A stretch of 64,000 bases of DNA from NCBI GenBank assembly GCA_964629685.1, contig CAZVTT010000001.1:641319-705318 (forward strand), in the 5' to 3' direction. A model generated the notes under the pieces. The model made no database searches. It was not told the origin of the DNA and saw nothing but the letters and a program-made list of their open reading frames with translations. Made by a program: the position numbers and the translations under genes. Below are positions 1 to 64,000 of the stretch, in pieces. Positions within the stretch are counted from its first letter, which is position 1. Each line of letters begins with the position of its first letter. The stretch is from an uncultured Gammaproteobacteria bacterium. Its GTDB lineage: Bacteria; Patescibacteriota; Microgenomatia; UBA10105; UBA927.

Positions 1-9168: not shown

Positions 9169-11625
9169 TTAAATGCTTTTCTCCGGGTGGATTATTCCAT
9201 CCGGTGTGCGTTTCCCATATAGAGCGTCAAGCTCTTCCCCGGACAAGAGGTCATTTTCGGACTTGTTTAATACTTGTGCTGCCTGTTGAAGTAAATGCGC
9301 CCAGGATGATTTGTTTACATAGAGCATACCGTCGGCAGCCAGCGTTCCACCCTGGTTAATAAACCCAACGCCCCGAATCGTTTTACCGGAAAAATTATGC
9401 ATCATTGCCCCAATAAATAGTTCTGGCCTGGTATGTGTAACCATAATATAAGACTGTGTATCGTGATTAAAAATAGCATTTCTGGTTTCTTCCGGCGCGA
9501 GATGATGCGCTTCTCCTTCGTTTCTGGGTAAACGGAATCGACCCGGTTCCAGAATATATGCAACCCGGTGGGGAACGTCTTTTTCGGTTAATCGAACTGA
9601 AGCTTTCATAATCTCCATGAGTTGGTACGTACCCATGGCGATGAAACACAATTTGCTTTCAGACTGCTTATGGCCGAGCCAGGGAATTACCATTCCGCCA
9701 TTTGCTACGAGAGTCCGTGATTCATCCCGCGTAAACCAATGGGGAGTTATGCGCTTGGAAACGACAATAGTCCAAATTTGACCCTGTGTTTTAAATAGCT
9801 GCTCCATGACGGCTACCGAAACGTTATAGTCGGCCGGGAAAAACACCCGGGATATATCCGAAGTTTCGGCAAACATAGACTCCGCCATCGAAGAATCCTG
9901 ATGAGACAGTTCGTTCTTGCCGTTTTCCCAGCTGTGCGAAGTGAGTACTAGCGGGACCGATAACCATTTAGCAGGGCGGCCTTTTTCGGATTTGTGTTTG
10001 GAAAAAATAACTTCCTGTCGGGCTTCTCCGAATATTTTTGATCCGAATGCTTCATACGTCACAATAATATTTATTCCGCCTTTATTGCCGAACGCGGCAC
10101 CGGCAATAGCTTCTTCATTTAGTGCCGTTATTACTTTTCCGAAAACTGATTCGGATATCCCGCCTTCAGGATGAGTGACTCGGAATTTTAGTTCCTGCAG
10201 CGTTTCCGTCATCCTGTTGGATGTCATTTCATCTGGGTTTCCTACCCGTGGTCGAAGCTGCGGATTTGCTAATACGGTAGCTATATAGCTTCTATCTATT
10301 CCTTTTATCGGCGCAATATATTGTTCCTTAGGCTGGTGTAAACGGTCTTCGGATATCTCCAGATACTGTAATGCCGGTTCGTGTTCGATATGGACGTCAC
10401 GATTAGCGACCGGATTATCCCGTTCCCGTTGCCGTTTAGTATGCTCATGGTTATTTATGGTAGCGATAGCTTTCCGTAAATCCGCTTCCGGTACATATAA
10501 TTTTTTAGCATGCGTATTAAATCTATTGGCGGCAATATGATCCTGACTTGGATTCGTTACCAAAGGCAGATTGTGTGCAAAATTTGTGCCTTCATTATAA
10601 AAACCCGCACCTTTCGGGGCGACTGCTATACCGTACGGAATGGGCAGTTCGTATTTGTCTATGCTGTCTATTTCTTTGGCTTCATGTTTTAGCCGGCGTT
10701 CACTTTCAAATATTGCCCAGGCAAATGCTGCAGGGTCCCGTCCGTCAAAAACAAACGGATCAAAATTATGTAATTTAAGATAATTCACGAACCATTCCAC
10801 TCCACCTGACATAGACATCGTACTCCGTTGATCTATTCTTCTACCGTTTGCGATCATGATCGGTGTAATAAGTCCGCTATCTTCTTCTCTCCACCAACGC
10901 GGAGTCCAGTCGCTTCCGCGTTGTTCTTCAAATGCGCCATCACTTAAAAACGCTACGAGTCTCTCTCCCGGGAGCGGCATATGTGCATACTGTACTTCCG
11001 TAAATCCCAAGTAGCCGCTCTCCATGTGGCCGCCTGCTGTATTAGGGTTTACATGGCTTCCCAAAGGGGTATCCTGTTTTCCCTGCGCATTTAATATGCA
11101 GGAATAGAAGTCGCGGACATAACGGGTTAATCCTTCATCGGATAATGAATACCGTTCTTTATGGGCATCCGTCATGTTATCTAATAATAAGTTTACGCTA
11201 TCAATCGCAGCTACGGCATGTCCCTGACCGATAACCCATGCTCGGGTTTTTCCCATTATGGCATTCATTACCATATAGCCGACATAGCCGGGTATCATGT
11301 TTAGTGAAGCTCCCGTGTGGCCTTCAGGTTCTCGTTTAAAATCATCCGCAACAAGTACCCGACCGTCCAAATATACTTTTCGGGTATAGGTCATGTGTGC
11401 CACTAACCACATTCCGGCATTGGCTAATCTGTCGGCTGCGTGTAACAACGCGTAAGGATCTACATCAGGAGCCAAAAGGGAATTTTCCTTTAGATAAGGA
11501 ACCATTTCCTGAATCCGTGCTATTGTTTCCGGTTGGTGCTGAATGACACCGTATCCTTCTTTCCAGGAAATTTCAGAGGCAGTATCCATAGTATCTACTA
11601 TACTTTGCGTAGCGGGGAATAACAA
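9169..11625 (-). CDS. xfp: Xylulose-5-phosphate/fructose-6-phosphate phosphoketolase
   Basis: An 818-aa ORF. Its length and overall similarity match XFP-family phosphoketolases, which are thiamine-diphosphate-dependent. It lies directly downstream of ackA on the same strand. Confidence 0.85.
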   Translation of the reverse strand: MLFPATQSIVDTMDTASEISWKEGYGVIQHQPETIARIQEMVPYLKENSLLAPDVDPYALLHAADRLANAGMWLVAHMTYTRKVYLDGRVLVADDFKREPEGHTGASLNMIPGYVGYMVMNAIMGKTRAWVIGQGHAVAAIDSVNLLLDNMTDAHKERYSLSDEGLTRYVRDFYSCILNAQGKQDTPLGSHVNPNTAGGHMESGYLGFTEVQYAHMPLPGERLVAFLSDGAFEEQRGSDWTPRWWREEDSGLITPIMIANGRRIDQRSTMSMSGGVEWFVNYLKLHNFDPFVFDGRDPAAFAWAIFESERRLKHEAKEIDSIDKYELPIPYGIAVAPKGAGFYNEGTNFAHNLPLVTNPSQDHIAANRFNTHAKKLYVPEADLRKAIATINNHEHTKRQRERDNPVANRDVHIEHEPALQYLEISEDRLHQPKEQYIAPIKGIDRSYIATVLANPQLRPRVGNPDEMTSNRMTETLQELKFRVTHPEGGISESVFGKVITALNEEAIAGAAFGNKGGINIIVTYEAFGSKIFGEARQEVIFSKHKSEKGRPAKWLSVPLVLTSHSWENGKNELSHQDSSMAESMFAETSDISRVFFPADYNVSVAVMEQLFKTQGQIWTIVVSKRITPHWFTRDESRTLVANGGMVIPWLGHKQSESKLCFIAMGTYQLMEIMKASVRLTEKDVPHRVAYILEPGRFRLPRNEGEAHHLAPEETRNAIFNHDTQSYIMVTHTRPELFIGAMMHNFSGKTIRGVGFINQGGTLAADGMLYVNKSSWAHLLQQAAQVLNKSENDLLSGEELDALYGKRTPDGIIHPEKSI

Positions 11626-11651
11626 GATAAAAGGAAGAGTTAATAGGTGAT

Positions 11652-12869
11652 CTACCCTAAGTTAAGGTAATCACGGACGTATCTGAGAATGAGTTTTGAT
11701 TCGTCTACAGGTATAACCCACGCGTCTATGACGGAATCTGATTTGGTGATTTTTGCCGTTTTGCTCGTAGTTGCATTATTTAACCCGCGGTCCAGGTTTA
11801 TGCCGATATGGTTAAGTCCTTCCAACACTCTTTCCCGAATAAATGGGGCATGTTCTCCAATTCCGCCACCGAAAACTATGCCTTTGGGCTTTCGCAGGAC
11901 TGCTAAGTATGAACCGATATATTTAACTATGCGGTAAACAAACATGTCTATGGCCAGTCGGGCGACAGAATCTTTGTGATATGCGGCAATTAATGTTTTA
12001 GTATCACCATCTGTTCCGCTGACACCCGCGAGTCCCGACTCGGTATTTAATATTTTTTCCAGCTGCGGTACGGACATACCACTCGATCGGGCAATATGAA
12101 AAATAACACCGGGATCCATATCGCCGGCGCGGGTCCGCATCATGAGTCCTTCCATGGGAGTAAAACCCATGGACGTATCTATGGACACCCCATCCTGAAT
12201 TGCGCATACGGAAGCCCCGCTACCCAACTGGAGCGTGATGATACTACTTAGGTTTCTGGGCGTTCTGGTAAGTTCCGCAAAACGTTCCAGCATATATTCG
12301 TGTGCTAAGCCATGAAAACCAAATCGTGTAATACCGAATGTCTGGGACATCTGTCGCGGAATGGCATACGTTGATGCATAGAGGGGTATTGTCCGGTGAA
12401 AATTAGTATCGAATACACCAATACAGGGAATTGTGTTACCTGTGTGTTTTTTTATTGTCCGAATGACCTTGATTGCCGGTTTATTATGTAAGTGCGCTAA
12501 TGCTGCGAGTCGTTCTAGGCTTACTAACGTATCTTCTGTAATGGTAGTTGGTTTGGTTATTTTTTTCCCGCCGTGTACTATCCTGATTCCAAACGCGTTT
12601 ACCCATTTTTCAAATGGTAGATGTGGATTCAGAAGCGCTATATATTCCAGTGCGGAAATGACTGCTGTTTCTAAATTAGATATATCCTGTTTGACGGTAT
12701 CAACATTTATAGTTTGGGAAGAGAAGATGAAGCGGGGATTTAGTCCTATATGGTCAATACTACCTGTTGCTATTTTTTTGCCACGGTTAATTGAGACGTC
12801 ATACACATCAAATTTTAATGTGGAGCTTCCACTGTTAAACGTGACAATATGACCGGGCAGGGTATCCAT
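11652..12869 (-). CDS. ackA: Acetate kinase
   Basis: The N-terminus IVTFNSGSSTLKF matches the acetate/propionate kinase phosphate-1 motif. At 405 aa it is co-directional with xfp. Confidence 0.85.
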   Translation of the reverse strand: MDTLPGHIVTFNSGSSTLKFDVYDVSINRGKKIATGSIDHIGLNPRFIFSSQTINVDTVKQDISNLETAVISALEYIALLNPHLPFEKWVNAFGIRIVHGGKKITKPTTITEDTLVSLERLAALAHLHNKPAIKVIRTIKKHTGNTIPCIGVFDTNFHRTIPLYASTYAIPRQMSQTFGITRFGFHGLAHEYMLERFAELTRTPRNLSSIITLQLGSGASVCAIQDGVSIDTSMGFTPMEGLMMRTRAGDMDPGVIFHIARSSGMSVPQLEKILNTESGLAGVSGTDGDTKTLIAAYHKDSVARLAIDMFVYRIVKYIGSYLAVLRKPKGIVFGGGIGEHAPFIRERVLEGLNHIGINLDRGLNNATTSKTAKITKSDSVIDAWVIPVDESKLILRYVRDYLNLG

Positions 12870-13049
12870 ATCTTCTGATAATATACACTATTATCTCCAA
12901 ATACTTTAGTAGTGCCAATATTTGTTTCCGATTAATTTCGTAGGTTTTTTGAAAAAAATACTATTGTAATAATCCAAACTGTGTTTTACGTTATGCTTGA
13001 ACTATAATTCAGGTAATTGTTTGAATCAACTGCTGTTGAAAGGGGATAT

Positions 13050-13766
13050 ATGAAAATAGTACTTGGCTTTGTGGGTCTAATCGCTATTCTGCTCGTGGGT
13101 ATTTGCGGATATTTGGGATTTATTCCCGGAATCGCCACGGTGCTTGGCGCGGATAAACCCCGTGATTTGGGTATAAGCGTGACTAAAGAGGATTCCATTC
13201 AGGCGCAGAATAAAACAGGTGTGGCGTTAGTTGCCTTACCTGCGGATACACCCTTAACCCAAAGTATAATTTTAACCGGAAAGAAAGTACAAACATATGT
13301 CATGGATAGCAAAGAGCTAACTGCGTTGGCGAATAACCGGCCATGGAAATACTATCCGTTGGAACAGGTTCAGATTCGTATAAACGACGATGGAACGGTA
13401 GAAACCAGTGGCGTTTTAAACGTCGATTCAATGATGAAATATGTTCAGGCAATTGGATATTCAACGTCGGATGTAGAAAAAGCATTAGAATCGTACAAGT
13501 TGCCGTTAAAAAAATTGCCGTTCTACGTAAAAACCAGCGGGGAAGTGAAGCATGGAAAAGTGACCGGTTCTATTCTTGCCGCCGAGGTGGGACGTATACC
13601 TTTGCCTTCATCTATCATTTCCGAGAGTACGCCGAAAGTTATTACCCTTATTGAGGAAGGAATTTCGAAATCGCCTGGTTTTACCGTGAATTCATTAAAG
13701 TTCGAAAATGGTACGCTGCTTTTTGACGGAACCGTTCCTGAACAAGAAGCTACGGTAAACAACTGA
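13050..13766 (+). CDS. Hypothetical membrane-anchored protein
   Basis: An ATG at 13050 is preceded by aagggga. There is a single N-terminal TM helix and no recognised domain. Confidence 0.45.
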   Translation: MKIVLGFVGLIAILLVGICGYLGFIPGIATVLGADKPRDLGISVTKEDSIQAQNKTGVALVALPADTPLTQSIILTGKKVQTYVMDSKELTALANNRPWKYYPLEQVQIRINDDGTVETSGVLNVDSMMKYVQAIGYSTSDVEKALESYKLPLKKLPFYVKTSGEVKHGKVTGSILAAEVGRIPLPSSIISESTPKVITLIEEGISKSPGFTVNSLKFENGTLLFDGTVPEQEATVNN

Positions 13767-13889
13767 ATAGCTGCAATCTATATCGGTTAGAAATTATACC
13801 GATATCCGCTTGTGTAACGGAAATTTCAGAATAGTCTCGATGTTGACGAAATCCCGGCATATAGTCTACTATATTGGTAGACAAATACT

Positions 13890-14291
13890 ATGCGGCTTAC
13901 TACCAAAAGCGAGTATGCTATTATTGCGCTTTTATTTATTGCTCGGGGTCAAGCCTCCGGGTATATCAGGAGTGAAGAAATTTGTGATGCGTATTCACTT
14001 TCAAAAAAATATCTGGAAAGAATATTAACCCAGCTAAAGCGAAGTAACGTAATTCTCACCAAGCGGGGAATTACCGGTGGATATAAGCTTAACTTACCTC
14101 CCGAAAAGATTAATGTTGCGGACATAGTTCGATTAATGGATGGACCAATAGCTCCTCTGGATTCAGTAAGTACGTTTTTCTACAACCACACAATACTGGA
14201 ACGGGAACATAAATTTCATACCGTCTTAAAAGAAATTAGGGATTACACCGCGAACCGGTTAGAACGGTTAAGTCTTCGCGATATTATGTAG
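13890..14291 (+). CDS. Rrf2 family transcriptional regulator
   Basis: The N-terminus MRLTTKSEYAIIALLFIA is a typical Rrf2/IscR winged-helix start. The protein is 133 aa. Confidence 0.8.
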   Translation: MRLTTKSEYAIIALLFIARGQASGYIRSEEICDAYSLSKKYLERILTQLKRSNVILTKRGITGGYKLNLPPEKINVADIVRLMDGPIAPLDSVSTFFYNHTILEREHKFHTVLKEIRDYTANRLERLSLRDIM

Positions 14292-14297
14292 AGATTT

Positions 14298-15317
14298 ATG
14301 AAAAAACTATTCGCTCTATTGTTGGTTATCGGGATAGCGGTGTGGTTTTCTTATCGATACTTTTTGATCAGACCGGAATTGTCACAAGCTCAGGTAACCA
14401 TACGTGTGGGATACTTTCCCAATTTAACGCATGCTCCGGTATTAATAGGGTTAAATCAGGGGATATTTCAGAAAAACCTTGGTCCGACAGTTTCTATTGA
14501 ATCAAAACAATTTAATGCCGGACCGACAGAAATTGAGGCATTATTTGCCGGAGAAATAGATATTGGGTATATCGGACCCGGTCCTGCAATAAACGGTTAC
14601 GTCAAATCAAACGGAGAAGCATTAAAGATAGTAAGCGGGGTTACTAGTGGTGGTGTCTCATTCATTGTGCAACCGGAATTGGCAGAAGAATATCATAGCA
14701 AAAAGGAACAGGCTTTCATCGGAAAAATTTTTGCATCCCCGCAGCAGGGAAATACTCAGGATATATCTCTGCGTCATTATCTCCGAACACATGGTTTAAC
14801 TGAGTTTACAACAATATCACCGATCGGAAATGCTGATCAAGTTGGTTTGTTTCAACAGAAAAAATTGGATGGTGCTTGGATTCCGGAACCTTGGGCATCA
14901 AATTTAGTTTTATCCGCAGGCGGAATTAGATTAATCGATGAACGAGACCTATGGGAAAATAAATCATTTTCTACGACGGTAATAATAGTTTCTTCTACGT
15001 TTATGAAGGAGCATCCCGAGTTGGTTACTCTTTGGTTAAAATCCAATGCGGATGTCATTGACTGGATACGGCAGAATGATAGCGAAGCAAAAGTTCTGAC
15101 GAACCGGGAGTTGGAAAACTTAACCCACAAAAAATTACCGGAGAATGTTTTAACCGAAGCCTGGGAAAAATTGCAATTTGAAACAGATCCGCAGCGAGAA
15201 ACGATCAAAATATTTGCAGAAAGGGCTAAATTATCCGGTTTTATTGCCGAGAATTCGGAAATTGAAAATATTTTTGAAGGTAAGTTCCTCTATGAGTTTA
15301 CAGGTAAGTCGTATTAA
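14298..15317 (+). CDS. ABC transporter substrate-binding protein, NMT1/SsuA/TauA-like
   Basis: An N-terminal TM/signal anchor is present. The periplasmic binding-protein fold is similar to NitT/TauT family SBPs. It sits upstream of the cognate ATPase and permease. Confidence 0.7.
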   Translation: MKKLFALLLVIGIAVWFSYRYFLIRPELSQAQVTIRVGYFPNLTHAPVLIGLNQGIFQKNLGPTVSIESKQFNAGPTEIEALFAGEIDIGYIGPGPAINGYVKSNGEALKIVSGVTSGGVSFIVQPELAEEYHSKKEQAFIGKIFASPQQGNTQDISLRHYLRTHGLTEFTTISPIGNADQVGLFQQKKLDGAWIPEPWASNLVLSAGGIRLIDERDLWENKSFSTTVIIVSSTFMKEHPELVTLWLKSNADVIDWIRQNDSEAKVLTNRELENLTHKKLPENVLTEAWEKLQFETDPQRETIKIFAERAKLSGFIAENSEIENIFEGKFLYEFTGKSY

Positions 15318-16014
15318 TAAGGTATATACGTACAATAGTAGTACAACCTCAGCTTTATCGGATGTTTCGTTACGGTTGAAGCATGGAGAATTCGGATGTA
15401 TTGTTGGTCCGTCGGGTTGCGGAAAATCCACACTCCTCCGGTTAATATCCGGCTTGGAGACCAGTAATGGAGGTCTGATCAAACGCCCAGTCAGAATTGG
15501 ATATTTATTTCAGGACCCAGCATTATTTCCCTGGCTTTCCGCCTTTGAGAATATAGCATTCGGTTTACGGATGGCGGGAATGCATCACGTAGACATTACA
15601 AAAAGAGTGTATCAGTATCTGAATTTGGTAGGACTGAGTGGATTTGCCGGGGCGAGGCCTTACCAGTTGTCAGGAGGCATGCGTCAACGTGTTGCTCTTG
15701 CCAGGAGTATGGTAATTGAACCGGATTTATTGTTAATGGATGAGCCATTCTCAGCGATTGATTTAAAAAATAAGGAGCGATTTTATGACGATATTCAGGA
15801 AATATGGAAAAGACAAAAAATGACGGTACTATTGGTTACTCACAATATCCGCGAATCGGTATGTTTGGGAAGTCGTGTTTTTATTATGTCAGGCAGACCG
15901 GGGACAATAAAACATGTTGTAGCGGTTCCATTAAACAGACCCAGAAAGCTTGACGATCTAAGAGTAACAATAGTTAGCAAACGGGTGAAAAAATTGTTGT
16001 ATGCATCCGCCTAA
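15292..16014 (+). CDS. ABC transporter ATP-binding protein (NitT/TauT family)
   Basis: Walker A GPSGCGKST, the ABC signature LSGGMRQRV and Walker B LLLMDEP are present. The start was moved to ATG 15292, so it overlaps the SBP gene by 26 nt. Confidence 0.85.
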   Translation: MSLQVSRINKVYTYNSSTTSALSDVSLRLKHGEFGCIVGPSGCGKSTLLRLISGLETSNGGLIKRPVRIGYLFQDPALFPWLSAFENIAFGLRMAGMHHVDITKRVYQYLNLVGLSGFAGARPYQLSGGMRQRVALARSMVIEPDLLLMDEPFSAIDLKNKERFYDDIQEIWKRQKMTVLLVTHNIRESVCLGSRVFIMSGRPGTIKHVVAVPLNRPRKLDDLRVTIVSKRVKKLLYASA

Positions 16015-16801
16015 ATCCTTTTTTCCGTTAATACGGTCCGTGCATACTTATATTTTCTTTCCGTTCATTTTGGGAGTAGTTTTTGTTTGGTGGATAATTT
16101 CATTCCTTCAGATATGGCCACGCTGGGTATTTCCTTCTCCGTTCGATGTCGTTGAAAGTTTGCTGGGAATGTTCCGAAATGGGCATTTACTTAAGGCTGT
16201 ACTAATAAGTTTCCGCAGGCTTTGTATCGGATTCGGATTATCTTTATGTGTTGGTACTCTGCTGGGATTATTGCTGGCGCGGTACAGTTGGTTACAGAAA
16301 ACGGTCGGCGTATTGATATTGGGTATTCAAACACTTCCCAGTCTCTGCTGGCTACCGCTCGCGCTGTTATGGTTCGGTTTAAATGAATCGGCGATAATAT
16401 TTGTGATTCTGATGGGTACATTTGTAAGTATTGCCATCTCCGTTAAGTCTGCCGTTATCCATATTCCGGTAGAATATATCCACGCCGGCAGACTTCTGGG
16501 CGCCAAAGGCATGGGTTTGTATAGACATGTGTTTCTTCCGGCAATATTACCCGAATATATATCCGGAATGAAGCTGGCGTGGTCATTCGCCTGGAGATCA
16601 CTTATTTCAGGAGAAATGATATTTATTTCTGCAGGTTTAGGGCAATTGCTCATGTTTGGCAGAGAATTAAATGATATAGCACAAGTTTTGGGTGTAATAG
16701 TTGTTATAGTTCTGTTGGGTTTAGCAGTAGACGTAATGATATTCCGAAATTTGGAGATACATGTACGGCGGCGTTGGGGATTATCCGAACAGGTGAAGTA
16801 A
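16001..16801 (+). CDS. ABC transporter permease (NitT/TauT family)
   Basis: A multi-TM protein with a BPD-transporter-like fold, positioned downstream of the ATPase. Confidence 0.75.
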   Translation: MHPPKSFFPLIRSVHTYIFFPFILGVVFVWWIISFLQIWPRWVFPSPFDVVESLLGMFRNGHLLKAVLISFRRLCIGFGLSLCVGTLLGLLLARYSWLQKTVGVLILGIQTLPSLCWLPLALLWFGLNESAIIFVILMGTFVSIAISVKSAVIHIPVEYIHAGRLLGAKGMGLYRHVFLPAILPEYISGMKLAWSFAWRSLISGEMIFISAGLGQLLMFGRELNDIAQVLGVIVVIVLLGLAVDVMIFRNLEIHVRRRWGLSEQVK

Positions 16802-16854
16802 TTACCACAGGGAAAAAATTGTGTATACTGGATTTGTACTAATACTTTATTCCT

Positions 16855-18444
16855 ATGCCTAGTCGGTTTATTGCTGCTTCACTGCTTACGTTCTCTATCC
16901 TTTCCTCTTTTATTTTCTGCGTTATCTATGTTGCCATGCTGTATTTCGGTATGGCTGAATTATGGATAATTGTATTGTTAACCGTAGGTACCAATGCTGT
17001 TTTATTATTTATAGGCCCGTGGTTAACAGATCACTTATCGCGTTGGTTTTATCACACTAAATTTATGACTGAGGCAGAAGTTGCACAGTCGTATCCGGAG
17101 ATGGCGGCACTCATCCGCAGTGTTTCTTCTGAGTTTAAATTTCCGTTTCCCAAGATTGGCATCATTGATGATAACAATCCGACTGCGTTTACGTACGGAT
17201 CGGGAAGGTACAATGCCAGACTTGTAGTTACGAAAGGTATTTTTTTGTTTTTAAAACCGGCCGAGGTAAACGCTGTTGTTGCACATGAACTTGGACATAT
17301 TGTTAATAGGGATTTTCTGGTCATGATGATTGCCAGCACCATTGTGCAGATACTCTATGAGATATATGCAGTACTTATCAGGGTACGGGGAAGAAAAACC
17401 GGCGGTCTTAAACTCGTCGCGTTACTGTCGTACGTATTTTACGTTATAGGAACATATTTACTGCTTTTTCTCAGCAGAACACGGGAATATATGGCGGATG
17501 CGTTTTCGGCAAGCCGCACTTCTCCCGAAGATTTGGCGCATGCGTTGGTAAAAATTGCGTACGGAATCGTATCCGTAGACGATTCCGAGGTCAGTAAACG
17601 ATTGTTGGAAAGCACAAGGCATTTGGGAATAATAGACGTAAAAAATGCTAAACACGTTGGTATGACCGCTTTTATTGCCCAGCAGCAATCGGAAGTAGTA
17701 GCGGAAGCAATGGTGTTTGATGCCGTCAGTCCGTGGGCAAAATTAATAGAAATTCATTCAACCCATCCGTTAACGGGCAAACGGATTCAAACGCTCAGTA
17801 ACATTTCACAACAGTTGGGAAAGCCATTTAGTTACGATGTGAATGCGGCAATCAAACGGTTAAATATAGATAACACCAGACTATATAGCGGATTTTTATT
17901 CGGGCTGTTTATGTCGGCAGCTCCGTGGATAGGAGCATTAGTTGCCGTTTTTGTATTTCCGATTCCGTTTGTATTAACCGGTGTCGCCTTGGGTTTACTT
18001 GTGCAAATTCCCTATAAATATCCGGTTGGGACACCGATTGCTACTACGGTACTGGATCAGCTGAGAAATCCGTATGCATCACCACTTCATGGACAACCCA
18101 TACAATTACAGGGAAAAATAGTGGGAAGAGGCGTACCCGGTTATATTTTCAGTGAAGACATGATGTTTCAGGATAATACCGGTTTGACGTTTGTGGATTA
18201 TTCCTCGAAATTCGGGGCGATCGGTAATTTATTCTTTGCGGTTGGGAAGATTAAAACGCTATTTAATACTCCGGCAAAAGTTGTCGGGTGGTATTATCGG
18301 GGGATGAGTTCCTTAGTTTCGCTACGGTACCTTCAAACAGAAACTGAAACCGTACGGAGTCACCCTATCCTCTGGACGGTTGTGCTGTCCATATGTATGA
18401 TTGTGCTTTCGTTTGGGATATACTTTTGGGTTATTACGAATTAG
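16855..18444 (+). CDS. M48 family zinc metallopeptidase (HtpX-like) with a long C-terminal multi-TM extension
   Basis: The HEXXH motif HELGHIVNRD is present. TM helices flank the protease domain. The 529-aa length is unusual for HtpX. Confidence 0.7.
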   Translation: MPSRFIAASLLTFSILSSFIFCVIYVAMLYFGMAELWIIVLLTVGTNAVLLFIGPWLTDHLSRWFYHTKFMTEAEVAQSYPEMAALIRSVSSEFKFPFPKIGIIDDNNPTAFTYGSGRYNARLVVTKGIFLFLKPAEVNAVVAHELGHIVNRDFLVMMIASTIVQILYEIYAVLIRVRGRKTGGLKLVALLSYVFYVIGTYLLLFLSRTREYMADAFSASRTSPEDLAHALVKIAYGIVSVDDSEVSKRLLESTRHLGIIDVKNAKHVGMTAFIAQQQSEVVAEAMVFDAVSPWAKLIEIHSTHPLTGKRIQTLSNISQQLGKPFSYDVNAAIKRLNIDNTRLYSGFLFGLFMSAAPWIGALVAVFVFPIPFVLTGVALGLLVQIPYKYPVGTPIATTVLDQLRNPYASPLHGQPIQLQGKIVGRGVPGYIFSEDMMFQDNTGLTFVDYSSKFGAIGNLFFAVGKIKTLFNTPAKVVGWYYRGMSSLVSLRYLQTETETVRSHPILWTVVLSICMIVLSFGIYFWVITN

Positions 18445-18501
18445 GTCGGAATTTATCCGTCCGGCTTGTCCGAAATGCTTGGGTAAGTACACCATGAGTT
18501 T

Positions 18502-19947
18502 ATGTTAAAGTTTCTACCCCGCCTGCTGATTGCATGTGGATTCATGGGATTAATCGCAGCCTATGTATTCTTTCCCCGAACATATGTGATTACCGTAACG
18601 GCAAAAGGTTTTGATCCGCAGAATATTACGATTCATCCGGGGGATTCCGTAACATTCAAAAATGCGGATAATGCAGCAGTCTGGCCGGCATCCGATCCTC
18701 ATCCGTCGCATGTGTTTTATCCGGTATTTGATCATTTGTCTCAAATGCCTCCGGGTAAGGAATGGACATTTACGTTTCGAGTGTCAGGTGACTGGACATA
18801 TCATGATCATTTGCATCCTGACAGAAACGGGAAAGTGCAGGTTCGGCCACGGTGGTTGTTACTCTCAAAACTAACTGGAATGTATACCGACAATTCCGAA
18901 TCTAGTGCCTGCACGATGTCTGATCCGGATGAACGGAAGCGCTGTTGGTTATCCTATTTGTCAAAATATATTGAAGGACAGGGAATAGACAAAAGTTATA
19001 GGTGGTTAATGACGGCGCAACAAAGTGATCCTACTATTTTTCCGCTTTGTCATGATTTAGCACATCTTATAGGGAAAGGTGCCTACAGATTATTTATTCA
19101 GAATAAATTGACGTCATTGTCCAGTGAATATACCGGTTGTGACTGGGGGTTTTATCACGGATTTATGGAATTATTTGTTTCCTCCGGTCAGGATGTCCGT
19201 AAGGCGGGTATGCTTTGTGATTCTATTACGGCAGTTGAGGCTGCGAGAAAAGGGGAATCCGTCTCCGGTTGTTATCATGGTATTGGTCACGGAAGTGCCA
19301 TCGTTCATGAGGCGAACGCTGGGCAGGATCTTTGGCAGGCTGTTCCTGACGGAATTCGGTATTGTGAACAGGCATCTCCAAATCAACCTGATCGCTTAAA
19401 TTGTGTCAGCGGGGTAATAGACGGTATTGCCAGCGTTTATACCAGCGGTACGTTGGCTATTCTTCCCAAAACGGTTGCTGACCCCTATGCCGTTTGCGTA
19501 CCGTTCCCTCACTATGCAGATAGTTGTTATTCAGCATTAAACTGGTATTTGTTGTGGATTTACGAAAATGATTTTGCTAAAGCATTAAATACCGTGGCTA
19601 CCATTCCTTCCGTATCTATCAGGCAGGACGTTACCTTGTGGTTATCCAGTGTGGCTGTCCGAACCGTAAGTGATGCCCGGACCTTACTTCCGGTTTGTCT
19701 GAAGGCGACTGCGGTACAACGTCACCCATGTGTAAACGGTATTGTTCAGGCTCGTTACCGTCAGGAGACGAATATCGGACCGGAATATGCTAAAGCATTA
19801 GAAGTATGTGATACTTTTCCTGAAAGTTTTATGTCCGATTGTACAAAAGAAATAACACGGCTTATCAGAACTGAAGGAAGTCCGGAAGGAAAAAAAACAC
19901 TATGTGCGCTCTCCCGTTGGCGTGAGGCGGACGTGTGTACGCTTTAA
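18502..19947 (+). CDS. Cupredoxin-like N-terminal domain protein with a Cys/His-rich C-terminal region
   Basis: There is an N-terminal TM helix. HPGDSVTFKNADNAAVWPASDPHP resembles a cupredoxin/EfeO-like fold. Downstream there are 18 or more Cys residues, including CHDLAHLIG and CYHGIGHG motifs. Confidence 0.45.
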   Translation: MLKFLPRLLIACGFMGLIAAYVFFPRTYVITVTAKGFDPQNITIHPGDSVTFKNADNAAVWPASDPHPSHVFYPVFDHLSQMPPGKEWTFTFRVSGDWTYHDHLHPDRNGKVQVRPRWLLLSKLTGMYTDNSESSACTMSDPDERKRCWLSYLSKYIEGQGIDKSYRWLMTAQQSDPTIFPLCHDLAHLIGKGAYRLFIQNKLTSLSSEYTGCDWGFYHGFMELFVSSGQDVRKAGMLCDSITAVEAARKGESVSGCYHGIGHGSAIVHEANAGQDLWQAVPDGIRYCEQASPNQPDRLNCVSGVIDGIASVYTSGTLAILPKTVADPYAVCVPFPHYADSCYSALNWYLLWIYENDFAKALNTVATIPSVSIRQDVTLWLSSVAVRTVSDARTLLPVCLKATAVQRHPCVNGIVQARYRQETNIGPEYAKALEVCDTFPESFMSDCTKEITRLIRTEGSPEGKKTLCALSRWREADVCTL

Positions 19948-20603
19948 ACGGCAGCGCGTTTCCGGAGTTGTTTGGCAATAGGAATAGATAATCGCAGCAA
20001 AATAACCACCAACGCATATGTGCTAAGCATCAACCTCGGTGGCGGAAGTCCTCCGGGATGTAAGAGCCAACCTAGCCAAATTTCATGTTCCAGTACAATC
20101 GCTCTACAAATTAGTAATGCATACGCCACATACCCCATGCTCATAATAAGGTGCCATCGTTTTGAACCGAGCATTCGGATAACCTTCACATTTGATGAAA
20201 TTGTCATAAGAGATAGGATAGTCATGGCAAGTAATCCCAGCAATACTTCCGGTTCATACCACCGAAAAAGGAGTCCGGGGCCATACAAATCGGGATAGAT
20301 AAAAATGAGCAGAACGGAATAGAGTAAGGCCAGATAATATCCTACTAATCCAAAATATTTTCGATAAATAATCGTTTTATCAAATATATTCGTATAAAAA
20401 CAGATACCGGATAATGCAAACGATAATCCTATAAGCAATCCCCCCGTAAGGGCAATTGCCGTAACAACCGGCAATATAGAAAAATTACTGCTGTACAGTA
20501 GTGTATAACTCAGGGCATAAACGAATACGAGTAGGGTTGCCGCGAACGTACGGCGCCAATATTGTTGCGTTATCTGTTGGGTTGATATGGATTGTGCAGA
20601 CAT
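19944..20603 (-). CDS. Polytopic membrane protein, possibly a ferric-reductase-like/MsrQ-like TM domain
   Basis: About 6 TM helices with conserved His in the helices (RWHLIMSMGYVAY, LEHEIWLGWLLHPGG). This is a weak resemblance only. Confidence 0.35.
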   Translation of the reverse strand: MSAQSISTQQITQQYWRRTFAATLLVFVYALSYTLLYSSNFSILPVVTAIALTGGLLIGLSFALSGICFYTNIFDKTIIYRKYFGLVGYYLALLYSVLLIFIYPDLYGPGLLFRWYEPEVLLGLLAMTILSLMTISSNVKVIRMLGSKRWHLIMSMGYVAYALLICRAIVLEHEIWLGWLLHPGGLPPPRLMLSTYALVVILLRLSIPIAKQLRKRAAV

Positions 20604-20955
20604 ATACGTACATCTATAGTATCAATTGTCGTCAGTCGTTGACAGTATGTTCCACTGCAGATAGGCTAAAAGTATGGATAGTGTTCACGCGTTAAAGTTG
20701 GTTGAACGGAAAAGACATCAATATTTACGCCGGTATGGTACATCGCCAGCAGCAGATTTGGTGAACTCCGGAAATAAACTTCGGGTTACCGCTTCCGTTT
20801 TAGGATTATTGCTTGGCCTGGTGTTTGCACTAACTGTTAGTGTATTTAGCATTATTTACCAGCGACAGATTGTTTCAGGGTTTTCTTCAGCACCCACAGT
20901 AAGTGGAGTTACCACATCCAGATAAATTGGAATGAGTTGTAATTCTTAGGTAACC

Positions 20956-21615
20956 ATGGTACGTTATGCGTACTTTCACCTAATACGTATGAAGCCGAAA
21001 AAAATACTCTATATTATTCGTCACGGAGATGTTTCTAATCCGAAAGGTACCGTATACGGCAGGGAATATGACATACCGCTTTCTCCCGATGGTGTATCTC
21101 AGATTTCGCGTTTAGCCAGCGCTGTCGGTTCATTGCGTGAAATACCGGCATATATGTACGCAAGTCCTTTATTACGGACAAAACAGACTGTGGATGCGTT
21201 AGTGGATGTCTGGGGAGATATCCCTGTCGAGTATAGGTCGGAATTATTGGAGACCGACTCGGAGGGGTTTGCCGGTCGACCACTCGAATGGGCGCACAGT
21301 TTGACCGATGCATACAGAAACCCGAAAAAAGATTACAAAATAGAAGATCCCGCCGCCATCGTAGACCGTATGTTAGTGGTAGTGCATGAAGCTTTGTCCC
21401 GGGGTGATTTTCAAGTCAGTGCCATTGTTAGTCATGGAGATCCCATAGCGTTCACCGTAGATGCTTTGCTGCATCCCGGTAAGCCATTACGCTCTATTGC
21501 CGAATTACGGGAAGATACGTATTTACAGCGCGGCCAAGCGTGGAGACTCGTGTGTAATGAGTCTTCTCAGGTGATTGCCAGGTCTGTAGTTAGTGGACTA
21601 AAGCCGCGGGTGTAG
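20956..21615 (+). CDS. Histidine phosphatase family protein (phosphoglycerate-mutase-like)
   Basis: The RHG catalytic motif is present (ILYIIRHGDVSNP). The protein is 219 aa. Confidence 0.7.
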   Translation: MVRYAYFHLIRMKPKKILYIIRHGDVSNPKGTVYGREYDIPLSPDGVSQISRLASAVGSLREIPAYMYASPLLRTKQTVDALVDVWGDIPVEYRSELLETDSEGFAGRPLEWAHSLTDAYRNPKKDYKIEDPAAIVDRMLVVVHEALSRGDFQVSAIVSHGDPIAFTVDALLHPGKPLRSIAELREDTYLQRGQAWRLVCNESSQVIARSVVSGLKPRV

Positions 21616-23197
21616 AAATCGGCTGTTCTTTGCATGATAATTGATTTCTGGTAGATTCTACCATTGCCTTTGTTTCTTCAAAATTTACCACCCATCCGGT
21701 TCCCCGGACACTTTTATAAAGTGTCTGCACGAACATTCTCCCGTGTTCATCATATAACTCAGGAAATCCCTGATATGTTTCTATATTTCTCGAATAGGCC
21801 GTAATCTGTCGTTCCGCATCTGTAAGAAATCGGATATCGCAGGTTTCCTGATATATTCTGGTAAGTAATTTGGTATATTCCATACCCCAGTGGCTCCAGA
21901 TGGCGGACGAAGCATATGATGGAGCAAACAGCTTTACCATGACATGTAAGGTATCCTTTTGGGTTTGAGGTTGGTATTTTAAGCCGAATGGCTGATCAAG
22001 TTTATTGGCCTGAATATATTCCACTGATTTCTTAGCGTATTCAAGTTCTATTGGATTTGATAAATCCAGAAATCCGGTCATGACGGCAATCAGCCAGTCC
22101 GATGAATAATTATCCGAAACGGCCCCACTGCCGAGTTCTTCAAGAAAATATCCTTCCCGGGAAGTCCAGAATTTTTCCAATATGCGTTTTTTTGTTTCTG
22201 CTAACATCGTGGGATCACTTTTAGCAATCCCTAACCGTTGAGCCAGTTCAATAGTTCTCCAGAGTATAACGTTGTCGTAAAAAGCCTGGGTTCGTTCAAC
22301 CGAATCTTTTGTTCCCGATAATACACTGGTATTGTTAATGAGTCCCGTGGCGGGATCGCGGAACGTATTTATATAAATATCGTAGTGCCGTTCAAGAGTC
22401 GTTTTGTATGTTTGCATAAGCGTTTCTGCCGCTTTTTTTGTTTGTAGCTTAACCCCGATTTGATTCCCCGGTGGGTAAGGATATATCCGGCTTAGTTGTT
22501 CTTTATCTGTCATGATCGCTAGCGCATATAAAATACTGTAGAGGGTATCCGATGCAGGACTGTATATATCCAGTAAACTTACTTCTCTGGGACCGACAGG
22601 TACTATAGTAGTAGTCATACGATCACTTTTAGAAAACGTCTCCAGTGCATATGCTGTCGTTTTTAAATACATGATTTGTCTGTGCTCCCAATCCGTTTGG
22701 TTAATGGCGGTACGGGGATCAAGGATAGAATTATAAAAAATTCCGAGTGAGCGGGGATATAACACGCTAAAATGATCTCCGGAAATAATATACGGTTCAG
22801 ACGGGTTAAACCGCAGCGCATGAATTCTGGCGATAATTTCCGGAATAGTTTTTCCATGTGCTTGTGTACCACCAACTACCCGCGTAACAAAAATATGCCA
22901 TCCGGATTTAATTTCAGCGATTTTGGCACTGGCTTTATCATCATAAACTTCCAGCTGAAATCTTGGTGTAATGGTTAACTGGTTGTCCGGATCTATGGAG
23001 ACAAAAAACGGATCTTTAATAACGGAGAATCTGGTAAATGGATTGGTTAGATATGAAAAAATACCGACAATGAATACCAATATGACCAATGATTGGTTTG
23101 CTCTGCGGAATCTTCGTCGTCGTTTCGGTCTTATGTCCGGATGTGCAGTATGTGCTTCATTATCCATGTTCTCTATTATACATAAGCTAAACTTCAA
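21590..23197 (-). CDS. Hypothetical membrane-anchored protein (possibly an alpha/alpha-toroid glycosidase-like fold)
   Basis: A 535-aa ORF with an N-terminal TM helix after a basic stretch. No motif was confidently recognised. Confidence 0.4.
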   Translation of the reverse strand: MKFSLCIIENMDNEAHTAHPDIRPKRRRRFRRANQSLVILVFIVGIFSYLTNPFTRFSVIKDPFFVSIDPDNQLTITPRFQLEVYDDKASAKIAEIKSGWHIFVTRVVGGTQAHGKTIPEIIARIHALRFNPSEPYIISGDHFSVLYPRSLGIFYNSILDPRTAINQTDWEHRQIMYLKTTAYALETFSKSDRMTTTIVPVGPREVSLLDIYSPASDTLYSILYALAIMTDKEQLSRIYPYPPGNQIGVKLQTKKAAETLMQTYKTTLERHYDIYINTFRDPATGLINNTSVLSGTKDSVERTQAFYDNVILWRTIELAQRLGIAKSDPTMLAETKKRILEKFWTSREGYFLEELGSGAVSDNYSSDWLIAVMTGFLDLSNPIELEYAKKSVEYIQANKLDQPFGLKYQPQTQKDTLHVMVKLFAPSYASSAIWSHWGMEYTKLLTRIYQETCDIRFLTDAERQITAYSRNIETYQGFPELYDEHGRMFVQTLYKSVRGTGWVVNFEETKAMVESTRNQLSCKEQPISTPAALVH

Positions 23198-23275
23198 AAA
23201 TATGGAGTATATATTATTTGAATTAGATTGATATAATGCCTATAATCCATCTTGAAACACGGTAGCAGTTAGCCT

Positions 23276-24478
23276 ATGGCCATTCAGCATGAGCGCCATC
23301 AAGATAATGTTCTGCCACCCTCCTCCGGTCGTGAACCCCGGTCCGTTAATCTCTCCCGGTCGGATTCGGATAGAGGAGTCTATCCCGGATTTGCACCCAT
23401 TGAAGAATTAGAAGCCAGGTTGAATGAATATGTGGATACACACTCCGAGATTCCGGAAAAAGGAATCAGAGTCAGTGTTAATCATTACGAAGTAGCGCTT
23501 CCGCAGATATACGCGCAGTTAGGTTTTATTGATGATCCGAATCAAGTTACAGCAGAACTTGCTATAGCGCGGCAATCTACCGCAATGGGTGACAGAATCA
23601 AACAGGCATATACGTTATTTAGCGTTGTTCACCAAATGCGTAACGGAGCTACGGTGGATGATGTTCTTCGGTTCGGAGATGAATCAGCAAAAACACCATA
23701 CCGGACCGCAACAGCAAGTCTGGAGTTTCCCAAAAAGCTAACAATAGAAACACTGGCAGATGTATTTACTACGGCATGGAAACATTACCCTTACGTTCCT
23801 CCGGAAGGTTCGGAACAGAACTTAGTACTTTTTCAAAACATGGGTTTTTATGATCCGTTACCCTCCCGTCTGGCGAGAGCCAGAGAAGATATGTTTATCG
23901 AGAGCGGCGCATTGGCGTATATGTGTGCCAGGGCGCGGTTGAATTCATCGCTACAGTCCTGGGAGTTTAGGCCGGATGCGACCACATTTTTTCATGTACC
24001 TGTTGTAATAAATACGGATAATGGAGTTCAATTTACTACGGTAATAGACAGCCTGAGTGCAAAAAGATATGTAGGAGTAGGTCTGCCGGGATTACAGTTC
24101 CGTGATCTGCAGTTGGGTACTTCTGAGGGCTTAACCGGATTGGCTGCAGAAATCCGGCATCGGCAAGTGCAGACTGCCCATAGGGTCGGAGAGTATCTGA
24201 ATGGTTTATTGGAAAAAAGGGCGGTTTTAATAAAGCGTAATTCCGCACTCATCGTAAACCATGCAGCATTAACTTCACGACTGTATGAACAACCGGTGGA
24301 GTTCGCGAGAGTACTATGCTCTCCCCAGGGAGACTTGCATTGTATTATGGAAGAATCGCTGTCGGAAAACAGAGAGGAGTTTAATCGCTGGTTGCTGTGG
24401 TATACCAAAGCCGTACGTATTTTTAGTGAAAAATTACGTCCGCGCTTTTCCGACGTCCGCGAACAGTACCACTGGTAG
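23276..24478 (+). CDS. Hypothetical protein
   Basis: A 400-aa ORF with coding-like composition and no recognisable domain. Confidence 0.45.
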   Translation: MAIQHERHQDNVLPPSSGREPRSVNLSRSDSDRGVYPGFAPIEELEARLNEYVDTHSEIPEKGIRVSVNHYEVALPQIYAQLGFIDDPNQVTAELAIARQSTAMGDRIKQAYTLFSVVHQMRNGATVDDVLRFGDESAKTPYRTATASLEFPKKLTIETLADVFTTAWKHYPYVPPEGSEQNLVLFQNMGFYDPLPSRLARAREDMFIESGALAYMCARARLNSSLQSWEFRPDATTFFHVPVVINTDNGVQFTTVIDSLSAKRYVGVGLPGLQFRDLQLGTSEGLTGLAAEIRHRQVQTAHRVGEYLNGLLEKRAVLIKRNSALIVNHAALTSRLYEQPVEFARVLCSPQGDLHCIMEESLSENREEFNRWLLWYTKAVRIFSEKLRPRFSDVREQYHW

Positions 24479-25103
24479 TAGCATTCCGTAAATTCCGCGT
24501 GGCTATGGCTGTTGCCGTAAATTGAGTGCGATGCAGTGAAGTCATGCCGTGTTCAAGCACTGCATTTATGTGTGCCATTGTGCCGTAGCCGACGTTGGTA
24601 TCCCAACCATAATGGGGATACCGTTCATGATAGCCTTTCATTATGGCATCCCTGGTAACTTTGGCTATGACACTCGCAATCATAACCGGGAAAGTCGTGG
24701 CGTCTGCATCGACCTGCGTAATTATTTTAGCCTGCAGTACGCTATTTGCCATTTTCGGTGCCAGTTTTCCGTCTACGATATACGTATCTGCAGAAATGGT
24801 GCGGATGAGAGTTCTGAACGCCTCCATATTACAAACGCCAATTCCATGAATATTTATCCGGGTAACCGGATAGACGAGTACCGCATTCTCTACGTTTAAA
24901 TCGCCAAGAAATTTAACCAACGTTTCACGTTGATTTACTGTTAGGCATTTACTATCTCGTATTTTAAGCCCGGATGTCTTAATTATTTTTTCCTGCATGT
25001 CTGTTAACACCACTGCTGCTGCCACAAATGGTCCGGCGATAGCTCCACGTCCCACTTCGTCCATTCCGCAGATACGAAATTGTTTTCTTGCTGCAATATT
25101 CAT
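24423..25103 (-). CDS. rnhB: Ribonuclease HII
   Basis: The N-terminus ICGMDEVGRGAIAGPFVAAAVVL matches the RNase HII GIDEAGRGPLAGP motif. Confidence 0.85.
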   Translation of the reverse strand: MNIAARKQFRICGMDEVGRGAIAGPFVAAAVVLTDMQEKIIKTSGLKIRDSKCLTVNQRETLVKFLGDLNVENAVLVYPVTRINIHGIGVCNMEAFRTLIRTISADTYIVDGKLAPKMANSVLQAKIITQVDADATTFPVMIASVIAKVTRDAIMKGYHERYPHYGWDTNVGYGTMAHINAVLEHGMTSLHRTQFTATAIATRNLRNATTSGTVRGRRKSADVIFH

Positions 25104-25156
25104 TTGCTATACACAATACAACCTGTTGGGTATACTTGCCAACAAGAGGTGAACCT

Positions 25157-26260
25157 ATGAAGCAGGACACGCGCGGAATAGACAGGAGTGCCATGTTTTA
25201 TTGGCAAGTTGATAGACCGTTTTCCGAAGACGAAGTGAAAACTATTTTTTTGGATAGGGCTAATACTGTTACCCAAAATGATGTAATCCGTATCGTAGAA
25301 TCGGGATTAATACAATTAAATCGTGCCGGAAAGGATGCAACGGTAGTACGTGTGTATGATCGCTTTGACAAGGGCAGCGTAAATTTAGTCTATCGGGTTG
25401 CCCTCCGGAATGGAGAGGAACTTATTGTCAGAATTCATCCGGGTAATATCCGTAACGGTTATTTTTGGGTAGAACGTGAAGCAACATGCTTAGCCCTGCA
25501 AGCTGGTGTTCCGACTTACACGACGTTATTAGTAGACGATTCCCGTGATCATGTGCCCTGTGATTTTATGTTGACTTCGTTGATACCCGGTGTAAACATG
25601 AAAAGTGCCGGTCCGTTCAGCTCTGAACTGGAATGGAAACTCGTGCGGGATACGGGAACCATACTCGGATTGCTGCACGGTATCCGGACGGAGAGATTCG
25701 GATTCTTCGATAACGAAATTGCTAAAAAAGAAAAAAAATTATTGGGAATTCACCAATACTGGAGTGAACATATCCTGGCAGCGTTACATACGAATCTGAA
25801 ATATTTACGCGACACGAATCTCCTTGACGGTTTACAGATCCGGACGGTAGAACAGTTGTTTTCCAAATATGACGATTTTATTGTTTGCGATCGACCGACT
25901 ATCGTGCAAAATGACGTAGCAGATTGGAACGAATTAACCGACGGAGAAAAAATTACTGGTTTAGTTGATTGGGATGAATGTTATTCGGGTGATCCGGTAT
26001 GTGAATTTGCAGCGTGGTCCGTATTTTATCCCTTAACCCGTATGGACGCGCTTAAAAACGGGTATCAGGATGTTCGACCATTACCGGATGGGTTTACGGA
26101 TAAATTTCACATCTATAGGTTACGATATATTGTCTCAAAGCTGGTTGGAAGAAAGAAAAAATTAATGAAGTCGGATAGTACGTTCATTGCTTCATTATTA
26201 TCGTATGGTATGGAAATTTTTCAGGAAGAAATACAGTGGTTTACCCGTAAGTCTGGTTAA
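25157..26260 (+). CDS. Phosphotransferase (APH/choline-kinase-like) family protein
   Basis: ATG 25157 is preceded by agaggtga. Kinase-like Brenner/DxD-like motifs are present (IVQNDVADWN, LVDWDECYSGD). Some catalytic residues may be substituted. Confidence 0.45.
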   Translation: MKQDTRGIDRSAMFYWQVDRPFSEDEVKTIFLDRANTVTQNDVIRIVESGLIQLNRAGKDATVVRVYDRFDKGSVNLVYRVALRNGEELIVRIHPGNIRNGYFWVEREATCLALQAGVPTYTTLLVDDSRDHVPCDFMLTSLIPGVNMKSAGPFSSELEWKLVRDTGTILGLLHGIRTERFGFFDNEIAKKEKKLLGIHQYWSEHILAALHTNLKYLRDTNLLDGLQIRTVEQLFSKYDDFIVCDRPTIVQNDVADWNELTDGEKITGLVDWDECYSGDPVCEFAAWSVFYPLTRMDALKNGYQDVRPLPDGFTDKFHIYRLRYIVSKLVGRKKKLMKSDSTFIASLLSYGMEIFQEEIQWFTRKSG

Positions 26261-26362
26261 GCTTTTGGATTGTAACAGCAGGCTTTATTCTGTTTCCAAT
26301 TAAATTACTTATTGACGTCATTCCCGGAGCATATTAGGGTAGTAACGTGAGGTATATTTTGT

Positions 26363-27514
26363 ATGCAAACACACACACAAGTCCAGCCCATCGAAGCGCC
26401 CGTGACGGATACTAAAAAATCGCTCAGACCGAGGGGAAGTACTGCCATGTTACCCCATGGTGGTCTTCCGGAAATTTTCCCGCCATATTTAGCAGCACTT
26501 ATAGAAAAAACCGGTGGTCCGGACGGACCTATCGGCCGTCAGTTCGTATCGCGTCCGGAGTTGGAACGTCAGTATTATGAAGTAGGGATGAAGGATCCGC
26601 TCATGGAAGACGAACATGAGATTGCGCCTGGACTGGTATACAAGTATCAGAGTAGTCTCAGTAACGGTAAAAAGAAAACGTTTCCGTATTACGGGCGGGC
26701 ACTTTGGACGATTACCAGACATTGTGCTGCGTATTGTCGTTTCTGCACACGTGGACGTGAAGTCGGTATTACCGCCAATATGGTAGGTACAAGCGATGCT
26801 GCCCTTTCACACACGCCGCATTTACTCATGGATCAAATCGAAGAGACATTGGCATTTATCGAAAAGCAACCCGGATTAAATGAAATTGTCCTGTCTGGGG
26901 GAGATCCGTTAACGGTTAATCCTAAAATATTACATCATGTGTTGGGACGTTTAGGGGATTTACAGCGGAAAGGAAAATTATCGATAGTGCGTATCGGTAC
27001 CAGAGTGCCGGTTCACAATCCGTTATTACTTCGCGAAGATCATTATTCCGCAATTAAGCAACTTCGGAATCCGCGAATGATGGTGCATATAAACCATCCC
27101 ATGGAGCTAACTCCGGAAACATTGGGTGTACTGGAACGATTCCGGCGCGATTGCGGAGGCGTGGTGATGAGTCAAACAGTGCTGCTCGCGGGTGTAAATG
27201 ATAAGGCGGAAACGTTATATGAATTATTTATGAAACTCGCCGGTGAGGGAGTAGTCCCGTATTATGTATTTCAGAACGATGCGGTTTATTGGGCTAAACA
27301 TTTTACCGTGCCGCTTCCCAAAGCTATAAAAATGTGGCAGGAATTACGGCCGAAATTATCCGGTGTGGCCGCTACTGCCAGGTTTGTTATTGATGTGGCT
27401 AAGGGATATGGAAAAATTCCGGTTCCGGAAGGAGATGCCTGGGAAGTCGATTACGAAAAAGGCTTCCGTGATTTTCAGGGGCAACAATTCTCGCTGGATT
27501 ATGCGGAAGGGTAG
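26363..27514 (+). CDS. KamA family radical SAM protein (lysine 2,3-aminomutase / EpmB-like)
   Basis: CAAYCRFCTRG is the KamA-type CxxxCxxC cluster motif. The protein is 383 aa, and a gtgaggt RBS precedes the start. Confidence 0.8.
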   Translation: MQTHTQVQPIEAPVTDTKKSLRPRGSTAMLPHGGLPEIFPPYLAALIEKTGGPDGPIGRQFVSRPELERQYYEVGMKDPLMEDEHEIAPGLVYKYQSSLSNGKKKTFPYYGRALWTITRHCAAYCRFCTRGREVGITANMVGTSDAALSHTPHLLMDQIEETLAFIEKQPGLNEIVLSGGDPLTVNPKILHHVLGRLGDLQRKGKLSIVRIGTRVPVHNPLLLREDHYSAIKQLRNPRMMVHINHPMELTPETLGVLERFRRDCGGVVMSQTVLLAGVNDKAETLYELFMKLAGEGVVPYYVFQNDAVYWAKHFTVPLPKAIKMWQELRPKLSGVAATARFVIDVAKGYGKIPVPEGDAWEVDYEKGFRDFQGQQFSLDYAEG

Positions 27515-27516
27515 TA

Positions 27517-29160
27517 TTATCTAACTTTATACACTTTAGCGTTACCGGATGAAAGCAGGAGCGGAAACGTATCCGCAAACCAATCATACGTCATCAAGTT
27601 TTTCTCCTTTTCGCCGATAATCACGTAATCAACGGAATATTTCCGTAACAAGTTTTTCGCATCAGGACTTCCTTTATAAATACTGATACTATCTTTTTCC
27701 CGTTCAGTTACCTCAAATCCGTGATTCTCCAGCCACGGCACGAAACCCAAAACAATCTGTCTGCCCAATACTAACCCGAGAAAGGTATTAGAAGGATCGG
27801 TGAGTACTACAGCGTCTACCGGAATTTGCGACCGTAACTTTTCCGCAAAAACGTATGTATCCCGGGTAAATAACGGATATTTCTGTTCATGAAAGCGAAA
27901 AAGGGACAGTATATCAATTGTTCCGGAAATTATTGCCAGATAAAGCAATAGCGTTGCCAGAATTTTTCGAATAGAGGAAGCGGAATTAAATAATTTTTGG
28001 AGAAAGTGTGCAACGAAACCAGCTGCAGCAATATACCAATATAAAAAGTACTTGCGGTTATCCCACGTAACTTCCTGAAATACAAATATATTCGCGATTA
28101 CAAACAGCAACATTAACGGTAATGTTGCTGTTCGGTATTTTTGTTCGGAAAATATCCAGGCTATCGGAATCATAATTGCCATTATTCCCAGATTATTAAA
28201 CCAAAACCAGATAAACGGAAGAATTCCGGGCGGAGACAACCAACCGGGAGCAAAGGTAATACTATGTGTTCCCAACCCGTGATAAATACCGTATATAATA
28301 CCAAAACTTCCTACGATTACCGGGAGAAAAAACCAAAACCAATGCAGTATGTTTTTGCGTGAATGTATCAGGATGATATAGACGGAATATATCAGGAACA
28401 CCGTAAATGAGTATATATGTACGAGCGGTAATATTCCCGCCACGATACCGGCTAATAGCAGTTTTTTTCGGGATGGAAACGCATTTGACTCCGTGCTGCG
28501 GAAAATAAATGTTATAAGTAGTAACGTTATGGGTAATCCGAGCAAAAATGGCCGCTGCGGAATCAGCTCCGCGGTAATAAAGTTTTCCCATACAATTCCG
28601 AATTGGTCGAGTTTGGTGTATTGGATAAGATCTTTTTGTACACCGAGAGCCGGGATTAAATGTAATTTTGCCAGACTGACCCATATAATCCCCAGTCCGC
28701 CATTACACAGGAATAGTGCCAATGCAATCCACGCAGTACGTTTATTTTTCCAAATTGTACGGTACCACAACACCAGTGCAAGTATGGTTGCCCACAGGGA
28801 TAAAATACTGGGAATAATCATGGCTGGTATCAGGGGTATACCTGTTTTCATCAGCATCCCGGAAATTAAATCAGCCGCAAAATGATACCGAAACGGAAGT
28901 CCGGAAAGCTGGGGATGCGTTAACAGCGGGAATGGCCGGTATGCAATATTTAAGGTGTAGGGAATATGAATCGTCCAGTCTGCCCATATGTACTTCCAGC
29001 CTGTCCAATAAACCGTACCGTCGTAGACAAGCATATTCTGCCAGAGTAAGGCGGTGAGGAAAAAGAGCAGGATGAGAATGAACGTTTCTTTTTTGGTTAA
29101 GCCCATACGTATACGGAAATTGCCACGCATGTAGTCATGATACGTAACTTTTCGACACAC
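27517..29160 (-). CDS. Large polytopic membrane protein, possibly a GT-C type glycosyltransferase (PMT/ArnT/YfhO-like)
   Basis: A 547-aa ORF with 12 or more predicted TM helices. It has a loop-rich N-terminal half and a soluble C-terminal domain. Only fold-level resemblance was seen. Confidence 0.4.
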   Translation of the reverse strand: MCRKVTYHDYMRGNFRIRMGLTKKETFILILLFFLTALLWQNMLVYDGTVYWTGWKYIWADWTIHIPYTLNIAYRPFPLLTHPQLSGLPFRYHFAADLISGMLMKTGIPLIPAMIIPSILSLWATILALVLWYRTIWKNKRTAWIALALFLCNGGLGIIWVSLAKLHLIPALGVQKDLIQYTKLDQFGIVWENFITAELIPQRPFLLGLPITLLLITFIFRSTESNAFPSRKKLLLAGIVAGILPLVHIYSFTVFLIYSVYIILIHSRKNILHWFWFFLPVIVGSFGIIYGIYHGLGTHSITFAPGWLSPPGILPFIWFWFNNLGIMAIMIPIAWIFSEQKYRTATLPLMLLFVIANIFVFQEVTWDNRKYFLYWYIAAAGFVAHFLQKLFNSASSIRKILATLLLYLAIISGTIDILSLFRFHEQKYPLFTRDTYVFAEKLRSQIPVDAVVLTDPSNTFLGLVLGRQIVLGFVPWLENHGFEVTEREKDSISIYKGSPDAKNLLRKYSVDYVIIGEKEKNLMTYDWFADTFPLLLSSGNAKVYKVR

Positions 29161-29189
29161 AACAAACCCCGGGGTAAACGGGGTTTGTT
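29161..29189 (-). terminator. Stem-loop 3' of hsp20 (candidate intrinsic terminator)
   Basis: An 11-bp perfect inverted repeat aacaaaccccg / cggggtttgtt with a 7-nt loop. On the minus-strand RNA the GC stem runs into UUUGUUGUGU. Confidence 0.3.
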
Positions 29190-29205
29190 GGTATCTAAAG
29201 TCGAA

Positions 29206-29613
29206 TTAAGAACTTTTGACTTGGATTTTTTTGGGTTGGGATACGGCAGATTTTGCAAACGCTACCGTCATAATCCCGTTCTTCATGGTAGCTTCCGGTT
29301 CTACTTTCAGATCTATATCACCCGGAACGGCTATCCGATAGGAAAAGGAACTGGTTGCTTTTCGGTAGTATTTTTTCTTTTCTACCACTTCCTTTGTTTC
29401 GCCCTTGATCCAAACGACGCCTTTATCAAAGGTGATTTCTACGTCATCTGAGACAACACCCGGAAGTGCTGCTTCTACATATACGTGTTTATCATCTTCG
29501 GAAATGGTTAAACCGCTCGGCTGATTTGCCGGCATATTCCAGTCTTCGTCGTCCCAAAATGACGGTAGGGAAGTCCCCCGCCAAAAAGCGCCGGGAACAA
29601 TATCGATTGCCAT
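29206..29613 (-). CDS. Hsp20/alpha-crystallin family small heat shock protein
   Basis: The alpha-crystallin domain is recognisable (EDDKHVYVEAALPGV...DVEITFDKGVVWIKGE...AVPGDID). The start was moved to the ATG preceded by aggaggtg. Confidence 0.85.
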   Translation of the reverse strand: MAIDIVPGAFWRGTSLPSFWDDEDWNMPANQPSGLTISEDDKHVYVEAALPGVVSDDVEITFDKGVVWIKGETKEVVEKKKYYRKATSSFSYRIAVPGDIDLKVEPEATMKNGIMTVAFAKSAVSQPKKIQVKSS

Positions 29614-29739
29614 AGTTTCACCTCCTTTCGTTTTATGAATAAAAGTATCGAAGAAATGATGATTTCGGCTAAGGCTCACCAAAACCCAACGAGTGAGTCC
29701 TAACCGGATCTGGTTTTGTGAAGTAGTGAAAACCAGTCC

Positions 29740-29766
29740 TTAGCAATCTTATATCATGAGTGCTAA
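29740..29766. promoter_or_regulatory. CIRCE-like inverted repeat (HrcA operator) upstream of hsp20
   Basis: TTAGCAATC-N9-GAGTGCTAA differs from the consensus TTAGCACTC-N9-GAGTGCTAA at one position. It lies about 125 nt upstream of the hsp20 start on the minus strand. Confidence 0.55.
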
Positions 29767-29785
29767 ATATCTGTCAAGACGGTAA

Positions 29786-30985
29786 TTATTCATATCGGAT
29801 GGCGTCAATCGGGGAAAGATCTGCTGCCTTTTTCGCCGGAAATACACCAAAGCTTATTCCGATGACACTGGAAACTCCGAGCGCAATTGCTACGGACTGT
29901 GCGTCTATATATGCAGGAAATATTGTTTGAATGGCAAGTACGACACCAAATGAAAGTAATAATCCTATAATTCCGCCGATAAGAGAAAGGGCAATCGATT
30001 CTGCTAAAAATAAATACAGAATATCCTGTTTGCGTGCACCGAGAGCGCGGCGAATGCCTATTTCGCGAATACGCTCAATAACCGAAACATACATTATATT
30101 CATAATACCTACGCCACCAACGATAAGTGATATTCCGGCAATAGCAACCAGTACGGTATTCATAATGGCAAAAATGGAATTAATGGTATTTAATATTTCC
30201 GTTTGTTCCACCACGGAAAATTCGTCGTCTTTATATTTGTTGGCTAACGCTGCTTTTACGTTTGTTTTGGCTGCCGGTATATTTGCTGCGTCATCTATTT
30301 TTATATACAACGCAATAAATTTTTTATCCGGGTTAAAGCTGGTACCTGCGGTATACGGTATATACAATTGATTATCGAGTGAAGCGACTCCCAAATTCCC
30401 GCCACCTTTCGGTTTGGCCACGCCGATTACCTTGAATTCCTGTTGCGCTGCGGTAATCCTGCGGCCGATAGCGGCTTTTTTTTCTCCGAATAAATGTTCA
30501 GCAGCAGAAGGTCCGAGTATTACAACCTTGTTGGATTTTTCTACATCCGCTCTTTCAAATTTTCGGCCATAATCTATTTCCAGATTGGTAACCTCGTAAA
30601 TTTCGTGGGTAGAAGCCAATATTTGGTATGTTCCGCTGTCACGGTCACCCTGTACTTTAGTGGTTTTTTCAAAGGTGGGAACTGCCAGTGCCACATGGTT
30701 TACCCGTTTGACCCTGGCGACATCCCGGAGATCAAACCGGACATTGGATTGTGCAGGGCCCCCGCCGAATCCTCCTTCTGAGATATTGCCGGGAACTACA
30801 TAAATAAGATTTGTACCCAGGCTTTCAAATTGCTGTTGAATAAATCGTTTCAGTCCTAATCCGAATGCCTGCAACAATACAACGGAAGCCACACCAATAA
30901 GGATGCCCAAGGAAGTCAGTACTGTCCGGACTTTGTTTCTCCGGAAATCGTCTATGGCTGATTTAACAATAAATAGAAAATACAT
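29786..30985 (-). CDS. ABC transporter permease, MacB/FtsX-like
   Basis: It shows the MacB-like topology: an N-terminal TM helix, a large periplasmic domain and a C-terminal FtsX-type TM bundle. Confidence 0.8.
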   Translation of the reverse strand: MYFLFIVKSAIDDFRRNKVRTVLTSLGILIGVASVVLLQAFGLGLKRFIQQQFESLGTNLIYVVPGNISEGGFGGGPAQSNVRFDLRDVARVKRVNHVALAVPTFEKTTKVQGDRDSGTYQILASTHEIYEVTNLEIDYGRKFERADVEKSNKVVILGPSAAEHLFGEKKAAIGRRITAAQQEFKVIGVAKPKGGGNLGVASLDNQLYIPYTAGTSFNPDKKFIALYIKIDDAANIPAAKTNVKAALANKYKDDEFSVVEQTEILNTINSIFAIMNTVLVAIAGISLIVGGVGIMNIMYVSVIERIREIGIRRALGARKQDILYLFLAESIALSLIGGIIGLLLSFGVVLAIQTIFPAYIDAQSVAIALGVSSVIGISFGVFPAKKAADLSPIDAIRYE

Positions 30986-31653
30986 TATGTAATTATTTTG
31001 CCGTCCTTAATTTTTATTTTTCGTCTGGTTCTGGCGGCCACATCTGACTCATGCGTAATAATAACGATAGTTACCCCGTCTTTTTTGTTTAAATCTTCCA
31101 GTAAGTCTAAAATGGTATTTCCTGTGGCCGTATCGAGATTTCCGGTAGGTTCATCGGCAAGTATTAAGGATGGATTCATTATCAGTGCCCGGGCGATGGC
31201 AACCCGCTGTTGTTGACCTCCGGAAATCTTATTGGGATACGAGTTGGCTTTCCCTTTCATTCCAAACCTTTCCAATAATGTGAGAGCCTTTTGTCTTGGG
31301 TCATAATTAAGGGTACGCCGGGCATAGTATACGGGTACCAGAATATTCTCCAAGACCGTAAGCTTATTTATCAGATTAAACTGTTGGAATACGAAACCGA
31401 CGAATTCGTTTCGGAGTGTAGAGAGTTCGTCGTCCGTAAGATGGGAAACATCCCTGTCCCGAATAAATACACTGCCGCGGGTGGGGTTATCCAACAAGCC
31501 TATTATATGCATAATGGTAGATTTACCTGAACCGGAAGGACCTAATATAGCCGTATATTCCTTAGGTTTAATCGTAAAGGTAATGTCGTTAAGCACCGTG
31601 AGGGTTTCCCCTTCAAGAATATATTCTTTAAAGACGTGCTGAAGTTCAATCAT
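30985..31653 (-). CDS. ABC transporter ATP-binding protein (MacB/LolD type)
   Basis: Walker A GPSGSGKST, signature ISGGQQQRVAIARAL and Walker B LILADEPTGNLD are present. Confidence 0.85.
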   Translation of the reverse strand: MIELQHVFKEYILEGETLTVLNDITFTIKPKEYTAILGPSGSGKSTIMHIIGLLDNPTRGSVFIRDRDVSHLTDDELSTLRNEFVGFVFQQFNLINKLTVLENILVPVYYARRTLNYDPRQKALTLLERFGMKGKANSYPNKISGGQQQRVAIARALIMNPSLILADEPTGNLDTATGNTILDLLEDLNKKDGVTIVIITHESDVAARTRRKIKIKDGKIIT

Positions 31654-32656
31654 AGACCGCCGTGCCCTCGTCCAGACCGGAGGTGATTTCTATTGCGTCA
31701 TCCGTTTCCATTCCGATCGTTACATCTTTCTTTTCCCGTTTTCCGTTGGTCATAACGTGTACAAAATATTTACCGTTTTCCGACTGGAGAAACTTACTGG
31801 GAATAGCCAGTGCATTTTCTTTGCGTTTGGTAATAAAGGTAACGTCTCCTGTCATCCCAATCCGGTATGCGTCCGGACTGAGCGGGTAAAGTATCTTTAC
31901 CGTGTACACTGTTCCTGTTTCCCCGGCCTTCGGTAATAAACCGATTTGTTTAATGGTTCCGGTGATTGTGCTCTCGGGGTACGCGTCCAGTACCAGCTGG
32001 CCGGATTGACCTTCTTTTAATCCGATGACTTCATTCTGATCCGCGGTAGCGGAAAAATAAAATGAATCCGGATTTATAACATCTATTTCTGCCAACGAGG
32101 GTAAACTTATATGTACGCCGGCATACGGTGAGCTGACTCTGGTAACGACACCACCAATCGGAGTAGTCATGGTAGAAAGCCGAATGGCAGCATTTTGAAT
32201 TTCTACATCCGCAACTGCATTATTCAGGTCGAACTGGGATTTTTCCAGAATACGCTTAACTTCATCATTAATAATAGCCCGATCGGGATAATCATCGTTG
32301 AGTTGTTCAAAATCCCAGCGGGTTTTACTATATGAATTCAGATATTTTTCCAGCTGTGTGCGTACCTGCTTGGTATCAAGGCGGGCAAGTGTTTGATTTT
32401 TTCTTACGGTATCACCCTCTTTTATCCCTACCCAGGAAAGTATACCGCCGGTTCCAAATTGCAGGGTAACCTTTTCGTCTGCCTCAATATCTCCTGACAA
32501 TGTGAGCGTTTCTTCCAGTGTTTGTTTTTTGACTACCGCAGTTTCCGTAGTCGCTTGCGTATTTTTATTTTTCCAGATACGGTATCCGAAAAATCCCACA
32601 GTACAAAGAAGAATAACAAGTATTATTTTTTTGTGTTTAAGAATAATTGATTTCAT
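31646..32656 (-). CDS. Efflux transporter periplasmic adaptor subunit (HlyD/MacA family)
   Basis: An N-terminal TM anchor is present. The coiled-coil/biotinyl-lipoyl-like/beta-barrel architecture fits this family. It is first in a three-gene operon with the ATPase and permease. Confidence 0.7.
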   Translation of the reverse strand: MKSIILKHKKIILVILLCTVGFFGYRIWKNKNTQATTETAVVKKQTLEETLTLSGDIEADEKVTLQFGTGGILSWVGIKEGDTVRKNQTLARLDTKQVRTQLEKYLNSYSKTRWDFEQLNDDYPDRAIINDEVKRILEKSQFDLNNAVADVEIQNAAIRLSTMTTPIGGVVTRVSSPYAGVHISLPSLAEIDVINPDSFYFSATADQNEVIGLKEGQSGQLVLDAYPESTITGTIKQIGLLPKAGETGTVYTVKILYPLSPDAYRIGMTGDVTFITKRKENALAIPSKFLQSENGKYFVHVMTNGKREKKDVTIGMETDDAIEITSGLDEGTAVYD

Positions 32657-32809
32657 AACAGATACTACCGATATTAGACTATCAGACTATTATTCAGTAT
32701 ATCAGATAACTGCGTTTACTGTGTCTGATATCCGACATATTTACTTCTTTTTCTGACTTGCGGTTTTTATGTAATCCGTGTACAAATACTGATACGGAGG
32801 ATAGTAATT

Positions 32810-33577
32810 ATGGACAGAGAACGGGCGGGAAAAAACACAGGTATAACAATCGGTATTCCACAACTGCTGGTAATTGCGCTGCTTATTATCGGTGCGTATC
32901 TGCTGGGAAACCTGAAAGCTAAAGTTGAATATTTAGAATCGAGTAAAGGTACAGCCGGTGTTGCCAATACTGCGCCAACGGCTGTAGCTCCTCAGGCGCC
33001 GGCCGAACCGCTGACTGCTGATAAAGTACCGAAAGTTACCAAAGACGATTGGGTAAAAGGTAACAGGAACGCTCCGCTTGCTTTGATAGAATATTCCGAT
33101 TATGAATGTCCTTTCTGTAAACGATTTCACGATACTGCAAAGCAAACAGTAGATACGTATAAAGATAAAGTTATGTGGGTGTACCGTCATTACCCGCTTA
33201 GCTTCCATGCCAATGCCGAAAAAGAAGCTCAGGCAGCGGAATGTGCAGGGGAACAGGGCGGTAATGATGCGTTTTGGAAATATACGGATGCGGTATACGC
33301 CAAAACCCAAACCGGAGGTACCGGTTTTGCCTTGGATGCTTTGGTTCCTTTAGCCAAAGAACAGGGATTAAACGAAGCCAAGTTTAAACAATGTTTGGAT
33401 AGCGGTAAGTTTGCGCAGAAGGTTAAAGACCAACAAGATGCAGGCACTGCCGCTGGTGTAAGCGGTACGCCGGGGAACATTATCCTCAACGTAAAAACGG
33501 GCGAAACCAGGTTAATTGCCGGGGCGGTTCCCTTTGAACAAATTAAAACCGTTATAGACGAAATGTTGGCGAACTAG
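32810..33577 (+). CDS. DsbA-family thiol:disulfide oxidoreductase, membrane anchored
   Basis: The CPFC active-site motif is present (YECPFCKRFH), along with an N-terminal TM helix. Confidence 0.75.
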   Translation: MDRERAGKNTGITIGIPQLLVIALLIIGAYLLGNLKAKVEYLESSKGTAGVANTAPTAVAPQAPAEPLTADKVPKVTKDDWVKGNRNAPLALIEYSDYECPFCKRFHDTAKQTVDTYKDKVMWVYRHYPLSFHANAEKEAQAAECAGEQGGNDAFWKYTDAVYAKTQTGGTGFALDALVPLAKEQGLNEAKFKQCLDSGKFAQKVKDQQDAGTAAGVSGTPGNIILNVKTGETRLIAGAVPFEQIKTVIDEMLAN

Positions 33578-33587
33578 TTCCGGAAGT

Positions 33588-34628
33588 TTAGCGCGGGTTT
33601 GGTTTAGCAATGTGTTCGGGAACGGATTTACCCAGGTGTTCATATGCGGTAGCCGTAACCATACGACCCCGCGGAGTTCTCATCAGTAAACCGACCTGCA
33701 TAAGATACGGTTCGAGTACTTCTTCCACCGTACCTATATCTTCCGATAATGCTGCTGCTATGGTTTCCACACCTACGGGGCCACCATTAAAGTGACTGAT
33801 AACAATATTCAGTAACCGACGGTCGGAGCTATCCAGTCCCAGCGTATCCACTTCCAGAACCCTGAGGGATTTGTCTAAGATGGCAACGGAAACGGTGCCG
33901 TCAGCTTCTACCTGGGCATAGTCCCGTACCCGTTTCAGGAGGCGTAATGCTATTCTGGGTGTTCCTCTGGCACGTTTGGATAATTCTTTCAGTGCTGCTT
34001 CATGGACATCGACGGTAAGTTTTTTTGCTGCTTGGGCAAGAATTATTTGTATCTGGTCCGGTTCATAGAAAGACAACCTGGCAATAACACCAAATCTATC
34101 ACGCAGCGGTGCGGACATTAGACCGATTCTGGTGGTGGCACCGACAATGGTAAATTGCGGTAAGTCCAGCCGAAGGGTACGGGCGGAAGGTCCTTTTCCG
34201 ATAACAATATCCAGGTTGTAATCTTCCATGGCCGGATAAATGGTTTCTTCTACCACCTTATTCAACCGGTGTATCTCGTCAATAAACAGAACGTCATGCG
34301 GCTCCAGGTTTGTTAAAATTGCGGCTAAATCTCCTGCCCGTTCAATTGCCGGACCGGAAGTAACCCGCACCTGTACTCCCATCTCTTTGGCTATAATGTG
34401 TGCCATAGTGGTTTTACCCAGTCCCGGCGGGCCATACATGAGAACATGTTCGAGCGCTTCTTTTCGTTTTTTTGCGGCGGCAATGGCTATCCGCAGCGTT
34501 TCCTTTAATTGTTCCTGGCCGTAAAATTCCTGCCAGTTGTCTGCACGCAGTGAGGTGAACAGTTTTTCTTCTTCCGGCGTTACTTCTCCGCCCGGATCTT
34601 TTACGACTGGGATTTTAATGGTACTCAT
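33588..34628 (-). CDS. ruvB: Holliday junction branch migration helicase RuvB
   Basis: Walker A GPPGLGKTT and the RuvB-specific surrounding sequence are present. It overlaps ruvA by 4 nt. Confidence 0.95.
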   Translation of the reverse strand: MSTIKIPVVKDPGGEVTPEEEKLFTSLRADNWQEFYGQEQLKETLRIAIAAAKKRKEALEHVLMYGPPGLGKTTMAHIIAKEMGVQVRVTSGPAIERAGDLAAILTNLEPHDVLFIDEIHRLNKVVEETIYPAMEDYNLDIVIGKGPSARTLRLDLPQFTIVGATTRIGLMSAPLRDRFGVIARLSFYEPDQIQIILAQAAKKLTVDVHEAALKELSKRARGTPRIALRLLKRVRDYAQVEADGTVSVAILDKSLRVLEVDTLGLDSSDRRLLNIVISHFNGGPVGVETIAAALSEDIGTVEEVLEPYLMQVGLLMRTPRGRMVTATAYEHLGKSVPEHIAKPNPR

Positions 34629-35200
34629 GATTTGCCCCCAAGTAGCTTAAGTGTTTTGCGTATTTGTTCAGAGAGGGAAAGTTGAGTATCAGGTAGTAAT
34701 TTAAGTGCTTTAACAATTTCTCCTTTGGCAAAACCCATAGATACCAGTGCCTCTATGACTGCTGCACTATCCGTTCCCTCTTCCTGTAAATTCAGTTCCT
34801 GAATACTTCCAAGTTTTGTTTTCAGTTCGATAATAATTTTTTGGGCATTTTTTTTACCTAAACGGGGGATTGCCGTAAAAAAATCCGTATGTGCATTTGC
34901 TACGGCATCCCTGATTTCTGTTACCCCCTGGTTGATAACCAGCAAAGCGGTACGGGGTCCGATACCGGAAACCGAAAGCAGCAATTTAAAAAGCTGTAAT
35001 TCTTCCGGTGTTTGAAAGCCGTATAAATCCAGAGTATCTTCCCGGACATGGGTATGGATAAACAGCGCTAATGTATTTTGGGGTTTGGTCTTTCCGAGGA
35101 GTGATTCGGTTACATGTACCGCATATCCAACACCATGCACATCTAAGAGAAGCGGATTATGAGTCGTTGTTAAAATAGTACCCTGTAGGTATCCGATCAT
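34625..35200 (-). CDS. ruvA: Holliday junction DNA helicase RuvA
   Basis: A 191-aa ORF with a HhH region (SVSGIGPRTAL). Operon position is ruvC-ruvA-ruvB. Confidence 0.85.
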   Translation of the reverse strand: MIGYLQGTILTTTHNPLLLDVHGVGYAVHVTESLLGKTKPQNTLALFIHTHVREDTLDLYGFQTPEELQLFKLLLSVSGIGPRTALLVINQGVTEIRDAVANAHTDFFTAIPRLGKKNAQKIIIELKTKLGSIQELNLQEEGTDSAAVIEALVSMGFAKGEIVKALKLLPDTQLSLSEQIRKTLKLLGGKS

Positions 35201-35703
35201 ACTAATTTTTGTTTAAGTTTATACGAATATGCGTGCGTTAGGGCTATTGCTACGGCGTCTGCTACGTCATCCGGTTTGGGAGCAGTTGCTAAATGCAGAA
35301 TCCGTGCGATCATTTTTTGAACCTGTATTTTATCTGCCCTACCGTCGCCGCATATAGTACGTTTTACTACGAGAGGACTATATGATACCACGGGGAGATT
35401 CTGTTCCGCAGCGGTTAACAGTACGACACCGCGAGCCTGAGCAACGGGAATAATCGTTTTAGCGTTATTGGAAAAAAATATTTCTTCGACGCCTACGACT
35501 TGTGGTTGGTATTGCCTAATAAGATCAGTTAATTCCGTATGAATTGCGAGTAGTCGGATTTCCGGTTTATCCGTCGCTTCCGTCGTTATGAGACCAAAAG
35601 CTTCCGGTAACGGTTTCCCCGTTAGATCATTCAGTATAGCCCAACCGACTCTGGCGGTACCGGGGTCTACTCCTAAAATACGCATGGCATCATAGTACGT
35701 CAT
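35197..35703 (-). CDS. ruvC: Crossover junction endodeoxyribonuclease RuvC
   Basis: The N-terminus MRILGVDPGTARVGWAIL is the RuvC catalytic-Asp motif. Confidence 0.9.
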   Translation of the reverse strand: MTYYDAMRILGVDPGTARVGWAILNDLTGKPLPEAFGLITTEATDKPEIRLLAIHTELTDLIRQYQPQVVGVEEIFFSNNAKTIIPVAQARGVVLLTAAEQNLPVVSYSPLVVKRTICGDGRADKIQVQKMIARILHLATAPKPDDVADAVAIALTHAYSYKLKQKLV

Positions 35704-35764
35704 CGGCGATATTCATTCAACGCATGAGCAGCGAGTTATAAAACTTTGTATACTTAGAAAACAG

Positions 35765-36142
35765 ATGAAATTTATAATCACATTACTATGCGCGGGATTG
35801 TTTATGGCTTTGGCTAGTCTGCTCTGGCCGCGTTTCAGCGATCAACCTAGGCCCGCGGCGTTAAATCAAATCCGCGATATGGTAATGCGTACTCCTTTGG
35901 GATTCCAGACGGCTACAGTATTGGGTGTTTCGGACGAATCGAATCTGCAACGGTTTAATATGCAGTCCACAATGGGGGATTTAACCGCCAGTGCGGCATC
36001 GGCAGTGCAACAGCGGGCACAAACTATTTTAACTATTCAGGCTGTTAAGCAACTCTCGCAGCAGTTTAAACAATTACCTCCGGATCAGCAGGAACAAATT
36101 AAACAAATCATTTGCCAGCCGGAAGCGATACCGGAGCCCTAA
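35765..36142 (+). CDS. Hypothetical secreted protein
   Basis: A signal peptide followed by a Gln-rich sequence. No domain was recognised. Confidence 0.4.
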   Translation: MKFIITLLCAGLFMALASLLWPRFSDQPRPAALNQIRDMVMRTPLGFQTATVLGVSDESNLQRFNMQSTMGDLTASAASAVQQRAQTILTIQAVKQLSQQFKQLPPDQQEQIKQIICQPEAIPEP

Positions 36143-36145
36143 CCG

Positions 36146-37381
36146 TTACCATCCTAACACTTTACCGACTCCTCCCAGAATTGCACCGAAGGTGATTACT
36201 ATTCCCGAACCAACTAAGAGTACATTTTGCAGTTTGGTATTTTTGTGCACACCCATAAGCTCTTCATTATTGGCAAGTTTGTACAGAAAGAAGAAAATTA
36301 CCGGAAGCATTATGCCATTAAAGTAGTCTGCAATAAGCGTGATGGTGAACAGCTGGAGGTTGGGTAGCATAATAACGACGGTTCCCAGTAAAATTTGTCC
36401 CACAAAAAGCATATAAAATAGTCGGCTTTTTTTGAACGATTCGTCTAAACTTCCTGCGAATCCAAAGAACTCCGAAAAAGCATATGCCGTAGAAAGCGGA
36501 ACAATAGACAACCCCAGAAATCCGGCAATTAACAGTCCCAGTCCGAATAAGGTCCCCGCCATTTGTCCGGCAAACGGTGAAATTGCGCGGGCAGCATCTG
36601 CAGCGTCATGAATGGTTAAGTGGTTAGCAAAAATGGTAGCGGCAACCGCAACCATCATGAAAAGTGAAAAAACATTTGTAAGAATGGCGCCGGTAAATAT
36701 TTCCCAGCGGGAATACTTTAGCTTATCTACCGTAATATTTTTATCTTTTATATAACTGTTTATGAAGAATTGTCCCCAGGCGGTTACGGTGGTTCCCAAT
36801 ACGGCAATAGACGTATACAGATAGTCAAATGTAATCGGACCGGTCGGCATCACAATGGATTTAGCCGCCAGTCCCCAGTCCGGTTTGGCTAGTACGGCAG
36901 AAATAAAATACATAATATAAAATCCGATGAGCAGTAAAAAAAAGCGTTCTATTTTGGAATAGGTAGACATGGTAATGAAGATAAAAAGGGCAATAAGCGT
37001 AATGGGAAGGAAAATCCGGAAATCCAATCCGAATAATGCCAGACCGGCCTGCAGTCCGCCAATATTCTGTAATATGACACCGAAGTTTATAAGAAATAAC
37101 AGAACGAACGTTGCGATAGTAACCCGAATACCGAACCGTTCACGAATCAGATCTGCCAGACCTTTCCCGGTAACTATTGCTATTCTGGCGCCAATTTCCT
37201 GCGTTACCATAAGTACAACCGTGATGGGGATCATCGTGGTGAGTATGCTATAGCCGAATTTTGCAGCCGCGCTGGAATAGGTAGCGACGCCACCTGCATC
37301 GTTATCCGCAAACGCGGTTATTAAGCCCGGTCCGATAACCGCCAGTAATAACACTAGTTGTCGCCAAAATCGTTTAAACAT
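36146..37381 (-). CDS. NRAMP (SLC11) family transporter with non-canonical metal-site motifs, possibly an NRMT-type Mg2+ transporter
   Basis: It has the NRAMP fold (GPGLITAF...GGVATYSSAAAKFGY) and 11-12 TM helices. By manual alignment the TM1 DPGN is replaced by ADNDAGG and the TM6 MPH by TAW, a Met-to-Thr change. Confidence 0.75.
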   Translation of the reverse strand: MFKRFWRQLVLLLAVIGPGLITAFADNDAGGVATYSSAAAKFGYSILTTMIPITVVLMVTQEIGARIAIVTGKGLADLIRERFGIRVTIATFVLLFLINFGVILQNIGGLQAGLALFGLDFRIFLPITLIALFIFITMSTYSKIERFFLLLIGFYIMYFISAVLAKPDWGLAAKSIVMPTGPITFDYLYTSIAVLGTTVTAWGQFFINSYIKDKNITVDKLKYSRWEIFTGAILTNVFSLFMMVAVAATIFANHLTIHDAADAARAISPFAGQMAGTLFGLGLLIAGFLGLSIVPLSTAYAFSEFFGFAGSLDESFKKSRLFYMLFVGQILLGTVVIMLPNLQLFTITLIADYFNGIMLPVIFFFLYKLANNEELMGVHKNTKLQNVLLVGSGIVITFGAILGGVGKVLGW

Positions 37382-37383
37382 AG

Positions 37384-38595
37384 TTAAGATAAATGTTGTA
37401 CCACAGATTCGGTTAAGTCATCCCACGTTACTACACCCAGAATTTGTTTGTGTTCATCTATTATGGGTAATGCCATAAGTTTATATTTAAGCATTTTTTT
37501 AATGGCAATTTCTTCCGGTGTAGACAGATAGGCTACGATCAGATTCTGTCCCATAAATCTGTATGCGGGGGTGTCGGTATTCTGTACTAACAATTCGTGC
37601 AGATTAAATGCTCCGACTAACTGTTGCTGATTGTTGATGACATATACATAGCGTAGGGTAGAAAAATCACTTGACTGTGAACGGACGATGGATACTATTT
37701 TACTGACGGTATCTTCCGGTTTAACCGTAAGATACTCCGAGGTAATAAGTTCACCTATTTCTGTTTTGGATAGTTTTTCCAAATGTTCAATTTCTTTTTG
37801 CTTTTCATGAGGAAGCAAAGAAATAATATCTTTGCGCTTATCCTCAGGCAGCGTCAGTAAAATATCTACGGCATCATCCGGATCTATTAACGCCAGAATT
37901 TCCGCTGCGCGCTGGGGTTTAAAGTGTTTAAATAACGATTGTTGATAGGTTAAATTTAAATTTTGTACTACTTCAGCTTCAAAATCTTCATCCAACAAAT
38001 CCAAAATCCGGGAAATGTTTTTTACGTTCATTTTTTCCAAATGGTCTGCCAGATCTTCCGGACGGATTCTTTCCAGCTTATCTTCTTCTTTGTTTAGTAC
38101 TACTTTTCCGGTTGCCAGTTCCAGCGGTTGTATATCCGCCCAGGAAAGGAAACGGGACGTGAGTGTTCTGCCCAGGCGGGAAAAAATCAGGTTTACCACT
38201 TTTTCTATTTTTAGCCATCGGAGTAACCCCAGTAACCCGATATCTACTCCGGCGATTAAAAAATTAGGTTTATCCTGAATGGCAACGTCGTTTACCCGAA
38301 CTACTTTATTACCGTTAATATCAATTATTTGTTGATTTAATAAGTTTTTCTTAATGAAAAGTTCATTCTCGGATAAGGTTACACTCTGAAAATCTGCAAT
38401 AAGTTCAATATGAGAGTTTATTTTTTTTATTTGCGAAGCGGGGATGAGAAGGTCGTGGTGTTTATCTGTTCGGATGACAATTTTAGTAACAAGTGGCTGG
38501 TCCTGTGCCCGGAAAATCAGGTCTTTAAGTCGACCTATAGCTTTTTTTTCAGACGTGATAACGGTTTTTCCGTCCAGTTCGGCAAAGTACAGCAT
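37384..38595 (-). CDS. Stand-alone MgtE-type cytosolic domain protein (PRC-barrel-like N-terminus, MgtE-N domain, CBS pair) with no TM domain
   Basis: The MgtE N-terminal domain region is present (DLADHLEKMNVKNISRILDLLDEDFEAEV...). A C-terminal CBS pair follows (LPIIDEHKQILGVVTWDDL). There is no hydrophobic segment. A 3-nt gap separates it from the NRAMP gene. Confidence 0.7.
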   Translation of the reverse strand: MLYFAELDGKTVITSEKKAIGRLKDLIFRAQDQPLVTKIVIRTDKHHDLLIPASQIKKINSHIELIADFQSVTLSENELFIKKNLLNQQIIDINGNKVVRVNDVAIQDKPNFLIAGVDIGLLGLLRWLKIEKVVNLIFSRLGRTLTSRFLSWADIQPLELATGKVVLNKEEDKLERIRPEDLADHLEKMNVKNISRILDLLDEDFEAEVVQNLNLTYQQSLFKHFKPQRAAEILALIDPDDAVDILLTLPEDKRKDIISLLPHEKQKEIEHLEKLSKTEIGELITSEYLTVKPEDTVSKIVSIVRSQSSDFSTLRYVYVINNQQQLVGAFNLHELLVQNTDTPAYRFMGQNLIVAYLSTPEEIAIKKMLKYKLMALPIIDEHKQILGVVTWDDLTESVVQHLS

Positions 38596-38652
38596 CTATA
38601 AATTCACGCCACTGCATGGCGTTCCTCCCGAAAATATACACCTACAATAGTA

Positions 38653-41121
38653 TTATACAGCTATTTCGGTTCCGCGATGTATCTCACCTTTTAGTACTTT
38701 TTCGGCAATGGTATTTTCGACGTATTCCTGAAATGCTCTTCGGAGTGCTCTGCCTCCATATTCCGCGTTAAAACCCGCTTCCAGCAACTTATGTCTGGTA
38801 GTTTCGGAAAGGGTAACGGTAATACCGTGCCGTTCTTTTACGGTTTTGTTGTATTGCCGTAACGATAGGTCGAGTATTTGTGCGGTATGATCGGTCGATA
38901 GAGGGTGGAATACGATGACATCATCGAATCTGTTTAGTAATTCCGGTGATAAAATTCCGGCACGCTGTACATGTTCAACTATTAGCTGTGTCAAATTAGG
39001 AGGGGGAAGGGTATTGCTTATCAACTCTCTGATTTTTTCTGAACCTGCGTTACTGGTAGCGATAATAATGGTATTGGTTAAGTAGACGTTTTTTCCGAAG
39101 GCATCGGTAATATATCCTTCATCAAATGCGGTAAGGAATATATTATGTATTTCCTTATCCGCTTTTTCAAATTCGTCCAGCAGCACGATACAGGCGGGAT
39201 GATCATGAAGCCGTTCGGTAAAAATGCCGACTTTTCCCGATGCAAAGTCCCCGATTAATTGTTTTGTAGCTTCACCGGTATTAAACTGCGCCATATCGAA
39301 TCGTTGGAGTGCCGTTTCCTTTCCGAAATATGCATAGGACAGGGCTTTAGCTGTTTCCGTTTTTCCTACGCCTGTCGGACCAAGGAACAAAAAACAACCA
39401 ATCGGTCTGTTTGATTGTGTGTCTGCATTTGCCCTCGCCCGGCGTAACGCTTTGGCTATAGCCGTGATAGCTTCTTCCTGGCCTACCACCCTGTCATGCA
39501 AGTGAGATTCCAGGTGAAGCAAAACATTTTTATCCGAACGTTCGAGTGCAAGAGGAATTCCCAGTTTGCTTGCTGCCAGCGTTCTGACATCCGCTACAGA
39601 AAGCACTTTAGCCGTTTGTCCGATTTCTGCTGCGGCAGCAATATCGTCCAGCAGAACCAGCGCTTTCTCGGGAAACGGTGCGTCATGCATATACCGATCG
39701 GCAATTTGTACTATTTCCTTCACTGCCTGAAACTGGAACCATAGCCTGTTATGTTCTACAGTGACCAATTGATCCAACAGTACTGGTAATGTTTGATCTG
39801 CCGTGAGTGATTCCACGGTAACTATTTCAAAGAGTTCGCAAAGTGTCAGATTGGGTTTAATAAACCGATGGTATGCTTCAGGTGTTACCATCGCGATAAT
39901 TTGTAGCGTTCCGTCTGAAATGTTGTGTACCACGACATCGCTAAAGTCTATCCGATCCGGACCGGAAGAAATAAAGCGGTCAAATTCATCGAGTACCAGA
40001 ATAATATTCCCGGCACCCGAAGCTTCCTGTAATATTGCCGACAACAAAGCTTTTTGGCTGGTGGCGTCTGTTTCCCCGTTGTAGAGTTGTTCCAATTTTA
40101 CATATAACAATCGTTTCCCTTCCAACTGTGGTAACACCCTGCCGGCAGCAATTTCATGGGCAAGATAAATAAGGAGCGGGTGTTTCCCGACGCCGCTTTC
40201 TCCAACCAGTAAAACGCTGTTTACCGTACGTTTGGATATGCACTGGTCTATTTGGGTTATTTCTTTTTTTCGTGCACGGTAACTGTCATTTTTAAGGGGT
40301 TCCAACGCCAGATCACTGGTTACGTTATCCAGTGTCGGTGTATAACCGTAAGTCCAATTTTTACCGATTGAAGGTAACCGCAGTAGCCTTTCCCGGTTCC
40401 AGAATTGGTGCTCGTATGCATACTGCTCGTTTAATCTGTCGTACCAGGCGCACATGTCTCTTACGTCGTTATCCGTAACTCCCAGCTCGAATAAATATTG
40501 TTGTAATGTGGTGTTTCTTTGGTAAAGCAAGAGAAAAAGTGCGGATATTTTGTGTTCTTTACCGATTAATTCACCGGGAATATGCACTTCCATGGTTTTA
40601 TCGGTAGCGGATAAAAAAGCGGTCCGTGAAAGAGACAGTCTACTGAGGAAAAATTTACCGAAATGCGTGTCTATTAGCCTGGTTAACATCGTATGAACAT
40701 CGGGATCCCGTATAAGTCTGCGCAGCTCCCTATTATCCGTATCTGCAATATAAAATAACAGCGATAATCCCGGTGTAATAAGCCAAAGACATACGACGAG
40801 TAAGCCTGCTAAGGAGGTTACGATAATACAAAGTATTCCCGCGACAATGACGCAGCTTCGGACTATGAAGCCGATAATCCGCGAAATGATATTAAAACTT
40901 ACCCGTTCACCGATTTCGTCAACGGATATTCCCGGTTTTCGTTTTTTTCTGATAGCGCGTTTCCAGGGGGCAAAAAGTGTTTTTGCCAGCAGCGGGAGTG
41001 AAAAAAAATGGTAAAAAAATACCAGAAAATTGGCGAGTATTTCCCGTAATGATTTCAGTCCGGACCCGTAGTGCCACACCAGATATCGGATGGGCGCGGG
41101 GCGGCTATCTGCGACGACCAT
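38653..41121 (-). CDS. Membrane-anchored ClpA/ClpB-family double-AAA+ ATPase with a degenerate D1 Walker A
   Basis: There are 3-4 N-terminal TM helices. D1 carries GESGVGKH (His in place of Ser/Thr) and Walker B ILVLDEFD. D2 has the canonical GPTGVGKTETAKALS and VLLDEFEKA. A ClpB D2-small C-terminal region is present. Confidence 0.7.
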   Translation of the reverse strand: MVVADSRPAPIRYLVWHYGSGLKSLREILANFLVFFYHFFSLPLLAKTLFAPWKRAIRKKRKPGISVDEIGERVSFNIISRIIGFIVRSCVIVAGILCIIVTSLAGLLVVCLWLITPGLSLLFYIADTDNRELRRLIRDPDVHTMLTRLIDTHFGKFFLSRLSLSRTAFLSATDKTMEVHIPGELIGKEHKISALFLLLYQRNTTLQQYLFELGVTDNDVRDMCAWYDRLNEQYAYEHQFWNRERLLRLPSIGKNWTYGYTPTLDNVTSDLALEPLKNDSYRARKKEITQIDQCISKRTVNSVLLVGESGVGKHPLLIYLAHEIAAGRVLPQLEGKRLLYVKLEQLYNGETDATSQKALLSAILQEASGAGNIILVLDEFDRFISSGPDRIDFSDVVVHNISDGTLQIIAMVTPEAYHRFIKPNLTLCELFEIVTVESLTADQTLPVLLDQLVTVEHNRLWFQFQAVKEIVQIADRYMHDAPFPEKALVLLDDIAAAAEIGQTAKVLSVADVRTLAASKLGIPLALERSDKNVLLHLESHLHDRVVGQEEAITAIAKALRRARANADTQSNRPIGCFLFLGPTGVGKTETAKALSYAYFGKETALQRFDMAQFNTGEATKQLIGDFASGKVGIFTERLHDHPACIVLLDEFEKADKEIHNIFLTAFDEGYITDAFGKNVYLTNTIIIATSNAGSEKIRELISNTLPPPNLTQLIVEHVQRAGILSPELLNRFDDVIVFHPLSTDHTAQILDLSLRQYNKTVKERHGITVTLSETTRHKLLEAGFNAEYGGRALRRAFQEYVENTIAEKVLKGEIHRGTEIAV

Positions 41122-41230
41122 AGTTTAAGTGTAGTCTGTCCGTTTACGAGAGTAAACGATATATATCACCGAAACGACCTGGCGCGCTCCAATGCTGTGT
41201 TCTCTCTTAGCCCGTGGTACAATTATATAT

Positions 41231-42241
41231 ATGGACGAGGATTTAAAACAGCGGGCTACAGACGTATTGCAAAAATTGAATTTAGACGGGAAACGCCAAT
41301 CTATCCGTGAACTGGAGGCGGAATCGTTTAAAGAAGGGTTTTGGAGTGACCCCCAACAAGCAGCCAAAAAAATGAAACGTATGTCCCAACTGCAAAAGGA
41401 ACTGGAAGAGGGAGAGATGTTGGAATTGTTAATCAGCGACGGAAACGGGCCGGAATTGGAACAGATGGTAGATAAACTGGAATTTGCTCTATTTCTGTCC
41501 GGTCCTTATGACAGCGGAGATGCAATTCTTGCCATCCATGCCGGTCAGGGTGGCACCGAAGCAATGGATTGGACTTCAATGCTTAACCGGATGTATGCCC
41601 GCTATATCGAGCGGAAAGGGTGGGACATGGAAGAAGTAGATTTTACTCCCGGGGAAGAAGCAGGGATAAAAAGCGTAACTATGGCCGTAAATGGTCCGTA
41701 TGCGTTCGGATTTTTAAAAGCGGAAGTGGGAGTCCACAGGTTAGTACGTCAGTCTCCGTTTAATGCGGATAACCTCAGACAAACATCGTTTGCCATGGTG
41801 GAAGTACTTCCTGTGGTTGACGATAATGCACAAATCGACGTGAAGGAAGAGGATTTGGAATGGGATTTTTATCGCAGCGGAGGTAAAGGCGGCCAGAACG
41901 TAAATAAGGTTGCGACTGCGGTTCGGTTACGGCACAAACCTACCGGAATAATTGTAGCCAGTCAGGCGCAACGTTATCAGGGGCAGAACCGGGAATATGC
42001 CCTTAAAGTACTGCGGGCAAAACTTTGGGAACGGCAGGAACAGGAGCGGTTAAGTAAAGAACGGAGTATGCGGGGTGAATACAAAACACCCGGCTGGGGA
42101 AATCAAATACGATCATATGTATTGCATCCGTACCATATGGTGAAAGATTTACGGACGGAACATGAAACCGGTCAAACTGAACGGGTACTGGATGGGGATA
42201 TAGAAGATTTTATTGTCGCGTACTTGAAAAAAATTGCCTGA
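41231..42241 (+). CDS. prfB: Peptide chain release factor 2
   Basis: The GGQ motif ([12 protein letters not shown]) and the RF2-specific SPF tripeptide (RQSPFNAD) are present. The ORF is contiguous, so no programmed +1 frameshift site is needed. Confidence 0.9.
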
Positions 42242-42402
42242 GTTCCCATAATGGGTGTATGGCGCTCGCAAACCGAAGTTCTTCAGTTGTAACTCACGCG
42301 GAACATCGTCCGCACTCAGCCGTCGGAACTGCACCGGGCGAAGATCATATAGTGCGAACATCCATAGACGGCGAACCTGAGCCGGAAGCGGAGGCTAAAA
42401 AT

Positions 42403-42807
42403 ATGAAACTTATCGTAACACTTGTGTATGTTGCATTAATAGCATTCGGAGTCGGTACCGGGTATTTGCTCGCCGGTAAACCATCACTTGCTGCGGGCAC
42501 TTCGGGCACAGCGGGCACAGCGACCACAACTTCGGCCACGGGCGAACAAGTGAAGAAAGTAGCCGGATTGGCAGATGCGGATACGTTTAAAGATCAGGCC
42601 ACAGGTGTGGTAAAAAAAGGCGGTCTGGACGGTGAGGGTTCGCATCAGCTGGTTCGGGACGGCGGACCGTCTCAAACGGTATACTTAGTTTCTTCTGCTG
42701 TCGATCTGGACGATTATGTAGATAAAACCGTCACGGTCTGGGGTCAAACTATTGCTGCAAAAAAGGCGCCTTGGCTTATGGACGTTGGTCGGCTGGAAGT
42801 CAAGTAA
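42403..42807 (+). CDS. Hypothetical membrane-anchored protein with a Gly/Thr/Ala linker
   Basis: ATG 42403 is preceded by ggagg. An N-terminal TM helix is followed by AGTSGTAGTATTTSATG. Confidence 0.45.
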   Translation: MKLIVTLVYVALIAFGVGTGYLLAGKPSLAAGTSGTAGTATTTSATGEQVKKVAGLADADTFKDQATGVVKKGGLDGEGSHQLVRDGGPSQTVYLVSSAVDLDDYVDKTVTVWGQTIAAKKAPWLMDVGRLEVK

Positions 42808-42813
42808 GGCTCA

Positions 42814-43515
42814 ATGATTACATTTAAGGAAGTGTCCAAGGTATATCCCGGGCATACTGCCCTGCAACAGGTTTCCGTTGAAATAGCCGACGGCTCTTTT
42901 GTGTTTCTGATTGGTCCATCAGGGGCCGGGAAAACGACGTTACTCCGTTTATTAATCCGGGACACACTCCCCACCAAAGGCCAGGTATTTATAGATGACT
43001 GGGAAGTAAACAAAATAAAACGCCGTCACGTTCATTTGCTGCGTCGGAAAGTGGGAATGATATTTCAGGATTTTAAAATACTACCCGACCGCACAGTATA
43101 TGAAAATGTGGCATTGGGACTTGAGATCCTCGGTAAAAAATCTTCAGAAATAAAAAGCCGTGTAGGAGATGTGTTGGATCTTGTCGGAATTGCAGACAAG
43201 CGGAATTATTTCCCTACGCAACTTTCTGCGGGTGAACTCCAGCGGACGAGTATTGCCAGGGCAATAGTAGGCGGGCCTAAAATATTACTGGCAGATGAAC
43301 CTACCGGAAATTTGGATCCGGAAACGGCCTGGAAAGTGTTGGAGATTATTGAACAGATAAATAAACTGGGAACCACGATTGTGATGGCTACCCATAATGT
43401 CGATATCGTTAATCATTTAAAAAAGCGTACGATTATTATTCACGGCGGACAGGTGGTCAGTGACGAAGAAAAAGGAAAGTATATTCAGGATATAAAGGAA
43501 AAGCACAAAAAGTAA
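42814..43515 (+). CDS. ftsE: Cell division ATP-binding protein FtsE
   Basis: Walker A GPSGAGKTT, signature LSAGELQRTSIARAI and Walker B LLADEPTGNLD are present. It sits immediately upstream of ftsX. Confidence 0.9.
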   Translation: MITFKEVSKVYPGHTALQQVSVEIADGSFVFLIGPSGAGKTTLLRLLIRDTLPTKGQVFIDDWEVNKIKRRHVHLLRRKVGMIFQDFKILPDRTVYENVALGLEILGKKSSEIKSRVGDVLDLVGIADKRNYFPTQLSAGELQRTSIARAIVGGPKILLADEPTGNLDPETAWKVLEIIEQINKLGTTIVMATHNVDIVNHLKKRTIIIHGGQVVSDEEKGKYIQDIKEKHKK

Positions 43516-43516
43516 T

Positions 43517-44413
43517 ATGGGTACACTTAACATTACCTGGAAACATGTGCGCAGGTCACCGTATCAGGCCTTTGCGGCCATAATGACGTTATTCCTGACG
43601 TTGTTATTATCCGGAATATTTTTTCTGACCACCTTAACATCCGTATTTATCCTGCACTATTTTGAAGGAAAACCGCAAATTACCGTATTTTTCAAAGATA
43701 CCGCGGCTAAAACGGAAATTGACGGGTTAACCAAAACACTTGAAGATACCGGCAAAACCGTTGCAATTACGTTTGTTTCCAAAGATCAGGCTCTGTCTAT
43801 TTATAAGGAGCAGAATAAAAATGATCCGTTGTTGTTGGAAATGGTTACCGCCGATATTTTGCCCGCTTCTCTGGAAGTGACTGCTAAAGATCCGAAATTT
43901 TTAGGCGAATTGGAGCCGCTGATAAAAAATACCGCCAGCGTGGAAGAAGTCGTATATCAAAAAGATGTGGTAGAAGGGCTCATTATGTGGACGAACGCCA
44001 TCCGTCTGGTGTTTGGCGTACTCGCAGGGTTGCTGGCAGCCGATGCCATTTTAATTATTATTACCGTTACCAGCATGAAAATCGCCATTAGGCGTGAAGA
44101 AGTAGAAATACTGCGGCTTGTCGGTGCTTCACCCTGGTACATCCGCTGGCCCTTTATTTGGGAGGGTGGATTTTACGGTATCTGCGGAGCCAATATGGCA
44201 TGGGTAGTGATAATGGGCTTAACCATCTGGCAGCGTGAACAGCTACTGGCTTTCCTGGGAATTATTCCGGATATAAACGCCATATTAACCAGTCCGACCA
44301 GTCCGGTGTTTTTATTGTATTCCGGAGGATTTTTGGGACTTCTGGTAATGATTGGGTTTATACTCGGAAGTTTTGGGAGTTATATTGCGGTCAATAGATA
44401 TCTTAAAATATGA
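43517..44413 (+). CDS. ftsX: Cell division permease FtsX
   Basis: It has four TM helices with the FtsX topology and a large periplasmic loop. It is adjacent to ftsE and ends at a TGA stop. Confidence 0.85.
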   Translation: MGTLNITWKHVRRSPYQAFAAIMTLFLTLLLSGIFFLTTLTSVFILHYFEGKPQITVFFKDTAAKTEIDGLTKTLEDTGKTVAITFVSKDQALSIYKEQNKNDPLLLEMVTADILPASLEVTAKDPKFLGELEPLIKNTASVEEVVYQKDVVEGLIMWTNAIRLVFGVLAGLLAADAILIIITVTSMKIAIRREEVEILRLVGASPWYIRWPFIWEGGFYGICGANMAWVVIMGLTIWQREQLLAFLGIIPDINAILTSPTSPVFLLYSGGFLGLLVMIGFILGSFGSYIAVNRYLKI

Positions 44414-44423
44414 TCGTCCCCTC

Positions 44424-45608
44424 ATGGAGGGTCATCCCATGGGTATGATATCAATGTCCCGTTTTACTCGGTTGTACCGAATTATTTTCGCCGTCGCACT
44501 GGCGCTTATTGTCGTGGCTCAACCGCCGTTAATTTATGCCCAGGCTTCGGATATAAATAAAACTATTCAGGATTTACAGAATAAAATAACCGAGTTGCAG
44601 GGGAAGGAAAATTCGTTGTCCAAACAAATTAATCTGCTGAATTCCCAAATATCCATTACCACGTTAAAAATAGACAGTATCCGGGCTGCTATCGTGAAAC
44701 TTTCCAGCGAAATAGATGAACTCGCCACGGAAATTGCCAGACTGGAAGATTTAATGACCCGCAGATCCGAATTGGTACTGCGCCGGATACCGGAATCGTA
44801 TAAACGCCAGACTACTCCGGATTTCGGTATGTTGCTGCTTTCTACCGATGTTTCCGATTTTGTACTGCGGTTAAAGTATATGAATAGCGTGCAGCAGGAT
44901 GATGCGCAATTACTATTTCAGTTAAAAGCGACACAGAATAACTTTAGTGAACGCAAAGTACTACGGGAAACGAAAAAGAAACAACAGGAAGATTTGCGGA
45001 TTGAACTGGAGGCGGAAACCAAGCGGCTGGAACAGCAAAAAAAAGATAAACAGGCGCTATTGGATCAGACGAAAAACAGCGAAGCCACGTATCAAAAACT
45101 ATTATCACAGGCATTGGCGGAACGACAGGCAGTAGAACGGGCATTGGTTGAAGGAAATAAAATAGGTCCGATTAAAAAAGGTGATCCCATCGCGCTGGTT
45201 GGGAATACGGGGTATCCCGGATGTTCTACAGGTGCGCATCTGCATTTTGAGGTCCGGAAAAATGGTACCTGGGTAAATTCCGAATCGTATTTGTCGTCAA
45301 AAGAGATAAATGATGCCCAAAGTGGAGGTAGACATGCTCTGGGATCGGGGAGTTGGGACTGGCCGCTTGAGGGAGACGTAGTGGTAACCCAACGGTACGG
45401 AAAAACACCCTGGTCCTGGCGGTACGCGTATAGCGGAGGAATCCATACGGGTGTGGATATGATCAGCAACACCAGTGCCGTTATTCGGGCACCGAGTGAC
45501 GGGGTACTTTTCAGCTCTAGTCAAAATTGTGGCAGTAGTAGTATTATCAAGATCAAATACATCGATCACGGCGATGGGGTCATGAGTTTCTATCTTCATG
45601 TCCAGTAA
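44424..45608 (+). CDS. M23 family peptidase with an N-terminal coiled coil (EnvC-like divisome amidase activator or LytM-type hydrolase)
   Basis: A long heptad/coiled-coil region is followed by the LytM domain (GIHTGVDM, HLHFEV). It lies downstream of ftsEX. Confidence 0.8.
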   Translation: MEGHPMGMISMSRFTRLYRIIFAVALALIVVAQPPLIYAQASDINKTIQDLQNKITELQGKENSLSKQINLLNSQISITTLKIDSIRAAIVKLSSEIDELATEIARLEDLMTRRSELVLRRIPESYKRQTTPDFGMLLLSTDVSDFVLRLKYMNSVQQDDAQLLFQLKATQNNFSERKVLRETKKKQQEDLRIELEAETKRLEQQKKDKQALLDQTKNSEATYQKLLSQALAERQAVERALVEGNKIGPIKKGDPIALVGNTGYPGCSTGAHLHFEVRKNGTWVNSESYLSSKEINDAQSGGRHALGSGSWDWPLEGDVVVTQRYGKTPWSWRYAYSGGIHTGVDMISNTSAVIRAPSDGVLFSSSQNCGSSSIIKIKYIDHGDGVMSFYLHVQ

Positions 45609-45693
45609 TATATTCGTCTTGGTGTATGAATCGTAGATAACCTCCTGCCTCCCGCTGGTTTTCCCTGGGATTACCGGAAAAATTGTAAAGATC

Positions 45694-46578
45694 ATGAAGA
45701 ACTATTTTCGGAGCATAAGCTTGATTATTCTCATTGCGGCGGTTTTTGTGCCGTGGCAAAAAGTACAGGCTTCTATACTCATAAATGAAGCGGGAACGCA
45801 CAGCTCGCCTGACTGGGTAGAAATTATTAATACCGGAACGGCTTCCGCCAGTTTGGCGGGATATCAAATTAGGGATGCGGCGGCAAATGCTATAGATTTA
45901 ACCGGAGATATTGCCGGAGGGGAAATAAAGGCCTTTGATTTCAGTAACCGCCTGGATAATGACGGCGATACGGTAAAGCTCGTCCGGGTGGGGGAATCGG
46001 TTTCCGTTGATGAGCTTTCATATGGTCCGAACACCACGATTTGCGCTCCCGCAGATGAATCTCAGTCAGTGGGAAGCAAACCGGACGGTAGCGGTACCAT
46101 TGTCAGATTTGCCTCTTCCAGTAAAGCACAGTCTAATAATAGTTCCTCTACTTCCAGTTGCCCGGCGGCTACCGGTACACCCACCCCCACAACTGCAGGA
46201 AGTACAGCTACCCCGACAGGTACCAGTACGCCTACACCGACCGTGACCGGTACCCCCACGCCTTCCACAGTCGCAACCAAAACACCGACTTCAACGCCGA
46301 AAAAAACCCCTACTCCGACAGTAGACGATCTTACTCCCACTGCTACGCCCGATCCGTTTTTAGCAGGTACTTCCGATGATCCGACCGGAACACCTACCCC
46401 GGAAATCAGTCCTACCGTAACACCCGGAACACAGAGTACGCGTTCGGCAATGCCGATTATTATTGCTATGCTCATGGTAGCAGCCGGATTGGCCATTATG
46501 GCGTTCGTGCTGGTGTGGAACAAAACCATAACCCGCGAAACGTTTGTCAAATTGTTCCGCCGTACCCCGAAGACATAA
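45694..46578 (+). CDS. Lamin-tail-domain (LTD) surface protein with a Pro/Thr linker and a C-terminal TM anchor
   Basis: A signal peptide is present. The LTD domain is recognisable (ILINEAGTHSSPDWVEIINTG...GYQIRD). A PT-rich region of about 90 aa precedes a C-terminal hydrophobic helix. Confidence 0.6.
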   Translation: MKNYFRSISLIILIAAVFVPWQKVQASILINEAGTHSSPDWVEIINTGTASASLAGYQIRDAAANAIDLTGDIAGGEIKAFDFSNRLDNDGDTVKLVRVGESVSVDELSYGPNTTICAPADESQSVGSKPDGSGTIVRFASSSKAQSNNSSSTSSCPAATGTPTPTTAGSTATPTGTSTPTPTVTGTPTPSTVATKTPTSTPKKTPTPTVDDLTPTATPDPFLAGTSDDPTGTPTPEISPTVTPGTQSTRSAMPIIIAMLMVAAGLAIMAFVLVWNKTITRETFVKLFRRTPKT

Positions 46579-46606
46579 TTCCCCGCGTATACGGTATACT
46601 TATATT

Positions 46607-47023
46607 ATGAAGAAATTCTTCCTAAGATGGGGACCGGTGTTGGTTTGGATGACCGTTATTTTTATTTTTTCCAATAAGCAGCGTATAGCCGTATCCGAAG
46701 TGGAAATTAAGAATTTTCTGTTTTTTAAATCGTTACACCTTATTGAATACGCTACACTGTTGGCTTTCTGTTGGCGGGCGTTCAAAATGTCATACCCCAA
46801 ATCTCCCCGGAAACACGTCATGATTGCAGCGTTTGAATTAACGATCGTGTACGCATTAACGGATGAATTCCATCAGTTGTTTGTTCCATCCCGTGAAGGA
46901 AAGTTACAGGATGTTATAATTGATGCTATAGGAGCGAGCGGCGCATGGTTCTTCCTGTTATACATACTACCCATAGTACCGAAAAAACTCAAAGCATTGG
47001 CGAAGAGCTGGCAGTTTCTTTAG
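46607..47023 (+). CDS. VanZ-like family membrane protein
   Basis: A small 3-4 TM protein whose N-terminus MKKFFLRWGPVLVWMTVIFIFSN is typical of VanZ-like proteins. Confidence 0.6.
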   Translation: MKKFFLRWGPVLVWMTVIFIFSNKQRIAVSEVEIKNFLFFKSLHLIEYATLLAFCWRAFKMSYPKSPRKHVMIAAFELTIVYALTDEFHQLFVPSREGKLQDVIIDAIGASGAWFFLLYILPIVPKKLKALAKSWQFL

Positions 47024-47406
47024 CTGCCGGTAGCGTGCCGCGGATACTCGCATTTTACGGACAATTGGGAAGCGGCAAGACGACATTTATCCAGGGATTG
47101 GCGAAAGGATTAGGAATAACTTCGCGGCTCATATCTCCTACGTTTATCCTGGAGCGCCGGTACGATATCCCCGAGACACAAAAGACATTTCATCATTTTG
47201 ACCTTTATCGGTTAGACGAAACCGCCGATATGGAAACACTGGGATTAGCGGAAATTTTTGCCGATCCAAATGCCATCGTGGTATTGGAATGGGCAGACAG
47301 GCTAACGAGTTTGCCGACTCCACGAATAGATATTTTTGCCAGGTATGATGACGTAGAATATACATTTACCATCGTAAATAAAGATGAGAAAGGGGATACG
47401 AAATGA
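46945..47406 (+). CDS. tsaE: tRNA t6A37 biosynthesis ATPase TsaE
   Basis: The P-loop GQLGSGKTTFIQGLAKGLGI and the ~150-aa length are typical of TsaE/YjeE. The start position is uncertain because it overlaps the VanZ-like gene. Confidence 0.75.
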   Translation: MVLPVIHTTHSTEKTQSIGEELAVSLAAGSVPRILAFYGQLGSGKTTFIQGLAKGLGITSRLISPTFILERRYDIPETQKTFHHFDLYRLDETADMETLGLAEIFADPNAIVVLEWADRLTSLPTPRIDIFARYDDVEYTFTIVNKDEKGDTK

Positions 47407-48002
47407 CGGATATAGCGACACCGGAGCAGCTTGCAGAAGCGGTTACTATCGTAAAACAGGGAGGTATTATTATTTATCCTACGGATACTGCCTTTGGTAT
47501 CGGCTGCCGGATAGATATGGTGAATGCGGTAAACAGGCTATTCGATCTGCGGGAACGACCGCTTACACAAGCTACACCCGTTCTGGTGTCTTCATTTGCT
47601 ATGGCGACAGGTTATTTGTTGCCGCCTTCCGATACGGTTGTAAAACTAACCCAAACATTTTGGCCGGGAGGTCTTACCGTGGTGGCTCCGTGCCGTATAG
47701 ACATGGTTTATCCTCCCATCCGTGGCGGCAAACTCGCAATAGGCGTAAGAATGCCGAACCATGAGACAGCCTTGGCGCTTATAAACGGTGTCGGTGTTCC
47801 GATTCTGGGACCATCGGCAAATTTCCATGGTCACACTACTCCGTATTCATTTGACGAGCTAGACGAGAAACTAAAAAAACTGGTGGATTATGTATTGCCC
47901 GGTGTTTGTACTACAAAGCAGGCATCGACGGTAGTAGACTGTACTGTAACACCGTATCGTATTATTAGGCAGGGAGCGGTGCAGTTACCGCCAACGGTAT
48001 GA
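47403..48002 (+). CDS. tsaC: L-threonylcarbamoyladenylate synthase (YrdC/TsaC type)
   Basis: The YrdC/Sua5 motif IIIYPTDTAFGIGC is present. It is 199 aa with a single domain. Confidence 0.85.
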   Translation: MTDIATPEQLAEAVTIVKQGGIIIYPTDTAFGIGCRIDMVNAVNRLFDLRERPLTQATPVLVSSFAMATGYLLPPSDTVVKLTQTFWPGGLTVVAPCRIDMVYPPIRGGKLAIGVRMPNHETALALINGVGVPILGPSANFHGHTTPYSFDELDEKLKKLVDYVLPGVCTTKQASTVVDCTVTPYRIIRQGAVQLPPTV

Positions 48003-48334
48003 TTGTACGCATAGATACATCGGTCACACACCAGGCCACCGTGAGCATAGAGCTGGGTGGAGCCTGGATTACGAAACATTCGGACGTCAAGCCGGCCTCG
48101 GCACAAACGGTATTACCGCTATTGGAAGCTCTACTGAAAGAACATTCAAAGACGTTGCAGGACGTGACAGCAGTGGAATTACATACAGGTCCGGGCTCGT
48201 TTACGGGACTTCGGGTGGGTGCTGCTATTGCACAGACATTGTCCTGGATTTTACGCGTGCCATTAAACGGTACGCCTCCGGGTACACTTCCGGAATTACA
48301 GTACGAACAGACAAAATACGATAAGACGGGTTAA
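47999..48334 (+). CDS. tsaB: TsaB-like (inactive Kae1/YeaZ homolog) protein, unusually short
   Basis: The N-terminus MIVRIDTSVTHQATVSIEL and ...HTGPGSFTGLRVGAAIAQTL match the TsaB/YeaZ N-terminal half. At 111 aa it is about half the usual ~220 aa. Confidence 0.5.
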   Translation: MIVRIDTSVTHQATVSIELGGAWITKHSDVKPASAQTVLPLLEALLKEHSKTLQDVTAVELHTGPGSFTGLRVGAAIAQTLSWILRVPLNGTPPGTLPELQYEQTKYDKTG

Positions 48335-48693
48335 TGCCCTGTGAGGGCGTCGGCCTGTGCATCTATTTTTGCGGCCAGTATGAAATCGTTTTCGGATAAT
48401 CCGTTTATGGCATGGGTGGTAAGCGATATCCGGCAAAATTTCCAATCATGAATCAGAATATCGGGATGGTGACCTTCATCTTCCGCTAATCGTGCCACTT
48501 CATTTACGAAATTCATAACCTGAGTAAAGTTCTTCCACCGGAAATCGCGGTATATTTCCATACCCGTTAATGTCCAATCGGGAATTTGTTCTAACAGCGG
48601 TTTGATCTGGGATTGCGTAAGCGGTGGTGAGCCTCCTTCGCACGGAACACATTTTTTTTGGGTCAACGAACACATCCTGTCTTGCATATCCAC
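48331..48693 (-). CDS. Pterin-4a-carbinolamine dehydratase (PCD/DCoH)
   Basis: The motif EGHHPDI is present and the fold is PCD-like. The N-terminus has a C..PC..G element. Confidence 0.8.
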   Translation of the reverse strand: MDMQDRMCSLTQKKCVPCEGGSPPLTQSQIKPLLEQIPDWTLTGMEIYRDFRWKNFTQVMNFVNEVARLAEDEGHHPDILIHDWKFCRISLTTHAINGLSENDFILAAKIDAQADALTGH

Positions 48694-48827
48694 ACTATAC
48701 CATAGCAGGTATTTTGAACAATCGTATTGTATATTACAGATAAAACTATAATTCTCGCACTATTATAATGTTGGTAGTCACACACGCGATAACGATGACT
48801 ATTATGGTTTGTAGTCCGAACTCCTTA

Positions 48828-48858
48828 AATCCAACCAGGTAATTCTGGTTGGATTTTT
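48828..48858 (+). terminator. Orphan intrinsic-terminator-like hairpin in the 244-bp intergenic region
   Basis: An 11-bp perfect stem aatccaaccag / ctggttggatt with a 6-nt loop is followed by TTT. No annotated plus-strand gene ends just upstream. Confidence 0.45.
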
Positions 48859-48936
48859 ATATGCAAGGTGCTGTAATATAACTCACAGTTAATAGAGGAT
48901 GATTGCCAGTACACTACCCTTCAGAAAGGACAATAT

Positions 48937-49455
48937 ATGAAAAATAAAAATGTGGTTATCGGTGTAGGACTTATTGCCTTCGTTTTGTTTATCGGAGGTT
49001 TTGCTTACGGTCGCCAGTATCAGTGGAAAAATTTTATGGTCGTAAAAGATCATACGTTTGAAGAAAAGAAAGATACCATGGATGCACATGCCGCGAAGTT
49101 CGAGGTTCCTGCGAATGTCGCAGCCCCGACGGTAAAAATTACGGTCGAGAAAGACAAAATGTCCGGGTACAACCTGCATGCCGTAACGACAAATTACAAA
49201 TTTACGCCGGAGAAAGCAAACTTAACCAATGTTATGGGCGAAGGCCATGCCCACATTTACGTAGACGGGGTGAAGTTAACCCGTTTGTACGGAGATTGGT
49301 ACTATATCGGTCATCTGGAGCCGGGCGTACGCGAAATAAAAGTATCGTTAAACGGAAACGATCATGCCGCGTACTATGCCAACGGGAAAGAAATTGCCGA
49401 CACGGTGAAAGTGGAAGTAGAACAAGCAACCGGAGAAGCAGATCATCACGAGTAA
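48937..49455 (+). CDS. Hypothetical membrane-anchored or secreted protein
   Basis: An N-terminal TM helix is present. It is His-rich (EGHAHIY..., DHHE at the C-terminus). No family was assigned. Confidence 0.45.
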   Translation: MKNKNVVIGVGLIAFVLFIGGFAYGRQYQWKNFMVVKDHTFEEKKDTMDAHAAKFEVPANVAAPTVKITVEKDKMSGYNLHAVTTNYKFTPEKANLTNVMGEGHAHIYVDGVKLTRLYGDWYYIGHLEPGVREIKVSLNGNDHAAYYANGKEIADTVKVEVEQATGEADHHE

Positions 49456-49471
49456 TCTAAATCCTATAGCA

Positions 49472-49499
49472 TTGACTTGATCTGTAGAAGTTCTATAAT
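49472..49499 (+). promoter_or_regulatory. Near-consensus sigma70-type promoter; the downstream gene would be leaderless
   Basis: TTGACT, a 16-nt spacer, then TATAAT. The -10 element ends 8 nt before the ATG at 49508. Confidence 0.4.
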
Positions 49500-49507
49500 T
49501 ATAGGTT

Positions 49508-50020
49508 ATGGAACGCAGACCAGGTTACGTCAACTGGCTTCCCGCTACTGGAGAAAGCCTGGCAAAATATCGTATTCTTGGGGTACCGCCACTTAAATTG
49601 GACAAAACCCAGGCAGATCTTTATGTGGGTACTGACAGATTGCTGCTGGATATGATGTTTACCGGCGACTTTAGTTATTTCCTCACGTATAAAAATCGTC
49701 CGGGGTATGCCGCCAGTTTTGCGGAACAAAATAATGCAGATGACGTTTCGCTGGTGCAACTTCAGGGAGCCAAGCAGGAGGGGTATAGGGTGATGAGTGC
49801 ACTGCGTGTGGTTGATTTTATGGCGGATCAAATCCAATTACTGGCGGAACACCCGGAAAGTCCGTATCAGCGGATAACTATGCCACCTCATGCAGTAATC
49901 CTGGGAGTAGTAGATGCCACCGAAGATGCTATAGCCCGCTATTCACAGTTTGCCCATCGTTTGGGGTTAACGTACTCCGAAACTGATCGGGCATTTGTAG
50001 TAGATGTTGTGAAAAAATAG
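49508..50020 (+). CDS. Hypothetical protein
   Basis: A 170-aa ORF with no recognised domain. Confidence 0.4.
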   Translation: MERRPGYVNWLPATGESLAKYRILGVPPLKLDKTQADLYVGTDRLLLDMMFTGDFSYFLTYKNRPGYAASFAEQNNADDVSLVQLQGAKQEGYRVMSALRVVDFMADQIQLLAEHPESPYQRITMPPHAVILGVVDATEDAIARYSQFAHRLGLTYSETDRAFVVDVVKK

Positions 50021-50044
50021 CACCACTACCCGTATAATAGATTT

Positions 50045-50266
50045 ATGTTGATCCCCGCTCTTCCGCTCTTAGCATCCGAACTCCGTGAGCAACTTTCGTT
50101 GTTAACCACCCTTCTCCTTATTATTATGCTTATCACTATCGAATTGTTCGGTACGGATAAGGACGGCAAACGGACGCAGGTAACACTGGTGTTATTTCCC
50201 GTTGCGGGAATTTTGCTGGTACTGGTTGCCTACAATATTGCCATGCGGTTCGGTATTGCACTATGA
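50045..50266 (+). CDS. Small hypothetical membrane protein
   Basis: A 73-aa ORF with two hydrophobic helices. It overlaps the CPBP gene start by 4 nt. Confidence 0.3.
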   Translation: MLIPALPLLASELREQLSLLTTLLLIIMLITIELFGTDKDGKRTQVTLVLFPVAGILLVLVAYNIAMRFGIAL

Positions 50267-51006
50267 CCGGAGTTAAACCATTTTTAGTTCATTTTTTTAT
50301 ATTGTTGGCATTAAGCGCGGTTCAGTTTACCTTCCGTTGGTACCTTCCGGCTTCATTTTACGTTAATGCGTTTGTCTTATTGGTTTTTATCCTGGGTACG
50401 GTGGCGCTGCCGAAGTATCGGGGACTATTGGCTGCGTCAGCCATACTTCCGCTTTCGCATATGGCTGTACTTATGTTGGATTCGGATGCGACGTTTCCCC
50501 GTACGGTTGCCATGTATGGCGTATTTTTAACACTCGGTTTAGCGTATACCCGTGAGCATGCGCTCGTGATGCAGCATGTACTGCATATACCAAAACTTAT
50601 CAGGCTGATCGGTTCCTGCATGGTAGGCTTCGGATTAGGGCTGCTATTGTTTGAAGCGTCGCGGACGTTACCCGGATTGGAAGGGATACTACCGGACACT
50701 TCATATTTATCTTTGGTATCACTGCCGTTTTTCGTGATGGCGGAAGAACTCGTATTCCGAAGATTGCTGCAGAATGAATCGGAAAAAGTAATCTCCCCGT
50801 ATCTATCCATTGTTTTTGCGACGTTGGTATATTCCCTTTACTTTCTGACTATCAGCCCGCTGGCTATGTTCGTGTCGTATTGTTTTAGCTTAGCGGCGGG
50901 TCACATTTATCTGAAATATAAGCGAATTTCGCTTACGATGCTTTTTAATTTATGTTTTAAACTGGGGTTAATTGTCGGTGCAGTAATGCTTTCGGTTATA
51001 CATTAG
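50263..51006 (+). CDS. CPBP family intramembrane glutamic endopeptidase (CAAX protease/Abi-like)
   Basis: A multi-TM protein carrying the EExxxR motif (AEELVFRRLLQ). Confidence 0.65.
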   Translation: MTGVKPFLVHFFILLALSAVQFTFRWYLPASFYVNAFVLLVFILGTVALPKYRGLLAASAILPLSHMAVLMLDSDATFPRTVAMYGVFLTLGLAYTREHALVMQHVLHIPKLIRLIGSCMVGFGLGLLLFEASRTLPGLEGILPDTSYLSLVSLPFFVMAEELVFRRLLQNESEKVISPYLSIVFATLVYSLYFLTISPLAMFVSYCFSLAAGHIYLKYKRISLTMLFNLCFKLGLIVGAVMLSVIH

Positions 51007-51082
51007 CGTGTAAATGAGCTTCAGCGGTATGAATCCGCTCTTCGTGTGCGGCGGGTATCGGAATTGAGTGGTAGTGAGGAAA

Positions 51083-51334
51083 TTATTTTTCTCGGGTACA
51101 TTCCCGGATCAGGTTCCAGATTAAAAATGAAACAAATGAAACCGCAAAACAGAGTATGCCGAACTCATCTTCCCGAATCCACGGTGTTTTGTGTGTGAGC
51201 TGAAGTGGTAAAGTTTCCGGGTGTACCACAGCATTCAGGCAGATATATACCCAGCCGGCAAATCCGAAGACAAATAGGCTAAACGAAACGGCTTTGAGAA
51301 TTTTTAATCCGGTCATATCGTTATAGTAGCACAA
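51083..51334 (-). CDS. Small hypothetical membrane protein
   Basis: An 83-aa ORF with two TM helices, downstream of dus on the same strand. Confidence 0.3.
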   Translation of the reverse strand: MCYYNDMTGLKILKAVSFSLFVFGFAGWVYICLNAVVHPETLPLQLTHKTPWIREDEFGILCFAVSFVSFLIWNLIRECTREK

Positions 51335-51337
51335 TGG

Positions 51338-52279
51338 TTAGGGGAGTAATGCCAGCGCGTCATTACTGTTCCTGGTTTCCATAAGTTGCTGTCTGAGCGC
51401 GTTCGCGCCATCGAAGTCTTTAATATACATTTTATAGAATTTTTTCATGGCTTCGTAATTTCGGGTTTTTCCGTATGTTTCAGTATAGAGCTGCAGGTGT
51501 TTCCGCAGTACCGTTAAATACTCTTCCCGGGAATGTACCTGGGGGCTTTTTTCGAATACCCACGGGTTATGAAATATTCCCCGCGCGATCATTATTCCGT
51601 CTACGCCATGGATGCGGTGCATTTCATGGGCTTGTGCCACCGTTTTTATGTCGCCGTTGCCGATAATAACCGTGTCCGGTGCCAGGGCATTACGGTATTC
51701 TACCGTTCTGCCGATTTTATCCCATTTCGCTTCACCTTTAGACATATCTACGGCAATGCGGGCATGAAGGGTAAGTGCGTCTATTTGTTGCGATAACAGA
51801 AACGGTATCCAGGTTTCGGAAACGTCACTATCCACTCCCAGTCTGGTTTTTACACTCACTGCCAGATTTCCCGCTTCCGAACGTACGGATTTGATTATGG
51901 CTGCAGCCAGTTGGGGAGTACGGATTAATCCTGCGCCAGCGCCGTGTTTTACCACGTTTTTATCAGGACAACCCATATTAATGTCTACACCATCAAATCC
52001 CAGTTTAGCGGCGAGTTTAGCCGCTTGTCCGAGTTTGTCAGGATTATTCCCCCAAAATTGCGCCACTATGGGGCGTTGGTTTTCACTGTACCGCAATTTA
52101 GAAAGCGACGCGGCTCTGCCGCCGGGATTAGCCAGTGCGCCCGCGCTGGTAAATTCGGTAAAGAATACGTCCGGTTTCGGAAGCAGCATAGCCACAATTT
52201 CCCGGAAAACATGTTCGGTAACATCTTCCATGGGGGAAAGAACCAGAAATGGTTTAGCGCGTTGTGACCAGAAGTTCAT
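51338..52279 (-). CDS. dus: tRNA-dihydrouridine synthase
   Basis: LSPMEDVTEHVFR and GFDGVDINMGCP match the Dus TIM-barrel FMN-binding motifs. Confidence 0.85.
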   Translation of the reverse strand: MNFWSQRAKPFLVLSPMEDVTEHVFREIVAMLLPKPDVFFTEFTSAGALANPGGRAASLSKLRYSENQRPIVAQFWGNNPDKLGQAAKLAAKLGFDGVDINMGCPDKNVVKHGAGAGLIRTPQLAAAIIKSVRSEAGNLAVSVKTRLGVDSDVSETWIPFLLSQQIDALTLHARIAVDMSKGEAKWDKIGRTVEYRNALAPDTVIIGNGDIKTVAQAHEMHRIHGVDGIMIARGIFHNPWVFEKSPQVHSREEYLTVLRKHLQLYTETYGKTRNYEAMKKFYKMYIKDFDGANALRQQLMETRNSNDALALLP

Positions 52280-52372
52280 GACAGAATTATACTATACCTG
52301 CGTCATATTCCGTTTAGAATTGTGTTAAATCGTACGCTTGAATATCCCAATATTTGCAGTATAATATATACT

Positions 52373-53296
52373 ATGAGTCATATAAATGATCGTATTCCTT
52401 CTTTAACCATAGGGGTGCCGGTATATAATGAAGCCCTTAATATCGGGAATATGCTTCAATCCGTACTTAAACAGTCCCATAAGTACTACCGGCTGGTAAA
52501 AATTATGGTAATCTGCGACGGATCTACCGACGGTACTCCCGAAATAGTAAAAAAACTGGCTAAAAAACATCGGGTTATTTCCTGTGTAGTAAAAAAAACC
52601 CGGCACGGAAAAACCACCGGGTTAAATAGCATTTACCGGGCAAATACCAGCGAATTATTGCTCACACTGGATGGAGATATTATTTTAGGCGGCAAACACG
52701 ACATAGATGAAATGGTTAAGCTTATGCTTTCACATGAAACCATTTGCGCTGTGGCAGCGCATCAGGATCCGGTGGAACCCAAAGGATTTATTCCGCAGGT
52801 GTTGTATACCAATCATATTTTGTGGAACCAGGTCAGAATTCACGTAAATCACGGCGATCACATCTCCAATTTGCAGGGTTCAGCTACGTTGCTGCGGGGA
52901 TCATTTGCGCATCATATTACGTATCCGACTTCAATTCCCTGTGATCAGGGGTATTTATACGTGAAAGCCCATCAGAGACAGGGTTTCGCTTATGCCTACA
53001 ATACCCATGTGTTGTATCAACCTATTTCCACCTTAACTGACCTGAAACGGTTGGCACCCCGTGCCAGAAACGAAAAGTATTCTTTGGTAAAATATTTTGG
53101 AGAGGACGTTTTGTCGTTATATACCATTCCGTGGCAATATAAAGTCCGCGGTATCTTAAATACCATCCAGTCGCGACCGGTGATGACCGTATTGTGTATA
53201 GCACTGAATATTGTTGCTCAATTGGTAATTCCGGAGCAGGTAATCGAATCAGGTATGTGGGAAACGCTCGTATCAACAAAAATAGGAATTAGCTAA
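52373..53296 (+). CDS. Glycosyltransferase family 2
   Basis: The N-terminal GT-A start LTIGVPVYNEALNI is present, with the DxD region CDGSTDG. Confidence 0.75.
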   Translation: MSHINDRIPSLTIGVPVYNEALNIGNMLQSVLKQSHKYYRLVKIMVICDGSTDGTPEIVKKLAKKHRVISCVVKKTRHGKTTGLNSIYRANTSELLLTLDGDIILGGKHDIDEMVKLMLSHETICAVAAHQDPVEPKGFIPQVLYTNHILWNQVRIHVNHGDHISNLQGSATLLRGSFAHHITYPTSIPCDQGYLYVKAHQRQGFAYAYNTHVLYQPISTLTDLKRLAPRARNEKYSLVKYFGEDVLSLYTIPWQYKVRGILNTIQSRPVMTVLCIALNIVAQLVIPEQVIESGMWETLVSTKIGIS

Positions 53297-53313
53297 ATTT
53301 CCGATCATCCAAC

Positions 53314-54210
53314 ATGAAAAAAGCACTTACCCTTACCGTCGGCATTCCTACCTGTTATGGTGGAGAAACACTGCTGGCTACTGCAAGAAGTATTCGGGCA
53401 TCTGAAGGTGTGGGGCGGTTCCGCTTTGTTATCGTAGCCGATACGACACCCATTACCCCTAAAGAGCGTTTTGAGCTCAAAAATATGGGTATTGAATTAA
53501 TTTGGAATAAGGTGCGCGGATCTCAGGCGAAGAAAATTAAACAATTATTGGCGCTTACGAAAACCGATATATTCGTGTTTACGCAGGATGATGTCCGGTT
53601 TACTCCGACCACGTTGCGGGAAATAGTAGACGATTTTTCCCTGAATCCTAAGGTTTCTATGATTACCTCCCGGGTGCAGCCGGAACCACCGGAAACCTGG
53701 TTTGCCCGCACGTTGGCGTTCGGTGCCCGAGTGGCGTATGCCGTTTCCGTAAAATGGAAAAACGGAGACAATTATTTGTCCGCAAACGGCCGGTGTATAG
53801 GGTTCCGCATGAGCGTTGCCAAGCACTATGTAATTCATGCGGAGAGTATTAATAATGATGCCTACCTCTACCTGGAAAATAAGCGGGTTGGCGGTATCTA
53901 CGCCCACGAGCCTAAATCCGTGGTGTATAATAGAATTCCGCTTAAGTTTAAAGAGCATTTAAACCAAACTTCACGATTCCGGTATTCTCAAGCGGAAATG
54001 AGCTCATATTTTCATAATGTAGACACTGAATACCACGTACCCAAACTGCTGTTGTGGCAGGAATTTATATCAGAATTTTTCCGGGACCCGCTGCACGGTT
54101 TGTCGTACATGGGTATAAACATGTACGCGCAGTTGGTAAAAAAACAGGTAAAAGTGAAAAATCCATTGTGGACCGCCGATATCTCTACCAAGAGGGTAAA
54201 AACCGCCTAA
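53314..54210 (+). CDS. Glycosyltransferase family 2-like
   Basis: A GT-A-like N-terminus is present (LTVGIPTCYGGE), along with a DDV motif. Confidence 0.55.
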   Translation: MKKALTLTVGIPTCYGGETLLATARSIRASEGVGRFRFVIVADTTPITPKERFELKNMGIELIWNKVRGSQAKKIKQLLALTKTDIFVFTQDDVRFTPTTLREIVDDFSLNPKVSMITSRVQPEPPETWFARTLAFGARVAYAVSVKWKNGDNYLSANGRCIGFRMSVAKHYVIHAESINNDAYLYLENKRVGGIYAHEPKSVVYNRIPLKFKEHLNQTSRFRYSQAEMSSYFHNVDTEYHVPKLLLWQEFISEFFRDPLHGLSYMGINMYAQLVKKQVKVKNPLWTADISTKRVKTA

Positions 54211-54317
54211 AGGTCTAATTTTGACGAAATAAGGCTAGTATAGTATAATATACTCTAGGATGAGCTATTAGCGGAATATGATTCCGCTTTTATTGTATTA
54301 TTAAGCTCAAAAACACT

Positions 54318-55094
54318 ATGAAAGTTGTAATTCTTGCAGGTGGCTATGGGACTAGGTTAAGTGAAGAAACCAGTATCCGTCCGAAACCAATGGCGGAAGT
54401 CGGTGGTAAGCCGATTCTCTGGCACATAATGAAAATATTTTCTGCGCAGGGCTATAACGATTTTGTGATCTGCTGCGGATACAAATCACATGTCATTAAA
54501 GAATATTTTGCCAATTACGGTCTGCATCGGGCGGACGTAACATTCGATTTAGGAAATCATACCCATACCATCCATAAAAATGGTGCCGAAAAATGGAAAG
54601 TAACCTGTGTAGAGACCGGTGAAGATTCCATGACCGGCGGCAGGTTAAAACGGGTCAGCGAGTATTTGGACAACGAGCCGTTCTTTTTTACCTACGGTGA
54701 CGGTGTCAGTAACGTAAATTTAACCGAACTGGTTACATTTCATAAATCACAAAAAGCGTTTGCCACCATGACTGCAGTACAACCTCCCGGCCGTTTCGGC
54801 GCGTTTACCTTAAGTGAAGATCAGGCGAAAGTAACCAGTTTCAGGGAAAAACCTCAAGGCGACGGTGCCTGGATAAATGGTGGTTTTTTCGTATTGGAAC
54901 CGCAGGCACTGAAATATATCGAAAATGATACGACTACCTGGGAGCAGGAACCGCTTAAAAAGTTAGCCCATGACGGAAAACTGGCAGCTTACAAACATAC
55001 CGGTTTCTGGCATGCCATGGATACACTCCGCGATAAACACGTATTGGAAGAAATGTGGAAAAAGGGCGAGGCACCCTGGAAGTTGTGGGAGTAA
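54318..55094 (+). CDS. rfbF: Glucose-1-phosphate cytidylyltransferase
   Basis: The N-terminus [38 protein letters not shown] is the RfbF/DdhA signature. The protein is 258 aa. Confidence 0.85.
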
Positions 55095-55096
55095 TT

Positions 55097-56128
55097 ATGA
55101 ATATACTTATCGCCGGCAGTGACGGTTATATCGGTACCCGCATGGGACCGTTCTTAATGTCCCGGGGACACACAGTAACCGGACTTGATACCGGATTTTA
55201 TCGGAATGGTTGGTTATACAACGATCCTACAAATCCACTTCCCAAGGTAATTACCAAAGACACCCGTCATATAACGGTCGAAGAGTTAAAAGGTTATGAT
55301 GTCGTTATTCATTTAGCAGATCTATCCAACGATCCATTGGCGTTAATAGATGAACAGAACACATACAGAATTAACCACATCGGTTCCTTAGAGTTGGCCA
55401 AGAAAGCCAAACAGGCCGGTGTATCAAGGTTTTTGTATTCTTCCTCCTGCAGTATTTATGGTGTTGCCACGGAAGAATTCGTTAACGAACAATCGGAAGT
55501 CCGACCGCAAACAGCGTATGCCAAATGCAAATTATTAGTAGAAAAAGCGGTGGCAGAACTTGCCGATGATACCTTTACACCTACCTATTTGCGGAATTCT
55601 ACCGTGTACGGTCCGTCACCCCGGATGCGGTTCGATTTGGTGCTCAATAACTTAAGCGCATTAGCCTATACCACCCATGAGATTAAAATGACTTCCGACG
55701 GAACGCCCTGGAGACCGCTGGTGCATGTAATGGATTTATGTGAAGCGTTTGCCCGGGTAATAGAAGCACCGAAAGAAGTTGTTCATAATCAGGTATTTAA
55801 TGTGGGCAGTACCAAAAGCAATTACCAGGTGAAAGAAATTGCGACAGTGGTAGCCAATACCTTCCCCGGTTGTACATTGAGTTTCGGAAAGAGTGACGGC
55901 GACAACCGCAGTTATCGAGTTTCATTCGAAAAAATTGCCAAGGCATTTCCTGATTTTTCCTGCACCAGAACCATAGAAACGGGAGCAGCAGAGTTATTGG
56001 CATTATTCCAGAGAATTAATCTGACGCCGGAAGTATTTGCCGATCGCGCGTATACCAGGCTAAAACAGCTTTCGTATTTATCAGACACCAAACAAGTAGA
56101 CGCCGAGTTATTCTGGAGGGCAGCATGA
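55097..56128 (+). CDS. NAD-dependent epimerase/dehydratase family protein (candidate CDP-glucose 4,6-dehydratase)
   Basis: A Rossmann GxxGxxG region (GSDGYIG) and YAKCK (YxxxK) are present. It follows rfbF, and the next gene overlaps it by 4 nt. Confidence 0.7.
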   Translation: MNILIAGSDGYIGTRMGPFLMSRGHTVTGLDTGFYRNGWLYNDPTNPLPKVITKDTRHITVEELKGYDVVIHLADLSNDPLALIDEQNTYRINHIGSLELAKKAKQAGVSRFLYSSSCSIYGVATEEFVNEQSEVRPQTAYAKCKLLVEKAVAELADDTFTPTYLRNSTVYGPSPRMRFDLVLNNLSALAYTTHEIKMTSDGTPWRPLVHVMDLCEAFARVIEAPKEVVHNQVFNVGSTKSNYQVKEIATVVANTFPGCTLSFGKSDGDNRSYRVSFEKIAKAFPDFSCTRTIETGAAELLALFQRINLTPEVFADRAYTRLKQLSYLSDTKQVDAELFWRAA

Positions 56129-57372
56129 AAAAACAATCAACCGAAATTACCTGCAGGTTTTGTAAAACACCGCTGAAACATACGTTTGTAGATCTGGGAT
56201 TATCTCCCATAGCGAACGACTATATCCGTCCGGAACATAAAGACGTAAAAGAACCGTTTTTTCCGTTGCACGTATACGTTTGCAGCAAGTGTTATCTGGT
56301 ACAGTTGCCGGATACCAGAACGGAAGACGAAATTTTCCGTTCCGACTATGCCTATTTTTCTTCATTTTCCGCATCGTGGCTGGCACATTCCAAAGCGTAT
56401 GTGGATATGATTTCGGAAAAACTTAACCTGGGAAAAGCACATCAGGTTATAGAACTGGCCAGTAATGACGGATATTTACTGCAGTATTTCGTGGAAAAAC
56501 AGATTCCGGTATTAGGTATAGAGCCTTCGCTAAGTGTGGCTGAAGCCGCACGGGAAAAAGGAATTCCTACGGTAGTAAAGTTTTTCGGTGTAGATACAGC
56601 CAAAGAGTTGGTAAAAGAAGGCAAAAAAGCCGACTTGTTGCTCGGTAACAACGTATTGGCTCACGTTCCTGATTTAAATGATTTTGTGGCAGGAATGAAA
56701 ATAATCCTGAAAGAGGGCGGTACACTAACTATGGAGTTCCCGCACTTATTAAACCTCATGCAGTTAAATCAGTTTGATACCATTTACCATGAACATTTTT
56801 CATACTTTTCGTTTATGGCGGTGTCTAAAATATTTGCACATCACGGAATAACGCTCTACGACGTAGAAGAACTGCCGACTCACGGCGGATCTCTGCGGAT
56901 TTATGGACGCCATACCGGTAAAGATGTAACGCTTACCAAACGGGCATTGGCTATGATTGCCAAGGAAAAGAAAGCCAAACTGGATACGTTGGCTGCTTAT
57001 GCTAAATTCCAGAAACAGGTAGAAAAAACCCGGAAAGCTACAGTAGAATTTTTAACGAAAATACATAAATCGGGAAAAAACATTGTGGGTTACGGTGCTC
57101 CGGCAAAAGGGAATACACTGTTAAATTATTGCGGTATTACGTCCGATGTGGTGCACTATACCGTAGATAAAAATCCGCACAAGCAGAATCATTTTCTGCC
57201 GGGAGTACGGATTCCGGTATTTAACCCCGATAAAATTGTGGCGTCTAAACCTGATTACCTATTCATTCTTCCCTGGAACATAAAAGACGAAATTATGGAA
57301 GAAATGAAGTATATTAGATCATGGGGCGGTAAGTTTATTGTTGCTATACCGAAGCTCCAGGTCTATCCATGA
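56125..57372 (+). CDS. NDP-hexose C-methyltransferase (TylCIII-like class I SAM methyltransferase with an N-terminal Zn-ribbon)
   Basis: An N-terminal CxxC...CxxC region is present (CRFCKT...CSKCY). A SAM-binding region (ELASNDGYLLQYF) and a C-terminal C-methyltransferase-type domain follow. Confidence 0.65.
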   Translation: MKKQSTEITCRFCKTPLKHTFVDLGLSPIANDYIRPEHKDVKEPFFPLHVYVCSKCYLVQLPDTRTEDEIFRSDYAYFSSFSASWLAHSKAYVDMISEKLNLGKAHQVIELASNDGYLLQYFVEKQIPVLGIEPSLSVAEAAREKGIPTVVKFFGVDTAKELVKEGKKADLLLGNNVLAHVPDLNDFVAGMKIILKEGGTLTMEFPHLLNLMQLNQFDTIYHEHFSYFSFMAVSKIFAHHGITLYDVEELPTHGGSLRIYGRHTGKDVTLTKRALAMIAKEKKAKLDTLAAYAKFQKQVEKTRKATVEFLTKIHKSGKNIVGYGAPAKGNTLLNYCGITSDVVHYTVDKNPHKQNHFLPGVRIPVFNPDKIVASKPDYLFILPWNIKDEIMEEMKYIRSWGGKFIVAIPKLQVYP

Positions 57373-57899
57373 TTTTTACACCTACTGCACTTTCCGGTGC
57401 GTTTGTAATTGAACTTGAGAAACGTGAAGATGAGCGAGGGTATTTTGCCCGTTCATTCTGTGCCGATGAATTCTCCCGACACGGCCTTGAACCCAAAGTA
57501 GTGCAATGCAATATCTCATTTAACAAATCCCGCGGCACCCTCCGTGGTATGCATTTTCAGCAGGCCCCGTACGCGGAAGTGCGGTTAGTACGGTGTACCC
57601 GCGGAGCTGTACATGATGTGATCATTGATTTACGCCGCAATTCTCCGACCTTTAAACAATCTTTTGCTGTCGATCTTACTCCGGATAACGGCAAAATGTT
57701 GTATGTACCGCAGGGATTTGCGCACGGATTCTTAACACTGGCGGACAATACGGAAGTGTTTTACCAGATGAGTGAATTTTACCATCCGGAGTCTGCCGGA
57801 GGCGTACGTTATAACGATGCTGCATTTGGTATACAGTGGCCGGAAGAGGTAAAGGTAATTGCGGAGAAAGATACCGCGTACCCGGATTTTTCCGCTTGA
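57369..57899 (+). CDS. dTDP/CDP-4-dehydro-6-deoxyhexose 3,5-epimerase (RmlC-like cupin)
   Basis: The cupin core is typical of RmlC (ERGYFARSF, LRGMHFQ, YVPQGFAHGF). Confidence 0.8.
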   Translation: MIFTPTALSGAFVIELEKREDERGYFARSFCADEFSRHGLEPKVVQCNISFNKSRGTLRGMHFQQAPYAEVRLVRCTRGAVHDVIIDLRRNSPTFKQSFAVDLTPDNGKMLYVPQGFAHGFLTLADNTEVFYQMSEFYHPESAGGVRYNDAAFGIQWPEEVKVIAEKDTAYPDFSA

Positions 57900-57913
57900 T
57901 TCTTTCTGTATCT

Positions 57914-59212
57914 ATGACTGATATTGATCCACATACAGGCACACGGATGCATGCGCTTATTACTGCGCTTTATCCCATCTGTCGGTCCATAACCGGGAAC
58001 GGGGTCCGCAGCACGCTGGAAATACTTAAGCGCACTGTACCGCTGACGATAAACGAAGTTCCCAGCGGTACCAAAGTATTTGACTGGGAAGTGCCGCCGG
58101 AATGGAATATTACCGATGCCTACATAAAAAATGCTGCAGGGGAACGGGTGGTGGATTTTAACCGGTCCAATTTGCATGTCGTAAACTATAGTCGGCCGGT
58201 GCATAAACAAATGACGTGGGAAGAGCTTAAGCCGTTCGTACATTCTTTGGCGGATAGGCCCGACGCTATTCCCTACAGAACGACGTATTACGAAGACAAA
58301 TGGGGATTTTGTGTCCGGGATAGTGAATTATCTCAGTTTAAGTCCGGTGAAACGTATGACGTCTGTATAGATTCCACTTACGCGCCGGGAAATTTAACCT
58401 ACGGAGAATACGTGGTAAAAGGATCGCAAGACGCGGAAATACTTATTTCTACCCATATATGCCATCCATCAATGTGTAATGATAATTTATCGGGTATTGC
58501 CGTGGCATCAGAGTTGGCCAATTGGGTAGCGAGTATGCCGCGCAAATATTCCTACAGATTTTTATTTATTCCCGGTACCATTGGGTCACTTACCTGGCTG
58601 GCCACACACGAAGCGGATACGGAAAAAATTAAATTCGGGTTAGTGTTAACGGGTGTCGGAGATGCCGGTGCCGTAACATACAAAAAAACCAGGCAAGGGA
58701 ATACCGAAATTGATTACGTGATGGAACGGGTGTTAAAAGCCAGAAATACGGCATTTAAAATGGTGGATTTTTATCCGTACGGTTACGATGAGCGGCAATA
58801 TTCATCTCCCGGTATACACTTGCCCGTGGGAACGCTGATGCGTACGCAGCACGGTACGTATCCGGAGTACCATACGTCGAAGGATAATCTGTCGTTCGTG
58901 AAACCGGAGTCGCTTGCGGATTCTTTAGCGGTGCTTACCGCGGTACTGGAAACGGTGGAAACCGCAAAAACATATATAAACACCAGCCCTAAAGGGGAAC
59001 CCAATTTGGGGAAACGGGGACTGTATGCCGCCATGAATACGCAAACTGCAGATAAGGTATCGTTTCAGATGGCCATGTTATGGGTGTTAAATTTGTCTGA
59101 CGGCACGAATAGCCTTACTGCTATTGCTACCAGATCGGGAATGGATATGGATATCATTTCGTCTGCAGCCAATGTTTTACACGAGCATGAGTTACTAAAG
59201 GAAGTACTATGA
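57914..59212 (+). CDS. Aminopeptidase-like (M28/DUF4910-like) domain protein of sugar-modification clusters
   Basis: A 433-aa ORF with a metallopeptidase-like segment (CHPSMCNDNLSG). The family assignment is by recollection of this glycan-locus-associated architecture. Confidence 0.35.
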   Translation: MTDIDPHTGTRMHALITALYPICRSITGNGVRSTLEILKRTVPLTINEVPSGTKVFDWEVPPEWNITDAYIKNAAGERVVDFNRSNLHVVNYSRPVHKQMTWEELKPFVHSLADRPDAIPYRTTYYEDKWGFCVRDSELSQFKSGETYDVCIDSTYAPGNLTYGEYVVKGSQDAEILISTHICHPSMCNDNLSGIAVASELANWVASMPRKYSYRFLFIPGTIGSLTWLATHEADTEKIKFGLVLTGVGDAGAVTYKKTRQGNTEIDYVMERVLKARNTAFKMVDFYPYGYDERQYSSPGIHLPVGTLMRTQHGTYPEYHTSKDNLSFVKPESLADSLAVLTAVLETVETAKTYINTSPKGEPNLGKRGLYAAMNTQTADKVSFQMAMLWVLNLSDGTNSLTAIATRSGMDMDIISSAANVLHEHELLKEVL

Positions 59213-59919
59213 AAAATTTACATGGTAAAGTCGCGCTCGTAACCGGAGCTACCAGCGGGATTGGGGAAGCCATTGCCCGGGCGTTTTGTGCGGCAGGTGC
59301 AACGGTACTGCTGGTTGGGCGAAATCAATCGAAATTAAAACAGATGGAGCAGGATTTAGGTCCGTCTGCACACGGATTAATGGTAGATTTATCGGAAGCC
59401 AAGCAGCTTACTAACATGGCAGATACCGTAAGTAAACAGTTTCCGACCATGGATTTGCTGGTGCACGCAGCCGGCATTTTTGCTGTAGGGGAACATTTAA
59501 ATCCTGAACAGGTAGATTTTATTTTTGAAGTAAATTATGCCACTCCGGTAAATTTAACTACGGCATTATTACCCAAATTACGTGCGTCGCGGGGAGAAGT
59601 AGTGTTTATAAATTCCAGTGCGGCACGGGATACGGAATCCAAAGATCCGTATGTGCAAAGCAAAGTGAAACTAAAAGAGTATGCCGATACGCTGCGGCGT
59701 GCCGAAAACGAGCAGGGAATCCGGGTGTTATCCGTCTATCCCGGACGAACGGCTACTCCCATGCAGGAACAAATTTTCAGAAGTGAAGGCAAAACATATT
59801 TGGCCGAACATTTGTTACAACCCTCAGATATAGCCGAAACGGTACTGTCTGCGGTTCTGTTACCGCGGACGGCAGAAATTACCGACATCCACATCCGTCC
59901 GTTTAAAAAGTCCGCATAG
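59209..59919 (+). CDS. SDR family oxidoreductase (candidate NDP-4-ketohexose reductase)
   Basis: TGATSGIGEAIA (the TGxxxGxG motif), NSSA...YxxxK (YVQSK) are present. Confidence 0.8.
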   Translation: MKNLHGKVALVTGATSGIGEAIARAFCAAGATVLLVGRNQSKLKQMEQDLGPSAHGLMVDLSEAKQLTNMADTVSKQFPTMDLLVHAAGIFAVGEHLNPEQVDFIFEVNYATPVNLTTALLPKLRASRGEVVFINSSAARDTESKDPYVQSKVKLKEYADTLRRAENEQGIRVLSVYPGRTATPMQEQIFRSEGKTYLAEHLLQPSDIAETVLSAVLLPRTAEITDIHIRPFKKSA

Positions 59920-60023
59920 TCAAACCCATAAAATTGCCGGATAAACAAAAAATCGTACGAGAAGTCTGGGTATAGCGGTTTTCGTATTTTGTTTTATATT
60001 GTTCGGACAAGCTGATTCTGAGC

Positions 60024-60052
60024 TTGACATGGTGGGAAATGTAATATACTAT
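60024..60052 (+). promoter_or_regulatory. Sigma70-type promoter for the PEF-CTERM protein gene
   Basis: A TTGACA -35 element, a 17-nt spacer and a TACTAT -10 element. A perfect aaggag SD sits 8 nt before ATG 60104. Confidence 0.45.
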
Positions 60053-60103
60053 ACCCATACCTGACCCCCGTAATAGCTTATAGTACCCTAAAAGGAGTAC
60101 CCA

Positions 60104-60733
60104 ATGAAAACAGTATCAGCCATTCTCGCAGTAACAGTAGCCACATTAGCATTTGCCGCACCAGCTTACGCCGCAGCTCCCGATGGGGCAGGTCCATGGG
60201 CAGATGAAGCAGTTTCCAGCGCACAGGGACTCCGCAAAGACGGTTCGCCCGTACTACCTATCCGCAGCAATCCATCGTCTGCCGTAGGAGTAGCGGAAAA
60301 CAATACCGTTCCGGGAAATTTTTATTCCCTGGGATTCGGCGGAAATATCGTATTGCGATTTGATAACCCAATTAGTAACGGAGTGGTAGTGGTAGAAGCT
60401 ACCAACTTGCCATATCCGACCGAAACGGCAACCGTAGAACTTTCCGCAGACGGATCTACCTGGCTTACCGCCGGATCAGTTTCTTCTGACGGAGAAGTGA
60501 AAATGCCGGAAAGACTAACCTGTGCACGTTTTGCCCGGGTAACGGATACCAGCAACCCGGCAGGTTTCCCGGAAGATGCAGACGGATATGATCTAGACGG
60601 TGTACGCGCAGCGGAAGGAATTCCCTGTGACACCCCGGACGTACCTGAATTCGGTACCATTACCGGTGCCATGGCAGCACTTATGTCCGGCGGAGTATTC
60701 CTCGGACTGAAGAAAAAACTAGGAATGGTTTAA
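60104..60733 (+). CDS. Secreted protein with a PEF-CTERM-like C-terminal sorting signal (putative exosortase/archaeosortase substrate)
   Basis: The signal peptide is MKTVSAILAVTVATLAFAAPAYA. The C-terminus is ...VPEFGTITGAMAALMSGGVFLGLKKKLGMV: a PEF tripeptide, a TM helix and a Lys cluster. Confidence 0.55.
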   Translation: MKTVSAILAVTVATLAFAAPAYAAAPDGAGPWADEAVSSAQGLRKDGSPVLPIRSNPSSAVGVAENNTVPGNFYSLGFGGNIVLRFDNPISNGVVVVEATNLPYPTETATVELSADGSTWLTAGSVSSDGEVKMPERLTCARFARVTDTSNPAGFPEDADGYDLDGVRAAEGIPCDTPDVPEFGTITGAMAALMSGGVFLGLKKKLGMV

Positions 60734-60760
60734 TACTTCCTACTTACATTTGAAACGACA

Positions 60761-60786
60761 GAGGCGGGCTAAACCCCGCCTCTTTT
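60761..60786 (+). terminator. Rho-independent terminator after the PEF-CTERM gene
   Basis: An 8-bp GC-rich stem gaggcggg / cccgcctc with the loop ctaaac, followed by TTTT. Confidence 0.6.
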
Positions 60787-60794
60787 GGTATAAT
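60786..60794 (+). promoter_or_regulatory. Extended -10 promoter element (TGgTATAAT) upstream of the exosortase-family gene
   Basis: TGGTATAAT immediately follows the terminator T-tract, 53 nt upstream of ATG 60847. Confidence 0.4.
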
Positions 60795-60846
60795 ACAGAT
60801 ATCCCGTTCTGACGATCTGATCCTGTAGTGTTATATTCGTCGTTTT

Positions 60847-61791
60847 ATGAAACAGATACAGAAATTACTCGAGAGTGATAGCAATAAATTCCTGCTGCGG
60901 TTGGGGATATTTGCCGCGCTATTTATTCTGGTAACCGGATTAGTGGGGCCGTGGGTGGTATACAGCAAGCTCCTGTATGGATTCCATTTTTTTATATACG
61001 GGAACATGGGGAAGCTGGTGTTATTCTCCGTAATCGTGTTTTTACTTCTTACTAGAGGAAAACTGCAGGACATTAAACTGGAAAAATATCAGAAGGTAAA
61101 TGTACTCTTTATCCTGGCATCGTTTGCATTAATACCGGTATTCTTCCGGCTGGGGAGTATATTGTTACAACAGTCATCGTTTACGGCCAATCTCCCGTTA
61201 AGCGTGCTAACCCATGTCACGTTACTCCTTATTACGATACTGCTGGTTCCCGGAGTATTCGGAATCAAATTCGTAAAGTATTTCCTGTCGGAGTTTAAAA
61301 AAGAAATAGGTGTATGCCTTGGATTATCTATCGGATTTTATTTCGCCATATTCAAAGTGTGGAATCTGTGGCCGTATTTAAGTGATATGGTGCTCGCAGC
61401 GGTAAAATGGTTGTTTTCACTTACATTTCCCATAGTGCGTACGGGCGTAAACAGACGCATCCTGGTACAGGATTTTGCCGTAACCATAGATCAGGCCTGT
61501 TCCGGAATAGAATCTATATTCTTATTTTCTTCACTGTATTTGTTAATTGCACTATTGGATTGGAAGAAGTTAAATAAAACCAAATTATTCCTGTTATTCT
61601 TCCCGGCTTTGGCGGGATTATTTTTGGTCAACATACTACGGGTATACATCTTAATTCTGATTGGAGTAGTAATTTCACCGCAGTTGGCATTACAACTCTT
61701 CCACACCTATGCCGGCCTGGTGCTATTTGTAGTTTATTTTTTCTTGTTTTGGAAAGTGTTCTATAAAAATTTAATAATTAGAAAAATTTGA
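60847..61791 (+). CDS. Exosortase/archaeosortase family transmembrane transpeptidase
   Basis: A 314-aa protein with about 7-8 TM helices. A conserved Cys motif is present (AVTIDQACSGIESIF). An Asn/Arg motif sits in a later helix (LVNILRVYIL). Both resemble exosortase-family hallmarks. Confidence 0.6.
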   Translation: MKQIQKLLESDSNKFLLRLGIFAALFILVTGLVGPWVVYSKLLYGFHFFIYGNMGKLVLFSVIVFLLLTRGKLQDIKLEKYQKVNVLFILASFALIPVFFRLGSILLQQSSFTANLPLSVLTHVTLLLITILLVPGVFGIKFVKYFLSEFKKEIGVCLGLSIGFYFAIFKVWNLWPYLSDMVLAAVKWLFSLTFPIVRTGVNRRILVQDFAVTIDQACSGIESIFLFSSLYLLIALLDWKKLNKTKLFLLFFPALAGLFLVNILRVYILILIGVVISPQLALQLFHTYAGLVLFVVYFFLFWKVFYKNLIIRKI

Positions 61792-61821
61792 TAATTGTGT
61801 ATATTGGAAAATGTTTCTAGT

Positions 61822-63087
61822 ATGAAGCTATCTAAGGTACTATCGTTTGGAAAGAAGCAAATTCTTTTATTTAAGAATGATGTTCTCTACAGAAATGCAT
61901 TGTGGTTAATGCTCGGTACAGTCGTAATGTCTGGAGTTGGTTTTGTCTTTTGGGTTATTGCTGCCAGGCTTTACAAACCTGAAACAATTGGCTTGTTCAT
62001 TACATATGTATCGTCGTTAATACTCTTGTCGAACTTTTCGTTGTTGGGATTTAATACAACTATTAATCGGTATTTATCTAATTCAAAAAATAAACAGAAT
62101 TTCATTAATACTACATTATTCGTATCGGCATCTGCGTCTTTTTTTATTGGATTAATATATGTATTAGGGATCAAAGTATGGGCAGATAAAATAAGTTTTG
62201 TTAAATCAGACATCTTATCTCTACTTATATTCCTTTCGTATGTCGCTATTAATACTATTAATTTAATTACGACTAATATTTTCATAGCAATGAGAGATGC
62301 AAAATTCGTATTTTTGCTGAATTCATCCCAGAGTATTGTTAAATTATTGCTGCTTATTTTATTATTTTCGCTCGGCCTTTATGGATTAATTGGTTCTTAC
62401 TACATTGCTACATTGGTAACTGTAATTATTGGATTTTTCGTTATCTACTCGAAATATAAAGTTAGAATACTATTCACTATAGATTCTGTGGTTATAAAGC
62501 AAGTGTTTAGATATTCGTTTATAAACTATGTTGTTAGTTTTGTTGGGGCGTTTCCTGAGTATATATTGCCAATCCTTGTAACAAGTAAAATTTCACCTGA
62601 AACAACTGCATTCTTTTATATGCCGAATATGATAGTAAGTTTTCTATCTGTGATACCTTCATCTGTTGCTAAATCATATTTTTCTGAAAGTTCACATGCA
62701 AATAAACCAGTTTCCTTGAAACGGCCTATGGCTCTAAGCTATTGTATTCTGGTTCCAATTGTCACAGTGTTTTTTTTGTTTGGTGAGTATATTCTTCGGA
62801 TTTTCGGAAAATCATACGCGCAGTCCGGATATATATATTTAGTTCTTATTCTTATCGGAGCTCTTGTATCCGTTCCTGGATACTTTTTGGGATTTAGACT
62901 TCTAGTAAAACATAGCATGCGAAAGTTAGCATTATTTACAGTAATCGGAGCATTGACTAACTTAATTCTTTACGTCTGGCTAGTAAATTATGGAATTGTA
63001 GGAATTGGTTTAGCTATAGTATTTGGTTATATTCAAGGTTCTACTCTGTATACTCTCGACTACTTGTTCAATAGCGATAGAGGATAA
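61822..63087 (+). CDS. Polysaccharide biosynthesis protein / Wzx-type flippase (MOP superfamily)
   Basis: A 12-TM protein with a Wzx-like N-terminus (MKLSKVLSFGKKQILLFKNDVLYRNALWLMLGTV). The region is AT-rich. Confidence 0.7.
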   Translation: MKLSKVLSFGKKQILLFKNDVLYRNALWLMLGTVVMSGVGFVFWVIAARLYKPETIGLFITYVSSLILLSNFSLLGFNTTINRYLSNSKNKQNFINTTLFVSASASFFIGLIYVLGIKVWADKISFVKSDILSLLIFLSYVAINTINLITTNIFIAMRDAKFVFLLNSSQSIVKLLLLILLFSLGLYGLIGSYYIATLVTVIIGFFVIYSKYKVRILFTIDSVVIKQVFRYSFINYVVSFVGAFPEYILPILVTSKISPETTAFFYMPNMIVSFLSVIPSSVAKSYFSESSHANKPVSLKRPMALSYCILVPIVTVFFLFGEYILRIFGKSYAQSGYIYLVLILIGALVSVPGYFLGFRLLVKHSMRKLALFTVIGALTNLILYVWLVNYGIVGIGLAIVFGYIQGSTLYTLDYLFNSDRG

Positions 63088-63092
63088 TCTTT

Positions 63093-64000
63093 ATGAAAGT
63101 CTGTATTATTAATGGTATATATGCTCAAACGAATGATGGAATAGGAAGATATTCCAAAAATCTAAAATTGAGTCTTCTTAGCGGTAAAAATGTTAATATT
63201 ATTGAAGTACCAAATCAGAAACAGGTAATCTTAAAAGCTGGTAAAGTTGTGGGAATAGGTAAATATATACCTAGCAACATAAAGCGTATTACTAACAATA
63301 TTCTCCTTGAAAAAAACTACCTCAATCGTTTTATTAATAATAGATATCACTTATGCGAACAAGTAAAAGAAATTCAGGCAGATATTTACCATGCTATTTC
63401 ACCTTCGGAAGCACCTGCTGCAGTACTTACAGGAAAAAAACCATTTGTAACCACGGTACACGATATAATTCCACTTATTAATCCTCCTAGGTTTTTACTA
63501 GAGAAGTTTTATTTTAACGAATATATGAAGATGGCATTAAAATCAAACATGATAATTTCAGATTCCAAGTCTACAAGAAATGATTTGATATCATTTTTAC
63601 CTGTAGATCAATCAAAAATCGCTATTGTATATCCAAGTATTGAAGAGACATACATCCCTTTGAAAGAAAAAAGGCCAAATAAATTTTTTACTTTTATATT
63701 TGTTGGCGGATTAACAAAACGAAAAGGAATATATGAAACGGTAAAAGCATTTAGAGAATTGTACAACATAAATCAGAATATACGGTTGCGAATTATAGGA
63801 GAGGGTGAAGAGGTTCATAATATCGTTAGACTTATTAATCGGATGGGAATAGAAAATAGTGTAAGTGTGGAAGGGTTTCTAAGCGAAAATGCGTTGATAA
63901 AGGCGTACCAAGAATCAGACGCACTTGTATATCCCTCAAAGTATGAAGGTTTCGGATATACACCATTGGAAGCAATGTCATGTGGATTACCAGTAATAAC
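63093..64000 (+). CDS. Glycosyltransferase family 1 (GT4-like), 5' part; continues beyond the window
   Basis: An agagga RBS is present. The frame is open to the window end. The C-terminal GT-B motif EGFGYTPLEAMSCGLPVI is present. Confidence 0.7.
   Translation, partial: MKVCIINGIYAQTNDGIGRYSKNLKLSLLSGKNVNIIEVPNQKQVILKAGKVVGIGKYIPSNIKRITNNILLEKNYLNRFINNRYHLCEQVKEIQADIYHAISPSEAPAAVLTGKKPFVTTVHDIIPLINPPRFLLEKFYFNEYMKMALKSNMIISDSKSTRNDLISFLPVDQSKIAIVYPSIEETYIPLKEKRPNKFFTFIFVGGLTKRKGIYETVKAFRELYNINQNIRLRIIGEGEEVHNIVRLINRMGIENSVSVEGFLSENALIKAYQESDALVYPSKYEGFGYTPLEAMSCGLPVI

Follow-up and report, generated by a model that had tools for sequence, protein, structure and literature searches.

A conserved two-gene unit of an NRMT-type transporter and an MgtE-like cytoplasmic partner in a Patescibacteria genome

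Introduction

NRAMP-related Mg2+ transporters (NRMTs) are a fourth class of bacterial Mg2+ importer, and EleNRMT, the NRMT that has been studied in vitro, is not proton-coupled. Shin et al. (2014; PMC4072509) found the majority of nrmT genes to be preceded by one that encodes an MgtE cytoplasmic domain; these workers proposed that the MgtE-like partner exerts feedback regulation from the cytoplasm and also raised the possibility that it acts as a chaperone. In the sole experiment on such a pair described there, coexpression of Acp2976 with Acp2977 from A. capsulatum in B. subtilis left rescue unchanged, an outcome that counts against the feedback model. The A. capsulatum NrmT (Acp2977) rescued a Mn2+-uptake mutant fully and a Mg2+-uptake mutant weakly and behaved mainly as a Mn2+ importer, and the same text takes Mg2+ specificity to be best indicated by an M-box riboswitch.

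For EleNRMT, from Eggerthella lenta (7QIA/7QIC), the accessible part of Ramanadane et al. (2022; PMC8806188) gives a family signature of DxxG (not DxxN) in TM1 and TxxA/T (not A/CxxM) in TM6, and states that the protein carries Mn2+ as well. The same part of that report notes that the Q379A substitution strongly compromises transport, so that the TM10 Gln, which lies outside the published signature, is functionally important. For the partner, the obvious reference is T. thermophilus MgtE (2YVX/2YVY); the roles of its Mg2+ sites are taken here from PMC5882242 and its ATP-site residues from PMC5529423.

Results

The locus lies in a 64-kb stretch of DNA from a Patescibacteria genome (the window), and both reading frames were found on the minus strand where the initial annotation had placed them. 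The partner gene (37384..38595, minus strand) encodes an NrmT-associated MgtE-like cytoplasmic module of 403 aa, a soluble protein made up of a PRC-barrel, an MgtE_N domain and a CBS pair. It is followed by a gene for a 411-aa NRMT-type transporter of the SLC11/NRAMP family (36146..37381, minus strand). The same two-gene order is found in the operons described in the available text of Shin et al. (Ca_c0685/Ca_c3329 of C. acetobutylicum and Acp2976-Acp2977 of A. capsulatum), and the window pair resembles that of A. capsulatum in having no M-box riboswitch; it differs from these pairs in belonging to a Patescibacteria genome. The association of an NRMT with an MgtE-like partner, initially taken to be undescribed, had therefore already been reported (PMC4072509, Fig. 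S5).

At the gene junction (37382..37386, minus strand), the TAA of the partner is separated from the transporter ATG at 37381 by a 2-nt spacer, not by the 3-nt gap first recorded. Inspection revealed no separate Shine-Dalgarno sequence for the transporter here, which suggests that its translation is coupled to that of the partner gene. The intergenic leader 5′ of the partner gene (38596..38652, minus strand) is 57 nt long and contains no riboswitch: Rfam returned no match at gathering thresholds across the whole window and none at an E value of ≤5 within 35600..41600, and the 15 related loci scanned have neither an M-box nor any other riboswitch. The absence of an M-box, here and in those 15 loci, counts against a Mg2+ feedback model. 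The upstream regions of related loci do have blocks of ~50 nt in common at about 90% identity, and a hidden conserved leader RNA was considered. This idea was rejected because the blocks are explained by genes for tRNA-Ile(GAT) and tRNA-Val(TAC), which sit a short distance 5′ of the partner gene in the 13 loci inspected and are absent from the window. Among the ~45 window open reading frames scanned, neither CorA nor a full-length MgtE was found.

The transporter matches the Pfam Nramp family, which has the LeuT fold, over essentially the entire profile (PF01566; E value of 3.2e-76, 257 bits, profile positions 1 to 356 of 357). Its nearest solved relative by far is EleNRMT (HMMER against 7QIA; E value of 1.9e-78 over residues 7 to 400, 36% identity), and the other solved SLC11/NRAMP-family chains gave E values of 4e-18 or weaker. 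Alignment to 7QIA and DraNramp showed TM1 to read N27-D28-A29-G30-G31 and TM6 to read G196-T-T-V-T200-A-W202. The TM1 motif D28-A-G-G31 (37289..37300, minus strand) is thus DxxG where classical NRAMPs have DPGN, and the TM6 motif T197-T-V-T200-A201-W202 (36776..36793, minus strand) is TxxT where classical transporters have A-x-x-M-P-H and EleNRMT has T-T-I-A-P-W. Relative to the classical motifs, the changes are Asn to Gly, Ala to Thr, Met to Thr, Pro to Ala and His to Trp, and the earlier alignment by eye, which had found neither DPGN nor MPH intact, was correct. These residues are nearly invariant in about 120 close homologues, so the substitutions are not sequencing noise. With the DxxG/TxxT signature in place, the protein is, as judged from its sequence, an NRMT-type, LeuT-fold relative of the NRAMPs. 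A Met-to-Thr change had been offered as the hallmark of this family; Thr does occupy the Met position here, but the family signature allows either A or T there, and EleNRMT has Ala.

The window transporter and EleNRMT belong to the same clade and have the same fold, and they have in common N-D-A-G-G in TM1, Thr at the Ala position of TM6 and Trp at the His position. The proton-pathway His of TM6b is missing, its first position being taken by W202 as it is by W229 in EleNRMT. Differences between the two proteins include the following: Thr replaces the EleNRMT Ala at the Met position, Ala replaces the TM6 Pro, Asn106 corresponds to TM3 Glu133, and TM10 Asp352 (36326..36328, minus strand) aligns with Gln379 of EleNRMT and Gln378 of DraNramp. 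The Pro-to-Ala change in TM6 and the Gln-to-Asp change in TM10 mark the Microgenomates subclade. Across 80 loci, the TM10 residue is Asp, Asn or Ser wherever the TM6 Pro has been replaced and Gln where the Pro stays. Selectivity could consequently differ from that of EleNRMT, given the Asp in place of the TM10 Gln. A charge swap between the TM3 Glu and the TM10 Asp was considered and rejected, since N, D and E all occur at the TM3 position, without a clean pattern.

In the partner, Pfam recognized a PRC-barrel (E value of 1e-08), an MgtE_N domain (6.9e-20) and CBS domains (6.2e-14, in two stretches). There was no match to the MgtE membrane domain (PF01769), and by alignment the protein ends at about MgtE residue 257 (partner residue 396 corresponds to MgtE D250). 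With the next gene only 2 nt farther on, it follows that the partner is not an MgtE channel. Like T. thermophilus MgtE, it possesses an N domain (aa 178 to 273; 37777..38064, minus strand) and a CBS pair (aa 281 to 398; 37402..37755, minus strand); unlike MgtE, it has neither plug helix nor pore domain, and it carries an additional PRC-barrel region, about 160 aa long, at its N terminus. This region comprises a PRC-barrel domain (aa 2 to 64; 38404..38592, minus strand; PF05239, 35.5 bits with the cut-off at 21.2; pLDDT of about 90 or higher) and a second beta-rich segment (aa 78 to 157; 38125..38364, minus strand). An internal duplication of the PRC-barrel was rejected: hhalign gave it a probability of 1%, and Pfam, run on the second segment alone, reached an E value of only 0.044. 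CdpB proteins act in cell division and are not known to be linked to metal transport. As a description of fold, a match of the N-terminal ~160 residues to the archaeal CdpB PRC-barrel proteins (PDB 8QZO), in which aa 1 to 65 and the second segment take part together, is better than a duplication; the resemblance is one of fold only (15% identity). We found no paper joining PRC-barrels and MgtE in the literature searched, nor any mention of the region in the available text of Shin et al. (PMC4072509), and this part of the partner has apparently gone undiscussed.

The initial annotation had described the module as sensing Mg2+ and ATP. For Mg2+, the description is partly supported, by the residues of two sites: partner D240 (MgtE D91, site Mg4), D244 (MgtE D95, site Mg6) and D393 (MgtE D247, site Mg4) are conserved in 83 to 99% of partners in close and distant sets. 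D240 and D244 lie in the MgtE_N domain and D393 lies in the CBS pair, together with K372 and L373. E208, in the position of MgtE E59 (Mg7), is mostly conserved. The Mg5 site is not conserved, the position of MgtE D226 being occupied by K372, and the Mg2/Mg3 residues of the plug helix (MgtE E258 and D259) are absent. For ATP, the residues do not support the description: Y316 retains MgtE Y170, but R187, D188, N203 and F227 are replaced by H333, E334, G349 and L373, respectively, Asn203 and Arg187 are not conserved, and Leu predominates at the ATP-stacking Phe227 position across the partner family. With Leu in place of this Phe, the partner would be expected not to bind ATP. Given these losses and the missing plug helix, the partner cannot work exactly as the MgtE sensor does. 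The lost Mg5 and ATP-site residues, like the TM10 Asp for Gln in the transporter, count against the feedback model.

The same module also occurs fused to membrane segments. In 19 of the best 150 representatives, PRC-MgtE_N-CBS is joined to 4 to 6 TM segments, which Pfam recognized as an MgtE pore in two cases (P0402 and P0420); the fused forms carrying an MgtE pore indicate that the module works together with a transport domain. These PRC-bearing, full-length MgtE-like proteins (about 595 to 750 aa) contain the module from end to end at 26 to 31% identity, and their Mg4 and Mg6 carboxylates are conserved, as in the window partner. They differ from it in their C-terminal TM segments, of which the window partner, lying next to an NRMT gene, has none. 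No fusion of the partner to an NRMT was present among the 360 homologues listed or among the best 150 representatives. A natural partner-NRMT fusion was accordingly rejected as evidence of interaction, the long forms having membrane domains of the MgtE type.

A total of 80 species-level loci from Patescibacteria, Chloroflexota and Eisenbacteria were surveyed (transporter identity of 42 to 70%). In 75 of these, the partner gene immediately precedes the transporter gene in the same orientation, a co-occurrence of MgtE-N/CBS-only reading frames with NRAMP-family genes that had been proposed as a check on the pairing, and in 26 of the 75 linked loci the two reading frames overlap by 4 nt. In the lineage of EleNRMT, too, a PRC-MgtE_N-CBS gene immediately precedes the transporter. 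The wider operon is not conserved: the neighboring genes vary from locus to locus (a ClpB-like gene occurs close by in 9 of the 80 loci and other flanking genes in 1 of 80), which leaves the pair alone as the conserved unit. Four of 79 assessable loci have no partner within 4 kb of the transporter; these partnerless loci count against the feedback model.

Discussion

We propose that the two genes form an nrmT module in which the transporter is under feedback control by a Mg2+-sensing partner, a reading to which we assign a probability of roughly 55%. By analogy with EleNRMT, the transporter would be a proton-uncoupled importer of Mg2+ and probably of Mn2+, with Mg2+ as its likely physiological substrate. 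The cation would be bound in an enlarged all-oxygen site formed by Asp28, Gly31, Thr197 and Thr200 together with TM10 Asp352. An uncoupled uniporter driven by the membrane potential would need a brake, and the partner may supply it. Its CdpB-like PRC-barrel region, linked flexibly to the MgtE N domain and CBS pair, may serve as a docking element, bringing the partner into physical contact with the transporter. The acidic residues with which Mg2+ ties the N domain of MgtE to its CBS domains (Mg4 and Mg6) are retained. At high cytosolic Mg2+, the sensor would close to a compact, Mg2+-bound form and restrain the transporter from the cytoplasmic side; at low Mg2+, it would release it. The partner would thus gate the transporter, and the direction of its regulation would presumably be negative.

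The alternative that survives best, unlikely in our estimation, is that the transporter is physiologically an importer of Mn2+ or of divalent metals in general and that the partner senses Mn2+ or some other signal. EleNRMT carries Mn2+ as well (available text of PMC8806188), and in the accessible account of Shin et al. (PMC4072509) the A. capsulatum NrmT, likewise partner associated and riboswitch-less, fully rescued the Mn2+-uptake mutant and only weakly the Mg2+-uptake mutant. The window locus also has no M-box; its partner, however, retains the Mg2+-bridging carboxylates of MgtE. Similarly, the binding site is unlike that of EleNRMT (Thr versus Ala at the Met position, Pro to Ala in TM6 and Gln to Asp in TM10), yet the full DxxG-TxxT signature is present, the soft sulfur ligand is gone, and the extra TM10 carboxylate would favor hard cations.

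That the partner has no gating role toward the transporter, and is instead a metal chaperone or buffer or a CBS/PRC signaling protein for other targets, strikes us as distinctly improbable. Coexpression was without effect in the only test made, and the chaperone role was raised by Shin et al. themselves (both in the available text of PMC4072509). Moreover, in 4 of 79 loci no partner lies near the transporter. Nevertheless, same-strand adjacency, found in 95% of the assessable loci from different phyla and frequently with a 4-nt overlap, is typical of genes for the subunits of a complex, and other organisms have this module covalently joined to pores of the MgtE type.

Two further readings can be set aside. 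The transporter has a Pfam Nramp match and homologues publicly annotated as "divalent metal cation transporter," but a classical proton-coupled MntH/NRAMP importer of Mn2+/Fe2+ is refuted by an NCBIfam MntH score far below the cut-off (90 versus 430 bits) and by the missing DPGN and MPH motifs, and identity to DraNramp is only about 23%. Likewise, the partner stops at the point where the plug helix and pore of MgtE would start, but a remnant of a full-length mgtE cut by a frameshift or deletion is refuted by the 2-nt junction, which leaves no room for pore remnants before the transporter ATG, and by the ~400-aa architecture kept in hundreds of homologues, the 80 loci containing 69 complete copies; it is a true stand-alone MgtE cytosolic module, as the initial annotation had supposed.

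Returning to the feedback reading, one broader and more tentative idea is that the module may be a portable Mg2+-sensing gating subunit for two membrane folds that are unrelated to each other, acting in cis on MgtE pores (as in the ~600-aa fusions) and in trans on the LeuT-fold NRMTs, with the PRC-barrel as docking adaptor. The remodeled Microgenomates site (TxxT-A-W and TM10 Asp) might, in addition, shift ion affinity or selectivity away from that of EleNRMT.

The locus is a typical and well-conserved representative of a two-gene unit first reported in 2014 and introduces no new concept. The details added here are the PRC-barrel region of the partner, the conservation of the Mg4 and Mg6 residues, the MgtE-fused forms, and the TM6 and TM10 changes of the subclade. 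For a brake on NRMT uptake, the MgtE-like protein has stood out as the candidate since 2014. The pair is nearly universal among the related loci of Patescibacteria and Chloroflexota and also occurs in the lineage that yielded the NRMT structures. The conserved pairing, the PRC-barrel region and the MgtE-pore fusions together mean that an experiment to test trans-gating directly would be easy to design.

Results

Both minus-strand ORFs of the initial annotation were recovered exactly by ORF prediction and Pfam: the partner gene at 37384..38595 (403 aa) and the transporter gene at 36146..37381 (411 aa). The spacer from the partner TAA to the transporter ATG is 2 nt rather than the 3 nt first reported. 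Housekeeping genes (ruvABC, prfB, ftsEX and a ClpB-like ATPase) surround the pair, and the names that its close homologues bear (Roizmanbacteria, Gottesmanbacteria and Levybacteria) assign the window to Patescibacteria/Microgenomates. Both protein assignments and the linkage of the two genes are secure. Upstream of the partner, across a 57-nt gap, lies the gene for the ClpB/ClpA-like AAA+ protein (822 aa; 38653..41121, minus strand). The first ~270 residues of this protein contain long hydrophobic stretches and no Pfam domain, which suggests a possible membrane-anchored Clp-type ATPase. In 9 of the 80 related loci a homologue is encoded no more than 4 kb from the module.

These loci come from the co-occurrence survey that the initial annotation had proposed, in which one genome per GTDB species was scanned with an NRMT alignment (80 loci, 42-70% identity, from Patescibacteria, Chloroflexota, Eisenbacteria and others) and all ORFs were searched with domain HMMs built from the partner. 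The partner was found directly upstream of the NRMT, on the same strand, in 75/80 loci. All four domain segments were present in 69 of the 75, the remaining six being split or cut by contig ends, and the two ORFs overlap by 4 nt in 26. Four of the five partner-negative loci truly lack a partner within 4 kb; the fifth was not assessable. No conserved flanking genes were found around the pair in the 80 loci. The gene for a Paraeggerthella NRMT that is 91% identical to EleNRMT, the Eggerthella lenta NRAMP-related Mg2+ transporter, is likewise preceded, at a distance of 4 nt, by a gene for a 450-aa PRC-MgtE_N-CBS protein. The pairing is thus general to the NRMT clade, and so is the PRC region of the partner.

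The transporter belongs to Pfam family Nramp (3.2e-76), and its score against the NCBIfam MntH model (90 bits) is far below the cut-off of 430. Among all PDB sequences its best match by a wide margin was EleNRMT (7QIA; E = 1.9e-78, residues 7-400), with every other SLC11/NRAMP-family chain at 4e-18 or weaker. HMMER alignments agree with the hand-aligned substitutions of the initial annotation: TM1 reads N27-D28-A29-G30-G31, the same NDAGG as in EleNRMT, where the classical DraNramp has DPGN, and TM6 reads G-T197-T-V-T200-A201-W202, compared with G-T-T-I-A-P-W in EleNRMT and G-A-T-V-M-P-H in DraNramp. Across 120 close homologues these positions show little or no variation. The protein carries the NRMT signature DxxG-TxxA/T of Ramanadane et al. 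(PMC8806188) as its Thr variant; to call Met-to-Thr the hallmark of the group is slightly off, because the signature allows Ala or Thr and the structurally characterised EleNRMT has Ala. T197 corresponds to EleNRMT T224, the new ligand on which function critically depends (PMC8806188), with Thr in place of Ala.

Two further site positions co-vary across the 80 loci. Where the TM6 Pro is replaced (by Ala, Leu or Ile; once by Gly), the TM10 Gln is also replaced, by Asp, Asn or Ser; where the Pro is kept, as in T-x-x-T-P-W, so is the Gln. The transporter has A201 in TM6 (region 36776..36793, minus strand) and D352 in TM10 (36326..36328, minus strand), the latter at the position of EleNRMT Q379, mutation of which strongly compromises transport (PMC8806188). 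We have not seen this correlated remodelling mentioned in the accessible portions of the NRMT literature. EleNRMT Glu133 in TM3 is Asn106 in the transporter, at a position that is variable in the related loci, with no pattern found. One surveyed locus, L069, has a second, divergent Nramp-family gene (5653..7047, minus strand; TM1 DPSG, TM6 T-T-I-S-P-Y; 27% identity to the transporter), convergent to a partner-less NRMT.

The partner contains a PRC barrel (1e-08), MgtE_N (6.9e-20) and two CBS stretches (6.2e-14), and Pfam detects no MgtE membrane domain in it. A frameshifted mgtE, the caveat attached to the initial annotation, is ruled out: the transporter starts so close to the partner stop that there is no space for pore remnants, and the ~400-aa architecture of this intact stand-alone module is common to hundreds of homologues. 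Mg2+-site residues of Thermus thermophilus MgtE (PMC5882242) were mapped onto the partner and three homologue sets. The Mg4 (D91, D247) and Mg6 (D95) carboxylates correspond to D240, D393 and D244, respectively, and are kept in 83-99% of sequences. Mg7 E59 corresponds to E208, usually acidic among homologues, and Mg5 D226 to Lys372; the Mg2 and Mg3 sites of the plug helix are missing because the partner ends at that point. MgtE ATP-site residues (PMC5529423) are mostly changed (F227 to Leu, N203 to Gly, R187 to His). Of the Mg2+/ATP sensing first proposed, Mg2+ sensing is thus plausible on residue conservation and ATP sensing is unsupported.

The partner was also searched against 1.84 billion cluster representatives. 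Among the best 150, 19 (593-749 aa) have PRC-MgtE_N-CBS and, C-terminal to it, 4-6 predicted TM segments; in P0402 and P0420 these are identified by Pfam as the MgtE pore, and three more long representatives resemble the C terminus of P0420. Such ~600-aa proteins (P0402, P0409, P0416, P0420, P0488 and others) form a subfamily of full-length MgtE-like proteins that bear a PRC domain and are relatives of the partner. The module occurs in two settings, joined to an MgtE-type membrane domain or on its own beside an NRMT, which fits a role in regulating a transport domain. We found no paper joining "PRC-barrel" and "MgtE" in the library searched.

No M-box or other Rfam family was matched anywhere in the window, nor any riboswitch in 15 related loci; the leader of the partner gene is only 57 nt, and apparent upstream blocks in other loci, candidates for a conserved leader RNA, are explained by tRNA-Ile and tRNA-Val genes. 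Any control of the module is therefore more likely to be post-translational. Some Patescibacteria genomes have a tRNA-Ile(GAT)/tRNA-Val(TAC) pair (L018, L042, L043, L046, L052, L055, L059, L061, L063, L064 and L070) or tRNA-Ile alone (L054 and L065) directly upstream of the module, and in L018, L053 and L056 the module is closely followed by a 16S rRNA gene; no tRNA gene was found in the 64-kb window. An out-of-frame upstream ORF of 22 codons (38551..38616, minus strand; ATG at 38616; MQWREFIDAVLCRTGRKNRYHV) has a well-spaced GGAGG Shine-Dalgarno sequence and overlaps the partner ATG, which has no obvious one of its own.

Elsewhere in the window, a 2159-aa protein (2156..8635, plus strand) with SpvB, TcdB_toxin_midN, FG-GAP, many RHS repeats, PA14 and two F5/8-type-C domains has the predicted architecture of a Tc-toxin or teneurin-like RHS shell, encoded here by a small Patescibacteria genome; upstream of it is a 459-aa ORF (445..1824, plus strand) that includes an RHS repeat. 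At 9169..12869 (minus strand), a gene for a divergent phosphoketolase-like protein of 818 aa with XFP domains adjoins an acetate kinase gene, which suggests an ATP-yielding phosphoketolase/acetate-kinase route. Over the last 2 kb (60847..64000 region) the GC content drops to 0.316, versus 0.40-0.48 elsewhere; this stretch, which may be horizontally acquired, ends a cell-envelope glycan cluster (EpsH-like exosortase, Polysacc_synt flippase, glycosyltransferase, epimerase and C-methyltransferase).

Discussion

Our working model is that the transporter would act as an uncoupled Mg2+/Mn2+ uniporter held back by the partner as a cytosolic Mg2+ sensor, whose N and CBS domains would compact in a manner that depends on Mg4 and Mg6, with the PRC region presumably serving as its docking element on the transporter. 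We give this model as a whole a probability of about 55%. The main alternative, that Mn2+ serves as physiological substrate or signal, we regard as a possible but distinctly weaker reading; in its favour, Shin et al. (PMC4072509) report that the riboswitch-less transporter of A. capsulatum behaved as an Mn2+ importer, and against it, the partner keeps its Mg4/Mg6 carboxylates. That the partner acts elsewhere is improbable; for this reading speaks that co-expression of the A. capsulatum pair was without effect (PMC4072509), and against it that the partner adjoins nearly all surveyed NRMTs.

We confirm the original observation and find its reading partly supported. The claim that the pairing is undescribed fails, since Shin et al. 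(2014; PMC4072509), who named the NrmT family, had already described MgtE cytoplasmic-domain genes preceding most nrmT genes and suggested feedback control; we found no later literature addressing the partner. The locus provides a further, as yet uncharacterised example of a known two-gene system, to which it adds a binding-site variant specific to its subclade and some features of partner anatomy not discussed before.

Follow-up and report, generated by a model that had tools for sequence, protein, structure and literature searches.

The stretch of DNA analysed, referred to as the window, comprises 64,000 nucleotides of the genome of a CPR/Patescibacteria bacterium; the analysis covered these and a further 7 kb of a genome of about 0.95 Mb. 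A gene encoding a secreted protein, designated below as the substrate, lies directly upstream from a gene encoding an exosortase-family enzyme (Table 1). The substrate starts with a signal peptide (MKTVSAILAVTVATLAFAAPAYA|AAP, cleavage after residue 23) and its C-terminal end reads ...DTPDVPEFGTITGAMAALMSGGVFLGLKKKLGMV. An earlier note on this DNA had described a secreted 209-aa protein ending in PEF, a TM helix, and a basic cluster. These elements were all present, as VPEFG, the helix, and KKK; the last four residues, LGMV, had been left out. The promoter, Shine-Dalgarno sequence, and terminator hairpin of the substrate gene were also found as that note had reported them. In this stretch, neither promoter-like matches (6 versus 5.2 expected) nor terminator-like matches (5 versus 2.7 expected) were enriched in comparison to shuffled sequence, and these sites are therefore regarded as consensus matches only. 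For this reason, strong expression or abundance of the protein, which had been deduced from the promoter, the Shine-Dalgarno sequence, and the terminator, was dropped. Co-transcription of the substrate and enzyme genes is not evident since the former has promoter-like and terminator-like sites of its own.

Table 1. Features of the locus. Positions are numbered from the first nucleotide of the window.
Feature	Position	Strand	Description
CPBP/Rce1-like intramembrane protease gene	50263..51006	+	247 aa; PF02517, 34.7 bits (gathering threshold 22.4)
CDP-sugar modification cassette	54318..59919	+	G1P cytidylyltransferase, SDR epimerase/dehydratase, C-methyltransferase, RmlC-like epimerase, DUF4910/M28-like protein, SDR
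Sigma-70-like promoter match TTGACA-17-TACTAT	60024..60052	+	10/12 positions; consensus match only
Shine-Dalgarno AAGGAG	60092..60097	+	6 nt 5' of ATG; read from the sequence
Substrate gene	60104..60733	+	209-aa secreted protein
Substrate domains			Signal peptide, residues 1-23; predicted discoidin/CBM32-like β-sandwich, residues ~27-176; C-terminal sorting tag
Tripartite C-terminal sorting domain	60641..60730	+	VPEFG (60641-60655), TM helix TITGAMAALMSGGVFLGL, KKK, then LGMV
Terminator-like hairpin and T-run	60760..60783	+	9-bp stem, 7 GC pairs; between substrate and enzyme genes
Weaker promoter-like match CTGACG-17-TATATT, extended TG	60809..60837	+	9/12 positions; 5' of exosortase gene; consensus match only
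Exosortase-family gene	60847..61791	+	314 aa, ~8 hydrophobic/TM segments
Candidate catalytic residues of the exosortase-family protein	61498-61500 (Cys218)		Cys218, Arg265, His286
Wzx-like polysaccharide flippase (Polysacc_synt) gene	61795..63087	+	PF01943, 61 bits
GT4 glycosyltransferase gene	63093..64000	+	Incomplete at window end

The multi-TM protein encoded downstream from the substrate gene had been proposed to be an exosortase based on ACSG and NILR motifs, and this proposal was borne out. The motifs are located in DQACSG (Cys218) and VNILRVY (Asn262 and Arg265). The enzyme exceeded the cut-offs of the family signature TIGR04178 (51.9 bits; cut-off of 23) and of PF09721 (54.8; threshold of 25.7). 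TIGR04178 was also matched by all 35 homologues of the enzyme. In their alignment, Cys218, Asn262, Arg265, and His286 are invariant at identities to the window protein of only 32 to 58%. The AF2 model of the enzyme is all-helical (pLDDT of 92.7), and searching a representative protein library with the enzyme profile returned 139 clusters at E ≤ 1e-30. These results indicate, from sequence signatures, that the window enzyme belongs to the exosortase/archaeosortase family. In archaeosortase A (ArtA), conserved Cys and Arg residues are critical and activity requires Cys173, Arg214, and Arg253 (PMC9263693). By analogy with the mutagenesis of ArtA, Cys218, Arg265, and His286 are candidate catalytic residues.

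None of the named Xrt or Art models reached its cut-off with the window enzyme. The best named match was XrtE (TIGR04162), with 68.4 bits for a cut-off of 150 and an alignment restricted to positions 161 to 295 of a profile of 516. XrtE was also the top named model for all 35 members of the clade (35 to 72 bits; best E of 3.9e-20). The scores obtained with XrtA and 8TM_EpsH were 35.5 (cut-off of 208) and 44.8 (cut-off of 105.6), respectively. The window enzyme was not matched by the ArtA model or, at E ≤ 10, by the ArtC model (TIGR03762; cut-off of 100). Sub-threshold matches to ArtC were detected in 10 of the 35 clade members (32 to 43 bits; best E of 6.8e-12), each member of the clade scoring higher with bacterial XrtE or with the generic signature. 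Membership of any named Xrt or Art subfamily is thus ruled out by the cut-offs of the models.

The tag of the substrate fits the consensus [VI]PE[FY]Gx[IL][TG]GxxAAxx[SG]xGA[FY]Lxx[RK]3. In 68 ORFs of the loci examined, [VI]PE[FY]G is followed by a TM segment rich in Ala and Gly and by three basic residues, whose position is constant at +22 from Pro. Since these ORFs were first selected with a pattern containing PE, the invariance of Pro and Glu results in part from the selection; two paralogues exist in which PEF is replaced by PVF or PRA, the TM helix and the basic cluster being kept. A tail HMM for which 63 sequences were taken from proteins other than that of the window matched the substrate with 45.1 bits (E of 4e-12), a score as high as those of the members of the tail family, and the substrate ORF was its sole match within the 64-kb window. 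The similarity is far beyond chance and, as judged from sequence, the tail is a member of a conserved domain. This domain is found on unrelated N-terminal domains: a family of about 150 residues, possibly Ig-like, which accounts for 63 of the 68 ORFs, the discoidin-like domain of the window protein, a 93-aa protein designated 'ISGNGAGSKN' (locus L041), and a 68-aa mini-protein (locus L016) consisting of little beyond a signal peptide and the tag.

The tail and the enzyme are encoded next to each other in most of the related genomes. Of 49 related loci from Microgenomates and Saccharibacteria, 44 contained one to four tail ORFs at 690 nt or less from the exosortase ORF, a proportion that estimates the probability of finding the tail given the enzyme, and not the converse, as the loci were gathered via the enzyme. 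These small ORFs end in [VI]PE[FY]G, a TM segment, and [RK]3; most are about 150 residues long and belong to one family. The tail ORF was on the same strand as the exosortase ORF in 43 of the 44 positive loci. Among the five loci devoid of a tail ORF, one is interrupted by a contig break, the missing half being found on a second contig from the same MAG (L003 and L054), and another contains masked sequence. Orthologues of the window substrate (P0124 and P0139) were also encoded directly upstream from an exosortase. The retrieved relatives were all bacterial (CPR), with the exception of one 41-residue fragment on a contig that was probably mis-binned. The observations made here correspond to the criteria that Haft has set out for recognizing C-terminal sorting signals and dedicated systems, and conserved adjacency is the accepted evidence for dedicated one-to-one systems (Haft preprint, 10.1101/2023.06.07.544157). 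The earlier note had proposed that a lack of further proteins with the same tail in the genome would refute its reading, a criterion that does not apply to dedicated one-to-one systems since adjacency is the evidence accepted for these. Its proposal that the tail protein and the enzyme form a pair held, and these comparisons of sequences indicate that the pairing is real and evolutionarily conserved. The literature searched contained no link between exosortases and Patescibacteria, CPR, Saccharibacteria, or TM7.

The tail might act as a permanent, uncleaved membrane anchor, the EpsH-like protein being involved only in polysaccharide export or assembly with the flippase and the glycosyltransferases. 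We consider this improbable. Flippase and glycosyltransferase genes do recur beside the enzyme, and the PVF and PRA paralogues combine a degenerate signature with an intact helix and basic cluster, but a plain anchor leaves unexplained the conservation of [VI]PE[FY]G and of a helix of fixed length and conserved sequence on unrelated N-terminal domains, the existence of a 68-aa protein consisting almost entirely of a signal peptide and the tag, and the near-obligate adjacency of the genes. It also leaves unexplained a swap of signals, as homologues of the N-terminal domain of the window substrate end in GQVLGASTDTLAATG, a TM segment, and basic residues instead of VPEFG. One of these homologues (P0172) is encoded by the same 953,690-bp contig as the window. 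We take the LAATG tails to be sortase-type based on their motif and on the LAxTG signals of class E sortases. The full-length LAATG-tailed homologues were not matched by the LPXTG model TIGR01167. Comparison of the sequences shows that related N-terminal domains carry LAATG, putatively sortase-type tails or, in the window protein, a VPEFG tail.

The earlier note had assigned the tail to the archaeal PEF-CTERM class, with a cognate ArtC-like archaeosortase, and had proposed that the protein was an abundant, glycosylated, S-layer-like component. None of the curated sorting-domain models of NCBIfam release 20.0 recognized the tail. The PEF-CTERM model (TIGR03024) gave no match at E ≤ 10 with the isolated 31-aa and 40-aa tails of the window protein, nor with 10 related tails, although very weak matches could be hidden by the HMMER filters. 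The PEP-CTERM model (cut-off of 16) did not match the isolated window tail either, and one related tail reached 15.0 via its TM part only; the comparison of the two classes that the note had called for was thus negative on both sides. Scans of isolated tails did not reveal membership of VPEID-CTERM. The LPXTG model TIGR01167 gave 14.2 (cut-off of 15.9) with the window tail by aligning the TM and basic parts only, the LPXTG motif being absent. Finally, the model of the thaumarchaeal PEFG-CTERM signals (TIGR04296) gave 11.9 bits (cut-off of 25), the match being limited to profile positions 2 to 9 and leaving the TM part of the tail unaligned.

The N-terminal domain of the substrate did not point to an S-layer protein. 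The AF2 model (pLDDT of 89.6) shows just one domain, which spans about 150 residues and is connected to the tag by a linker of 5 residues. Foldseek comparison of this model with the PDB retrieved jelly rolls of the F5/8-type-C, CBM32, and SUN-domain types (E of about 1e-4). The 34 matches at E ≤ 1e-3 all belonged to the galactose-binding-like jelly rolls, and their TM-scores were low (0.3 to 0.55). The Pfam family F5_F8_type_C_2 (PF22633) scored 14.5, under its threshold of 27.8, and S-layer or SLH domains were absent from the Pfam and NCBIfam output. None of the results pointed to lattice formation, abundance, or glycosylation. The model thus suggests a discoidin/CBM32-like, sugar-binding-like domain that is probably glycan-binding.

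Together, these comparisons make acquisition by a bacterium of a PEF-CTERM tag, an ArtC-like archaeosortase, and an S-layer-like substrate very improbable. The literal PEF(G) signature followed by a helix and a basic cluster, the weak match of VPEFG to the first eight positions of the PEFG-CTERM model, the sub-threshold ArtC matches of some relatives of the enzyme, and the surrounding glycan genes speak for this origin. In contrast, all scores were under the curated cut-offs, the enzymes of the clade were closer to XrtE or to the generic signature than to ArtC, the relatives retrieved were CPR bacteria apart from the single short fragment, and a small lectin-like domain on a 5-residue linker does not resemble an S-layer protein. 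On the basis of the HMM cut-offs, the archaeal PEF-CTERM/ArtC assignment appears to be largely refuted. The label 'archaeal-type' is not retained, since the best named matches were bacterial Xrt models, all far under their cut-offs, and the surprise of an archaeal signal in a bacterium does not hold up.

The description of the surroundings as a glycan locus was confirmed, the genes comprising those for a cytidylyltransferase, an RmlC-like epimerase, a C-methyltransferase, glycosyltransferases, and a flippase. In the CDP-sugar cassette, the G1P cytidylyltransferase scored 423.5 bits with TIGR02623 (cut-off of 300) and the RmlC-like epimerase 167 with TIGR01221 (cut-off of 156); Methyltransf_14 and DUF4910 were also matched. 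Among all loci, a homologue of rfbF was found only in the genome of the window, and the cassette is therefore a context specific to this genome. A Wzx-like flippase gene was present within 10 kb of the exosortase gene in 28 of the 49 loci, often directly downstream, and GT4 homologues were present in 26. The GC content of the window is 0.32 at the flippase gene versus about 0.44 upstream.

The CPBP gene of the window is located about 9 kb from the substrate gene, from which it is separated mostly by sugar-biosynthesis genes; the distance is about 0.4 to 0.8 kb in close relatives (L052 to L054). Of the 49 genome-scan loci, 24 had a CPBP homologue upstream in the same orientation, as did all three loci identified with homologues of the substrate. 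This recurrence raised the possibility that the tail is cleaved by the CPBP (Rce1-like) protease, as by myxosortases, the exosortase-like protein being responsible for transfer or glycan handling. CPBP proteases are known to act as sorting enzymes on MYXO-CTERM and similar signals and are encoded near proteins with tripartite tags, as in the window, and the XrtE model, the best named match, bears the title 'exosortase E/protease'. However, the CPBP-processed signals described so far contain an invariant Cys in their signature, which is missing from the CPR tail. In addition, about 45% of the loci had no CPBP gene at a distance of 10 kb or less, whereas the tail and the exosortase were adjacent in about 90%, the latter enzyme being the more constant partner, and the exosortase retains its invariant Cys, Arg, and His. 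The window CPBP protein matched no NCBIfam model, the C-terminal half of XrtE included. Cleavage by the CPBP protease is therefore unlikely, and a helper role, such as clearing or trimming of the released helix, may be proposed instead.

We conclude that the locus probably encodes a dedicated pair, consisting of an exosortase and its sorting signal, of a subfamily that is not named by the curated models and is widespread in CPR/Patescibacteria. The assignment rests on the family signature and on comparative genomics because no curated tail model or named Xrt/Art model reached its cut-off. The VPEFG tag is most likely cut by the neighbouring exosortase-family enzyme. The 209-aa protein would be exported by the Sec pathway via its N-terminal signal peptide and transiently held in the cytoplasmic membrane by the C-terminal TM helix and the KKK stop-transfer cluster. 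The 8-TM enzyme would recognize VPEFG at the outer edge of the helix, with Cys218, Arg265, and His286 as its candidate active site. The helix would then be cleaved off and the new C-terminus passed to an acceptor, in the manner of archaeosortase A and sortases. The discoidin/CBM32-like, probably glycan-binding domain would thereby be fixed near the cell surface. We favour a membrane lipid or a lipid-linked glycan as the putative acceptor because the linker is very short and because Wzx flippase and glycosyltransferase genes recur downstream. The archaeal precedent for such a reaction is ArtA of Haloferax volcanii, which cleaves a surface protein and then mediates its anchoring to lipid, the gene for this protein being located among glycosylation genes (PMC6098224).

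A broader proposal, which we regard as a speculative and unlikely extension, is that the CPBP protease, the small β-sandwich proteins tagged by [VI]PE[FY]G, the exosortase, the Wzx-like flippase, and the glycosyltransferases form a module that builds a previously undescribed surface structure of CPR bacteria. Beyond clipping an anchor, the exosortase would create a covalent link between the small protein and either a flipped lipid-linked glycan or another envelope polymer. If so, these ultra-small, host-attached bacteria would display a protein-glycolipid conjugate at the surface of their membrane, the protein part of which would be lectin-like in the window and maybe Ig-like in most other lineages, and the conjugate could mediate attachment to host cells.

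The general principle of the system is already known, and the pair shares features with several characterized systems. XrtE and VPEID-CTERM have in common with the enzyme and tag of the window a signature starting with V-P-E (VPEID versus VPEFG) and a link to a protease, present in XrtE according to the name and length of its model and found here as the frequent neighbouring CPBP gene. The extra half of XrtE is probably a CPBP domain. In contrast, the window enzyme is devoid of a fused protease domain and the host is a CPR bacterium. ArtA and PGF-CTERM share the TIGR04178 superfamily signature and the tripartite logic of the signal. They differ by the PGF signature and the archaeal host, and ArtA processes many substrates, including the S-layer glycoprotein, in place of one to four small adjacent substrates. 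As found for PEP-CTERM and XrtA (EpsH), the exosortase matches PF09721 and its gene forms part of a polysaccharide locus that also encodes a flippase and glycosyltransferases. The latter systems typically comprise one enzyme and many substrates in diderm bacteria, whereas the pair described here is dedicated and adjacent in CPR. Exosortases are biochemically still poorly understood and are usually discussed for diderms producing many PEP-CTERM substrates.

In Microgenomates and Saccharibacteria, both of them large CPR lineages, a compact version with one enzyme and one to few substrates is found repeatedly. This gives annotators an enzyme subfamily and a C-terminal sorting domain that are both new and definable, neither being covered by a specific NCBIfam model. 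For the biology of CPR bacteria, it provides a set of small, putatively surface-displayed β-sandwich proteins that may act in cell-cell contact. Saccharibacteria are culturable and some are genetically tractable, and they could therefore serve as a minimal system for identifying the molecule to which an exosortase attaches its substrate. The sortase/LPXTG (LAxTG) systems also rely on a signature, a TM helix, and a basic tail, but the fold of the enzyme is unrelated; a sortase gene was detected 3 kb from one of the related loci (L053).

The multi-membrane-spanning protein encoded immediately 3' of the substrate gene exceeded the cut-offs of TIGR04178 (51.9 bits, cut-off 23) and Pfam Exosortase_EpsH (54.8, cut-off 25.7), in agreement with its initial assignment to the exosortase family. 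It harbors the motifs DQACSG (Cys218), VNILRVY (Asn262, Arg265), and LFHTY (His286), and residues C218, N262, R265, and H286 were invariant in an alignment of 35 homologues displaying 32 to 58% identity with the window protein. The score was below the cut-off of every named subfamily, including XrtE/VPEID (68.4, cut-off 150), XrtV (52.9, cut-off 313), EpsH (44.8, cut-off 105.6), and XrtA (35.5, cut-off 208), and no archaeosortase model was matched at all. Searching 1.84 billion cluster representatives with an enzyme profile returned 139 clusters at E ≤ 1e-30, indicating that the clade is sizeable. Automated annotation already labels these enzymes 'exosortase/archaeosortase family protein'. The enzyme also occurs as a fusion, since the CPR exosortase domain is located at one end of four database proteins of 733 to 802 residues (P0247, P0274, P0277, and P0281).

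Direct reading of the substrate ORF showed that the protein ends in ...GIPCDTPDVPEFGTITGAMAALMSGGVFLGLKKKLGMV. The initial description of the ORFs, motifs, and tail was accurate overall, although four residues following KKK had been left out. The isolated tail did not match PEF-CTERM, PEP-CTERM, or VPEID-CTERM at E ≤ 10. The sole match at the level of the signature was with PEFG-CTERM (11.9 bits for a cut-off of 25, over 8 residues), and LPXTG_anchor was matched through the transmembrane and basic portions only (14.2, cut-off 15.9). None of ten related tails reached any curated cut-off. Membership in ArtC, PEF-CTERM, or PEFG-CTERM was rejected since all tests led to sub-cut-off scores or to no match. 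The archaeal-type class (PEF-CTERM/ArtC) proposed in the earlier note was not supported, with neither a PEF-CTERM match for the tail nor an archaeosortase match for the enzyme.

A tail HMM trained on 63 sequences, without that of the window protein, detected the substrate ORF as its sole match in the 64-kb window with a score within the range of the training family (45.1 bits, E = 4e-12). Thus, as judged from sequence comparison, the window tail is a bona fide member of a clade-specific conserved tail domain, beyond 'PEF plus a helix'. Running the alignment of the 35 homologues against one genome per species provided 49 loci, in which ORFs were counted when the tail HMM gave them 25 bits or more. 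In 44 of the 49 loci, one to four tail ORFs were located no more than 690 nt from the exosortase ORF, the nearest being on the strand of the enzyme gene in all but one of these (43/44). The tails encoded beside the enzyme gene conform to the consensus [VI]-P-E-[FY]-G-x-[IL]-[TG]-G-x-x-A-A-x-x-[SG]-x-G-A-[FY]-L-x-x-[RK]3, with the basic cluster fixed at +22 from Pro. The exceptions were due to a contig break (L003, whose absent substrate gene sits at the end of contig L054 from the same MAG), masked sequence (L010), and a 41-residue enzyme fragment (L051); a tail ORF was 7 kb away in L019, and none was found in L021. This adjacency and the conserved cognate tail support the proposal that the two proteins form a functional pair. 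Three findings correspond to the criteria listed by Haft for C-terminal sorting signals and for dedicated systems (10.1101/2023.06.07.544157): the same tail is borne by unrelated domains, homologues swap sorting signals, and tail and enzyme genes are regularly adjacent. Lack of the same tail elsewhere in the genome, put forward in the earlier note as a refutation, is an ill-suited test for a dedicated system.

These results indicate that the window system functions like exosortase/archaeosortase systems and that the enzyme is a member of the superfamily outside any named subfamily. Among named systems, XrtE/VPEID-CTERM comes closest in HMM score, and its signature shares the V-P-E start of the window tail. 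For enzyme and tail alike, no dedicated model exists in NCBIfam 20.0. Full-text searches of an incomplete literature library, which can provide absence of evidence only, retrieved no paper linking exosortases to CPR. The subfamily and its cognate signal are therefore considered new, whereas the overall type of system is known.

Features of the window related to the tail-enzyme pair and other genes
Feature	Position	Strand	Description
RHS-repeat ORF	445-1824	+	459 aa; ahead of the giant protein gene
Tc-toxin/RHS-type giant protein	2156-8635	+	2159 aa; SpvB, TcdB_toxin_midN, FG-GAP, RHS repeats, PA14, two C-terminal F5/8 type C (discoidin) domains
Phosphoketolase (XFP) and acetate kinase genes	9169-12869	-	Adjacent genes
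CPBP gene	50263-51006		PF02517, 34.7 bits, cut-off 22.4
CDP-sugar cassette			G1P cytidylyltransferase (423 bits, cut-off 300), SDR, C-methyltransferase, RmlC-like epimerase, DUF4910, second SDR
Promoter-like TTGACA-17-TACTAT	60024-60052		Upstream of substrate gene; 10/12 positions match
AAGGAG	60092-60097		Upstream of substrate gene
Substrate ORF	60104-60733	+	209 aa; typical N-terminal Sec signal peptide MKTVSAILAVTVATLAFAAPAYA/AAP
Hairpin	60760-60783		9-bp GC-rich stem and T-run, downstream of substrate ORF
Exosortase ORF	60847-61791	+	314 aa; ~8 hydrophobic segments
Wzx-like flippase gene	61795-63087

In this stretch, promoter-, Shine-Dalgarno-, and hairpin-type matches were not enriched relative to shuffled sequences and were therefore not used as evidence for high expression. 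The notion of an abundant, glycosylated, S-layer-like protein found no support.

Residues ~27 to 176 of the substrate are predicted with high confidence (pLDDT 89.6) to form a β-sandwich, and the PDB structures resembling it are jelly rolls of the discoidin/F5-8 type C, CBM32, and SUN-domain types (E ~1e-4, TM-scores 0.3 to 0.55), in agreement with a weak Pfam F5_F8_type_C_2 match. In contrast, 63 of the 68 tail ORFs form a single family of ~150 residues comprising a signal peptide, a ~95-residue domain, and the tail; six representatives gave only sub-threshold Pfam matches with CarboxypepD_reg or bacterial Ig domains. The same tail is borne by a 93-residue 'ISGNGAGSKN' protein (L041) and, adjoining the exosortase gene of L016 (9714-9920), by a 68-residue mini-protein reduced to a signal peptide, a Pro-rich spacer (KPTPPPKPPT), and VPEFG tail, which would leave a mature part of ~15 to 20 residues after processing. 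Two paralogues of the 150-residue family encoded directly upstream of the exosortase gene (L033, 8225-8698; L039, 3308-3742) retain the helix and RR cluster with a degenerate signature (VVPVFG and GVPRAS versus PE[FY]G), and may be non-cleavable variants.

Substrate orthologues with the same tail were identified (P0119 to P0127, P0139, and P0143), and those with readable contexts (L052, L053) are encoded directly upstream of the exosortase. Many other homologues of the N-domain have different C-termini, frequently ...GQVLGASTDTLAATG followed by a transmembrane helix and basic residues. By its motif, the GQVLGASTDTLAATG-type tail appears to be a sortase LAxTG signal; TIGR01167 did not match these homologues. 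P0172 (L055, 437-1528), a 363-residue N-domain paralogue with an fn3 domain, is encoded by the same 953,690-bp contig as the window proteins and ends in TDTLAATG, a transmembrane helix, and R. Related domains thus seem to be sorted by two distinct C-terminal systems in the window genome. The C-terminal modules of the discoidin-like family (P0128 to P0237) are of at least four kinds: the VPEFG tail, the LAATG tail, Cys-rich 'GCCC...ISGNGAGSKNTV', and 'GEPG...GNQQAH', the latter weakly matching post-COAP-1 (26 bits, cut-off 40).

Sequence comparison demonstrates that the enzyme belongs to the family, that its candidate catalytic residues and the cognate tail are conserved, and that adjacency is near-obligate. 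ArtA cannot function without Cys173, Arg214, and Arg253, and its substrate is attached to lipid once cleaved (PMC9263693, PMC6098224). By analogy, the substrate would be exported by Sec and held by its C-terminal helix, and the exosortase would cut at or near VPEFG and pass the protein to an acceptor. The likeliest acceptor would be a membrane lipid or a lipid-linked glycan that has been flipped. Only five residues link the folded domain to VPEFG in the substrate, and the last β-strand of the 150-residue family leads directly into the signature, so that the mature protein is expected at the membrane surface. Of the 49 loci, 24 carry a gene encoding a CPBP/Rce1-like intramembrane protease upstream in the same orientation, as do the three loci found via substrate homologues (L052 to L054). 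Trimming or removal of the released helix is one possible role of this protease; a part in processing is another and constitutes a rival explanation.

The distance between the CPBP and substrate genes is ~0.4 to 0.8 kb in L052 to L054 versus ~9 kb in the window, where the interval contains a minus-strand Dus gene, glycosyltransferases, and the CDP-sugar cassette. This interval, in the region 50263-59919, resembles an insertion within the module. The cassette is specific to the window genome since rfbF homologues were found in no other locus examined. The link to glycan genes was confirmed: homologues of the Wzx-like flippase occur within 10 kb downstream in 28 of the 49 loci, often directly following the enzyme gene, and GT4 genes in 26. 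Proximity to polysaccharide genes is therefore conserved across the clade, as in bacterial PEP-CTERM/EpsH systems, and the archaeal analogy is unneeded. The flippase and GT4 genes of the window (61795-64000) have a GC content of 32% (GC3 0.24 to 0.28) versus ~44% upstream, the composition changing sharply and precisely at the stop codon of the exosortase gene, which points to a glycan cassette that is hypervariable or of recent acquisition.

Homologues of both proteins belong to CPR/Patescibacteria (Woesebacteria, Levybacteria, Daviesbacteria, WWE3, and Saccharibacteria). The window has a GC content of 43.5% and no tRNA genes. This CPR group clearly also includes several MAGs that bear the label 'uncultured Gammaproteobacteria'. 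The CPR-type module was present in many MAG records with this label and in single records for Weeksellaceae, Verrucomicrobiia, Acidiferrales, and Sulfotelmatobacter (L004 to L007, L009, L010, L012, L013, L017, L018, L020, L028, L032, and L047 in all); these labels are probably wrong. The fragment in L051 (3-125), from a Methanobacterium sp. MAG (SPRUCE peat), lies at a contig edge and is a C-terminal part 49% identical to a CPR exosortase. It seems more likely to have been mis-binned than to represent a homologue from an archaeon, because a Microgenomates MAG (L016) bears the same SPRUCE label. Finally, the Tc-toxin/RHS-type giant protein is an unusual cargo in a CPR genome of ~1 Mb.
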